Source of the DNA: an uncultured Clostridia bacterium
Lineage (GTDB): Bacteria > Bacillota > Clostridia > Oscillospirales > Ruminococcaceae
NCBI GenBank assembly: GCA_946533615.1
Contig: CAMNBY010000320.1
Span: 1 to 38,454 of the forward strand
Length of the DNA stretch: 38,454 nt
Reading direction: 5' to 3'
The notes beneath the pieces were generated by a model that was given only the letters and a program-made list of their open reading frames with translations, did no database searches and was not told the origin of the DNA. Below are positions 1 through 38,454 of the stretch, one piece after another. The first letter of the stretch is position 1; the number at the start of each line of letters is the position of its first letter. The translations under genes were made by a program, and so were the position numbers.

Positions 1-1
1 G

Positions 2-259
2 CCCGAGGAGGACGCACAGATAAATGTTGCGGTGTCACTTTCGGGGCTGACCAAGCAGGACTACATCACCAACCGTCTGCTGTGCAGGGATATTGTGGTG
101 CAGGGCAATCCGAGAGTGTATAAGGCTCTGAAAGACCAGCTGGCTAAGGTTCTTGATGAATTAAAACGAATTGAGAATGGAGATGAGGTAGACGAAGATT
201 TGCTTGCCACTATAAATCTTATCACCGTTACCCTTGACGGAATGAAGCAAGAGAGCTAA
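2..259 (+). CDS. MobC-like ribbon-helix-helix mobilisation accessory protein, 5'-truncated
   Basis: Frame open from base 2 (PEEDAQINVAVSLSGLTKQDYITNRLL), RHH-like pattern, directly upstream of relaxase. Confidence 0.6.
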   Translation, partial: PEEDAQINVAVSLSGLTKQDYITNRLLCRDIVVQGNPRVYKALKDQLAKVLDELKRIENGDEVDEDLLATINLITVTLDGMKQES

Positions 260-380
260 ATTGTTTTTCTCAGGGCGTATGCCCTGCTTGATACCACGAG
301 CGTAAGCTCGTAAAAAGGTGTGCAGAGGAACGCTGCCGCAAAGGCTTTCGTTGGCTTTGTTCAGAAGCTGACGAAAGCAT

Positions 381-467
381 CTTTGCGTTACTTTCGCGAA
401 AGTAACAAAGGCGTTAGTGCGAAGCCCCGATGCTCGGAATGACAAAAGTTTTAGTGCCGTATGGCAC
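381..467. other. Candidate oriT inverted repeats
   Basis: Perfect 20-bp palindrome GTTACTTTCGCGAAAGTAAC (387-406) and hairpin GTGCC-GTAT-GGCAC (454-467) just upstream of the MobV gene, where oriT normally lies. Confidence 0.5.
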
Positions 468-485
468 AGCCGATGAAAGGAGCAA

Positions 486-1808
486 ATGCCTATAAAAAGA
501 ACAATAAGCGGACGTATCGGAAAAGGCAGCATAGGTCACGACAACAGGCTTTTCATAGCAAAAAACGTTGATGCGTCACGAACAGATCGGAATATTGTTT
601 TGGTGCGAGAGGATATCGAGCAGGTCTATCACGAGCTGTTTGACAAGCCGCTTGAAAAATACAATGCAAGACAAAAGCGAAAAGACCGCCGCATAAAAAA
701 CTACTATGAGCATATCCGCCGAAGCAAGCAGGAGAAGCCGTTCTACGAGGTGATTTTCCAGATTGGCAACAACGAGGACACCCGCTGCGGCACTCCTGAA
801 GCGGAGCTTACAACAAAGGCTCTGACCGAATTTGTGCAGAGCTTTCAGAAACGCAATCCGCAGCTGAGGGTGTTCAATGCGGTCATACACTTAGACGAGG
901 AAACGCCCCACGTTCACCTTGATTTTATTCCATTTGCGACAGGTCAGAAGAGGGGTCTGTCCACCCGCAACACTCTGACGGGCGCACTCGAACAGCAGGG
1001 GTACAAGGGCGAGGGAAAACTAAACACCTGCTCAAAACTGTGGATCGACAGCGAAAAGCAGGCGCTTGCAGATATTATGGGCAGCTACGGTATCGAATGG
1101 CAGCAGCTTGACACTCATGAGCAGCACCTCGATGTGCTTGATTACAAGAAGAAAATGCGTACTCGTGAAGTGGCGGTGCTTGAAAACAAGGTGCAGACGA
1201 CTAACAGCATTATCGAGAGAAGACAGCAGGTTTTGAATTCAGCCGACGAGGTGATAGACAGACTTGACAGGGAGTATGCCGAAAAGACCGATATGGTTGA
1301 GCAGCTTGATAACACCATAGCGGAGAAAACTGCGGAGCTTAGAGCTGTCGAGGAAAAGCTGACGGCAGATCAGCAGATGATACAGGTCTCTGCCGAAAAA
1401 GTGACTGCCCTCTTGGAGATAGATACAATTGAAGTAAAGCGTAAGGCGTTGGGGGATAAAGTGACTCTCTCGGCTGATGATTATGAAAAAGTCGCTGTCC
1501 TTGCAAAGAAACAGATAGCGACTGAAAACGATAAAACAGAAATGGCGGACGCTGTTGAGAGGCTGACCGAGGAGAATGACGAGCTTTTACAGAATGTCGC
1601 AAAGCTGCGGGAACTAAACAAGACGCTGGCATCGGAGAAGACTGCTTTGCAAAAAGCTGTGGACAGGCTGGAAAAATCGCTCAGGTCGGTGCAGGAGGAG
1701 ATTGGCTACTGGAAGTGGAAGTTTAACAAGGCTATGGAGTTTTTGGAGAGGCATAGTCAGAGAAAGAAGTGGGAGGAGTGGGTAGGTAAGAGGAATAGGG
1801 GGAGATGA
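486..1808 (+). CDS. MobV/Mob_Pre family relaxase (plasmid recombination enzyme) with C-terminal coiled coil
   Basis: N-terminal H-x-x-R motif (GHDNR), HLDEETPHVHLDFIP motif, AAGGAG RBS. Confidence 0.9.
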   Translation: MPIKRTISGRIGKGSIGHDNRLFIAKNVDASRTDRNIVLVREDIEQVYHELFDKPLEKYNARQKRKDRRIKNYYEHIRRSKQEKPFYEVIFQIGNNEDTRCGTPEAELTTKALTEFVQSFQKRNPQLRVFNAVIHLDEETPHVHLDFIPFATGQKRGLSTRNTLTGALEQQGYKGEGKLNTCSKLWIDSEKQALADIMGSYGIEWQQLDTHEQHLDVLDYKKKMRTREVAVLENKVQTTNSIIERRQQVLNSADEVIDRLDREYAEKTDMVEQLDNTIAEKTAELRAVEEKLTADQQMIQVSAEKVTALLEIDTIEVKRKALGDKVTLSADDYEKVAVLAKKQIATENDKTEMADAVERLTEENDELLQNVAKLRELNKTLASEKTALQKAVDRLEKSLRSVQEEIGYWKWKFNKAMEFLERHSQRKKWEEWVGKRNRGR

Positions 1809-1813
1809 AAAGG

Positions 1814-1842
1814 GCCGAAGGATTCGGTGGGAGTCCTTCGGC
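1814..1842. repeat. Hairpin repeat copy 1 (GCCGAAGGATTC-N5-GAGTCCTTCGGC)
   Basis: Arms identical to copy at 2928-2956; lies between convergent genes, may act as terminator. Confidence 0.85.
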
Positions 1843-1848
1843 GTACTC

Positions 1849-2853
1849 TTATATCTTATTTTCCGAGTAGATCAAAGATTTCACAAACTTACCATTCCTA
1901 TCTATACTCAACTGGTATATCCTTGGAATGCCTGCTTCTTTCGCAAGAGAAATAATCAAATTCTTTTCAGATGATCCTGTGCGGATTCCAATAATAACAC
2001 TGTTTGGTCTTCGGTTCATTTGGGGCCTTTGTCTTTTTATATCTTGCGATGTCATAATAAACGGATGGAGGATTCTCCATTCTTTATCATGCTCGTGACA
2101 TTTATGCTTGATTAGTCCAATACGTTCATAGTGCCAGTTCAATGTAGGAATATTACTTAGTATATACGTTTGCAAAACAGGATTCAAAGATAATGCAAGT
2201 AATTGAAATGCTATTTTTTTAGCGTAATCAGATGCATTATACTTGCTATTTGAATAATAAATCGGATAAAGAAAGTAATTGTGCTTTATTCCATTATCAT
2301 TATAAAGAAGAAACTCATCGGTTACTTGGTATTCTAAAGCAAATCCTTTGTGCTCTGATGCATATTTTAGCCAGAGGACTTCGTTGTTACATTGTTCTGT
2401 GAAACAGATTGAAAGCTGTCTCTTTTGTATTTCTGCTCTTGCTTCCTTTAAAACTGTTGTGCTAAAATCTATCCATTGATCGGATGTCATTGACTTTATT
2501 GCTGCCACCATTGCCTTTACGGTGTCTTCAGGAAGATTAAATGTTGTTTGAATAGAGGTGGCGATTTTTTCAAGTTTTACCGTATCATGATATTCAGCTT
2601 GAATTTGTTTTGCAACAAGATCCCAATCTATATGAGTAAAAGAATCAAAAGGATCATCATAATGATCTGCTGTAGAAAAGAACATTGTATTGGTACGAAG
2701 GCTTTCAAGTGAGTTAATTGTAACAGGTCGAAATCTATAAAGATATTTAGGCATTTTTATAGTTTTACGGAGTATCTCTGCTTCATGATTAATATCTATT
2801 CCTTGTAAAGAACATAATGTATCCCAAAATATTTTTCTATCCTTGTTATTCAT
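1849..2853 (-). CDS. DUF2971 domain protein (putative defence gene)
   Basis: LYRFR, DDPFDS, SICFTE..N..LW..YA..HKGFALEY, EWRI motifs; own promoter TTGAAA(2919-2914)-17-TATAAT(2896-2891). Confidence 0.8.
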   Translation of the reverse strand: MNNKDRKIFWDTLCSLQGIDINHEAEILRKTIKMPKYLYRFRPVTINSLESLRTNTMFFSTADHYDDPFDSFTHIDWDLVAKQIQAEYHDTVKLEKIATSIQTTFNLPEDTVKAMVAAIKSMTSDQWIDFSTTVLKEARAEIQKRQLSICFTEQCNNEVLWLKYASEHKGFALEYQVTDEFLLYNDNGIKHNYFLYPIYYSNSKYNASDYAKKIAFQLLALSLNPVLQTYILSNIPTLNWHYERIGLIKHKCHEHDKEWRILHPFIMTSQDIKRQRPQMNRRPNSVIIGIRTGSSEKNLIISLAKEAGIPRIYQLSIDRNGKFVKSLIYSENKI

Positions 2854-2927
2854 GTAATCCCTCTTTTCACATATTATTTGGCTTGCAATTATTATACCAT
2901 AGTTTCATTCTTATTTCAAGTGATAAA

Positions 2928-2956
2928 GCCGAAGGATTCTGCGTGAGTCCTTCGGC
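2928..2956. repeat. Hairpin repeat copy 2
   Basis: Same 12-bp arms as 1814-1842, different 5-nt loop (TGCGT vs GGTGG). Confidence 0.85.
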
Positions 2957-3038
2957 TTGATTATGTAAATTCAGCAGTAATAGCCCTGTACATTCTCGTT
3001 CTTTCATATCAAAAACAAGAAAACATTATAAAACGGAC

Positions 3039-3067
3039 TTGAAAAAGGCCGGATGATATGATATAAT
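3039..3067 (+). promoter_or_regulatory. Sigma-A promoter of R-M operon
   Basis: TTGAAA-17bp-TATAAT with TGn extended -10. Confidence 0.7.
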
Positions 3068-3150
3068 AAATAAGATATTATGTAAAGTATACCCCAAAAT
3101 ACTTATGTGAGATTTGAGCAACACCAGAGTTCATCAAGGAGAGCTTAACC

Positions 3151-4341
3151 ATGATTGATAACAACTTAACGATGATTGACTTGTTTGCTGGCGCAGGTGG
3201 TCTATCTGAAGGTTTATCTGAGGCTGGTTTTCATAGTATTTTTGCTTCGGAAATTGTAGATACCTATGCCAACACATACAAAATAAATCATCCTGGTTCA
3301 AAAGTGCTTACTGCTGATATTAGATCAGTTGATGCTAATAAAATTCGTATAGAATTAGGCATAGAACGTGAGTCTTTAGATCTTATTGCTGGTGGCCCTC
3401 CTTGTCAAGGCTTCTCAATCAACGCTCCGATTCGTAGCGTATTGGATCAGAGAAATCATTTATTTAAAGAATACCTTCGTTTTGTGGATGCTTTTGCGCC
3501 AAGAGCAATTCTGATTGAAAATGTGCCTGGGCTTGTTTCATTTGAACATGGTGCTACATTACACGCAATTTTAGAAGCTTTAGCTGAATTGGGTTATGGT
3601 GCGGATGTTAGAATCCTTGGTGCTGCATATTATGGTGTTCCTCAAATGAGATGGCGCACGATTATTCTTGGGTTAAGAGGGAAAAAGCTCCCATCACTGG
3701 CTTTTCCTGAGCCGGTTTTTCATGCACCAATTAAACCGAATTTCACCACAACTTTTGACGGACAAACTTTATTGAAGCTTCCAGCAGCTGAAGCATCTGT
3801 CCACTTTACAACGGTTGAGGAAGCCATCGGTGATTTACCACCGTTAAAGGCAGGTGAACGTGGCTCGACGGTTAAGGAGTATTATTGCGAGCCGTTTTGT
3901 GATTATCAACGTAGAATGAGATGTGGAAGTAGTGGCGTTTATAATCATGAAGCACCAAGACTATCAAAAGAAAACTTACAAAGACTGCAATATATTAAAC
4001 CCGGCGGAAACTGGACTGATATTCCAGACGAGCTTCTGCCAAAAGGAATGCAAAAAGCTCGAAAGTCTGATCATACCAAAAGGTATGGACGTGTGATGCC
4101 GAATGGTTTAGCTTCAACAATACTTACAAAATGCGATCCGCACTGGGGGGCATTCTTCCACTATTCTCAGGAACGGTCATTTACCGTTCGAGAAGCCGCT
4201 CGCATCCAATCTTTTCCTGATCATTATGTATTTACTGGATCTCAAAGCGAACAATTTGCTCAGGTTGGAAATGCGGTTCCTCCTCTTCTTGCCGAAGCAG
4301 TTGGTTTAGCTCTCAAATCGATTCTAAAGGAGGGTGAATAA
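3151..4341 (+). CDS. DNA (cytosine-5)-methyltransferase of a type II R-M system
   Basis: DLFAGAGG (I), GGPPCQGFS (IV), ENV (VI), QxRxR (VIII), REAARIQSFPD and QVGNAV (IX/X). Confidence 0.97.
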   Translation: MIDNNLTMIDLFAGAGGLSEGLSEAGFHSIFASEIVDTYANTYKINHPGSKVLTADIRSVDANKIRIELGIERESLDLIAGGPPCQGFSINAPIRSVLDQRNHLFKEYLRFVDAFAPRAILIENVPGLVSFEHGATLHAILEALAELGYGADVRILGAAYYGVPQMRWRTIILGLRGKKLPSLAFPEPVFHAPIKPNFTTTFDGQTLLKLPAAEASVHFTTVEEAIGDLPPLKAGERGSTVKEYYCEPFCDYQRRMRCGSSGVYNHEAPRLSKENLQRLQYIKPGGNWTDIPDELLPKGMQKARKSDHTKRYGRVMPNGLASTILTKCDPHWGAFFHYSQERSFTVREAARIQSFPDHYVFTGSQSEQFAQVGNAVPPLLAEAVGLALKSILKEGE

Positions 4342-4343
4342 AA

Positions 4344-5279
4344 GTGTCAGGATTTATAGCTGAATTCTTTGGATATAGCGCCGAGGATACTTCTTCAATT
4401 GCAGGTTCGACTGCTGCACGACAGATATGTCCTTTTTTAGGAAGTCAGTGCACAAAAATACTTTCGCGTGACAGAATTGCTGCCGGTGTTTGTGCCGTAA
4501 GACAAAAGACTGAAGGTTCTCCTGATGTTATTTGTTGTCCCATTAGAATATATGCTGATGATTATAAAATGTTAAAAACAATAACGTCCAAGGCATTTAA
4601 TGCAGATATGAACCTATATGCGGGAAGAATCGCAGTTCAAAAAGCCAAAGACGAAGGAGGAGCAATCGCCGTTTTTGGACATGGTTGGGGCGGAGAGTTG
4701 CGATTGCCACAACGTAAAGGCACAGGATCCTATTTTGTAGATTGGGTTCTTGCCAGATTAGACGAGAATGGTGAATTAGTAGAGTTCACCGCAATTGAAG
4801 TTCAAACAATTGATACTACCGGAAATTATCGTACGGCACGAGAAAATCTTTTAAATGGACGGCACATTACCAGTGATACAGTCGGATTAAACTGGGAAAA
4901 TGTATCTAAAAGGATTATACCTCAACTGATATATAAAGGACAAGTGCTTCAAAGAGAAGACTTATGTAAAACAGGTCTATATTTTGTGTGCCCACAGCCA
5001 GTCTATGAAAGAGTATTAAATCGTCTTGGCGGAAAAGAAAAAGTGCCCATATTTCCTTCGCAACCTGCTTCAATCCATTTTGTTTCATACGATTACTTAA
5101 ACGAGGATAAGAATGATGGTACGATTCGTCCATTAGGAATCATAGAGGAACATTGCACAACTGTTTACAAGGTACAAGAAGCATTCTCTTCCCTCAATCT
5201 GCCAGAAGGGAATGTTTATCGTGATGCTATAAGGTTTTCGCTGTATGGCAATGAAGATAATACACCCTCTTCAATATGA
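4344..5279 (+). CDS. NotI/EagI-family type II restriction endonuclease
   Basis: Cys4 metal site (CPF..CTK, GVC, CCP), D...EVQ catalytic motif, IDTTGNY, LNWENV; GTG start 2 nt after MTase stop. Confidence 0.85.
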   Translation: MSGFIAEFFGYSAEDTSSIAGSTAARQICPFLGSQCTKILSRDRIAAGVCAVRQKTEGSPDVICCPIRIYADDYKMLKTITSKAFNADMNLYAGRIAVQKAKDEGGAIAVFGHGWGGELRLPQRKGTGSYFVDWVLARLDENGELVEFTAIEVQTIDTTGNYRTARENLLNGRHITSDTVGLNWENVSKRIIPQLIYKGQVLQREDLCKTGLYFVCPQPVYERVLNRLGGKEKVPIFPSQPASIHFVSYDYLNEDKNDGTIRPLGIIEEHCTTVYKVQEAFSSLNLPEGNVYRDAIRFSLYGNEDNTPSSI

Positions 5280-5315
5280 TACCTCACAACTAATTAACCT
5301 AGCTAGATTAATGGC

Positions 5316-5498
5316 GTGTATGCTCGCACTGCATACGAACAGCAGCAGGGTATCTGCCCAATATGTAAAAAGCACTTTGATTTCGAGAAAATGCACGCCG
5401 ATCATATCACACCCTGGCACGCAGGCGGTAAGACCGTTCCGGAGAATTTGCAGATGCTTTGCAGGGATTGTAATTTGAAGAAGTCGGGGCAGGAATAA
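5316..5498 (+). pseudogene. HNH endonuclease C-terminal remnant (resembles the tail of DUF262/GmrSD-HNH proteins)
   Basis: CPIC..ADHITPW..GG.T..NLQMLC..CN motif, only 60 aa, no clear RBS. Confidence 0.65.
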
Positions 5499-5520
5499 TA
5501 GAATATATAGTCGAATTCCC

Positions 5521-5549
5521 TTGAAATAATACGGGTATTGTGGTATAAT
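5521..5549 (+). promoter_or_regulatory. Sigma-A promoter of ATPase-TOPRIM gene
   Basis: TTGAAA-17bp-TATAAT with TGn. Confidence 0.7.
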
Positions 5550-5627
5550 GTAGATATACTTGATAACTGCGTTGTTTCAGGGGATTTTTTGCCTATTTGT
5601 TACTTAAAAACACAAGGAGGAGTTAAA

Positions 5628-7634
5628 ATGTATCTAAAAAAGATGGTTTATAAAAATGTTGGTCCTCTCGAAAATATTATCATAAATATGCCTTTCAACT
5701 CTGTTGGATTACCCAAGCCAATAATCTTAGTTGGTGAAAATGGAAGCGGAAAGTCCACTTTATTGTCGAATATAGTTGACTCCTTTTATGAAATGGCTGG
5801 TACCGCTTTTACAAATGTTCGTGTATCAGATACTGGGCATTCGTATAAATACTATAAAATAATAAGTCCTTCACAAATAACATTTGGAAATCAGTACTTA
5901 TACTCATATATTCAGTATACTGATTCTGTAGATTATATCTTTAAGTGTGGAAAAATAACTTTTGAGGAATTTAAGGAGAACTGTGAGCAATCTCCATTTT
6001 TTGGTTCTTGGGGAAATGAAAATAACATAAAAGTTACTTCTATAACAAAGGAACAAGCAGAAAAAATCTTTTCAGAGAACATCTTTGCATATTTTGGACC
6101 TGATCGATATGAAAAGCCAAACTGGATGGGGGAAAAGTATTTTGATATATCAGATTACGAGCATCCATATACAGCGCCTCATTATAACGGAACTCTTATC
6201 AATCCTATCAGTGTGAATAATGTAACTGCTACCAATCTTCAGTGGCTTTTGGATCTTATTGTTGATTCAAGAGCAGATATTTATTATGATGGTAATAGCT
6301 TTAACTTAACGCATTATCCAAATGGCAATATAAACAATTATATTGCTTTAGGAAATTGTAGGAAGCAAATCGAACGAATAATGAGTCAAATAAAGAACCA
6401 GGAAGTTTACTTCGATTTAAACATCCGAAACAATAGCGGATCAAGGTTCAATATCAAAAAAGTTAGCAATAATGAGCTTATAACTCCACAGCTGGATGCT
6501 TTATCTACAGGAGAAATAGCCTTATTTAATATGTTTTCAACGATAGTTAAGTATGCAGATAAACTTGAAATCAGTAATAGCATACATCTTAAAAATATAA
6601 CAGGAATTGTCATTATAGATGAAATTGAACTTCATCTTCACGGTTCTATGCAGAAAGAGGTGTTGCCAAAACTTATAAAGCTGTTTCCTAAAGTACAATT
6701 TGTTATTACAACTCATTCTCCACTGTTTTTATTAGGAATGAAAAATGAATTTGATGATGATGGGTTTGAAATATATCAATTACCAACCGGTACTCAAATT
6801 ACAGCGGAATCATTTTCAGAATTCCAACGAGCTTTTGATTATATGACGGAAACTCAGCACTATCAAAAAGAGGTACAAAAAACTATACAAGACGCCACTA
6901 ATACTAAGCCTCTAATCATAACTGAAGGTTCAACTGATTGGAGACATATTAAAGCAGCATATAATGCTTTATCATCTAAGTCAGAGAATGAATCTCTTTT
7001 TTCAGATATGGATTTTGAGTTATATGAATACGATCCTACTGGTGATAAATACAAAGATTCTCCGCTTCAAATGGAAATGGGGTGGTCTACACTTTGTACA
7101 ATATGTGAGAGCTTATCGAAAATCAAAAGGAATCAAAAAATCATTTTTATTGCTGACGACGATGAACCTAATGCAACAAAAAAGCTTAAAAGCTCAACTA
7201 ACAGATATAAGAATTGGGGAAATAATGTTTATTCTATCCTATTGCCAATTCCACAACACAGAACAGAAACACCATTAATAAGCATTGAGCATTACTATAC
7301 TGATGATGAAATAAAAACAGAAGTATCTATTGGAGGAATATCCCGTAGATTATTTATGGGAAATGAATTTGATAAAAGAGGAATAAATAGTATTCATTGC
7401 TTGAACTGCGATCGAAAAGAGAAGTGTGGAAAAGATAAAATAAATATTATTGATGGTACTTCCGGTGAAAGAATAACTCACTTTGATAATGCTGATGTCA
7501 ATTTAGCGTTGCCCAAAATGGAGTTTGCACAGAGAATACTTAATAAAGAACCACCTTTTGATAATTTCAATTTTGATTCTTTTATAGAGCTATTTGAAAT
7601 AATAAAAGAGATTCTTGAATTACCGTTAGTGTGA
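5628..7634 (+). CDS. ABC-type ATPase fused to TOPRIM nuclease (OLD-like), putative anti-phage protein
   Basis: Walker A GENGSGKS, signature LSTGE, Walker B IIDEIELHLH, TTHSP; TOPRIM ITEGSTD and ADDD; start reassigned to ATG 5628 after AAGGAGG. Confidence 0.85.
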   Translation: MYLKKMVYKNVGPLENIIINMPFNSVGLPKPIILVGENGSGKSTLLSNIVDSFYEMAGTAFTNVRVSDTGHSYKYYKIISPSQITFGNQYLYSYIQYTDSVDYIFKCGKITFEEFKENCEQSPFFGSWGNENNIKVTSITKEQAEKIFSENIFAYFGPDRYEKPNWMGEKYFDISDYEHPYTAPHYNGTLINPISVNNVTATNLQWLLDLIVDSRADIYYDGNSFNLTHYPNGNINNYIALGNCRKQIERIMSQIKNQEVYFDLNIRNNSGSRFNIKKVSNNELITPQLDALSTGEIALFNMFSTIVKYADKLEISNSIHLKNITGIVIIDEIELHLHGSMQKEVLPKLIKLFPKVQFVITTHSPLFLLGMKNEFDDDGFEIYQLPTGTQITAESFSEFQRAFDYMTETQHYQKEVQKTIQDATNTKPLIITEGSTDWRHIKAAYNALSSKSENESLFSDMDFELYEYDPTGDKYKDSPLQMEMGWSTLCTICESLSKIKRNQKIIFIADDDEPNATKKLKSSTNRYKNWGNNVYSILLPIPQHRTETPLISIEHYYTDDEIKTEVSIGGISRRLFMGNEFDKRGINSIHCLNCDRKEKCGKDKINIIDGTSGERITHFDNADVNLALPKMEFAQRILNKEPPFDNFNFDSFIELFEIIKEILELPLV

Positions 7635-7642
7635 AAAAGCAC

Positions 7643-7671
7643 TTGACAACCGCCCCAATCTGCGCTATAAT
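7643..7671 (+). promoter_or_regulatory. Consensus sigma-A promoter facing out of the island
   Basis: TTGACA-17bp-TATAAT; no ORF before the terminator at 7885-7926. Confidence 0.75.
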
Positions 7672-7845
7672 ACCAACTAAGGAGCAAGTCGCCTGACGTA
7701 TTGCTTCACAAGCCGTTATCACCCCGATAACACCCTGATAACACACCACCCTCAAGCAGGTATAGTACTTATCAAATGAAATAATCAGAGCCAAAAGCCA
7801 TCATATTCTCTGAACAAAAATGTTTAGAAATGATGTGGTTTAGCT

Positions 7846-7857
7846 GAGTGGGAGTGA
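7846..7857 (+). other. Probable attR core: duplicated 3' end of guaA (E-W-E-stop)
   Basis: GAG TGG GAG TGA matches the conserved IEWE* end of GMP synthase, a known island hotspot; followed by an orphan terminator; composition shifts here. Confidence 0.7.
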
Positions 7858-7884
7858 TCCCCTCACAAAGCACAGATCAAATAA

Positions 7885-7926
7885 CGGCCGTCTGATCCGT
7901 TCAAGGGTCAGGCAGCCGCCTTTTTT
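7885..7926 (+). terminator. Rho-independent terminator (likely the original terminator of the target gene)
   Basis: CGGCCGTCTGATCC / GGGTCAGGCAGCCG stem plus T6. Confidence 0.65.
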
Positions 7927-8045
7927 GTTTTCCGGCGGGATAGGGAAACAGACACGGGTGCGGACGCGGAGCCTGCACCTTGACTTTTTTATAATAATGT
8001 ATTATAATTATAGTCGGACTCTCAAAAACAAACGGAGGTCGTGTA

Positions 8046-9407
8046 ATGAACGATGAAACTCGCCGCACTCCCGCAGGGTCGGCTGCCGACAGCGGGAACA
8101 ACGGAGTTAAGGATAAATATCAGCTTGAATTCGAGGCGCAGATGAAGCACTTCCAGCGCCTTGCAGGCCCCGACGAGGAGTACTCCCCCTTCGAGGACCC
8201 CAATCTTTACCAGACGGATATACCCGAGGCACCCGAGCCTGTCATCAGGACTCAGGCTCAGCGTGCTGAAACTCAGGCACCCGCAAGGCAGCCCGCAAAG
8301 AAGGCAAAGAGCTCCTCACACAAAAAGAAGAAAGGAAAAACCGCTATGAGCCGCCAGCATCAGGAGCATATCGACCGCAGCGAGCCGCTGAAATTCGGCG
8401 CTGCAAATACCGATGCCATCAACGCCAAGCGCAAGCACCCCGTAAGGACGTTCTTCATCGTCCTGTTCATAATAATACTTGTGCTGGCTCTGCTGCTGCA
8501 CATACTTATCTTCCGCTATCTCGGAAAGGTCACATATCTCAAGGACGAGGATCGCCGCTACACAAATGCCTCGATGAAGTCCGAGGACGTTCTGAACGTT
8601 CTGGTCATCGGCTCCGACACGAGGAACGCCGACGAACGCGGCAGAACAGACTCGATCATTCTTCTCTCGATCGACAAGGAGAAAAAGCGCACAACGATGA
8701 CGTCCTTCATGCGCGACAGCTATGTGCTGCTTCCCGACTACGACCTTGACGGCGACGGCACGACCTACGGTCAGGGCGACTGGTGCAAGCTGAACGCCGC
8801 ATACGTCTACGGCGGCGCAGAGCTGCTGATGGACACCATCGAATACAACTTTGACATCGCAGTTGACAAATATGTTTATGTGGATTTCTTCTCCTTCATC
8901 GACATAGTTGACTCTGTCGGCGGCATCGAGCTTGACATCACCGACGAAGAGGCCGAGGGCATGATACCTCCTATGCGCGAGCAGAACGAGTACCTTGGCA
9001 ACGAGAAGGGCACCGACTACCTTGAAAAGGGCGGCAGAGGGCTCAAGGTCAACGGCAACCAGGCTCTGGCTTACGCAAGGCTGAGATACGTCGGAAATGC
9101 AGACTTCCAGCGCACCGAAAGACAGCGCACCGTCATGAACAAGATACTTGGCAAGGCCCGCGACCTGTCGCTGCTCGACACAGACAAGTTCATCTGCACC
9201 TGCGCCGAGAACGTTCAGACAAATATGACCAAAGGCGAGCTTTACCTGCTGCTTTACAGGCTGCCCTTCGTGATGAAGTACGAGACCGACCAGATGCGCA
9301 TACCGAGCGACGAGGCCTACTCCTACGGCACGGGCTACGACGGCTCGAGCGTGCTGATCGTTGACTTCGACCAGAGCAAGGACGAGCTTCGCCGGAAGAT
9401 CTATTGA
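8046..9407 (+). CDS. LytR-CpsA-Psr (LCP) family cell-wall glycopolymer ligase
   Basis: TM segment then NVLVIGSD, RTDSIIL, SFMRD, KLNAAY, ALAYARLR, DFQRTERQR; promoter TTGACT(7980)-17-TATAAT(8003). Confidence 0.95.
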   Translation: MNDETRRTPAGSAADSGNNGVKDKYQLEFEAQMKHFQRLAGPDEEYSPFEDPNLYQTDIPEAPEPVIRTQAQRAETQAPARQPAKKAKSSSHKKKKGKTAMSRQHQEHIDRSEPLKFGAANTDAINAKRKHPVRTFFIVLFIIILVLALLLHILIFRYLGKVTYLKDEDRRYTNASMKSEDVLNVLVIGSDTRNADERGRTDSIILLSIDKEKKRTTMTSFMRDSYVLLPDYDLDGDGTTYGQGDWCKLNAAYVYGGAELLMDTIEYNFDIAVDKYVYVDFFSFIDIVDSVGGIELDITDEEAEGMIPPMREQNEYLGNEKGTDYLEKGGRGLKVNGNQALAYARLRYVGNADFQRTERQRTVMNKILGKARDLSLLDTDKFICTCAENVQTNMTKGELYLLLYRLPFVMKYETDQMRIPSDEAYSYGTGYDGSSVLIVDFDQSKDELRRKIY

Positions 9408-9429
9408 CAAGAAAACTCTAAAGACAGAG

Positions 9430-9469
9430 AACGGGCATCCTCCCGAACGGAGAGGATACCCGTTTTTTT
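9430..9469. terminator. Terminator between convergent LCP and SGNH genes
   Basis: AACGGGCATCCTC / GAGGATACCCGTT stem plus T tract. Confidence 0.8.
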
Positions 9470-9482
9470 GCGCTTGCGGCGT

Positions 9483-10445
9483 TCATTTTGTTTTCTTAGC
9501 GATTATTTCAAGAAAGCCTTCGGCGTCGTCGTTCCAGCTCTGATACTCGGGGTCCCGGCGTCGGTCGGCGAAGCTGCCGAGGCTGTTCAGGTACTTGCCG
9601 AGATAGGCGGTGGCCTTGGCAGCTCCGTAATAGTTCAGGTGGTCGCCGCCGTCCCTGGTGTCGCGGCTCCAGTCGATGGAGACGTCCTTGGTGAGGGTGT
9701 TGAGGTCGATAAAGTCGAGGCCGTATTCATCGGCGAGCTTGGCGATCTCCTTGTGCCTTGCGTTGTTCCAGTGCTTTGTGTTCGGGCAGCTGAACAGCAC
9801 AAGCCTTGCGCCGTGCTCCTCGCAGTAGTCCTTTATCTTTTTGAAATATGACCTGTTGCGCGAGGGCAGGGTCTCGATCTTGAGCTTCTGCTTCATATAG
9901 CCCGTATTTGCTGCGGGCTTGTTTTTGAAGTTGAGCCTGTAGCCCTTGTAGTCTTCGGCTGTTCTTTCGTTGCTTTTGTCGCCCGTGGCTTGTCTTGCAA
10001 GCTGCTTCCAGCGGTCGTGATACTTGAAGATCGGCAGCACTCCCTCGGCCTTGTGCATGGCGGAGTCATCGAAATTGAACTTCGAGAACAGGGCATCGGC
10101 CTCCATCATCACAAGCTTTGGGGACTGACAGCTGAAAGCCTTGCGGAGCATATCCTCGGTGTACCAGAGCTTCTGGGCAGAGGTGCTGCAGCAGTAGGTC
10201 GGTATGCCGTACTCGCTCCAGATCTGCAAGGGCGATATGCCCGAATAGACAACGCTGTCGCCGAGGAAGATCACGTCGATGCTATTTTCCGCTTCGGCGT
10301 AGATGCCGTTGGATTCAATGGAATGGACGCCGTCGGCTATCGTGCCTTCGGCGGGAGAAAACGCCTTCGAGAGCAGGAAGAGCATCAGCACCAGCCCCAA
10401 GACAAAGATCAGGGCGCGTAATGCGTTTTTAATCACAGTTGGCAT
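9483..10445 (-). CDS. Membrane-anchored SGNH-family protein (DltD/AlgJ-like acyltransferase)
   Basis: N-terminal TM, FLGDS block I, DGGDHLN block V; start set at MPTVIK after GAGGAGG. Confidence 0.8.
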   Translation of the reverse strand: MPTVIKNALRALIFVLGLVLMLFLLSKAFSPAEGTIADGVHSIESNGIYAEAENSIDVIFLGDSVVYSGISPLQIWSEYGIPTYCCSTSAQKLWYTEDMLRKAFSCQSPKLVMMEADALFSKFNFDDSAMHKAEGVLPIFKYHDRWKQLARQATGDKSNERTAEDYKGYRLNFKNKPAANTGYMKQKLKIETLPSRNRSYFKKIKDYCEEHGARLVLFSCPNTKHWNNARHKEIAKLADEYGLDFIDLNTLTKDVSIDWSRDTRDGGDHLNYYGAAKATAYLGKYLNSLGSFADRRRDPEYQSWNDDAEGFLEIIAKKTK

Positions 10446-10456
10446 GACGCACCTCC

Positions 10457-12091
10457 TCAATACTGGGCGTACATCGGGTCAACGGGCTTGTAGCCGAGAC
10501 CGTATGCGCCAAAGATGATGATATACAGCAGCAGTGCGTAAAGCACAGCCCAGCGGATAACGACGTGCTTTTTGGAGAGGCTCTCCCTGATGCAGACGCC
10601 CTTTTCGTTCAGGACGCTGACAACAAAGATAATAAGCAGCGTGACGCCCACGATGGCAAAGTCGTACCTGTCGGCGTGAAGCGTTTTGAGCAGCCTGTTA
10701 TCAAGGGTGGAGAAGGAGAAGTCCGTCACCATTCTTTTGAAGAGGTCGAGCCCTGCGCGGAGGCCTCTTGCCCTGAAAAACAGCTCGCCGATAACGACCA
10801 GCACGCAGGTGCGGATAATTTGCAGCAGCCTGTACCAGAAGCGCTTGGGGTCGATGTGGAGCTTTTTGTTCACGGCCTGCACAGGCGGCTCGAGCATATT
10901 GCCTATCAGTATCAGCGCGAAGTGGTACATTCCAAAGAAAATAAAGCTCCAAGCAGAGCCGTGCCAGAGGCCGTTGCAGAACCAGACGCAGAACAGCGCG
11001 ATGCTTCCCGCAACAAGAGGGCCGTAGTGGTTTCCCAGCTTCTTTCTTGCGCTCGAGGTCAGCTTTTTCATTTTCTTGGCGGTGGTCACGGGGTAGAAGA
11101 TATAGTCCCTGAACCAGGCGCCAAGGCTGATATGCCAGCGCTTCCAGAACTCGGAGATGGTCTTTGAAAAGAACGGCCGCTTAAAGTTCTCGGGCATTGT
11201 GATGCCGAAGATCTGTGCGGTGCCGACGACTGCGTCCATCGAGCCCGAAAAATCCATGTAGAGCTGGACGGTATAGCAAACAGCGCCGATCGCGATGATG
11301 CCGCCCTGATAGTTGTTCTTGGTATCGAAAACGGCAGACACCAGCAGGTTTAGCCTGTCGGCGACAACGACCTTTTTGAGCATACCGAAAAGAATGCGCT
11401 GGAGGCCGAAGGTCAGGTTCCTGTACTCGATGGGCTTAACGTTCCAGAGCTGCTCGGCGGTCTCGCTGTAGCGGCAGATGGGGCCCTCGATGATCTGCGG
11501 GAAAAAGCTCATGAACAGCGCCAGCCGAAGCAGGTCGCCGTCGGCCTTTATCACGCCGCGGTAGACGTCCACGATGTAGGACACGGCTTGCAGCGTGAAA
11601 AACGAAATGCCGATGGGCATAAGATATTTCGGTATCTCAAGGCTTACGGACAGCCCCAGCTTGTTGAGCAGGGTGTTTACGTTCGTGGTGAAGAATGGCG
11701 AGTATTTAAGCACCAGCAGCAGCCCTATATGCAGCACCGCCGCAAGTGTGACAACGCCTCTCTGCTTTTTGACAAAGCCTGCTTTTGCCTGCTTGCGCTG
11801 CTCCTTCGGGAGCTCTGCCAGCTGTGCCTTCATCTGCCCTGAGAGCCTGTCTATCCAGATGCCGAAGTAGTGGACGGAGAAGGTCGAGATGATAAGGTAG
11901 ATCACCAGCTCTCCGCTGATGAGCCAGAAAAAGCCGTAGCTTGCCAGCAGCAGAAAGTATTTCTTCCATTTCTTTGGCGTGAGGGTATAGCCCACGATGC
12001 AGGCAGGCAGAAAGAGTATCAGGTAAAGCAGGGAAAACAGCGAGGTCAGCGACTTGCCCTTCCCTGCCAGCAGCAGTGAAGAAAGCTGCAT
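10457..12091 (-). CDS. MBOAT family O-acyltransferase (DltB/AlgI-like)
   Basis: PIGISFFTLQ, EGPI, DFSG, ENFKRPF, FWKRWHISL, GLWHG. Confidence 0.95.
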   Translation of the reverse strand: MQLSSLLLAGKGKSLTSLFSLLYLILFLPACIVGYTLTPKKWKKYFLLLASYGFFWLISGELVIYLIISTFSVHYFGIWIDRLSGQMKAQLAELPKEQRKQAKAGFVKKQRGVVTLAAVLHIGLLLVLKYSPFFTTNVNTLLNKLGLSVSLEIPKYLMPIGISFFTLQAVSYIVDVYRGVIKADGDLLRLALFMSFFPQIIEGPICRYSETAEQLWNVKPIEYRNLTFGLQRILFGMLKKVVVADRLNLLVSAVFDTKNNYQGGIIAIGAVCYTVQLYMDFSGSMDAVVGTAQIFGITMPENFKRPFFSKTISEFWKRWHISLGAWFRDYIFYPVTTAKKMKKLTSSARKKLGNHYGPLVAGSIALFCVWFCNGLWHGSAWSFIFFGMYHFALILIGNMLEPPVQAVNKKLHIDPKRFWYRLLQIIRTCVLVVIGELFFRARGLRAGLDLFKRMVTDFSFSTLDNRLLKTLHADRYDFAIVGVTLLIIFVVSVLNEKGVCIRESLSKKHVVIRWAVLYALLLYIIIFGAYGLGYKPVDPMYAQY

Positions 12092-12092
12092 A

Positions 12093-12323
12093 TCAATACT
12101 CCTCTTGCAGCCTTTCGATCATTTTCATGATCCTTTCGGCCGAGTTGAAATTGTCGGGGACGATCTCGACGGCAGGCACGGTGATGTCGTACTCCTCCTC
12201 GAGCTCGGCGATAAGCGAAATGATCGCGAGGGAGCTGAGGTAGTGACCGTCGATAAGGTCGGTGCAGCTGGCGTAGTCAACGTCGGGCTGAATGTCTTCA
12301 AGTATTTCGATAAGTCTTTCCAT
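12093..12323 (-). CDS. Acyl/aminoacyl carrier protein (DltC-like)
   Basis: Small acidic protein, LSSL at the phosphopantetheine position, PDNFNS; start MERLIEIL after AAAGGA. Confidence 0.85.
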   Translation of the reverse strand: MERLIEILEDIQPDVDYASCTDLIDGHYLSSLAIISLIAELEEEYDITVPAVEIVPDNFNSAERIMKMIERLQEEY

Positions 12324-12324
12324 G

Positions 12325-13509
12325 TTATAACATCCTTTCGTATTTTGGGAAATTGATCTCTCTTGTTTCAAAGCTTTGGCGGACACAGAACAGGCCGCCG
12401 TCCTTTCGGATATAAACTGCGGGAAGGTCGCGGCTGAGCAGCAGCGAGATGCCCTCGGTCATGCAGTAGGCGCCTGTGTTTTCAAAGCACAGCACGTCGC
12501 CGACCTCGATCTCGGGCAGGGGCAGCTGCTTGACGACGATGTCGTTCATCGAACACAGCGACCCGCAGACCGTCCAGAGCTTGTCCTGAACGGTGCCGCT
12601 TTTGCCGACGACTGAGAGCAGCGGCTGCTTCATTGCCATCTGCTGGCCGAAGTAGACCAGCTGGTGCATACCGCCGTCGATGAGGGCGTAGTTCACGCCC
12701 TTGTTGGTCTTGATGTCCACGATGTGGGTGTAGTATTTTCCGCAGCAGGCGGCAAGGCTTCGCCCAAGCTCGAGGACGATCCGTCCGCCGAACACAAGCC
12801 CCTCCAAAAACTCAGAGAAGCCCGCAAGCAGCGCTTCCTCGTCAAGCTCCTCGCCCTTGAAATATGCCACGGGGAAGCCCGTGCCGTATTCAAGCTCCTC
12901 GGCTTCAAAGGAATACTCGTTCTTCAGCTTCAAGAGGAACCTGTCGAGCATTTCGAGCTCGCGGCGGTATTTTTTCAGCGAGGTCTTCTGTGTGCCCGAG
13001 AAGAACTGCACGCCAAGAAGATCTGTCAGCGGGTGGGTGCCGCGTTCTTTTACGATAAGCTCGATGTCCTCGGCGTTCATTCCGAACTGGCTGTCGTTTG
13101 TGAGGCGCAGCAGGACCTTCAGCCGCCTTCCGTATTTTTCCGCGAGGCCGCAGAGCAGCTCGTACTGACTTGTGGACTCGGCGGTGAAGATGCCCTCGAA
13201 GGACTCGTCCGCGACCAGCGCCTCGATGACCTCGGGTGTCTTGTACACTCCCGAGATGACCATTTTGCGGCTGTCGATCTCAAGCCTGCGACAGATGTCC
13301 GCCTCTCCTGGCGAGCAGATCTCGAAGCGCTCGACCTCGTTTTCCAGCTCCTTCGGGATAAAGGGGTTGGCCTTCACGGCGTAGCAGAGCTGAACGCCCG
13401 CAGGCAGATGAGCCCTGAGATAAGCGCACCTGTTTTTAAGCGCTGCCGAATCAAAGACGTAAAAAGCGTTCTTCTCTCGGCCGAGCATCAGTTCAAGGTC
13501 ACGATCCAC
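12325..13509 (-). CDS. PLP-dependent fold-type III decarboxylase (LysA/BtrK/VinO-like)
   Basis: YAVKAN, SQFG, ELGR, CGSLCSMND, TGAY; usual HxGSQ replaced by FSGTQ; GTG start after GGAGG. Confidence 0.85.
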   Translation of the reverse strand: MDRDLELMLGREKNAFYVFDSAALKNRCAYLRAHLPAGVQLCYAVKANPFIPKELENEVERFEICSPGEADICRRLEIDSRKMVISGVYKTPEVIEALVADESFEGIFTAESTSQYELLCGLAEKYGRRLKVLLRLTNDSQFGMNAEDIELIVKERGTHPLTDLLGVQFFSGTQKTSLKKYRRELEMLDRFLLKLKNEYSFEAEELEYGTGFPVAYFKGEELDEEALLAGFSEFLEGLVFGGRIVLELGRSLAACCGKYYTHIVDIKTNKGVNYALIDGGMHQLVYFGQQMAMKQPLLSVVGKSGTVQDKLWTVCGSLCSMNDIVVKQLPLPEIEVGDVLCFENTGAYCMTEGISLLLSRDLPAVYIRKDGGLFCVRQSFETREINFPKYERML

Positions 13510-15025
13510 GGCCTGCACCTCCCAGCTGTTCTATGGTCTTTCGCCTGTCGATCTTGCCGTTTTTGTTAAGCACGATCTCGTCGAGCTTTCTTAAATATCC
13601 GGGTATCATGAAGACGGGCAGCACAGCCTTCATTGCGGCGTGAAGGTCGTTCTTGTCGATGGTCCCGAGGTAGTAGCCCTTGAGGCGCTGTTTCTTTTCG
13701 TCAAAGTCGCAAAAGCAGCGCTCGACGCCGTCTATCGCAGCCATTGCCCGCTCTATCTCTTCAAGCTCTATCCTGTGTCCCATGTACTTGACCTGATGGT
13801 CTGCTCTTCCGCAGAAGACGAGCTCGCCGCGATCGTTGTAAAAGCCAAGGTCGCCTGTAAGGTAGACGGTCTCGGGGTATCTGTCGTTCAGCGGGTTCCG
13901 GACAAAGCACTCGCTGTTCTTATCGTCAAGGCGGTAATAGCCGAGAGCGAGAGCTGTTCCCCTGACGGTTATCACGCCCGTTCTTCCCTGCTCTGTCACA
14001 AGCTCCCTGCCGTCAGCCAGCAGGAAGACGTCCTCGTTCGGGAAAGGCACACCCACAGGAATGCCCTCGGAATAGTCCCTGCCCTTTTCGAGAATGTGGT
14101 AGGTGCAGTTGCAGGTTATCTCTGTGGGGCCGTAGAGGTTGACGTACATCGCATCGGGAAGGTGCTTCTGCCATTGCAGCAGGTGCTTGTGCGGCATGAC
14201 CTCTCCGCTGAAAAGTATCTTGTTCACCGTTTCGGGGGTCTTGTAATCAAGGCCGTGGAAGGTGCTTATCAGGCAGAGTGCCGACACCGCCCAGATCATG
14301 GTGGTGGTCTTGTTGTCGCAGAGGTAGTCGATAAGCTTTGCGGGCGCCGAGAACAGCTGCCTCGGCACTATGACAAGCTCGGCGCCGACCGCGATGGCCG
14401 AATAAATATCCTTTACGGAAACGTCGAAATCGAAGGGCGCCTGATTTGCGATGACGTCCTTCTCGGTGATGCCGAAAAGCTCCGTGAAGCAGGAGATGAA
14501 ATCTATCACGCTCCTGTGACAGACGGCGATGCCCTTCGGCGTTCCTGTCGATCCCGAGGTGAAGTTGACGTACAGCGGGTCGGTGTCGATCATTCGGCTC
14601 TGTATCCTTTCAAGAGCGGCGCTGTCCTCCTCGTGCCCGGCAAGCTCGGCGGCGGTCAGTATCTCCGCTTTCGGGAAAAGCTCCGCGGCCTTTTGGCGAA
14701 GCTCGTCGGTGGTGATGACCGTGCCCGCCCCGAGCACACGACAGATATCCGACAGCCTCCCGTCGGGCAGCTCGGTATTAAGCATCGTGTAGAACCCGCC
14801 CGCACAGACCGTCCCGAAGAACGAGCAGAGGGCGTCGATGCCCTTTTCCATATATATCCCGACAGGCGCCCTCGGGGCGATGTGACCGACAAGCGCGGAA
14901 CCGATGCGGCGGCTTTGAGCCAGCAGCTCCGCATAGGTCAGGTGGCGCTCGTTCTCGGTTACAGCCCGCTTATCGGGTCTTTCGGCGGCGCTTTTTTCAA
15001 GCAGCCTGAGTATATTTGTTATCAT
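13499..15025 (-). CDS. Stand-alone amino-acid adenylation enzyme (DltA-like)
   Basis: LTYAEL, FTSGSTGTPKG, FDVS, NLYGPTE, YLTGDL, GHRIELEEIE, NGKIDR; promoter TTGACT(15104)-17-TATAAT(15081). Confidence 0.93.
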   Translation of the reverse strand: MITNILRLLEKSAAERPDKRAVTENERHLTYAELLAQSRRIGSALVGHIAPRAPVGIYMEKGIDALCSFFGTVCAGGFYTMLNTELPDGRLSDICRVLGAGTVITTDELRQKAAELFPKAEILTAAELAGHEEDSAALERIQSRMIDTDPLYVNFTSGSTGTPKGIAVCHRSVIDFISCFTELFGITEKDVIANQAPFDFDVSVKDIYSAIAVGAELVIVPRQLFSAPAKLIDYLCDNKTTTMIWAVSALCLISTFHGLDYKTPETVNKILFSGEVMPHKHLLQWQKHLPDAMYVNLYGPTEITCNCTYHILEKGRDYSEGIPVGVPFPNEDVFLLADGRELVTEQGRTGVITVRGTALALGYYRLDDKNSECFVRNPLNDRYPETVYLTGDLGFYNDRGELVFCGRADHQVKYMGHRIELEEIERAMAAIDGVERCFCDFDEKKQRLKGYYLGTIDKNDLHAAMKAVLPVFMIPGYLRKLDEIVLNKNGKIDRRKTIEQLGGAGRGS

Positions 15026-15248
15026 AAAATCAAACCCATTCCGATCTTTGATATATAATTTGTGCATACATATTTATTATACATCTCGATTTGAGCATAG
15101 TCAAGTGTTTTGCGCACATACTAACTAAAAATGACAATTTTTCGCCTTTCCGATAAAATGCTTATGGCGGCGGGTTTTCGCGGCTTTACTTTTTTTCGTG
15201 AATGTGGTATAATAACCGTGATATAGTCTATGAAAGGAGACCGCCTGA

Positions 15249-15881
15249 ATGAAAAAGAGTATCATTGCCGCCCTGCTGTGCTGCGGGCTGCTTTGCGGGT
15301 GTTCCGATGCTACGGACAAGACGGATTCGGAGCTTAAAAAAGAGCTCGGCCTGACAGACGCGCCCTCTCAGAGCGCCGAGGTCGTCGAGGAAGCCGACGG
15401 TACGGTAAAGAAGATGAAGAACATCTCGGGGCTGACCGACCCGAAGAGCTTCACGGCCACCACCCTTGAGGGCGCCGAGATCAGCGAGAGCGAGTTTGCA
15501 CGCGCCGATGTGACAGTCATAAACATCTGGGGGACGACCTGTCCGCCCTGCATTGCCGAAATGCCAGAGCTTGCGGAGTTCCGCCGATCGCTTCCGGAGA
15601 ACGTTGCGCTGATGACCTGGTGTCTTGACGGGGGATTTTATCCCGACCAGGCACAGGCTATCCTTAACGATGCGGGCTTTGACGGCCTGACGATAATCTC
15701 GGCAGAGGGCGACCTTGCGTCGCTTGGCTCTTCCATCATGTTCACTCCCACCACGGTCTTTGTGGACAGCGAGGGGAACATCATGGGCGACGCCATCATC
15801 GGCGCGGGAAATGTTACCGAAAAATACACCGAAAAAATAAACAACTGCTTGCTCTCCCTTGGAAAAGAGGCAATGAAATGA
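15249..15881 (+). CDS. TlpA/ResA-like thioredoxin-fold lipoprotein
   Basis: Lipobox LCGC, NIWGTTCPPCIAEMPEL, PTTVFVD. Confidence 0.9.
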   Translation: MKKSIIAALLCCGLLCGCSDATDKTDSELKKELGLTDAPSQSAEVVEEADGTVKKMKNISGLTDPKSFTATTLEGAEISESEFARADVTVINIWGTTCPPCIAEMPELAEFRRSLPENVALMTWCLDGGFYPDQAQAILNDAGFDGLTIISAEGDLASLGSSIMFTPTTVFVDSEGNIMGDAIIGAGNVTEKYTEKINNCLLSLGKEAMK

Positions 15882-16024
15882 GCGCCCGTGCAAGACTTTG
15901 CGCAAGGCTGGGAGCGCTGGTGCTCGGGTCCGGCTTCGTTGCCTTGGGGATATGGAGAAATGAAGTCACCGAGGTCTTTGCAAAGGCGGTGAGGATATGT
16001 CTCGAATGCATCGGGATAGGCTGA
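15878..16024 (+). CDS. Small membrane CXXC peptide (CD1871A-like), 48 aa, absent from ORF track
   Basis: Manual translation MSARARLCARLGALVLGSGFVALGIWRNEVTEVFAKAVRICLECIGIG*; ATGA overlap with upstream stop. Confidence 0.85.
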   Translation: MSARARLCARLGALVLGSGFVALGIWRNEVTEVFAKAVRICLECIGIG

Positions 16025-16893
16025 AGCGCCACGGCAGGATAAGGCTGGCGGTGCAGCTCGGGTTCGCGGCTCTGTTCAACGGCTACGCTGCGGGCTTCAA
16101 GGGCGGGCGCATCTTCACGGGAGACAGCAAGAAGCTCTGCGTGCCTGTGCTGAACTGCTACTCATGCCCGGGAGCGCTCGGGGCCTGCCCGATCGGGTCG
16201 ATGCAGGCTGTCGCCGCAGGCGCAAGGCATAGCTTCTCCTTCTACGTTCTCGGGACGCTGGTGCTTTTCGGGGTGATCTTCGGAAGGCTTATCTGCGGGT
16301 TTTTATGTCCCTTCGGCCTGGTGCAGGATCTGCTGTACAAGCTGCCCCTGCCAAAGCTCAAGATGCCAAGAAAGCCCGACCGCGTGCTCAGGCTATTTAA
16401 ATATGCGGTGCTGGCGGTGTTCGTGCTGATACTTCCTGCGGCGGCGGTGAACAAATACGGACTTGGGGACTCATGGTTCTGCAAATACATCTGCCCTGCG
16501 GGGACGCTTGAGGGCGGCCTGCCGCTGACAGCCCTGAACGAGCAGCTGCGGCAGCTGACGGGTACGCTTTTTCTGTGGAAGGTCGGAGTGCTTTGTGCTG
16601 TCGTCATCGGCGCTGTGTTCATACACAGGTGCTTCTGCCGCTATCTGTGCCCGCTCGGAGCGCTTTACTCGCTCTTCAACCGCTTTGCGCTTTACCGAAT
16701 GGACGTTGACGAGCACAGCTGCGTTGGCTGCGGCAAATGCGACGCGGTCTGCCCGATGGCGGTGGACGTCAGGAAGCAGATAAACAGCGCTGAGTGCATT
16801 CGCTGCGGACGCTGCAAGGCCGCCTGCCCGACAAAGAGCATAACCTCGATGATAGAATTTATCCCGAAGAAGCAGACTGAGGAAAAGAAATGA
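15997..16893 (+). CDS. Membrane 4Fe-4S binding protein (NapH/YccM-like)
   Basis: CYSCP, CGFLCPFG, CKYICPAG, CRYLCPLG and two CxxCxxCxxxCP motifs, several TMs. Confidence 0.9.
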   Translation: MSRMHRDRLKRHGRIRLAVQLGFAALFNGYAAGFKGGRIFTGDSKKLCVPVLNCYSCPGALGACPIGSMQAVAAGARHSFSFYVLGTLVLFGVIFGRLICGFLCPFGLVQDLLYKLPLPKLKMPRKPDRVLRLFKYAVLAVFVLILPAAAVNKYGLGDSWFCKYICPAGTLEGGLPLTALNEQLRQLTGTLFLWKVGVLCAVVIGAVFIHRCFCRYLCPLGALYSLFNRFALYRMDVDEHSCVGCGKCDAVCPMAVDVRKQINSAECIRCGRCKAACPTKSITSMIEFIPKKQTEEKK

Positions 16894-17333
16894 GAATTGG
16901 ACTAATAAATCTTTTGGGTCTCGCCGTGGTGGTGTTGATGCTGATACCGAACATCATCTACGCGATAAAAAACAGAGGCGGTAAAAACCTCTGCACAAAC
17001 AAGCTGATGAACCTTACCGAGCAGGTCGGGCTGTACGGCTGTATCGTACTGATGTGCCTTCCGCTGGGTATTCGCAAATTCGGCTTTCACACGCTTGCGG
17101 ATCTTTTTATCTATCTTGGCGGCAACGTGATGCTTTTGGCTGCCTACTGGGTGGTGTTCGCGCTCTATCTGAAAAAGAAAACACCGCGACGGGCTATGGC
17201 TCTGGCTGTGATACCCTGCTGTATTTTCCTGCTCTGCGGCATCACTCTTTGGCACTGGCTGCTTGTGGTGTTCGGCGCGGTCTTTGCCCGGGCTCATATT
17301 TATGTGACAAAGAAAAATCTTCCGGAGGAATAA
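16890..17333 (+). CDS. Hypothetical integral membrane protein
   Basis: About 4-5 hydrophobic segments, ATGA coupling to upstream gene. Confidence 0.7.
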   Translation: MRIGLINLLGLAVVVLMLIPNIIYAIKNRGGKNLCTNKLMNLTEQVGLYGCIVLMCLPLGIRKFGFHTLADLFIYLGGNVMLLAAYWVVFALYLKKKTPRRAMALAVIPCCIFLLCGITLWHWLLVVFGAVFARAHIYVTKKNLPEE

Positions 17334-17343
17334 AACAGATCCC

Positions 17344-17377
17344 GCGGCAGGCTGTGTTTTTGCAGCCTGCCGCTTTT
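17344..17377 (+). terminator. Rho-independent terminator
   Basis: GCGGCAGGCTG / CAGCCTGCCGC plus TTTT. Confidence 0.8.
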
Positions 17378-17462
17378 GCTTTCGGCAAGGAGACTGCCTC
17401 CAAACAATGTACAAAAACGCAGGCGGTATTTTGTGCATCTCTACAAAGTTGTCCGCAAAGTC

Positions 17463-17501
17463 TTGACAAATCAAATTAAATTGTGTACAATTTAATTGTA
17501 C
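17463..17501 (+). promoter_or_regulatory. Promoter with OhrR-type operator
   Basis: TTGACA-17-TACAAT; perfect TACAATT-T-AATTGTA (17486-17500) plus adjacent imperfect copy. Confidence 0.8.
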
Positions 17502-17570
17502 TAAACAGTACGGCGGATATAACCGTCAATGCAGGGAATAATAAAACACACCGAAACGGAGGTAATCATC

Positions 17571-18113
17571 ATGAGCATTTACGACTACACTGTACCGAGA
17601 CCCGACGGCACCGAGCTTTCGCTCTCAGACTTCAAGGGAAAGGTCATTCTTATAGTAAACACTGCCACAGGCTGCGGCTTCACACCGCATTACAAGCCGC
17701 TGGAGGAGATGTACGAAGCCCTGCACGATAAGGGGCTGGAGATAATCGACGTGCCCTGCAACCAGTTTGCTGGACAGACCCCGGGCACAGACGACGAGAT
17801 ACACGAGTTCTGCACCCTGAAATACAACACACAGTTCCCGCAGATGAAGAAGAGCGACGTGAACGGCGAGAACCAGCTGGCGCTCTTTGGCTATCTCAAG
17901 GAGCAGAAGGGCTTCGAGGGCTTTGGAAAGGGCGCAAAGGCGCTGGCGATGAGCGCTATGTGCAAGGCCCGTGACAAGGACTACAAAAACAATCCCGACA
18001 TCAAGTGGAACTTCACGAAGTTCGTAGTTGACCGCGAGGGCAGGGTCGTTGCACGCTTCGAGCCCACCGCAGACATGGGCAAGCTCAGAGAATTCATTGA
18101 GGGGCTGATCTGA
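17571..18113 (+). CDS. gpx: Glutathione peroxidase family protein (Cys-type)
   Basis: VNTATGCGFTP, PCNQF..Q.PG, IKWNFTKF; ATG after GGAGG. Confidence 0.95.
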   Translation: MSIYDYTVPRPDGTELSLSDFKGKVILIVNTATGCGFTPHYKPLEEMYEALHDKGLEIIDVPCNQFAGQTPGTDDEIHEFCTLKYNTQFPQMKKSDVNGENQLALFGYLKEQKGFEGFGKGAKALAMSAMCKARDKDYKNNPDIKWNFTKFVVDREGRVVARFEPTADMGKLREFIEGLI

Positions 18114-18967
18114 TGGCAAGATACGACATCGCGATCATCGGCACGGGACCCGCAGGGGTCTCGGCGGCGATAACCGCGAAGATACGCAACAAGACGGTGC
18201 TGCTGCTCGGCAAGAGCACCCTCACGGGAAAGCTTGTGAAGGCTCACAGGATAGACAACTATCCGGGATTTCCGCAGGTAAAGGGCGAGGAGCTTGCCGC
18301 AGCGCTTAAAAAGCATCTTGAGGTCATGGAGATACCGATAACCGAGGACAGGATCACCGCTGTTTACGCCATGGGAGATTTCTTCGGGCTCCAGGGAGCT
18401 TCCGGCGAGATGTACGAGGCTCGCTCCGTGATACTTGCAACGGGCGTTGTTCAGGCGAAGACCTTCCCCGGCGAGGCGGAGTTCCTCGGCAGCGGAGTGA
18501 GCTACTGTGCGACCTGTGACGCACCGCTTTACAAGGGCAAGACCGCTGCGGTGATCGCCGACAGCCCCAAGGAAGAGGCCGAAGCGGCATTCCTCTCCGA
18601 GGTCTGCGAGAAGGTGCTGTACTTCCCTCTCTACAAAGAAGAGCCGAAGCTGCCGGCAAACGTAGAGGTCATCAAAGAAGCACCGAAAGCCATTGAGGCC
18701 GCAGGCCTCGGAAAGAAGAGCGTTGTCACCGAGGGCGGCAGCTACACTGTGAACGGCGTGTTCGTCCTTAGAGAAGCGATCGCCGCAGGCCAGCTTGTAC
18801 CCGGGCTTGCGATGAACGGAGCTCACATCTCCGCCGACAGGCAGATGAAGACCAACATTGCGGGACTTTTTGCTGCGGGCGACATCACGGGCAGACCCTA
18901 TCAGTATATCAAGGCCGCGGGTGAAGGCAACGTTGCGGCGCTCTCGGCAGTAGACTATCTTAAATAA
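18113..18967 (+). CDS. trxB: Thioredoxin reductase-like FAD oxidoreductase
   Basis: IIGTGPAG, ILATG, GVSYCATCD, FAAGD. Confidence 0.85.
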   Translation: MARYDIAIIGTGPAGVSAAITAKIRNKTVLLLGKSTLTGKLVKAHRIDNYPGFPQVKGEELAAALKKHLEVMEIPITEDRITAVYAMGDFFGLQGASGEMYEARSVILATGVVQAKTFPGEAEFLGSGVSYCATCDAPLYKGKTAAVIADSPKEEAEAAFLSEVCEKVLYFPLYKEEPKLPANVEVIKEAPKAIEAAGLGKKSVVTEGGSYTVNGVFVLREAIAAGQLVPGLAMNGAHISADRQMKTNIAGLFAAGDITGRPYQYIKAAGEGNVAALSAVDYLK

Positions 18968-18985
18968 AAAACGGAGGTAACAATT

Positions 18986-19297
18986 ATGGTAACGACTATT
19001 ACAAACAATGATCTTTCGGCAGCAGTAAATTCCGAGTTCGCGCTGGTGGATTTTTCCGCAACATGGTGCGGACCTTGCAGAATGGTGGCACCCATCGTCC
19101 ACGAGCTTGCAGAGGAGATCGACGAGGTGGCATTTTTCAATTGTGACGTTGACGAGAATCCCGATGTGGCTGCACAGTTCGGCATCGAGAGCATTCCGAC
19201 GATCGTGATCCTCAAGAACGGCCAGCCCGTCAGCAAGGTGATAGGCTTCCGCCCGAAGCCCGACCTCGAGGCCTGGATCCGCCAGACCATCGGCTGA
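18986..19297 (+). CDS. trxA: Thioredoxin
   Basis: DFSATWCGPCR, SIPT. Confidence 0.95.
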   Translation: MVTTITNNDLSAAVNSEFALVDFSATWCGPCRMVAPIVHELAEEIDEVAFFNCDVDENPDVAAQFGIESIPTIVILKNGQPVSKVIGFRPKPDLEAWIRQTIG

Positions 19298-19329
19298 TAA
19301 AATAGCAGTTTTTCCTCTTTAACAAAGTT

Positions 19330-19369
19330 ACAGCCGCCGCGTTCAGCCAAGGATGCGGCGGCTGTTTTT
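19330..19369 (+). terminator. Rho-independent terminator
   Basis: ACAGCCGCCGC / GCGGCGGCTGT plus T tract. Confidence 0.8.
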
Positions 19370-19412
19370 GTGCCTAAAAAGCATTGGAAGAATAAACGTA
19401 AATAAACTATAA

Positions 19413-19477
19413 AATACATCAAAAGCGTATTGACAAAGGGGCGTTTTTGATGTATTATTGAATTGTAAACGTTTTAC
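19413..19477 (+). promoter_or_regulatory. xylA promoter with inverted repeat and LacI/cre-like site
   Basis: TTGACA(19430)-17-TATTAT(19453); 15-bp IR 19413-19427 / 19442-19456; TGTAAACGTTTTAC at 19464-19477. Confidence 0.65.
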
Positions 19478-19537
19478 GCGCTTGATTTTTGTGCGTATTG
19501 CAACACAGTTTAATATTATTATATGGAGGTAAAGACA

Positions 19538-20869
19538 ATGGCAGAGTTTTTTGCAAATATCCCCAAGATCCCCTACGAGGGACCCAAGTCCAAGAACCCG
19601 CTTGCATTCAAGTACTATAATCCCGATGAGGTAGTTGGCGGCAAGACCATGAAGGAGCAGCTGAAGTTCGCGCTCTCCTGGTGGCACACAATGGGCGGCG
19701 ACGGCACCGATATGTTCGGCGTCGGCACAGCCGACAAGACCTGGGGCGCTGCCGATCCTGCCGAGAGGGCAAAGGCAAAGGTAGATGCTGCCTTCGAGAT
19801 CATGGACAAGCTTTCCATCAACTATTTCTGCTATCACGACCGCGACCTCTCGCCCGAGTACGGCTCCCTGAAGGAGACAAATGAAAAGTTCGACGAGATC
19901 GTTGACTATGTGGCAGAGAAAATGGCTGCCGACCCCTCGAAGAAGCTGCTCTGGGGCACCGCAAAGTGCTTTGACCATCCGAGATATATGCACGGCGCAG
20001 GCACCTCGCCCTCTGCCGATGTTTTCGCTTATGCAGCTGCACAGATCAAGAAGGCCATCGACTCCACTATCAAGCTGGGCGGCATGGGCTATGTTTTCTG
20101 GGGCGGCCGCGAGGGCTACGAGACCCTGCTTAACACCAACATGGGTCTGGAGCTGGACAACATGGCAAGGCTGCTGAGAATGGCTGTTGACTATGCCCGC
20201 GCTCAGGGCTACAAGGGCGACTTCTACATCGAGCCCAAGCCCAAGGAGCCTACCAAGCATCAGTACGACTTCGACACCGCGACCGTTATCGGCTTCCTGC
20301 GCAAGTACGGCCTTGACAAGGACTTCAAAATGAACATCGAGGCTAACCACGCAACGCTCGCACAGCACACCTTCCAGCACGAGCTGAGGGTCGCAAGGGA
20401 CAACGGCTTCTTCGGCTCCATCGACGCCAACCAGGGCGACGCCCTTCTTGGCTGGGACACCGACCAGTTCCCCACCAACGCTTATGACGCTGCTCTGTGT
20501 ATGTATGAAGTTCTGAAGGCAGGCGGCTTCACCAACGGCGGACTGAACTTTGACGCAAAGGCTCGCCGCGGCTCCTACACTCCCGAGGACATCTTCTACA
20601 GCTACATCGCAGGCATGGACACCTTTGCCCTCGGCCTGAGAGCCGCTGTAAAGCTGATCGAGGACGGCCGCATCGACAAGTTTGTTGACGACAGATACGC
20701 TTCCTGGAACAGCGGCATCGGCGCTGACATCATTGCCGGCAAGGTAACGATGGAGGATCTTGAGAAGTACGCGCTCGAAAAGGGCGAGGTGACCTCTTCC
20801 CTCCAGAGCGGCAGACAGGAGCTGCTCGAGAGCGTTCTGAACGACGTTATGTTCACTGTAAATCTGTAA
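19538..20869 (+). CDS. xylA: Xylose isomerase (class II)
   Basis: [42 protein letters not shown]; ATG after GGAGG. Confidence 0.98.
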
Positions 20870-20934
20870 GACCTATCCCCGGGCGTCTCTGCTCTTGCAG
20901 GGACAGCGCCGAGGAGGCTTTGCTCCGAATAATC

Positions 20935-20970
20935 AAAAAGGCTGCGCAGAAATGCTCTGCGCAGCCTTTT
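20935..20970. terminator. Bidirectional terminator
   Basis: AAAAAGGCTGCGCAGA / TCTGCGCAGCCTTTT. Confidence 0.85.
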
Positions 20971-20989
20971 CCTTTTTTCTCCTGTTTTC

Positions 20990-21214
20990 TTACAAAGAAT
21001 TGAGCTTCTTTTGCAGCTCGATCATGTGGTTGCGGCAGGCGGTTATCTCGCCGGTGTACTTGTTGAACCACTCGACGTCCATTTCGTCAGGCTCCTCCTG
21101 CAAAAGCACGGCCTGCACCAGCGCCGACTGGGAACGCGAGCGCTTACGCTCTATCTCCTCGATGGTCTGGCGGCAGATCTTGATCTCCTTTTTAAGCTTT
21201 CTCTTCTCACTCAT
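20990..21214 (-). CDS. Small helical hypothetical protein, last gene of the minus-strand operon
   Basis: GAGGAG RBS, host-like codon use, ends at terminator. Confidence 0.75.
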   Translation of the reverse strand: MSEKRKLKKEIKICRQTIEEIERKRSRSQSALVQAVLLQEEPDEMDVEWFNKYTGEITACRNHMIELQKKLNSL

Positions 21215-21229
21215 GCTGCGAACTCCTCT

Positions 21230-21682
21230 CTAATTCCCTTTTAGGTCGATGCTTTCGATGACAGCCTCCAGCTCATCATAGCCCTTGTCGAGCTCCTCGA
21301 TGATATGGTCAATGGCTGTTTTTACCCCTTCCATCTTTTCCTGCATCTGCTCGGGATACTTTATCAGGCAGGTGTTCAGCTCGTTTATGATCTTCTGCCT
21401 GTCTTCAAAGTCGTTTATCAGGAACGCAAAGGAATTTGCGCCGCTGACATAGCTTGACGCCCGCCGATAGATCAGCTGATGATCGCCCTCGGGTTCAAGG
21501 AAGAAGCCGATCTCCTCGCTGGCGTGTTTCAGCTCGGTCATATACTGGCTGCGGTAGGTCTCCTGAACGCGGCGGGTCTCGTCGATATAAAGCCCGATAA
21601 AAACGGCAAGAGCGATAAACGCGATAAGCATCAGCACGATAGCTGTTATCATTCTACGCTTCATTATCTTCTCTTGATTCAT
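21230..21682 (-). CDS. Single-TM hypothetical protein
   Basis: AAGGAG RBS, N-terminal TM, overlaps upstream gene by 29 nt. Confidence 0.8.
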   Translation of the reverse strand: MNQEKIMKRRMITAIVLMLIAFIALAVFIGLYIDETRRVQETYRSQYMTELKHASEEIGFFLEPEGDHQLIYRRASSYVSGANSFAFLINDFEDRQKIINELNTCLIKYPEQMQEKMEGVKTAIDHIIEELDKGYDELEAVIESIDLKGN

Positions 21683-24632
21683 CCGTCTTCACTCCTTTGG
21701 CTGCAAGATCCTGCTGTGCCAGCCTCAGCTTTTCCTGCTCGATAGCTGCACGCATAAGGCGCTTGTGTTCCGCCTCGTTCTCGCGGCGTTTCTCGTCAAG
21801 CGCTTCGCCGCCAAGCCTTGCAATGCTCCTGATCTCGAAGACTGCGCCGACTGCGACCAGGATTATCACCGCCAGCAGCAGTATCTTCCTGACATCGGCA
21901 AAGGTGCCGAGCCAGTTGAAGAACCTTGCTTTTCCTGCATATTTTCCTATTATCTTTTCGGGCCTTACGGGAGCCGAGTCGGGAGTGTCGTTAGGCTCCC
22001 CGTCCGACTTGGTGTCGCCCTTTGTAATAAATGTTCCGTCCTCGCGGCACTCGATTATCCGGTGGGTGACGATCTTGCCATCGACGTCCTCCTGCTCGGA
22101 GTAGAAGGAGATAACGTCCCCTTCCTCGAGCGTATCGGTGTCTGCTTCCTCGGCTATTATATAATCGCCGACGTGTATCGAGGGCTCCATGCTGCCTGTG
22201 ACTACTCTGAGCACTGTCTTGCCGAAGACCTCGGTAGCCTTGCCTCGCGAAGCATTGAACAGCACATAACCGCAGAAGGCGATCAGTGCAACGGTAATCA
22301 CCGCCAGCAGGATATCAATTATCCGCTTTACTCCGCGTTCCGGCTGTTGGTCGGGCTCGGCGGCGGAGTCAGTTTTTTTTTGCGAGACTGCCTGCTTTAT
22401 CTCTATGCGCTGCCTCTGCTTTTCCTTACGCCACCTTGCAAAGCGCTCTATCCTTGAGACGTGATACTCTCTGTAGAGGCGCTTCATCTCCATATCTATC
22501 TCGCGCTGCTGCTCGGCAGTACGCTGAGGCGGAGTATACACAGGCTTCGGCTTGCCCTTGGCCTGCTGCAAGCGCTTCTTCTTGAACTTTCTGTCTTCCA
22601 GATACCTTCGCAGGCGGTACTTGAAGGTTCGCGCATACTTGCGGTAGTATGCCTCCATCTTGTTGCGCTCTTCGGTCTCGCGCTGCTTCTGAGCCTTCTT
22701 TGCTTCCAGCTCTGCGCGCAGCTTTTTGAAGTCGGGGTTGTCCGTATCTGCGGGTATGATATGGAACCAATAAACAAGGATATATCTGATGAGCCTTTCG
22801 AGCAGTCTGACGGGGTTCTTGGAATACTCCCAGCGGATCTCCTCGAAGGGCTTGCTCTCGAAGCGCTGACGCTCTGCTTTGAGGCGCTGGGCGCGTTCTT
22901 TTTCGCGGCGTTCCCGTTCGCGCTTCTGCTGCTCCAGCTTCATGCGGGCAGCGACAGCTCTGGGATCCTCGAACTCGGGCTCGTGCTCCTGTTCGGCGGC
23001 CTCCTCCTCGAGCTGAGCCTTGGCCTCTTCGATCTCGGCCTCGGTGACCTGCTCGTAGGCCTGCTTCTCCAGCTCGGCCTCGTCGGTGCCTGTCAGCTCG
23101 CTCTCGTCCATGCCTTCGGCTTCGCCAAGCTCAGAGCGCATCTTGTTCTTGTTAAGCAGCACACGCTCGCGTTCTGCGGCAGCGCGTTCTTCTTCCTCGC
23201 GGCGGAGGCGTTCCTCCTCCTCAAGGCGGCGCTGCTCCTCGAGCCTTGCCTGACGTTCGGCCTCAAGCCGCGCACGCTCGCGCTCTTCCTCTTCCTGCTC
23301 GCGCTTTTTCTGCTCGATGAGCTCCTGGATACGGCGCTGCTCTTCTTCCTGTTCGAGGCGTATGCGTTCGCGTTCCTCGCGCTTGGCCTCCTCGATGCGG
23401 CGCTGCTCCTCGAGCTTGCGCTCCTCCTCGAGGCGGACTCTCTCGGCCTCTTCCTCGGCCTTGAGCTGAGCCTGACGCTCGGCCTCTCTTGCGGCAAGGT
23501 AGGCTTTTTCGATCTTTATTGCCTCGCCGATCTGGTCAAAGACCTGAGTCATATTGGCGGGCAGCTTCTTTGTCAGCTTGAACTCGCCGTCGGCGGAGAT
23601 ATAGCCCACGGCGGCTTCGGTCTGTATCGCGTAATCCGCGGCGACTTCCTTGTCGAACTGCTTGACGAACCTTGGCACCAGCGGCTTTGAGCGCTTGGTC
23701 TTCAGCTCCTCCATGTCATATCCGTTATTATCGGTATATGAGCGGAAGAGCATGAGGTTCATGACTATCAGCTTATAGAAATCCTCGATGTAGTCGTCCT
23801 CGGGCTTAACTGCGGTGTTTTCGATGTTTATCTCATAGCCGACCTTATCGTAACCGACGATATACTGCCAGAGGGTAAGGCAGGCCTTGAGGTCAACGTT
23901 TTTCATTATGGCGTTGGTACGCATAACGGGAGGGCGGATAAAGGTATTGCCGAGCGTCATGCAAAGCTCGGAGCCCTTATAGCCCTCAATTATTTTTTTC
24001 AGCTTCTCGACGCGCTGCCAGATGGTATAGCCGTTGGCGTCCACGCTGTCGAGGGTCTCCGAGGTCTCGATCTTAAGCTCGATCTTCATTTTGCCGCCAT
24101 AGCCGTCATCCAGCATGGTATCATAGCCGAGGGAGAATACCTCCTCGTCCTTGGCGACCTGCGCCAGCTTTTCGTATCTTGTGTTTATAAATATATACAG
24201 CCTGTCGATGAGCGTGTTCACGAACTTGTTCTCGTATGTGAACATACTCTCTTCTTTATGGACATTGAGTATCTTTGAGGGGGTTATCTTTCCCGTGCGC
24301 TTGTCGATGCTCTGTATCAGATCGGTATGCTGAGCCAGATGCTTGACAGACTCGACGGTTATCTTCCGCGAGCGCTCGATAGGCACGATCTCCTCGACGT
24401 CCTCGATCGTCCTGCTTGGGTTTCTGAGCACGTTATCAACATGGATAAGGCCGTTCTCGATCGCCTCTACCCATGAGACATCTATTGCTTTTTCAAGCAG
24501 CTTGCGGTTAAAGGCGAAGGTATTCCTGCTCTGGTGGAGCAGCGAATCGAGGGAGTCAAACAGCTCATCATCGCCGAATTCGCTTACTGCTGTTTTGAAT
24601 TCATCATACCACTTGCCGTAAAAGCTGTTCAA
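21654..24632 (-). CDS. Fusion: DUF2357 (McrC-like N-terminal domain) + long E/R/K helix + SipW-type signal peptidase I
   Basis: N-term EEIVPIE.SRKIT.ES..HLAQH, PSKILN, TYENKF; C-term TM, VVTGSMEP, VTHRI, TKGD, second TM; TTG start. Confidence 0.8.
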   Translation of the reverse strand: MNSFYGKWYDEFKTAVSEFGDDELFDSLDSLLHQSRNTFAFNRKLLEKAIDVSWVEAIENGLIHVDNVLRNPSRTIEDVEEIVPIERSRKITVESVKHLAQHTDLIQSIDKRTGKITPSKILNVHKEESMFTYENKFVNTLIDRLYIFINTRYEKLAQVAKDEEVFSLGYDTMLDDGYGGKMKIELKIETSETLDSVDANGYTIWQRVEKLKKIIEGYKGSELCMTLGNTFIRPPVMRTNAIMKNVDLKACLTLWQYIVGYDKVGYEINIENTAVKPEDDYIEDFYKLIVMNLMLFRSYTDNNGYDMEELKTKRSKPLVPRFVKQFDKEVAADYAIQTEAAVGYISADGEFKLTKKLPANMTQVFDQIGEAIKIEKAYLAAREAERQAQLKAEEEAERVRLEEERKLEEQRRIEEAKREERERIRLEQEEEQRRIQELIEQKKREQEEEERERARLEAERQARLEEQRRLEEEERLRREEEERAAAERERVLLNKNKMRSELGEAEGMDESELTGTDEAELEKQAYEQVTEAEIEEAKAQLEEEAAEQEHEPEFEDPRAVAARMKLEQQKRERERREKERAQRLKAERQRFESKPFEEIRWEYSKNPVRLLERLIRYILVYWFHIIPADTDNPDFKKLRAELEAKKAQKQRETEERNKMEAYYRKYARTFKYRLRRYLEDRKFKKKRLQQAKGKPKPVYTPPQRTAEQQREIDMEMKRLYREYHVSRIERFARWRKEKQRQRIEIKQAVSQKKTDSAAEPDQQPERGVKRIIDILLAVITVALIAFCGYVLFNASRGKATEVFGKTVLRVVTGSMEPSIHVGDYIIAEEADTDTLEEGDVISFYSEQEDVDGKIVTHRIIECREDGTFITKGDTKSDGEPNDTPDSAPVRPEKIIGKYAGKARFFNWLGTFADVRKILLLAVIILVAVGAVFEIRSIARLGGEALDEKRRENEAEHKRLMRAAIEQEKLRLAQQDLAAKGVKTDESREDNEA

Positions 24633-24675
24633 CCGCTGCTCACCGCCTTTCTTTTTCAGATGTCAGATATCAGTA

Positions 24676-26241
24676 TCAGAACAGCTTCTGCAGTCTCTCG
24701 AGGTATGCGACAGACTCGTTCATCTTGTTCTTTCCGAAGGTCTTGTTGATGTAGACTACCAGCTCGCGGAGCTCGTCACGGAGCATCGCAAGGTTCAGGG
24801 ACTCGAACTTTCTGAAGATCTTGGTCGCCAGAACATAGTCGATACCGTCAAGCTCGTCGCCGCCGCAGGCGACATAAACGGGCACGAACAGACCCATCTG
24901 CTTCAGGATACGGTTACCGAAGGCAACTCTGAGCTTTTCAATTACCCAGAGATCCATCTGCTGTATCTTTTTAAGATTCTCCTGAGAGATAGGATATTTC
25001 TCGAAGGCTTCCTTAAACAGCTTGTCGAGGTGGTCGAAGCCGATATTTATCGGCGGGGTATCGGGTGCATCGAAGGCGATGCCCTTTGCGTCAAGGTTTA
25101 TAGGCTGGGCACGGTCATATACCTTATCGGAGATAGCGTAGGTGGAGTCGTCGTTATTGGCGGTACCTATATACCAGACGTTCTGAGGGATAATGAGCTT
25201 GCCGCGGTCCAGCTTGACAGGGTCGGTGCTCCATACGTTAGGCACGAGGTCAAGCTCCCACTCATCGGCGTTGGGCATTTCGAGAATGGAGAGCATCTCG
25301 GCGAAGTAATACTCGATACGGGCGATGTTCATCTCGTCGAGGAGGATGAAGTTTACATCGTTATTATAGCCCGATGAGTATATCCTTTTGAGGACCTCGG
25401 TCTCGTTGAAGTTCTTGGTGAATTCATTGAAGTAGCCGAAGAGCTCGGTGCGGTCACGCCACGAAGGCTGAACAGATGCGATAGTCGTATCGTTCTGGAG
25501 GAACTTTCCGAAGGAGTAAGGCAGGGACGTTTTACCTGTACCAGAGATACCCTGAAGGATAATGAGCTTTGTAGAGGCCATACCCGCAACAAAGAGGCGG
25601 ATAGTCTTCTTCTCGTAATAGAGGTTCATACGGGAGCAGGCAAAATTCCTGTAGCGGTCGCAGAACTCCTCGAGGGTGATCTCGTTGTCGTACTCAGGCG
25701 GAGTATAATTCCTGTAAAATGCGTCCACCTCGAGCAGGCGCGAGAAGCGGCGGTCTGCGGTCTGGATAACGCCCTCCTCGACGACTGTGGCCTCTCCGCC
25801 TTCGCCGCCCTCGTAGGGCACGGTGCTGCCGTCGGCAAGGGAGAGCGAGCCCGAAACAGGCAGACCCATCTGGGCGACCTTCATGGCCATGATCTCGTCC
25901 TTTTCCTTAGTCATTTTCAGCACCTGCCGCTGCAGGTCGGAGATCTCCTCAAGCAGATCCTCGTTGCTGACGATGGAGTGGCGGAAGCGCACATACTTTC
26001 TGACGGCGAGAATGATGATGAACGCCAGCAGCAGGTACACCGCAACTACAAGGATCAGCGACAGCACGGCCAGTATCCAGCTCAGCGCAGTAAAATCCGT
26101 TGAGTAGCTCTTGAAGATATCAATATAATTCTTGATATTGAAAATTTGTACTATTCCGTGTCCAATGCCCTTGAAGATAGTGGCAAAGCCCTTGAGCATC
26201 TCGGATATGAACACGAAGAACCATCTAAGAAATCCGTTCAT
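24676..26241 (-). CDS. Membrane-anchored McrB-like AAA+ NTPase
   Basis: N-terminal TM and coiled coil; GISGTGKT, VQPSW, LLDEMN.ARIEYYF, GTANNDD (McrB NxxD signature), KVYDRA. Confidence 0.85.
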   Translation of the reverse strand: MNGFLRWFFVFISEMLKGFATIFKGIGHGIVQIFNIKNYIDIFKSYSTDFTALSWILAVLSLILVVAVYLLLAFIIILAVRKYVRFRHSIVSNEDLLEEISDLQRQVLKMTKEKDEIMAMKVAQMGLPVSGSLSLADGSTVPYEGGEGGEATVVEEGVIQTADRRFSRLLEVDAFYRNYTPPEYDNEITLEEFCDRYRNFACSRMNLYYEKKTIRLFVAGMASTKLIILQGISGTGKTSLPYSFGKFLQNDTTIASVQPSWRDRTELFGYFNEFTKNFNETEVLKRIYSSGYNNDVNFILLDEMNIARIEYYFAEMLSILEMPNADEWELDLVPNVWSTDPVKLDRGKLIIPQNVWYIGTANNDDSTYAISDKVYDRAQPINLDAKGIAFDAPDTPPINIGFDHLDKLFKEAFEKYPISQENLKKIQQMDLWVIEKLRVAFGNRILKQMGLFVPVYVACGGDELDGIDYVLATKIFRKFESLNLAMLRDELRELVVYINKTFGKNKMNESVAYLERLQKLF

Positions 26242-26260
26242 AGCTTTCTCCGATCAAATA

Positions 26261-26986
26261 TTATTCCTCAGTTTTTTCAGAGGTTTCCTGCTTGTTATCG
26301 TCGCTGTCGGGCTGCGCCGCTTCGTTTTTTTCGTCAGCCGCTTGTTCACCCGAGGCCTCGGCCTCCTTGGCCTTCTGGCTGGCTATGTACTCCTCGACGG
26401 CTCGGCGCTTGATCTCCTCCTCGTCGTCCTCGGTGATCGAGGGGCGCTTGATCTCGATGAGGGTAGCGATGAACTTATAAAGCTCGAAGAGGAAGAAGAG
26501 CGCCATTGGGATAAGTATGCAGATGAAGAAGCCCTTCTGCGTTCCGAGGAAGCGCATCACCTTGCCGAACCCGGGGATCCTTGAACCTGTCCACTTGCCG
26601 ATGATATCGGCGGGCTTGACGCTTGTGGAGTCGTCGGTGGGGTTGTTGTCGCCTCGTGTGGTGAAGCTGAGAGTGCCGTTCTGGTCGTCTATATCGACGA
26701 TCCTATGCGTGTTCTTCACGCGCTGGCCGTCAATGTACGTCCAGAAGGTAATGACGTCGTCCTCTTTCAGGTCATAGACGTCGTCCACCTCGCGGCAGAT
26801 TATGAGGTCATCGGTCTTGAAGGTGGGCTTCATCGAATCCGACTCGACGGTCAGGGGAATAAAGCCGAAAAGATTTGCGACGCCGTTGTTTCTTCCCGTG
26901 GAAAATACCACCAGGGTGACCAGCAGCGCAAATATCAGCAGCACCCAGGCGAGAACGTTGACTACGATTTTAAGTACTTTTTTCAT
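26261..26986 (-). CDS. sipW: SipW-type (ER-type, Ser/His) signal peptidase I
   Basis: TM, VESDSMKP, NTHRI, TRGDNN, IIGK, second TM. Confidence 0.9.
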   Translation of the reverse strand: MKKVLKIVVNVLAWVLLIFALLVTLVVFSTGRNNGVANLFGFIPLTVESDSMKPTFKTDDLIICREVDDVYDLKEDDVITFWTYIDGQRVKNTHRIVDIDDQNGTLSFTTRGDNNPTDDSTSVKPADIIGKWTGSRIPGFGKVMRFLGTQKGFFICILIPMALFFLFELYKFIATLIEIKRPSITEDDEEEIKRRAVEEYIASQKAKEAEASGEQAADEKNEAAQPDSDDNKQETSEKTEE

Positions 26987-27008
26987 ATCCTTAACTCCTT
27001 AACTCAGA

Positions 27009-27746
27009 TCAGGTGGTCTCTGTTATCTTAAAGTCCATCGAGAGCTTCAGCGTTCCGCCGATAAGCTCATCGACACAGTCGGGGTCGTTGCCCTCGAGCC
27101 AGATAACTACCGTATATTTATCCTTGGCCTTTGGCTCGAAGTCCTCGCGCTGGTTCCGCATTACGATCGTTGAGGAAAGGAACTCGCTGTCACAGTCGCC
27201 CTCCTTGCCTGAACCATCTGACTTCGTTTTGCCGTAGACGGTCTTTTCGCCGTTGTAGTAGACGGCGATCCTCACAGCCTCGTCAACGTTCTTGGTAACA
27301 TTTTCTATATTCATTTCGCCCTCGTAGGAGAGGGTATCGCTTCCCGAATTGATAAGGTAGAAGGTATAAGCGATGTAGCTTTCGCCGTTATGGCTGCCGT
27401 TTATCATGTCGATATTATCGGGCAGGTCCTCGCCGCTGATATTGGTCATATCGTAGACTATATCGGCATTCAGGGTCGAGATGGTCTTCTCGAACTCGGG
27501 AGTTTCCGAGAGTGTCAGTCCCTGCCGCATCATATCATATTTATTCACCTTTACGGTAAAGCTTCCGTATTTATCATAGAAATACGAGATAGCGTAGGCG
27601 ATGGCGATGATCGCGACGAGTATTATCACAAGCAGTCCAAGTATCCTTGTAATAATAACGTATCGCTTGACCTCCTTGGCCGAACGGCGGAGCTCAAGGA
27701 CATCGACCATTTTGCCTGACCTTGGTTCCTGTTTCTTGTCACTCAA
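27009..27746 (-). CDS. Membrane-anchored protein homologous to the TasA-like subunit at 28790-29836
   Basis: One TM; shared motifs YTFYL, VRIAV, WLEGNDPDC; TTG start after AAGGAG. Confidence 0.7.
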   Translation of the reverse strand: MSDKKQEPRSGKMVDVLELRRSAKEVKRYVIITRILGLLVIILVAIIAIAYAISYFYDKYGSFTVKVNKYDMMRQGLTLSETPEFEKTISTLNADIVYDMTNISGEDLPDNIDMINGSHNGESYIAYTFYLINSGSDTLSYEGEMNIENVTKNVDEAVRIAVYYNGEKTVYGKTKSDGSGKEGDCDSEFLSSTIVMRNQREDFEPKAKDKYTVVIWLEGNDPDCVDELIGGTLKLSMDFKITETT

Positions 27747-27805
27747 AGCAGATTCTCCTTTGTATGTGAATTTGGTATGTTCCGAGCCCTGCGGCTCGGG
27801 TGGTA

Positions 27806-28564
27806 TTATTGATCCTCGTTTTTGCGCCTGATGTAGCGCTCGGACATATAGTTCCCTACGAGGGCGCCTGCACAGTAGTTGCAGCCGAAGCTGTAGAGCT
27901 GCTCGGCCTGTTTTGCACTGCGGACGCCGTCGGCGACGGGGATAGCCTCCAGCTCGGAGACGAAATCTATGATCGACTTCACTGCGCCGTCGGAGCGCTC
28001 GCTGCGGCCGAGGAACTGTGTCACCTCGGGAGAGAGCATAACGTAATCCACGTCGAACTCCGAGAGCTTCATCATCGGGCAGGAGTCGGAGCCGAAGCCC
28101 GTGAGCATAAAGTGAAAGCCCTTGTTCCTGAGGTTCAGCAGTGTTCTTGCGGCCTTGCCGTCGCTCTGTTCAAGCAGCTTTGCCGAAAGCGCGAAGCACA
28201 TCTTGTTGGTGTTGACCTTGAAGCGCTCGCAGAAGCCCATGATGTTATATTCCGCGCGGGGGTTTTTCAGGTAATCTGCGGGCATATAGACCGAGAGCCA
28301 GTCGAAGACGATCTCGCGCTCGGTGAATTTTGCGCAGGCCTCGAGAGCCTGGACGAGTTCGAGCTCGAAGAGGGAGATACACTGGTTTGTGATCTCGGAG
28401 ACATCGCGGAAGCTTTCGGGCATCATGACGCCGAGCGCAGGAGTATTAAGTCTTGTCTGAGACTGTAGGAATGCGGTGCTGCCGCTTGAGATCTCTCTTA
28501 TAACGCGGTAATAGAGCTCAACGGCTCTGAGTCCGCCTACGGTAGTCTGAACTTCCTGTTCCAC
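27806..28564 (-). CDS. Degenerate stand-alone EAL domain protein
   Basis: EAL scaffold with EAL>QSQ, DDFGTG>TGFGSD, EGVE>DGVR, QG>AG; GTG start after GGGAGG. Confidence 0.8.
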   Translation of the reverse strand: MEQEVQTTVGGLRAVELYYRVIREISSGSTAFLQSQTRLNTPALGVMMPESFRDVSEITNQCISLFELELVQALEACAKFTEREIVFDWLSVYMPADYLKNPRAEYNIMGFCERFKVNTNKMCFALSAKLLEQSDGKAARTLLNLRNKGFHFMLTGFGSDSCPMMKLSEFDVDYVMLSPEVTQFLGRSERSDGAVKSIIDFVSELEAIPVADGVRSAKQAEQLYSFGCNYCAGALVGNYMSERYIRRKNEDQ

Positions 28565-28606
28565 GCTGCACCTCCCGATGATTTTTAAGCACAGATACTC
28601 TATTCT

Positions 28607-28635
28607 ATTATACAACATATTCACTAAAATGTCAA
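28607..28635 (-). promoter_or_regulatory. Consensus sigma-A promoter of the EAL-SipW-McrB operon
   Basis: TTGACA-17bp-TATAAT on minus strand. Confidence 0.8.
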
Positions 28636-28722
28636 TTATTTGTGGGCTGTATTTTAAGTAATTTATAATAAATCACAATGTTTGTATAAAGAATTGTACC
28701 ATAATGTTAAAAAAGCGGGCAT

Positions 28723-28754
28723 AAAAAAATCCCCCGGACTTGTGATCCGGGGGA
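28723..28754 (-). terminator. Terminator of TasA-like gene
   Basis: TCCCCCGGA / TCCGGGGGA stem followed by T7 on minus strand. Confidence 0.8.
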
Positions 28755-28789
28755 CATGGTTGTTTAGTTAGTTAAGTTTTAAGCTTTGA

Positions 28790-29836
28790 TTACGGAGCAG
28801 CAGTAGCACCTGTGCCACCTATTGCAGTATCCTGGAAAGTTACATCAACCAGATAGGTATCAAGAACCTCTGTGAGGTTATCAGATTTACAATTGGAATC
28901 TTCACCTTCGAACCAAAGATAAACGTATACCGGGGTACCTTCGTGGTTTGTAGCATCTCCGGTTACAGGAGCAATGGTTACCTCACCACCGATATTAACA
29001 GATGCAAATGCAGTTTCTCCAGTTTCACTTCTTGTAATTGTAGCAGCTTGCTTAGTAGTTCCTTTAGCATCTTTTGTAACGTCATACGATGTATCGCCAC
29101 CAAGAGGTGCAAAAATAGCATAGTTACTATCATTATACTTAACACCTACACGAAGCGACTTATCAAGATCCGTGCTTATCTTTTCGGTTTCAGTGTTCTT
29201 CTTAGTAACCTTTACTTTAGCCTGAAGTGCATTCTGAGCAATGCTTAACGTACTTTCACCTGATGATTTAAGATAGTAGGTATACTTTACATAGAATCCT
29301 TCGCCGTTATTATACTCACCTGCTGTACCGAAACTTGCATCTTTATAGAACACATTGGTTTCAGCCTTTGTATTGCCTGCAGCATCATTCGCAGCTACAA
29401 GGTCATACTTTGTCGCCTGTGTACCGCTGGCACTTTCGTCAATTACAATATATTTGTTGCCACTTGAATCAACATCAACGGTCTTTGTGGTGTTATCCAC
29501 ACCTGCTTCAATACTTGACTGCATCGAGTTAGCGTGCCACCAATTAGAAAGGTTATAAGTAGAAGCAGGTCTCAACGAAATAGCCTGATTAAGTTCAGTC
29601 TGACCACCTGTTGCCTCTTCGTCCCAGTGGGTGTCATTAGCGGCCTTAACTTCGTTGATGAGCAGGCCCTCTTCAGCGTGGGCCTTAACTTCCATACCGG
29701 TTACTTTAACTTCCTTATTCATTGTGAACCATGCGTAAGTCGCAGTGGAAAGCATTACTGCGGAGCAGGTCAGCATTGCAATTGCGGGGATAAGCTTTCT
29801 CTTAGCTGATTTGTTGTTAGTCTTTTTCATATCCAT
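28790..29836 (-). CDS. Secreted protein with SipW-dependent signal peptide (TasA/CalY-like fibre subunit candidate)
   Basis: KRKLIPAIAML..SAVMLSTATYAWFT signal; beta-rich mature part; start may be ATG 29830. Confidence 0.8.
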   Translation of the reverse strand: MDMKKTNNKSAKRKLIPAIAMLTCSAVMLSTATYAWFTMNKEVKVTGMEVKAHAEEGLLINEVKAANDTHWDEEATGGQTELNQAISLRPASTYNLSNWWHANSMQSSIEAGVDNTTKTVDVDSSGNKYIVIDESASGTQATKYDLVAANDAAGNTKAETNVFYKDASFGTAGEYNNGEGFYVKYTYYLKSSGESTLSIAQNALQAKVKVTKKNTETEKISTDLDKSLRVGVKYNDSNYAIFAPLGGDTSYDVTKDAKGTTKQAATITRSETGETAFASVNIGGEVTIAPVTGDATNHEGTPVYVYLWFEGEDSNCKSDNLTEVLDTYLVDVTFQDTAIGGTGATAAP

Positions 29837-29925
29837 TTTCCTTTCATAATTTATTTCGTATCCTACATGGCCGAGTGGCCGATCACTCTTTGGCCTATGC
29901 TTTACGATAGTAATTCTATGCTATT

Positions 29926-29954
29926 ATTATATACGATTTTCCTCGATTTGTCAA
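29926..29954 (-). promoter_or_regulatory. Consensus sigma-A promoter of TasA-like gene
   Basis: TTGACA-17bp-TATAAT on minus strand. Confidence 0.8.
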
Positions 29955-30134
29955 GGGAAAGCAGGCTGCGGGGATTAAGTTTAGAGGAAGTAACAAAATA
30001 GCTGCGACCGTTTTAAGCTAATTCACCAAATTAGTAGTCATTAAATTTAACATATACAAATATCAGCAAGGCTGTTTAAGTGTTTTTGTTGGATTTGTTT
30101 AAAAATTGGCTTAATTCATTATCTCTCCGGGGAC

Positions 30135-30169
30135 AAAACAGCCCCGCCGAAGTGCTGTCGGCGGGGCTG
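30135..30169 (-). terminator. Terminator of pilin-like gene
   Basis: CAGCCCCGCCGA / TCGGCGGGGCTG plus T4 on minus strand. Confidence 0.8.
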
Positions 30170-30184
30170 AGATCTCGGTGGAAA

Positions 30185-31363
30185 TTACTCCTTATCCTCT
30201 TTCCTCTTCTTGACCGTCAGGGTGATGATACCGCCCAGAACAGCTGCGCCTGCAACTGCGGGGCCTGCAACAGAGACCATAACGCCTGTGGGGACAACGC
30301 CCTTCTTCTCGTTGGTGTAGGTAACGGTGGTGTCGCCCTTGATGGTATCGGTGAACTCACCTGTGAGCTTATCATCAGCTTCCGTGGCTGTGCCGTCTGT
30401 GTCGTCGCCTGTAGGGACGATACTTTTAACGGTGTAATCCTCGAAGTTCTCTGTGATAGTGTACTCAGCGCCGTCGGGCAGACCCGTGATCTTGATGGAC
30501 TCGCCGTGCTGGAGCAGAACGGTCACGTTTGCTGTGCCGTCTGCGCCGCAAACGATGGCGTTCTCGCCCGAGGGGTTAGTACCGCTCACGGTGGTAGCAC
30601 CGTTTGTGTCTGCGGTGATCTCGGCGGTGGTGGCGTTGGTGGTGTCAACGTTCAGCTTTGTGCCGCTGCCTGCGTTTGAGATAGCAACGGTGAACGAGAA
30701 GTACTTATCCTTCGATGCCTGGTTGCCCTCGACGCTCTTTGCGATAGTCAGGTCGTGGGAGTTGTAGGTGTTTGTATAGCCTGTGGACTTCTCAAGCGCT
30801 GTTGGATTCTCGCTCTTTTCGGGGCTGTCCTCGCACCTGCCGTTTCTGAATGTGGTACCGGCGATCCCAAGCTTGCCTGTGCCGTCGTCCTGAACGTAAA
30901 CATCAAGGGTACGGACAGGTGTGGCATCGTTGGTAAATGCTGAATTCTCGGTAGCAGTCTCGGTGATGTAATAGCGGTAAACGCCGGGCTCTGAGAATTC
31001 AACGCCCGTAAAGCTAACGTTCACGGTCTTGGATTTCTCGGCGTCTCCTGCTGCAAATACCGCATCGGATACTGTGGGGAGCGCAGTGGTGGTGTAGATA
31101 GGCAGCGATGTTTCGGTGCCTGCCTTAGCTTCGGCCTGTGTTACGGTGAATTTGAACGTAACTGCGGGAACGTTCGCGTCTTCCTCGACTTCAAGAGCCT
31201 TTGTGAAATCGTAGGTGGTCTTATCCTCAAGCTTATAGGTGATAGCGGTATACTTATAGGGGGTGTGTGTTTCGGGCGCCTCTGATGCAAACGCAGACAG
31301 AGACATCATTCCTGCTGCGAGAGCAGCAGCAGCAAAGCCTGCAAGGAGTCTTCCCTTCTTCAT
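30185..31363 (-). CDS. Sortase-anchored pilin-like surface protein (Spy0128/T-antigen-like)
   Basis: Signal peptide, FSEPGVYRYYITE, LTIAKSVEGN, YTITE, YTN, C-terminal VPTG + TM + KKRK; ATG after GGAGG. Confidence 0.75.
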   Translation of the reverse strand: MKKGRLLAGFAAAALAAGMMSLSAFASEAPETHTPYKYTAITYKLEDKTTYDFTKALEVEEDANVPAVTFKFTVTQAEAKAGTETSLPIYTTTALPTVSDAVFAAGDAEKSKTVNVSFTGVEFSEPGVYRYYITETATENSAFTNDATPVRTLDVYVQDDGTGKLGIAGTTFRNGRCEDSPEKSENPTALEKSTGYTNTYNSHDLTIAKSVEGNQASKDKYFSFTVAISNAGSGTKLNVDTTNATTAEITADTNGATTVSGTNPSGENAIVCGADGTANVTVLLQHGESIKITGLPDGAEYTITENFEDYTVKSIVPTGDDTDGTATEADDKLTGEFTDTIKGDTTVTYTNEKKGVVPTGVMVSVAGPAVAGAAVLGGIITLTVKKRKEDKE

Positions 31364-31600
31364 AATATTACCTCCGTTTTGAAAGATGATACAACGGCGC
31401 TGCTTCCGCAGAAAAACACCGGTAGTTATACAATTTAATTTTAACACGCTGCAAGGCATTCGTCAAGCCCTTTTGCAAAAATAATTAACATTTTGTGTAT
31501 ATTCCGTTTCAATCGCCAAAACAAAGGGGGAATTTTTGTTAAAAATGATAACTCGTGTAAAAAGAAGCGGCCAAGGCCGCTTCCTGTTTTATAGTCGTTA

Positions 31601-33892
31601 TTACTTTCCGAAGGCAAAGGCCTCGAAATCCGCGAGGGGCATGGGTCTTGCGAAGTAATAGCCCTGGAAAAGGCGGCAGCCCATATCCGCAAGCTGGGTA
31701 TACTGCGATTCGGTCTCGACGCCCTCGGTGAGCGAGGCTATATCGAGCTCGTCCGAAAGGCGGATAATGTTCCTGACGATCGTCTTTGCCTTTTCCCTGC
31801 TGCCCGAGGAGGAGAGGAATTTCATGTCGATCTTCAGCACGTCTACCGGCATATCCTTGAGCAGGTTCAAGGAAGAAAAGCCGCTGCCGAAATCGTCCAT
31901 TTCTACAATGAAGCCTGCCGAGCGAAGCTCCGCAAGAGTCCTCATACGCTCTTCCTGATCGTTCATCATGATGCTCTCGGTGATCTCTATGCGCAGCTTG
32001 CGTGCCTCGAGGCCGTACTCTTTTATCAGCGCTTTCAGCTCGGCGGCAACGTCAAAGAAATAGAAATCCTTCGGCGAGATGTTCACGGAGATGAACAGGT
32101 CGTCATGGCTGCCCTTCCAGTCCGCAAGTATCTTGCAGGCACAGCGCCACATATGCTTGTCCACCTCGGAGATCATGCCGTTCTTCTCGAAGACGGGAAT
32201 GAACATGAACGGCGGCATGAAGCCCTGCTCCGGGTGTATCCAGCGAGCCAGCGCTTCGGCGCCGACTACCCTTCCGCTGCTGTCGGTGATCGGCTGGAGA
32301 TAGGGGCGGATCTGCATGGTGTCGATGGCCTCGCGCAGGGAGGCTGTTATGGTCTGATCCCAGAGCACCTTGTCGCGGAGCTTGTTGTCATAGTACGCGA
32401 TATGCGTGCCGTACTCGTCCCTGATCGTTGACAGCGCAAGGTGAGCCCTGTCGAACATAACAGAAACGTCGATGTCGCGCTCCGTTACCTCATACACGCC
32501 CAGCTGCACCAGCAGGTGGTGCTCCCTTATGCCGTCGGAGACCGTAAAGGCCGAAAGCTCGGGCTCGATCAGGTGCTTGTCCTCTTTGTATTTCTCGGAG
32601 GGCACGAAGATGCCGAAGGTGTCTCCTGCCAGCCTGCCGTAGACGCAGCGCTTATCCATATCCTTCTCTATCCAGCGAGCCAGCTGGCAAAGCGCCTTGT
32701 CGCCGAACTCAGAGCTGAAAATATCGTTTACCACCTTAAAATCCTTTACGTCCACAAAGACGGCGGTGTAAAGGGTGTCGGGGTTCTCGTCCACTACCTT
32801 CCTCACGGTGTCGTAGAAGTGCTGCTTGGTGTAAAGACCCGTCAGGCTGTCGTGGGTCGAGTTGTAAAGCTCGCGCCTGAGGCGCTGCTGCTCGTCGGTG
32901 TTGTCGCGGATAACGAGGAACGAGCCCGCAAAGTGCTTGCTGTCGGCGGAAACGTTATGGCTCTCGATGGTGAAATATCTTGCGTGTTCGCCGAAGCCGA
33001 CTATCCTTGTTTCGACCCAGTCGTCCCTGGAAAATTCCTTTTCGCCGAATATCGTCCTGAGCGAGCTGCTGACACGCTCAAGGTGTTCGAGGTCTGCGTG
33101 GGTCAGCTCGCGGGCGGGCTTGTTCAGCCAGATGCAGTTGCCCGCAGGATCATAAACAAAAAGCGCGTCGGGCAGGTCGGAAACTATATCCGAGAGCATT
33201 CTGTCAAGCAGCTTCATCGGCCTGTGCCTCAGCGAAAAATAGAACACCAGCACTCCGCACACGCCGTAGCCGATCATCGAGCGGTCAACAGGTGTCCGCG
33301 AGAAGACATAGAAGGTCTGCCACACGCCGACTGCTATCATCGAAGTGAGAATGACCGAGAATCTCTCGCGGTATATCTTGGCTGTTTTAAGCACCGCAAG
33401 GACGTAGATCAGGATAACGCAGAAGAAAACGAAATAGATCGTGATGCGGTGGATTATCTGTCCTGCATGGGGAACGACGGAATAATAGGGCTTGCCCTGG
33501 ACGTCCACGGGCTCGAGCCCGAAGGCGTGGCCGAAGAACGGGTTCAGCAGCATCTGAACGGCATCGGCGGCAAGCAAAACGTACATGATCGTAGGCCGCT
33601 GCTGGCCGTTGCCGATGCCGCGGCAGTACTCGTTTGTAAAGTTGACCAGCGCCGCGATAACAATATCCATGCCGATCAGATAGATATAATATCCCCAGAC
33701 GGCACGGCTCTCGACGCTTGAACCAAGGATAATGCAGTTGCCGAGCAGCGGCGGCAGCAGGGCGAATTCAAGCAGACCCACAGCCTTGCCTATGGGCTTC
33801 TTTGACCTCAGCGCCTGCACTGCACAGACCACGAGCAGCAACGCAAGGAAGGTCATTATTGCCGAAAAGGAGACGCGGATATTAAGACTCAT
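31601..33892 (-). CDS. Membrane (~7TM) PAS-GGDEF-EAL protein, likely c-di-GMP phosphodiesterase
   Basis: Degenerate AGDTF; intact EAL, EITE, DDFGSG, KID, EGVE, QG. Confidence 0.92.
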   Translation of the reverse strand: MSLNIRVSFSAIMTFLALLLVVCAVQALRSKKPIGKAVGLLEFALLPPLLGNCIILGSSVESRAVWGYYIYLIGMDIVIAALVNFTNEYCRGIGNGQQRPTIMYVLLAADAVQMLLNPFFGHAFGLEPVDVQGKPYYSVVPHAGQIIHRITIYFVFFCVILIYVLAVLKTAKIYRERFSVILTSMIAVGVWQTFYVFSRTPVDRSMIGYGVCGVLVFYFSLRHRPMKLLDRMLSDIVSDLPDALFVYDPAGNCIWLNKPARELTHADLEHLERVSSSLRTIFGEKEFSRDDWVETRIVGFGEHARYFTIESHNVSADSKHFAGSFLVIRDNTDEQQRLRRELYNSTHDSLTGLYTKQHFYDTVRKVVDENPDTLYTAVFVDVKDFKVVNDIFSSEFGDKALCQLARWIEKDMDKRCVYGRLAGDTFGIFVPSEKYKEDKHLIEPELSAFTVSDGIREHHLLVQLGVYEVTERDIDVSVMFDRAHLALSTIRDEYGTHIAYYDNKLRDKVLWDQTITASLREAIDTMQIRPYLQPITDSSGRVVGAEALARWIHPEQGFMPPFMFIPVFEKNGMISEVDKHMWRCACKILADWKGSHDDLFISVNISPKDFYFFDVAAELKALIKEYGLEARKLRIEITESIMMNDQEERMRTLAELRSAGFIVEMDDFGSGFSSLNLLKDMPVDVLKIDMKFLSSSGSREKAKTIVRNIIRLSDELDIASLTEGVETESQYTQLADMGCRLFQGYYFARPMPLADFEAFAFGK

Positions 33893-35228
33893 TCACCTCA
33901 CCGTCCCTTCTGCCCGAGCTTTTGAGGTCCTTCTTGTTCTGATACATCCTGCTGTCGGCAAGCTCGAAGACCTCGCTGACAGAGCTGTGAGCTGCAGGGT
34001 CATAGACAGCCATTCCCGAGGCGATAACAGGCTCCGTCTCGCTGCCCGAGTTTTTTGCGACCTGAGTGCGGAAGGCTTCGAGCAGCCTGCGCCGTTCGGA
34101 ATAATCGTTCTTTCTCAGCAGGACAGCGAACTCGTCGCCGCCGATGCGAAAAACGGTGCTGTTCGGGAAGCTGCCGCTGATAAGTGCTGCCGCCGCTTTA
34201 AGGTAGCTGTCGCCTGCCTTGTGGCCGCGCGTGTCGTTTATGGTCTTGAGGTTGTTCAGGTCACAGATGAGCAGGGCGAAGGGCTGGCAGATGCCGCCGT
34301 CGATCATCTCCTGAAGCTCGGACTCCGTGTCCTGATAGGCGTTTTTGTTCTTCATGCCCGTGAGCTCGTCGGTCATGGCCTTTTCAAAGGCTGTCCTGAA
34401 CTCGGTCTCGCGCCTGTGCTCCTCGTCGATGTCCTCAACGCCCACGATGATATGGCGGCGGTCGTTCGCCCACATCACGGACAGGCGCGTGTATCTGTAG
34501 GCATTGTTTATCAGAAGGCGGTATTCGAGAGTGAAATGCCGCTCCAGCTTCAGCCTTCTGAGTATGCGATGCTTCAGTATCTGGTCGAGCACGTCGTCCC
34601 TGTCTTCGGGATGCACATAGCGCGTGATGTTCCTGAAGGACTCCACAAAGAAATTATCGCCCTGCTTCGGTATGGCAAGCTGCTCGTACTGGTCGCCGGA
34701 GCTGAACTCGTTATACTTGTTGCTCTCGGAATCGACGTAATAGATCAGGTCGTAGCGCGAGGCAAGGCTCTGTGCGATCTGGTTGAAGACGAGCCTCTCG
34801 CTGCCGAGGCGTTCGGCCTCCTTGCGCATACGCATTTCCTTGTCCACGTTCCTGACGCCGATTATGAAATAGTTATCGTCGCCGCCGGTGCTCCGGATCA
34901 GCCGCAGCTCGTGATAGACGAATTTTCCGCCGAGGAATAGCCTGTAGGTATAGCTTTGCAGATCTCCGCTCACGGCTCCCCTCAGCAGATTCTCCTTCTG
35001 GATATCATGCTTGAAGATATGCCAGTCGTCGGGGTGGACGACTTTTTCGGCTTCGGTTATAAGGCCGCGGAAGAAATCCTTACCCTCGGTGTCCTTTTTC
35101 AGCGTGCGGAGCTCCGGATCCATGGAATAGGTGATGTAATCATTTGTCGCTCCGTCCACATAATATATATCGGAATAATCACAGAGCAGCGCCTCCGCGA
35201 TCGTATTGAATATCTTGTCATTATTCAA
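33882..35228 (-). CDS. PAS-PAS-GGDEF diguanylate cyclase
   Basis: Two VHPD/ED PAS repeats, DELTG, NDTRGH, RIGGDEF; TTG start after GGGAG. Confidence 0.92.
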   Translation of the reverse strand: MNNDKIFNTIAEALLCDYSDIYYVDGATNDYITYSMDPELRTLKKDTEGKDFFRGLITEAEKVVHPDDWHIFKHDIQKENLLRGAVSGDLQSYTYRLFLGGKFVYHELRLIRSTGGDDNYFIIGVRNVDKEMRMRKEAERLGSERLVFNQIAQSLASRYDLIYYVDSESNKYNEFSSGDQYEQLAIPKQGDNFFVESFRNITRYVHPEDRDDVLDQILKHRILRRLKLERHFTLEYRLLINNAYRYTRLSVMWANDRRHIIVGVEDIDEEHRRETEFRTAFEKAMTDELTGMKNKNAYQDTESELQEMIDGGICQPFALLICDLNNLKTINDTRGHKAGDSYLKAAAALISGSFPNSTVFRIGGDEFAVLLRKNDYSERRRLLEAFRTQVAKNSGSETEPVIASGMAVYDPAAHSSVSEVFELADSRMYQNKKDLKSSGRRDGEVNES

Positions 35229-35396
35229 GCAAAACACTCCCGATGTGCAAATTGTACAATTTTCCAATATATAGTATAACACATTTATTTCAGTTTTGCA
35301 AGAGCGCAGCAAAAAGCTTTACATTTGACATAAGATATGGTATAATTTATAATGTTGGAGTATTATCTCCGACAATAAAGAACAAAGGATCTTAAC

Positions 35397-36527
35397 ATGA
35401 ACCTACAGTCGATAATAATCACAAACTGCCTTGGCTTTGCAATGATGCTCGTGCTGCTGATAAGCAGCTACATCGTCAGGCGGCAGCGCCGGGACAAGGA
35501 CAAGGTACACACTGCGCTTATCCTGCTGACCGCATCGGGCTGCTTCACCGAGATGTACACTTATCTGGTTGACGGCAGGCACTTTGCGGGCGCAAGGCTT
35601 CTGAGCTACATAGGCAACACCTGGCTTTTCTTTGCAAATATCTCGGTGGCGTTTTTGTGGTGCATCTATACCGATCTCAGGCTCTACCAGAAGCCCGAGA
35701 GGATCAAGGAGGGTTTCCTAAAGCTCTCTGTGCCTGCGCTGGTGTTTTTTGCGCTGCTGCTGCTCAACCTGCCGCTGCATTTTGTTTTCAGCATCGACGC
35801 CGACAATGTCTATCACCGTGAGGCGGTGGGCTACGCCTTCTATCTGCCGACACTGGGCTATCTTTTCTACAGCCTTGTGCTGCGCGAGCGCTTTGTACGC
35901 AGGCACGGAAGGCTCGAGTTCTTCCCTATCTGGATGTTCCTGACGCCGATATTCATCGGAGCGACGGTGCAGGCCGTGATCTACGGCATATCCGTCGGCT
36001 GGTGTGCCACGGCTCTGGGTCTGATCGGAATGTATATGAGCGAGCAGAACGAGCTGAGCTACGTTGACCCTCTGACAAGGCTCTTCAACCGCAGCTATCT
36101 TGACCACAAGCTGCTGGAATACCGCCAGAACGGAAAACGCGCAGGCGGCCTTATGATAGACATCGACTCCTTCAAGGCGATCAACGACCGCTTCGGGCAC
36201 ACCGTCGGCGACAGGGCGCTGTCCGACACGGCGGGTATACTTTCAAGGGCTGTGCCTCCCGATGCGCTGTGCATCAGGTTCGCGGGCGACGAATTCGTTG
36301 TGCTCCGCAAGGACAGCAGCCTTGAAATGATGAACGAGATAAAGGAGGCCGTGCTGATCGAGCTTGATCGCTTCAACTCCGAGAATGAGCGGCCGTTCGC
36401 GCTCTCGCTCTCGATAGGAGCCGCCAGCAGCGACCTGACCGCCGACAGCAACGACACGTTCCTAAACGCTATGGACAAGAGGATGTACGAGATGAAGCGC
36501 CTCTCTCACGGAACGGAAGTGCGGTAA
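35397..36527 (+). CDS. Membrane GGDEF protein (AGDEF variant)
   Basis: Multiple TMs, DPLT.LFNR, DIDSFKAIND.FGH..GD, RFAGDEF. Confidence 0.92.
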   Translation: MNLQSIIITNCLGFAMMLVLLISSYIVRRQRRDKDKVHTALILLTASGCFTEMYTYLVDGRHFAGARLLSYIGNTWLFFANISVAFLWCIYTDLRLYQKPERIKEGFLKLSVPALVFFALLLLNLPLHFVFSIDADNVYHREAVGYAFYLPTLGYLFYSLVLRERFVRRHGRLEFFPIWMFLTPIFIGATVQAVIYGISVGWCATALGLIGMYMSEQNELSYVDPLTRLFNRSYLDHKLLEYRQNGKRAGGLMIDIDSFKAINDRFGHTVGDRALSDTAGILSRAVPPDALCIRFAGDEFVVLRKDSSLEMMNEIKEAVLIELDRFNSENERPFALSLSIGAASSDLTADSNDTFLNAMDKRMYEMKRLSHGTEVR

Positions 36528-36645
36528 AAACCTTCTGCCCTACCGCGCCGCGAAAAAACTATTGACTTATTTTTATTATTGTAGTATAATATATAGGTTA
36601 AAGTGCAACTGTTTGCCGAAGATACCGAAAGGAATGTTGAAAACT

Positions 36646-38037
36646 ATGCGCAAAGCAAGAAAGCTGGCTGCCCTGCTGGCGGGTGTGCTCATGGCCACCA
36701 CCGTGACGGGCTGCTCAAATACCAAATACGCCATGAAGGCCGACGGCGAGGAGATCAAGGCCGGCATCTACATCGGCTACCTTCAGGAAGAGCTGATAAA
36801 TCAGGTGAACACCCTCTACTATCAGGGCGTCACCGAGGATCCCCTCTCCCAGCAGGTAGAAGGCGAAGGGATGACGGTCTCGGAATACTCAAAGCAGCAG
36901 GCTATCCAGAAGACCAAGGAATATTACGCCGTTAAAAAGCAGTTCGAGGCCGAGGGCCTGAGCTTCACGGACGAGGAGATCGAGTCGATGAACTCCTACC
37001 TCAAGACCGCATGGGAGAGCTCCGGAGAGCTGCTTGAGGAGATCGGCGTCAGCAAGGATTCCTACAAGGAGATCTACCGCCATTATCTGCGCTACTCCTC
37101 GCTTTTCAGCCATTACTTCAGCGAGGGCGGCTCCAAGGCACCCTCCGAGGACGAGATGGTGACCTACATCAACGACAGCTACCTCAGATACAAGGTCATG
37201 TCTTTTTACAAGTCCTCGAGCGAGGACGAGGCCGCCAAGGAGACCGAGAACAAGGAAGCCGAGGAAAAGCGCGACCACTACTACGAGATAGGAAAGGAAA
37301 TGACCTTCGACGAGTTCGACCAGCTTATCGAGATGAAGCAGGACGACGACCAGGCAGAGGCCGATGCCGCGAGCGAAGCCGCCGATGAGAGCGCCGATGC
37401 CTCCGGTGACGAGAGCAGTTCAGCTGATGCCTCCGCTGACGAGAGCTCTGTAGACGAGAGCACTGCCGACGAAAGTTCCGTTGACGAGAGTTCGGTAGAC
37501 GAGAGTTCGATAGAAGAGAGCTCCGCTGATGAAAGCTCTGTAGACGAGAGCTCGGCAGACGAAAGCACTGCCGACGAGAGTTCCGCAGACGAGAGCACAG
37601 AGGACGAGAGCTCTGACACCGACAGCGAATCCGAAGAGGAAGCCGCCGAGGAGGATCCTTATGTGAACGAGACCATGACCAACTTCGGCGCCCTGAAGGA
37701 AGATGCTCTTGAGACCGACAGCGGAAAGCTCTACCAGTTCATTCATGACGCCGAGGCAAACAAGGTGCTCACATTCGAGAACGACACCGCCTACTACATC
37801 ATCATCAAGGGCGACGTTACCGAAAGATCCAAGGAGTATCTTGACGATAACCACACCACGGTCCTTAACGAGATGAAGGGCGACGAGTTTGACGGAATGA
37901 TAAAGGAATGGATCGAGGCCATCGACTTCTCAAACAACGAGAAGGCTCTGACCCGCTACTCTCCCGAAACTATCTACAAGAGGATCACAGACTTTAACGA
38001 GAAGAAGTCCAAGACCACCACAAAGGCTGCATCATAA
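36646..38037 (+). CDS. Acidic lipoprotein, possibly PrsA/SurA-like foldase scaffold with repeat insert
   Basis: Lipobox VTGC; helical N-domain resembling clostridial PrsA-like proteins (weak); DESS repeats. Confidence 0.6.
   Translation: MRKARKLAALLAGVLMATTVTGCSNTKYAMKADGEEIKAGIYIGYLQEELINQVNTLYYQGVTEDPLSQQVEGEGMTVSEYSKQQAIQKTKEYYAVKKQFEAEGLSFTDEEIESMNSYLKTAWESSGELLEEIGVSKDSYKEIYRHYLRYSSLFSHYFSEGGSKAPSEDEMVTYINDSYLRYKVMSFYKSSSEDEAAKETENKEAEEKRDHYYEIGKEMTFDEFDQLIEMKQDDDQAEADAASEAADESADASGDESSSADASADESSVDESTADESSVDESSVDESSIEESSADESSVDESSADESTADESSADESTEDESSDTDSESEEEAAEEDPYVNETMTNFGALKEDALETDSGKLYQFIHDAEANKVLTFENDTAYYIIIKGDVTERSKEYLDDNHTTVLNEMKGDEFDGMIKEWIEAIDFSNNEKALTRYSPETIYKRITDFNEKKSKTTTKAAS
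37438..37617 (+). repeat. About 12 tandem 15-bp coding repeats, (D/E)ES(S/T)x
   Basis: Period-15 GACGAGAG(C/T)-type units read directly. Confidence 0.9.
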
Positions 38038-38046
38038 AACAAAGAC

Positions 38047-38072
38047 AAGCGCCCCCTGCGGGCGCTTTTTTT
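38047..38072 (+). terminator. Rho-independent terminator
   Basis: AAGCGCCC / GGGCGCTT plus T tract. Confidence 0.8.
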
Positions 38073-38167
38073 GTGCCCTGAACGAAATAAAACTGTTGAC
38101 TAATGAAAGGTGATGTGCTATAATAATTTTATAAATGCGCATATTCTTGTTTTGGGGAGGCAGTGCT

Positions 38168-38454
38168 ATGGAACAGCGGTACAAAAGCATCGCCGTCGCC
38201 GTTGCGGGCGTTGACGAGGAATACCAGAACAACATAATAAAGGGCATCAACACCTACGCGCGGGAAAACGACGTGAACGTGTCGTATTTCGTCGCCTTCG
38301 GCGGAGTGCTGCAAAACAGCCGCTACGATGTCGGCGAGTACAATATCTTTTCGCTTGCGAACATGGAGCGCTTTGACGGGGCGATACTTATGACCAACAC
38401 CGTCTGCTCTCAGGAAATGCGCACGATGATCTACGACCGCGTGATCGCGGCGGG
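38168..38454 (+). CDS. 3'-truncated protein with LacI/PBP1-like sugar-sensing N-domain (often fused to GGDEF/EAL in these taxa)
   Basis: Manual translation MEQRYKSIAVAVAGVDEEYQNNIIKGI...GEYNIFSL..FDGAIL; GGGGAGG RBS; promoter TTGACT(38096)-17-TATAAT(38119). Confidence 0.75.
   Translation, partial: MEQRYKSIAVAVAGVDEEYQNNIIKGINTYARENDVNVSYFVAFGGVLQNSRYDVGEYNIFSLANMERFDGAILMTNTVCSQEMRTMIYDRVIAA

Follow-up and report, generated by a model that had tools for sequence, protein, structure and literature searches.

A clostridial CoCoPALM operon that joins a nuclease-free, membrane-anchored McrB-McrC pair to SipW peptidases and TasA-like proteins and probably builds a surface fibre

Introduction

What is the function of a McrB-family NTPase and a McrC-like partner that are encoded together with signal peptidases and TasA-like proteins? 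This question is raised by a locus of an uncultured Clostridia bacterium of the family Ruminococcaceae (GenBank assembly GCA_946533615.1, contig CAMNBY010000320.1), which we analysed within a stretch of 38,454 nucleotides (hereinafter, the window). An earlier reading, made from the sequence alone, proposed a new system in which the McrB/DUF2357 pair acts on a surface fibre, with membrane-sensing defence as the alternative.

The claim of a new system does not stand because Bell et al. 2024 (PMC11090510) have already given this architecture the name CoCoPALM; a prior description of the locus was among the refuting outcomes listed in the earlier reading, and it has in part occurred. The description published there is nevertheless limited to one paragraph and two supplementary rows, with the analysis deferred. 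The features that it lists are a fused FtsB-like segment with a transmembrane (TM) helix and a coiled coil, linked genes for signal peptidases and a coiled coil in each partner; the exemplar is RHC33375.1, an accession that is not among the matches listed in our searches. Judged by the features in this description, the locus is a CoCoPALM operon and a real new member of a named class, not a categorically new system. In the open literature, which leaves subscription journals mostly uncovered, we found no follow-up or experimental study of CoCoPALM, and no paper since 2023 that combines McrB with TasA and SipW.

Here, we report an analysis of the genes, conservation and genomic context of this locus. 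The combination of a nuclease-free membrane McrB-McrC pair, two SipW peptidases and TasA-like proteins probably serves to build a surface fibre that is anchored to the cell and made from a variable subunit; the McrB-McrC pair would pace or drive this process.

Organization of the locus

An ORF scan and inspection of the sequence identified eight genes, all on the minus strand, between positions 20990 and 29836 (Table 1). The gene for the exported protein Tas348 is a single-gene unit under the promoter at 29954-29926. The other seven encode, in order, the EAL protein, TM245, SipW1, the NTPase, the 992-aa DUF2357-helix-SipW fusion, the 150-aa membrane protein and the 74-aa protein, separated by gaps of 59, 22, 19, 43, -29 and 15 nt, and the hairpin that ends this run is common to the operon and a convergent xylose isomerase gene. 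This layout of promoter, gaps and terminator argues for co-transcription. The window contains four perfect TTGACA-17-TATAAT sites, compared to none in each of 100 shuffles. The genes, both promoters and both terminators proposed in the sequence-only reading, including one promoter (28635-28607) heading seven tightly packed genes down to one terminator, were all recovered by the ORF scan, the sequence and the shuffles. Because the listed 272-aa EAL ORF begins within the promoter, the likely start is the GTG at 28564, which is preceded by a ribosome-binding site.

Host-like codon usage, which had been attributed to the operon, was found for the seven-gene operon, with codon adaptation index (CAI) percentiles of 29-72 versus 0-6 for the restriction island, but not for the upstream Tas348 gene, whose third-position GC content (GC3) of 0.35 falls in the 1st percentile. 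All operon genes and Tas348 are single-copy in the source genome, which is 75% complete. We excluded from the system a sortase-type pilin gene at 30185-31459, which has its own promoter and terminator, with homologues in 2/80 loci (best 80 of 229).

Table 1. Features of the locus in the window; counts of loci refer to the best 80 of 229
Feature	Coordinates	Strand	Characteristics
Promoter of Tas348 gene, sigma70-type	29926..29954	-	TTGACA-17-TATAAT, 12/12 consensus
Tas348, 348 aa, likely major fibre subunit	28790..29836	-	Signal peptide ending T-Y-A/W-F; beta-sandwich model; AT-rich, variable cassette
Intrinsic terminator, closes Tas348 gene	28729..28755	-	Hairpin z -3.4
Promoter of seven-gene operon, sigma70-type	28607..28635	-	TTGACA-17-TATAAT, 12/12 consensus
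Catalytically dead stand-alone EAL protein, 252 aa	27806..28564	-	PF00563, E 1e-26; 75/75 loci
TM245, membrane-anchored TasA-like paralogue, likely base or anchor subunit	27009..27746	-	TM 35-53; 77/77 loci
SipW1 signal peptidase	26261..26986	-	Ser51, His94; conserved cytoplasmic helical tail; TIGR02228, 88.8 bits; 80/80 loci
Membrane-anchored McrB-family AAA+ NTPase	24676..26241	-	TM 62-80; coiled coil about 90-125; Walker A 231-238; Walker B 300-305; NxD(D) 362-365
992-aa fusion	21654..24632	-	McrC N-terminal (DUF2357), 77/77 loci; E/R-rich helical segment 376-600; basic helical region; SipW2 770-931, 70/70 loci
150-aa single-pass membrane protein	21230..21682	-	TM 11-29; no family match; 67/67 loci
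74-aa soluble protein	20990..21214	-	No family match; most conserved operon gene, median 88% identity; 67/67 loci
Bidirectional terminator hairpin ending operon	20936..20970	.	z -5.3

The McrB-like NTPase and its nuclease-free partner

The NTPase matches the McrB model NF008457 (E 7e-4), its best PDB sequence match is E. coli McrB (E 6.5e-4), and Walker motifs A and B are both intact. The signature motif had been read as NxxD, and the letters N362-N-D-D formally fit that pattern, but in a gapless alignment with CoCoNuT-type GTPases they coincide with the NxD(E/D) motif, so the motif is of the NxD(D) type and the branch is NxD. In a quick tree of 53 rows, assessed by SH-aLRT only and subject to long-branch warnings, the 18 SipW-linked NTPases group in a single clade (SH-aLRT 96), and the NTPase groups with NxD GTPases, apart from the one NxxD row, itself a long, truncated branch. 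One truncated row, one row without a Walker A pattern and one unrecovered locus were left out of this tree. In a search of 1.84 billion representatives, 774 relatives were detected at E <= 1e-30. Non-canonical homologues are nucleotide-promiscuous according to a preprint (bioRxiv 10.64898/2026.08.31.748284), so GTP specificity cannot be assumed.

Hydropathy indicates one strong TM segment in the NTPase, and the adjoining coiled-coil segment has conserved heptads and weak coiled-coil matches. Profile searches with the N-terminus, which comprises an amphipathic stretch, the TM helix and the coiled coil, yielded no family match and no nucleic-acid-binding domain. The FtsB likeness of CoCoPALM was reported with an HHpred E-value of 1.2 (PMC11090510); FtsB is not among the listed matches of the TM and coiled-coil segment, and FtsL is in 3/77 members (best E 0.004).

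In the 992-aa protein, DUF2357 (E 1e-8) is followed by 225 residues that include 72 Glu and 39 Arg, a composition suggestive of a helical arm. Using Pfam, we found no PD-(D/E)xK nuclease in this protein, in any of 14 homologous partners or in 2/2 partners from a sister group, whereas the nuclease was present in 4/5 controls that we had labelled CoCoNuT-like. Some partner homologues, from lineages that lack the long arm, consist of only 377-413 aa and are therefore too short to hide a nuclease. These results bear out the nuclease-less McrB/DUF2357 anatomy envisaged earlier. A loose PD-(D/E)xK regular expression proved uninformative in Glu/Lys-rich tails, and Pfam was used in its place.

The fusion of the McrC N-terminal domain to SipW2 (TM 774-792 and 916-934), previously noted in the window, is indeed present there, but it occurs in only 38/70 loci, and the other 32 have a separate downstream peptidase gene (best 80 of 229). 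R152, R207 and K244, each kept by 95% or more of 86 partners, are only candidates for the stimulatory basic residue of McrC, Lys157 or Arg263 (PMC7680126). No usable alignment was obtained of the partner to E. coli McrC or to any solved structure.

SipW peptidases, TasA-like proteins and the small genes

Both SipW1 and SipW2 score above the cut-off of the SipW-type model TIGR02228 and keep the Ser and His residues. In alignments, Ser51 and His94 of SipW1 are conserved, and both motifs are found in 195/202 SipW-like ORFs. A complex prediction for SipW1 (1-208) with two NTPase N-termini (1-130) scored 0.00 and is evidence neither way.

TM245 is homologous to the Tas348 family (hhalign 98.5%). 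The model of TM245 (pLDDT 82) has the TasA structure 8aur as its top match both in Foldseek (E 2.1e-4) and in VIA (Z 7.0 compared to 6.5 for the next row; rmsd 3.2, 132 aligned), a Z-score of 7.0 being within the range reached by common beta-sandwiches. These modest scores favour, without deciding, the earlier identification of a TM-anchored TasA-like paralogue. For the Tas348 model (pLDDT 78), Foldseek ranks the archaeal bundling pilin 7ueg first (E 2.5e-4) and TasA 8aur third (E 3e-3), and a VIA search gave no clear match (best Z 5.0). The models are consistent, with modest support, with a TasA-like fold of both proteins. Neither subunit profile retrieved anything relevant from PDB sequences or matched a Pfam or NCBIfam family.

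The two proteins differ at their N-termini. The T-Y-A/W-F signal end of Tas348 is conserved in the alignment, and the first 22 mature residues are unstructured and unpaired in the monomer model, as expected of a free donor strand. In TM245, a long hydrophobic helix is present and the signal-end motif is missing.

In the ESM Atlas, the matches of the 74-aa protein are confined to unnamed Bacillota clusters. In Pfam, PADLOC and PHROGs, no operon gene of the window matched a nuclease, HEPN or known effector family; for PHROGs, six proteins gave no matches. The two small genes match no family and might include a cryptic effector.

Conservation and co-occurrence

In a species-level genome set, 229 stretches encode a relative, and the best 80 were fetched. 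In these, every operon gene is present, fully syntenic, in every locus with room for it (Table 1). The operon is conserved in rumen bacteria of the Ruminococcus type. Close relatives belong to Ruminococcus, and some to Lachnospiraceae and Eubacterium; the cultured strains that carry the operon include R. albus 8, AR67 and KH2T6, R. flavefaciens YAD2003, Y1, MA2007 and MC2020, and E. ruminantium FB3002; ADU22765.1 is the NTPase of R. albus 7 (strain inferred). The presence of the operon in cultured strains makes the named class testable.

In a class-level sample, 12/399 scored genomes, besides that of the window, encode a full-length NTPase homologue. SipW lies beside all 12, and TasA-like genes, often several, are found in the 11/11 with enough contig. 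In a phylum-level sample, a full-length homologue was found in 1/400 genomes. Across 61 genomes, the NTPase is present in 17, the subunit family in 19 and SipW in 32. All 17 NTPase genomes also carry the subunit family and SipW, and the 44 without the NTPase include 15 with SipW and two with a subunit match (one 74%-complete genome and one signal-only match). This count is partly circular because NTPase-bearing loci supplied the subunit profile, and related genomes are not independent cases. Together with the synteny in the best 80 of 229 loci, the 17/17 co-occurrence indicates that McrB/DUF2357 homologues are stably linked to sipW and TasA-like genes elsewhere, a point on which the sequence-only reading had proposed to be checked. 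Of 36 full-length loci, 14 yielded no subunit gene within 10 kb.

Variability of the subunit gene

The Tas348-family gene is far more variable than the operon's NTPase, with a median identity of 35% versus 81%, and its GC3 is below that of the NTPase from the same locus in 33/33 comparisons (means 0.29 versus 0.54). It can lie upstream of the operon in either orientation, downstream or elsewhere in the genome. In one sequencing run (X12), a 19.9-kb contig is about 96-97% identical to the window on both sides of the subunit gene, but positions 28735-29708 are replaced by 886 other letters, so that in this close relative the mature part is exchanged and the promoter and the first 43 codons, encompassing the signal peptide and the first strand, are kept. 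A second run from the same study (X10) shows a similar break at the subunit gene. The replacing stretch presumably represents another subunit allele, and the upstream subunit gene looks swappable, an observation that is new here. A swappable subunit would suggest strong outside selection by phages, predators or substrates. Around the Tas348 gene, a search for repeats revealed no convincing recombination or inversion sites.

High expression is insufficient as the cause of the low GC3 of Tas348 because ribosomal-operon genes keep C-ending Phe, Asn, Tyr and Ile codons (0.58-0.85, compared to 0.40 for Tas348). An RNA-run contig carries the Tas348 allele of the window at 96%. One contig of the RNA runs covers the whole of 28750-29880, nearly the extent predicted for the subunit transcript, at a depth of 78.6, and operon pieces of the same run are short, with a depth of 3-5. 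The RNA runs consist of contigs only, so no expression ranking is possible, and the contig over 28750-29880 is a weak hint of a subunit transcript, given that DNA may be present in such libraries. Signal peptidases are unmentioned in the main text of the R. albus 7 transcriptome paper and have no rows in the accessible part of the supplements of the sheep study.

The dead EAL protein and c-di-GMP

Compared with an intact-motif EAL domain encoded elsewhere in the window, the EAL protein no longer has the metal-binding residues: the Glu of the EAL motif is replaced by Gln54, and the DDFG loop by TGFG (numbering of the 272-aa ORF). Arg58 of the EAL motif is retained in 61/73 homologues (84%). From these residues, the dead EAL protein is possibly a c-di-GMP receptor.

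Three GGDEF or GGDEF-EAL genes lie just upstream of the locus. At the gathering score, Rfam gave no matches in the whole window, and hence no riboswitch. A c-di-GMP-I riboswitch was detected in 8/32 genomes searched, with at most 96 candidates scored per genome, and in 5/8 it is located directly ahead of the EAL gene or subunit genes of the locus. These five genomes are G518, G545 and G745, from one genus, G735 and G039; among the other three, two have the locus contig cut and one carries the riboswitch 28 kb away.

A model for fibre assembly and its alternatives

The nuclease has been lost, and the motor is membrane-anchored and joined with two signal peptidases and TasA-like proteins; for these reasons, fibre building is the likely function. 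In the model that we favour, Tas348 would be exported, and SipW would cut the signal at T-Y-A/W-F, by analogy with TasA and BsaA. The subunits would then polymerise at the membrane by donor-strand exchange, as seen for TasA (PMC9674648) and modelled for BsaA (PMC11580942), and TM245, keeping its membrane helix, would cap and anchor the fibre base. Below the membrane, a McrB-like hexamer would sit on the TM helices and coiled coils. NTP hydrolysis would be stimulated by the DUF2357 domain inserted into the ring, in a ring-and-finger cycle like that of McrBC (PMC7680126); through the helical arm, the cycle would reach SipW2 and set the pace of subunit processing or of fibre release, with the dead EAL protein supplying a c-di-GMP input. 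We infer in this scheme the polymerisation, the hexamer-partner complex, the coupling to SipW and the binding of c-di-GMP. The fibre chemistry itself would not need a motor because TasA and BsaA polymerise without one (PMC9674648, PMC11580942). A gate or an energy source for assembly is the putative role of the NTPase pair.

Polymerisation without a motor also fits a release switch, which we consider unlikely. The fibre would self-assemble as TasA does, and the EAL protein and the NTPase pair would control SipW2, which would cut TM245 and shed the fibre when c-di-GMP falls. The LapD-LapG-LapA scheme is a parallel for such c-di-GMP-dependent shedding. The operon has two SipW enzymes, one of them fused to the McrC-like partner, the dead EAL gene lies directly ahead of TM245, and the membrane helix of TM245 ends with an A-Y-A sequence. 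However, the Ala after Tyr51 in this sequence is less than 90% conserved, and control by the riboswitch is exerted on the expression of the locus as a whole.

The NTPase pair might instead be a general membrane chaperone or export aid that helps large or numerous exported proteins to cross the membrane or wall or clears signal-peptide stubs, with SipW substrates as its commonest clients. The sister group keeps a membrane NTPase and its nuclease-free partner beside transglutaminase-like surface proteins of 1,300-1,600 aa, with no SipW within the 20-kb stretches fetched, so the job of the motor may exceed fibre assembly, and many loci carry very large SipW-signal proteins. This explanation nonetheless appears quite improbable: the McrC finger fills the McrBC pore (PMC7680126), which argues against substrate threading, and the SipW-linked clade is tightly syntenic with subunits.

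A membrane-sensing anti-phage system, in which the NTPase senses infection and triggers a peptidase or the small membrane protein as the effector, would fit the descent of the NTPase from the CoCoNuT branch of restriction GTPases, its match to the PADLOC candidate model PDC-M26A (E 2e-38), patchy presence (5/11 near-complete genomes of the genus) and variable flanks (33 clusters in 66 upstream and 44 in 61 downstream), but is very unlikely given that no nuclease or known effector was found in the operon, that the operon is single-copy with host-like codons, that just 4/77 flanking-cluster representatives match PADLOC, mostly through generic domains, and that control of lifestyle is suggested by the c-di-GMP riboswitches and the GGDEF/EAL neighbours. 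The preference for a fibre over defence in the sequence-only reading is upheld by the nuclease loss, the predicted TasA-like fold of TM245, the co-occurrence with SipW and subunits, and the riboswitches.

Starting from the favoured fibre model, a bolder version can be put forward tentatively. McrC has been proposed to rotate in McrB. The locus might then represent a new class of pili with the McrB ring fixed at the membrane as the stator, the McrC finger as the rotor and the helical arm as a shaft leading to the signal peptidase, together extending, pacing or shedding a c-di-GMP-controlled donor-strand fibre whose subunit is swapped among strains like an antigen cassette. Cellulolytic ruminococci, R. 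albus and R. flavefaciens among them, might use such a structure as an attachment organelle that has escaped recognition. R. albus must attach to plant fibre in order to digest cellulose, and how it does so is not yet fully explained (PMC4300822). If the favoured fibre model is correct, a defence motor has been recycled for building a surface structure, and this would be the first SipW/TasA-type fibre with its own NTPase.

Comparison with known systems

Like McrBC of E. coli and T. gammatolerans, as described in PMC7680126, the locus encodes an AAA+ motor with Walker A, Walker B and a signature Asn, and a partner with the DUF2357 activating domain directly downstream. Unlike McrBC, it has no PD-(D/E)xK nuclease, and a membrane anchor replaces the N-terminal DNA-binding domain. 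It belongs to the same NxD GTPase branch as the CoCoNuTs, is 28-37% identical to them over the AAA+ domain and likewise has coiled coils; CoCoNuTs, in the account of PMC11090510, keep a nuclease in McrC or beside it, whereas none was found here, and a long branch separates the clades.

The tapA-sipW-tasA operon of Bacillus subtilis (PMC9674648) and the sipW-bsaA-bsaB-bsaC operon of Clostridium perfringens (PMC11580942) likewise combine a dedicated SipW with exported beta-sandwich substrates, and TasA is the closest structural match of the TM245 model. As described in these papers, both operons have one SipW and neither an NTPase nor a dead EAL gene.

The closest counterpart is CoCoPALM itself (PMC11090510), with the same NxD-branch McrB GTPase fused to a TM segment and a coiled coil, a coiled coil in the McrC homologue and linked signal peptidases. 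The authors cite SipA-like pilus factors; in the present locus, both peptidases retain the Ser and His. The CoCoPALM paragraph and rows make no mention of TasA-like subunits, nuclease loss, fusion of McrC to SipW, a dead EAL gene, the pair of small genes, control by riboswitches or swapping of the subunit. To this description, we add evidence of a TasA-like fold, a count of the McrC-SipW fusion, a riboswitch link and the subunit swap.

Conserved elements of the CoCoPALM operon and its subunit families

Family alignments revealed a conserved W-x-E-G-x-D-x-x-C motif at the C-terminus that is common to the families of Tas348, the likely major fibre subunit encoded at 28790-29836, and TM245, the membrane-anchored TasA-like paralogue encoded at 27009-27746. 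The cysteine of this motif is invariant in TM245, as Cys174, and is the sole cysteine of mature Tas348; it may serve in cross-linking, metal binding or lipid attachment.

The operon gene with the highest conservation encodes a 74-aa protein (median identity, 88%), for which no family assignment was found and which had no detectable counterpart in several of the distant loci examined. A stable, GC-rich hairpin (z -4.9), with no U tract, lies between the EAL and TM245 genes and may contribute to transcript stabilisation or processing. Outside the locus, the same genome carries a third, degenerate SipW-like ORF (contig C53, 2-682; E 1.5e-13), in addition to the two signal peptidases of the operon.

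Genomic surroundings

The sortase-type pilin gene directly upstream of the subunit gene has its own promoter and its own terminator, and is likewise diverged in a close relative. Just upstream of it, 45 letters in the window are replaced by 887 different ones in the close relative represented in sequencing run X12. The low-GC island encodes a Mob/Pre relaxase, a DUF2971 protein (PADLOC PDC-S31), a C5 methylase, a NotI-like endonuclease and a 698-aa protein containing a Walker A motif, and its codon usage is unrelated to that of the operon.

Features of the window in and around the operon
Feature	Position	Remarks
Low-GC island	486-7634	13 kb from operon
74-aa protein gene	20990-21214	
Hairpin	27781-27800	
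Sortase-type pilin gene	30185-31459	contains FctA and DUF7601 domains, with a sorting-like signal at the C-terminus
Segment differing in close relative	31551-31597	
GGDEF-EAL and GGDEF gene cluster	31601-36527	adjoins operon/subunit locus

Sister and possibly intermediate NTPase systems

Sister systems in three genomes (loci L162, L163 and L164 of G653, G606 and G798, respectively) combine a membrane NTPase, present as a tandem pair in two of these genomes, with a nuclease-free DUF2357 partner. Transglutaminase-like surface proteins of 1,300-1,600 aa adjoin these systems, and SipW is absent from the 20 kb fetched around them. At a further locus (L144 of G425, 8051-12611), a TerY-P-like triad precedes the gene for a soluble NTPase of 827 aa. 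In a quick tree, this NTPase was placed with the membrane clade, and it may connect CoCoNuT-type systems with CoCoPALM ones, although its branch is long.

What the first reader, a model, noticed from the sequence alone, without database searches (positions are those of the whole stretch)
21654..24632. McrC-like DUF2357 domain with nuclease replaced by a signal peptidase
Seen: single 992-aa frame, no recognisable PD-(D/E)xK nuclease after the DUF2357-like region, and a C-terminal TM-flanked SipW with Ser (GSMEP), His (THRI) and KGD intact. No RBS/start is evident before the peptidase TM. Inference: a cytoplasmic NTPase activator is physically wired to an extracytoplasmic protease, which is direct fusion evidence linking the two modules.
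Basis: partly seen in the sequence, partly recalled or inferred. Interest (0 to 1): 0.85.

Follow-up and report, generated by a model that had tools for sequence, protein, structure and literature searches.

The report
McrC-like partner fused to signal peptidase
This gene is a real fusion, conserved in many Ruminococcus relatives, of a restriction-enzyme-derived (McrC-like) domain that lacks its DNA-cutting part and a membrane signal peptidase; it likely ties a membrane-anchored nucleotide-driven motor to the processing of predicted surface-fibre subunits, in a gene set already named CoCoPALM in 2024.

Summary
The fusion is real. The 992-aa frame carries an McrC-like DUF2357 finger (best fold matches are McrC, finger only), a long charged helix, and a two-TM SipW-type peptidase with Ser814/His857. 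It is fused in 25 of 81 complete relatives (sample biased to close kin), including Ruminococcus albus and R. flavefaciens isolates. Contigs from three other sequencing runs cross the junction without an indel.

The nuclease was not swapped for the peptidase. Split relatives also carry a charged tail in its place. The peptidase lies about 500 residues downstream and likely joined by read-through of an abutting gene; the junction is the least conserved part (23%).

The gene sits in a conserved operon: degenerate EAL, TM-anchored TasA-fold protein, SipW, TM-anchored NxD McrB, this gene. That matches CoCoPALM (Bell et al. 2024, one paragraph). I found the fusion in no paper, but this scan noted it before on other DNA.

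Best reading: the protein tethers a peptidase to the McrB ring of a surface-fibre assembly machine. Direct motor-to-peptidase control is inferred, not shown. New variant of a known kind; interest 0.5.

The parts
21654..24632 (-). Fused gene, 992 aa: McrC-like DUF2357 finger, charged single helix, basic helical region, TM1, SipW-type peptidase, TM2
23844..24494 (-). McrC-like finger domain (aa 47-263); K244 is a candidate activating residue (inferred)
   Evidence: Pfam DUF2357; fold match to McrC 6ut5_G and 6hz4_M; K244 in 70 of 70 rows; alignment to E. coli McrC K157
23733..23798 (-). Helix aa 279-300, likely the remnant first helix of the lost PD-(D/E)xK domain
23133..23507 (-). ER/K-rich segment aa 376-500, predicted single alpha-helix rather than heptad coiled coil (about 19 nm if fully helical)
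   Evidence: 62% E/K/R, opposite-minus-like charge pairs 52 against a shuffle mean of 1.0 (0 of 1000 shuffles), a/d hydrophobic fraction 0.26; signature in 25 of 25 fused and 40 of 56 non-fused
22317..22442 (-). Fusion junction (aa 731-772), matching the stop/start region of split relatives
   Evidence: bridged by contigs of three runs
21831..22313 (-). SipW-type peptidase 2: TM1 aa 774-792, Ser814 (codon 22191-22193), His857, KGD, TM2 aa 916-934
24676..26241 (-). Membrane-anchored McrB-like AAA+ NTPase (TM aa 62-80, heptad coil 89-125, GISGTGKT, LLDEMN, GTANNDDS)
26261..26986 (-). Stand-alone SipW-type peptidase 1, Ser and His present
27009..27746 (-). Single-TM protein with a predicted TasA-like ectodomain, lacking the AxAWF cleavage motif; likely fibre base or anchor
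   Evidence: AF2 pLDDT 87.5; best Foldseek hit TasA fibre 8aur E 1.4e-5; VIA Z 7.0, rmsd 7.2, 136 aligned, tied with other beta-sandwiches
27806..28624 (-). Stand-alone degenerate EAL protein (QSQTRL for EALxRW, TGFGSD for DDFGxG); possible c-di-GMP input; the true start is probably downstream of 28624
28790..29836 (-). Secreted TasA-like protein with a TYAWF SipW-type signal; likely major fibre subunit and peptidase substrate
   Evidence: E 5e-38 to the profile of the TasA-fold protein family; the profile's alignment includes this protein
21230..21682 (-). Conserved 150-aa single-TM protein whose start overlaps the end of the fused gene
   Evidence: (35 loci)
20990..21214 (-). Conserved 74-aa helical protein, last gene of the operon
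   Evidence: (30 loci)

Best explanation
The gene encodes one protein that joins a nuclease-less McrC-like finger, through a long charged helix, to a SipW-type signal peptidase with intact catalytic residues, and it likely serves as the tether that holds this peptidase at a membrane-anchored McrB NTPase ring in a machine predicted to process and assemble TasA-like surface fibres.

Steps:
(1) Shown in sequence: the operon, the fusion, the McrB motifs, the Ser/His residues and the TYAWF substrate motif.
(2) Predicted: the McrB-like protein forms a hexamer held at the membrane by its TM helices. The finger would plug its pore and stimulate hydrolysis, as McrC does.
(3) Predicted geometry: in McrBC the McrB N-terminal domains and the McrC C-terminal domain both lie near the top face of the ring. 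TM anchors and the helical arm would therefore both point to the membrane, which makes the fusion feasible.
(4) Inferred: the two peptidases cleave the AxAWF signals. The subunits would polymerise by donor-strand exchange onto the uncleaved TM-anchored TasA-like protein.
(5) Inferred, weakest: the NTPase cycle, possibly under c-di-GMP input through the degenerate EAL, positions or gates peptidase 2. In split relatives the same contact would be non-covalent or only local.
For: Gene order SipW - TM-McrB - DUF2357 - SipW recurs across the loci fetched from Oscillospiraceae, Lachnospiraceae, Eubacteriaceae and Christensenellaceae, with TasA-like AxAWF genes nearby.
McrB Walker A, Walker B and the N-x-D motif are invariant in 68 of 68 rows. 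The finger is 83% identical among fused forms, and K244, R207, T239 and N240 are invariant in 70 of 70.
Ser/His/GD are intact in 25 of 25 fused peptidases; Ser and His are kept in all 53 downstream stand-alone domains aligned.
96 of the 120 closest proteins carry the peptidase.
The TM protein's ectodomain has TasA as its best fold match.
McrC's pore binding, Arg263/Lys157 stimulation, rotation model and top-face geometry come from passages of PMC7680126.
SipW-dependent TasA-like oligomers in a clostridium come from passages of PMC11580942.
Against: The fusion is optional: 56 of 81 complete relatives are not fused, and only 3 of the best 150 clusters at 50% identity carry the peptidase. In 8 loci the peptidase lies 0.7-3.7 kb away, and 3 show none downstream within the DNA held.
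The junction (23%) and TM1 (37%) are poorly conserved, which is not what a force-transmitting link would suggest. One relative (L026) has a frameshift just before the junction.
The activating residue is uncertain: five nuclease-bearing NxD homologues show no lysine in the register I read, and a profile comparison with E. coli McrC found no significant alignment.
Bacillus TasA fibres form without such a motor (recalled).
No experimental data exist here.
Confidence: 0.55

Rival explanations
1. The fusion is an incidental, tolerated read-through of two translationally coupled genes. Peptidase 2 works as an ordinary dedicated signal peptidase, and the McrBC-like pair has a separate job in the same fibre operon, such as signalling or positioning.
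For: 45 of 56 non-fused relatives have the genes within 200 nt, many overlapping. Junction sequences differ between fused clades and are the least conserved part. Both trees need 4 changes of state.
Against: The fused state has been kept across clades whose peptidase domains are down to 40% identical, including cultured isolates (L042, L047, L060). One origin is not excluded: AU p 0.046 with all 26 fused rows, 0.29 without long-branch L075.
Confidence: 0.27
2. The module is an anti-phage or stress switch. The McrBC-like motor senses a cytoplasmic trigger and activates the peptidase to shed or remodel surface fibres or receptors.
For: McrBC ancestry; the McrB matches PADLOC candidate PDC-M26A at 130 bits; it belongs to the same NxD branch as CoCoNuT defence systems.
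Against: No nuclease, no DNA-reading head and no PADLOC hit for the other five operon proteins, apart from two weak ones on the 150-aa protein. GC content is like the surroundings (0.48-0.57). Neighbours are secretion and c-di-GMP genes. The PADLOC match covers part of the AAA+ core only.
Confidence: 0.1
3. The C-terminal domain is a non-catalytic SipA-like pilus chaperone, as the HHpred label in Bell et al. might suggest.
For: Supplementary file 1 of PMC11090510 lists SipA (4N31) as the hit for the CoCoPALM peptidase. That SipA lacks catalytic residues is recalled, not checked here.
Against: Ser and His are kept in 25 of 25 fused domains and all 53 downstream stand-alone domains aligned; His is kept in 83 of 83 upstream copies and Ser in 76 of them, the other 7 having a gap at that column. 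TIGR02228 is above its cut-off.
Confidence: 0.05
4. The single frame is an assembly or sequencing error, or the N-terminal part hides a working nuclease.
For: The genome is a fragmented assembly (332 contigs, 75% complete), and a 9-A run lies at the junction. Residues 601-765 were not folded by me.
Against: Contigs from three other runs bridge the junction with no gap. 25 other loci are fused. No nuclease core follows the finger in the model or in the alignment with nuclease-bearing homologues.
Confidence: 0.02

Closest known systems
[quoted passage not shown]
   Same: NxD-type McrB with an N-terminal TM and coiled coil, an McrC homologue with a long helical extension, and adjacent signal-peptidase-family genes (passages; Supplementary file 1, part 1 of 2).
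   Different: The passages and supplement rows I saw do not mention an McrC-peptidase fusion, loss of the nuclease, TasA-like substrates or the degenerate EAL. They label the peptidase SipA-like, whereas the catalytic Ser/His are intact here. Figure 3-figure supplement 1 could not be seen and may show more.
McrBC type IV restriction enzyme (E. coli and T. gammatolerans; PDB 6HZ4, 6UT5; Niu et al. 2020, PMC7680126)
   Same: AAA+ McrB core (E 7e-5) and McrC finger fold.
   Different: A TM anchor stands in place of the modified-DNA-binding head, there is no PD-(D/E)xK domain after the finger, the motif is NxD-type, and a peptidase is fused.
SipW/TasA-type fibre operons (B. subtilis tapA-sipW-tasA; C. 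perfringens sipW-bsaA-bsaB-bsaC, PMC11580942)
   Same: Ser-His SipW-type peptidase with two TM helices and a TasA-fold partner (8aur).
   Different: Two peptidases, an McrBC-like NTPase pair, a degenerate EAL and a TM-retained TasA-like protein. The score against the Bacillus SipW equivalog is below its cut-off (81.6 against 190).
CoCoNuT systems (Bell et al. 2024)
   Same: NxD McrB plus DUF2357 partner; some types have also lost the McrC nuclease and gained other domains.
   Different: No HEPN or other nuclease, helicase or RNA-binding domain was found in this operon; it is membrane-anchored and secretion-linked.

Membership tests
CoCoPALM | McrB-like GTPase with the NxD signature | tested here: met
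   GTANNDDS: N, D and the following D are invariant in 68 of 68 and line up with GTVNMDET of NxD homologues. The letters also fit NxxD literally.
CoCoPALM | N-terminal TM plus coiled coil (FtsB-like) on McrB | tested here: met
   TM aa 62-80; heptad fraction 0.55 at aa 89-125. Homology to FtsB itself was not tested.
CoCoPALM | Associated signal-peptidase-family genes | tested here: met
   Two TIGR02228 matches above cut-off flank McrB; the order is conserved.
CoCoPALM | Coiled coil fused to the McrC homologue (said to be usual, not obligatory) | tested here: inconclusive
   A long charged helix is present, but it has a single-alpha-helix rather than a heptad signature.
CoCoPALM | Placement in the authors' CoCoPALM clade (example RHC33375.1) | not tested
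   The accession is named; I did not obtain the sequence.
McrBC type IV restriction enzyme | McrC finger domain | tested here: met
   Pfam DUF2357; top fold matches Z 8.8 and 8.6, 141 aligned.
McrBC type IV restriction enzyme | PD-(D/E)xK nuclease directly after the finger | tested here: not met
   The model after aa 263 has one strand, one helix and disorder. The alignment with five nuclease-bearing homologues matches only the first nuclease helix, and a charged helix follows. Residues 601-765 were not folded by me.
McrBC type IV restriction enzyme | Modified-DNA-binding domain on McrB | tested here: not met
   The N-terminal 125 aa are hydrophobic helices and a coil.
McrBC type IV restriction enzyme | Activating Arg/Lys in McrC (R263/K157) | tested here: inconclusive
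   K244 is invariant and falls within one residue of E. coli K157 in a local alignment, but hhalign was not significant.
SipW-type (S26B) signal peptidase | Ser-His dyad, GD motif, flanking TM helices | tested here: met
SipW-type (S26B) signal peptidase | Proteolytic activity on AxAWF precursors | not testable with these tools
   Needs an assay.
Bacillus SipW equivalog (NF046067) | Score above the curated cut-off | tested here: not met
   81.6 bits against 190.
CoCoNuT | Tandem nucleases (HEPN or other) in the operon | tested here: not met
   Pfam, NCBIfam and PADLOC scans of the operon proteins found none; the conserved neighbours are secretion and EAL genes.

The most novel reading that the evidence does not exclude
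A restriction-enzyme motor has been turned into an envelope machine. A membrane-anchored McrB hexamer acts as stator, the McrC-like finger steps round its pore as rotor, and a ~19-nm single-helix arm carries that motion to a membrane signal peptidase. Fibre subunits would then be cleaved and added in step with NTP hydrolysis under c-di-GMP control, making this a nucleotide-driven signal peptidase.
Probability: 0.2. Interest if true: 0.88.

Novelty: new variant of a known kind. Interest (0 to 1): 0.5.

Why it matters
Signal peptidases are usually treated as passive enzymes (recalled). A conserved covalent link to the partner of an AAA+ ring raises a testable question: does NTP hydrolysis control the processing of a surface fibre? 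CoCoPALM was named in one paragraph, and my searches found no experimental study of it. The fused form occurs in cultured rumen cellulose degraders (R. albus KH2T6, R. flavefaciens Y1 and MC2020), and natural split forms exist in close relatives, so there is a ready comparison. If the fibre mediates attachment in the rumen, the system also bears on how these bacteria colonise plant material. The fusion alone is modest news: databases already hold these proteins as 'signal peptidase I', and it may be a tolerated read-through.

Tried and rejected
- Complex prediction of two McrB AAA+ domains with the finger: no answer (score 0.00, controls not folded). It counts neither for nor against binding. 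Only 2 of the 6 expected subunits fitted the size limit.
- Sequence search of the finger profile against PDB: no McrC hit. Profile comparison with E. coli McrC: not significant.
- A nuclease profile built from five homologues found nothing below E 0.037 in 150 representatives or the fused proteins. The positive control E. coli McrC scored only E 0.041, so this test is insensitive.
- A PD..ExK-like string at about aa 633 lies in a charged helix and its presence at that position varies among fused forms; rejected as chance.
- No nuclease entry appeared among the listed fold matches, but those lists are filled by aa 44-236 and do not test the rest.
- Atlas: no usable feature hit for aa 555-765 of homologue P0048, best TM 0.33. 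For the TYAWF protein only unnamed clusters, and a weak Peptidase_M73 lead at 0.86. The TM protein was not held.
- Rfam: no match in the window, and no c-di-GMP riboswitch in 6 of 6 loci scanned.
- Internal start for the peptidase: none between M716 and TM1 in the window. Scattered, non-conserved candidates occur in some of the 23 relatives printed before the script stopped. M716 is also kept in split forms as part of the upstream protein.
- RNA runs (contigs only): run X15 has one contig, 28750-29880, spanning just the TYAWF gene. Contigs cannot show level, strand or ends, so this is a hint only, and no RNA contig listed bridges the junction.
- Number of fusion events: unresolved.
- Rows dropped before counts: three loci fetched twice (L019, L021, L024) and DUF genes cut by a contig end. 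L078/L079 and L032/L033 are near-copies and were kept where complete.
- Literature searches without a paper on the fusion: DUF2357+McrB, SipW+McrB (17), CoCoPALM (23), SipW+Ruminococcus+TasA (57), McrBC+signal peptidase+coiled-coil+pilus from 2024 (74), SipW+signal peptidase+AAA+ +fusion+TasA (99). The library lacks most subscription papers.
Full report
OBSERVATION. The frame 21654-24632 on the minus strand is stop-free for 992 codons and has a strong ribosome-binding site before its TTG. Pfam places DUF2357 at aa 65-163 (E 1e-8). NCBIfam places an archaeal/ER-type signal peptidase I at aa 770-931 above its cut-off, while the Bacillus SipW model stays below its cut-off. Ser814, His857 and KGD are present, and hydrophobic helices lie at 774-792 and 916-934. 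No in-frame start codon lies between M716 and TM1.

NOT AN ARTEFACT. The genome is a fragmented assembly and a 9-A run sits at the junction, so I tested it. Contigs of three public runs from different studies (X1, X5, X10) cross 22300-22450 without a gap; the best holder may be the source sample. Among 60 relatives searched, 16 had the finger: 10 intact fusions, one frameshifted just before the junction, four split and one cut by a contig end. Adding the best 80 of 596 McrB loci from GTDB and dropping three duplicates and the cut genes leaves 81 complete genes: 25 fused and 56 not fused. This sample is biased to close kin. The named fused loci are all Oscillospiraceae, nearly all labelled Ruminococcus, including R. 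albus KH2T6 and R. flavefaciens Y1 and MC2020. 96 of the 120 closest proteins carry the peptidase. Across 50%-identity clusters, 1041 match the finger at E <= 1e-30, but only 3 of the best 150 are fused. The fusion is therefore a lineage-limited form of a large family.

THE N-TERMINAL PART. An AF2 model of aa 1-385 from 70 sequences (pLDDT 79) has McrC as its two best matches, over the finger domain only (Z 8.8 and 8.6, 141 residues; Foldseek E 0.017). These scores are modest and are read together with the Pfam hit and the adjacent McrB. After the finger come one strand, one helix and disorder. Five more distant homologues that keep a nuclease-like C-terminus (motif reading is mine) show that helix 279-300 matches the first nuclease helix, after which similarity ends. 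Residues 376-500 are 62% E/K/R with a strong excess of opposite-charge i+3/i+4 pairs (0 of 1000 shuffles) and no heptad pattern, which fits a single alpha-helix rather than a coiled coil. The signature is found in 25 of 25 fused and 40 of 56 non-fused proteins; those p-values are optimistic because the best window was chosen. Residues 601-765 are basic, predicted helical from composition, and gave no nuclease hit, but I did not fold them. K244 is invariant and lies within a residue of E. coli K157 in a local alignment; the assignment is not secure.

HOW THE FUSION AROSE. In 45 of 56 non-fused loci the peptidase gene starts within 200 nt of the DUF2357 stop, often overlapping it; in 8 it is 0.7-3.7 kb away, mostly behind further secreted-protein genes; in 3 none was seen downstream. 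The window's junction matches the stop/start region of split relatives and is the least conserved segment (23% against 83% for the finger and 57% for the peptidase core). Trees of McrB (87 rows) and of the finger (59 rows) each need 4 changes of state, of which 2 and 1 are forced by well-supported branches. The AU test gives p 0.046 for one fused clade and 0.29 without one long branch. With distant relatives all split, the likely order is: nuclease lost and charged tail gained in the family ancestor, then read-through into the peptidase once or a few times. The peptidase did not replace the nuclease.

THE OPERON. The conserved order is degenerate EAL, single-TM protein, peptidase 1, TM-McrB, DUF2357 protein, peptidase 2, then in the closer relatives a 150-aa TM protein and a 74-aa protein, with variable AxAWF-signal genes nearby. 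McrB keeps Walker A, Walker B and N-x-D-D in 68 of 68 rows and has a TM helix and heptad coil at its N-terminus. The EAL protein lacks the catalytic EAL, DDFG and EGVE motifs that full-length controls keep. The TM protein's ectodomain folds confidently (pLDDT 87.5) and best matches the TasA fibre (Foldseek E 1.4e-5, with archaeal bundling pili at E 1.4e-3; VIA Z 7.0, tied with other beta-sandwiches). The upstream 348-aa protein has a TYAWF signal and is related to it. It is the only convincing substrate my motif scan found in this 75%-complete genome, which holds one McrB and one DUF2357 of this kind. Ser and His are kept in all 25 fused and all 53 downstream peptidase domains aligned.

MECHANISM. 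In McrBC the finger fills the pore of the McrB hexamer, stimulates one site at a time and is proposed to rotate; density for the McrB N-terminal domains and the McrC nuclease both lie near the top of the ring (PMC7680126, passages). A related preprint notes that the finger occludes the pore and that some homologues do not discriminate between nucleotides (10.64898/2026.08.31.748284, passages), so the fuel here may not be GTP and a pore-threading translocase is unlikely. Carried over to this operon, TM anchors and the helical arm would both face the membrane, and the fused protein would hold peptidase 2 at the ring. I rate the tether-in-a-fibre-machine reading 0.55, incidental read-through 0.27, defence switch 0.10, non-catalytic chaperone 0.05 and artefact 0.02. 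Binding, activity and coupling are all inferred.

WHAT IS KNOWN. Bell et al. [quoted passage not shown] I saw passages, part 1 of 2 of Supplementary file 1 and a term search of four supplement files; the figures, including Figure 3-figure supplement 1, were not visible. The preprint version has the same paragraph (PMC10542128, passages). PMC11580942 (passages) describes SipW-dependent TasA-like oligomers in C. perfringens. PMC9674648 (search listing and abstract start only) names donor-strand exchange for TasA. Six searches found no paper on the fusion or any experimental study of CoCoPALM. Databases label the fused proteins simply 'signal peptidase I'. Earlier notes of this scan report the same system and the same fusion in other genomes; I had reached CoCoPALM before reading them and do not count them as support.

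VERDICT. Observation confirmed, interpretation partly supported. New variant of a known but uncharacterised kind. Interest 0.5; 0.88 if NTP-driven control of the peptidase proves true (probability 0.2).

Noticed in passing
window 486-7634: Mob_Pre relaxase, DUF2971 gene, C5 DNA methylase, NotI-like endonuclease and AAA_21 ATPase; GC is 0.32-0.42 over 2001-8000 against about 0.55 elsewhere. Looks like a mobile restriction-modification island.
   Followed up: no
window 8046-15067: LCP-family gene, then a cluster with SGNH-like, MBOAT and PLP-decarboxylase hits and an adenylation-like ORF (read from sequence): probably a cell-envelope acylation cluster.
   Followed up: no
window 30185-36527: A pilin-like protein with isopeptide domains and a VVPTG sorting-like motif and three GGDEF or GGDEF-EAL genes lie directly upstream of the operon. 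Full-length GGDEF-EAL-type genes also flank many distant copies of the operon.
   Followed up: partly
window 28750-29880: One contig of metatranscriptome run X15 spans only the TYAWF gene and ends near a hairpin followed by a T run. A weak hint that it is a separate transcript; contigs cannot show level or ends.
   Followed up: partly
window 27806-28624: The degenerate EAL has no SD-like site at the longest start (-0.7) and most close relatives are about 250 aa; the real start is probably a GTG some 60 nt downstream, after GGGAGG.
   Followed up: partly
L026:400-3344: A same-genus genome has a frameshift in the basic region before the junction, giving 714-aa and 320-aa frames; natural break or assembly error not resolved.
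   Followed up: partly
L130:7051-11611: A distant McrB (827 aa) and DUF2357 (690 aa, Cys-rich C-terminus) pair with no peptidase or TasA-like gene in 18 kb; more similar to this family than the nuclease-bearing homologues are.
   Followed up: no
L086, L087, L089, L090, L095, L104, L105, L110, L112: In this distant clade the DUF2357 protein has a 200-400 aa N-terminal extension and lacks the single-helix signature, so the arm is not universal.
   Followed up: partly
window 19523-20869: Xylose-isomerase-like gene converging on the operon's end.
   Followed up: no
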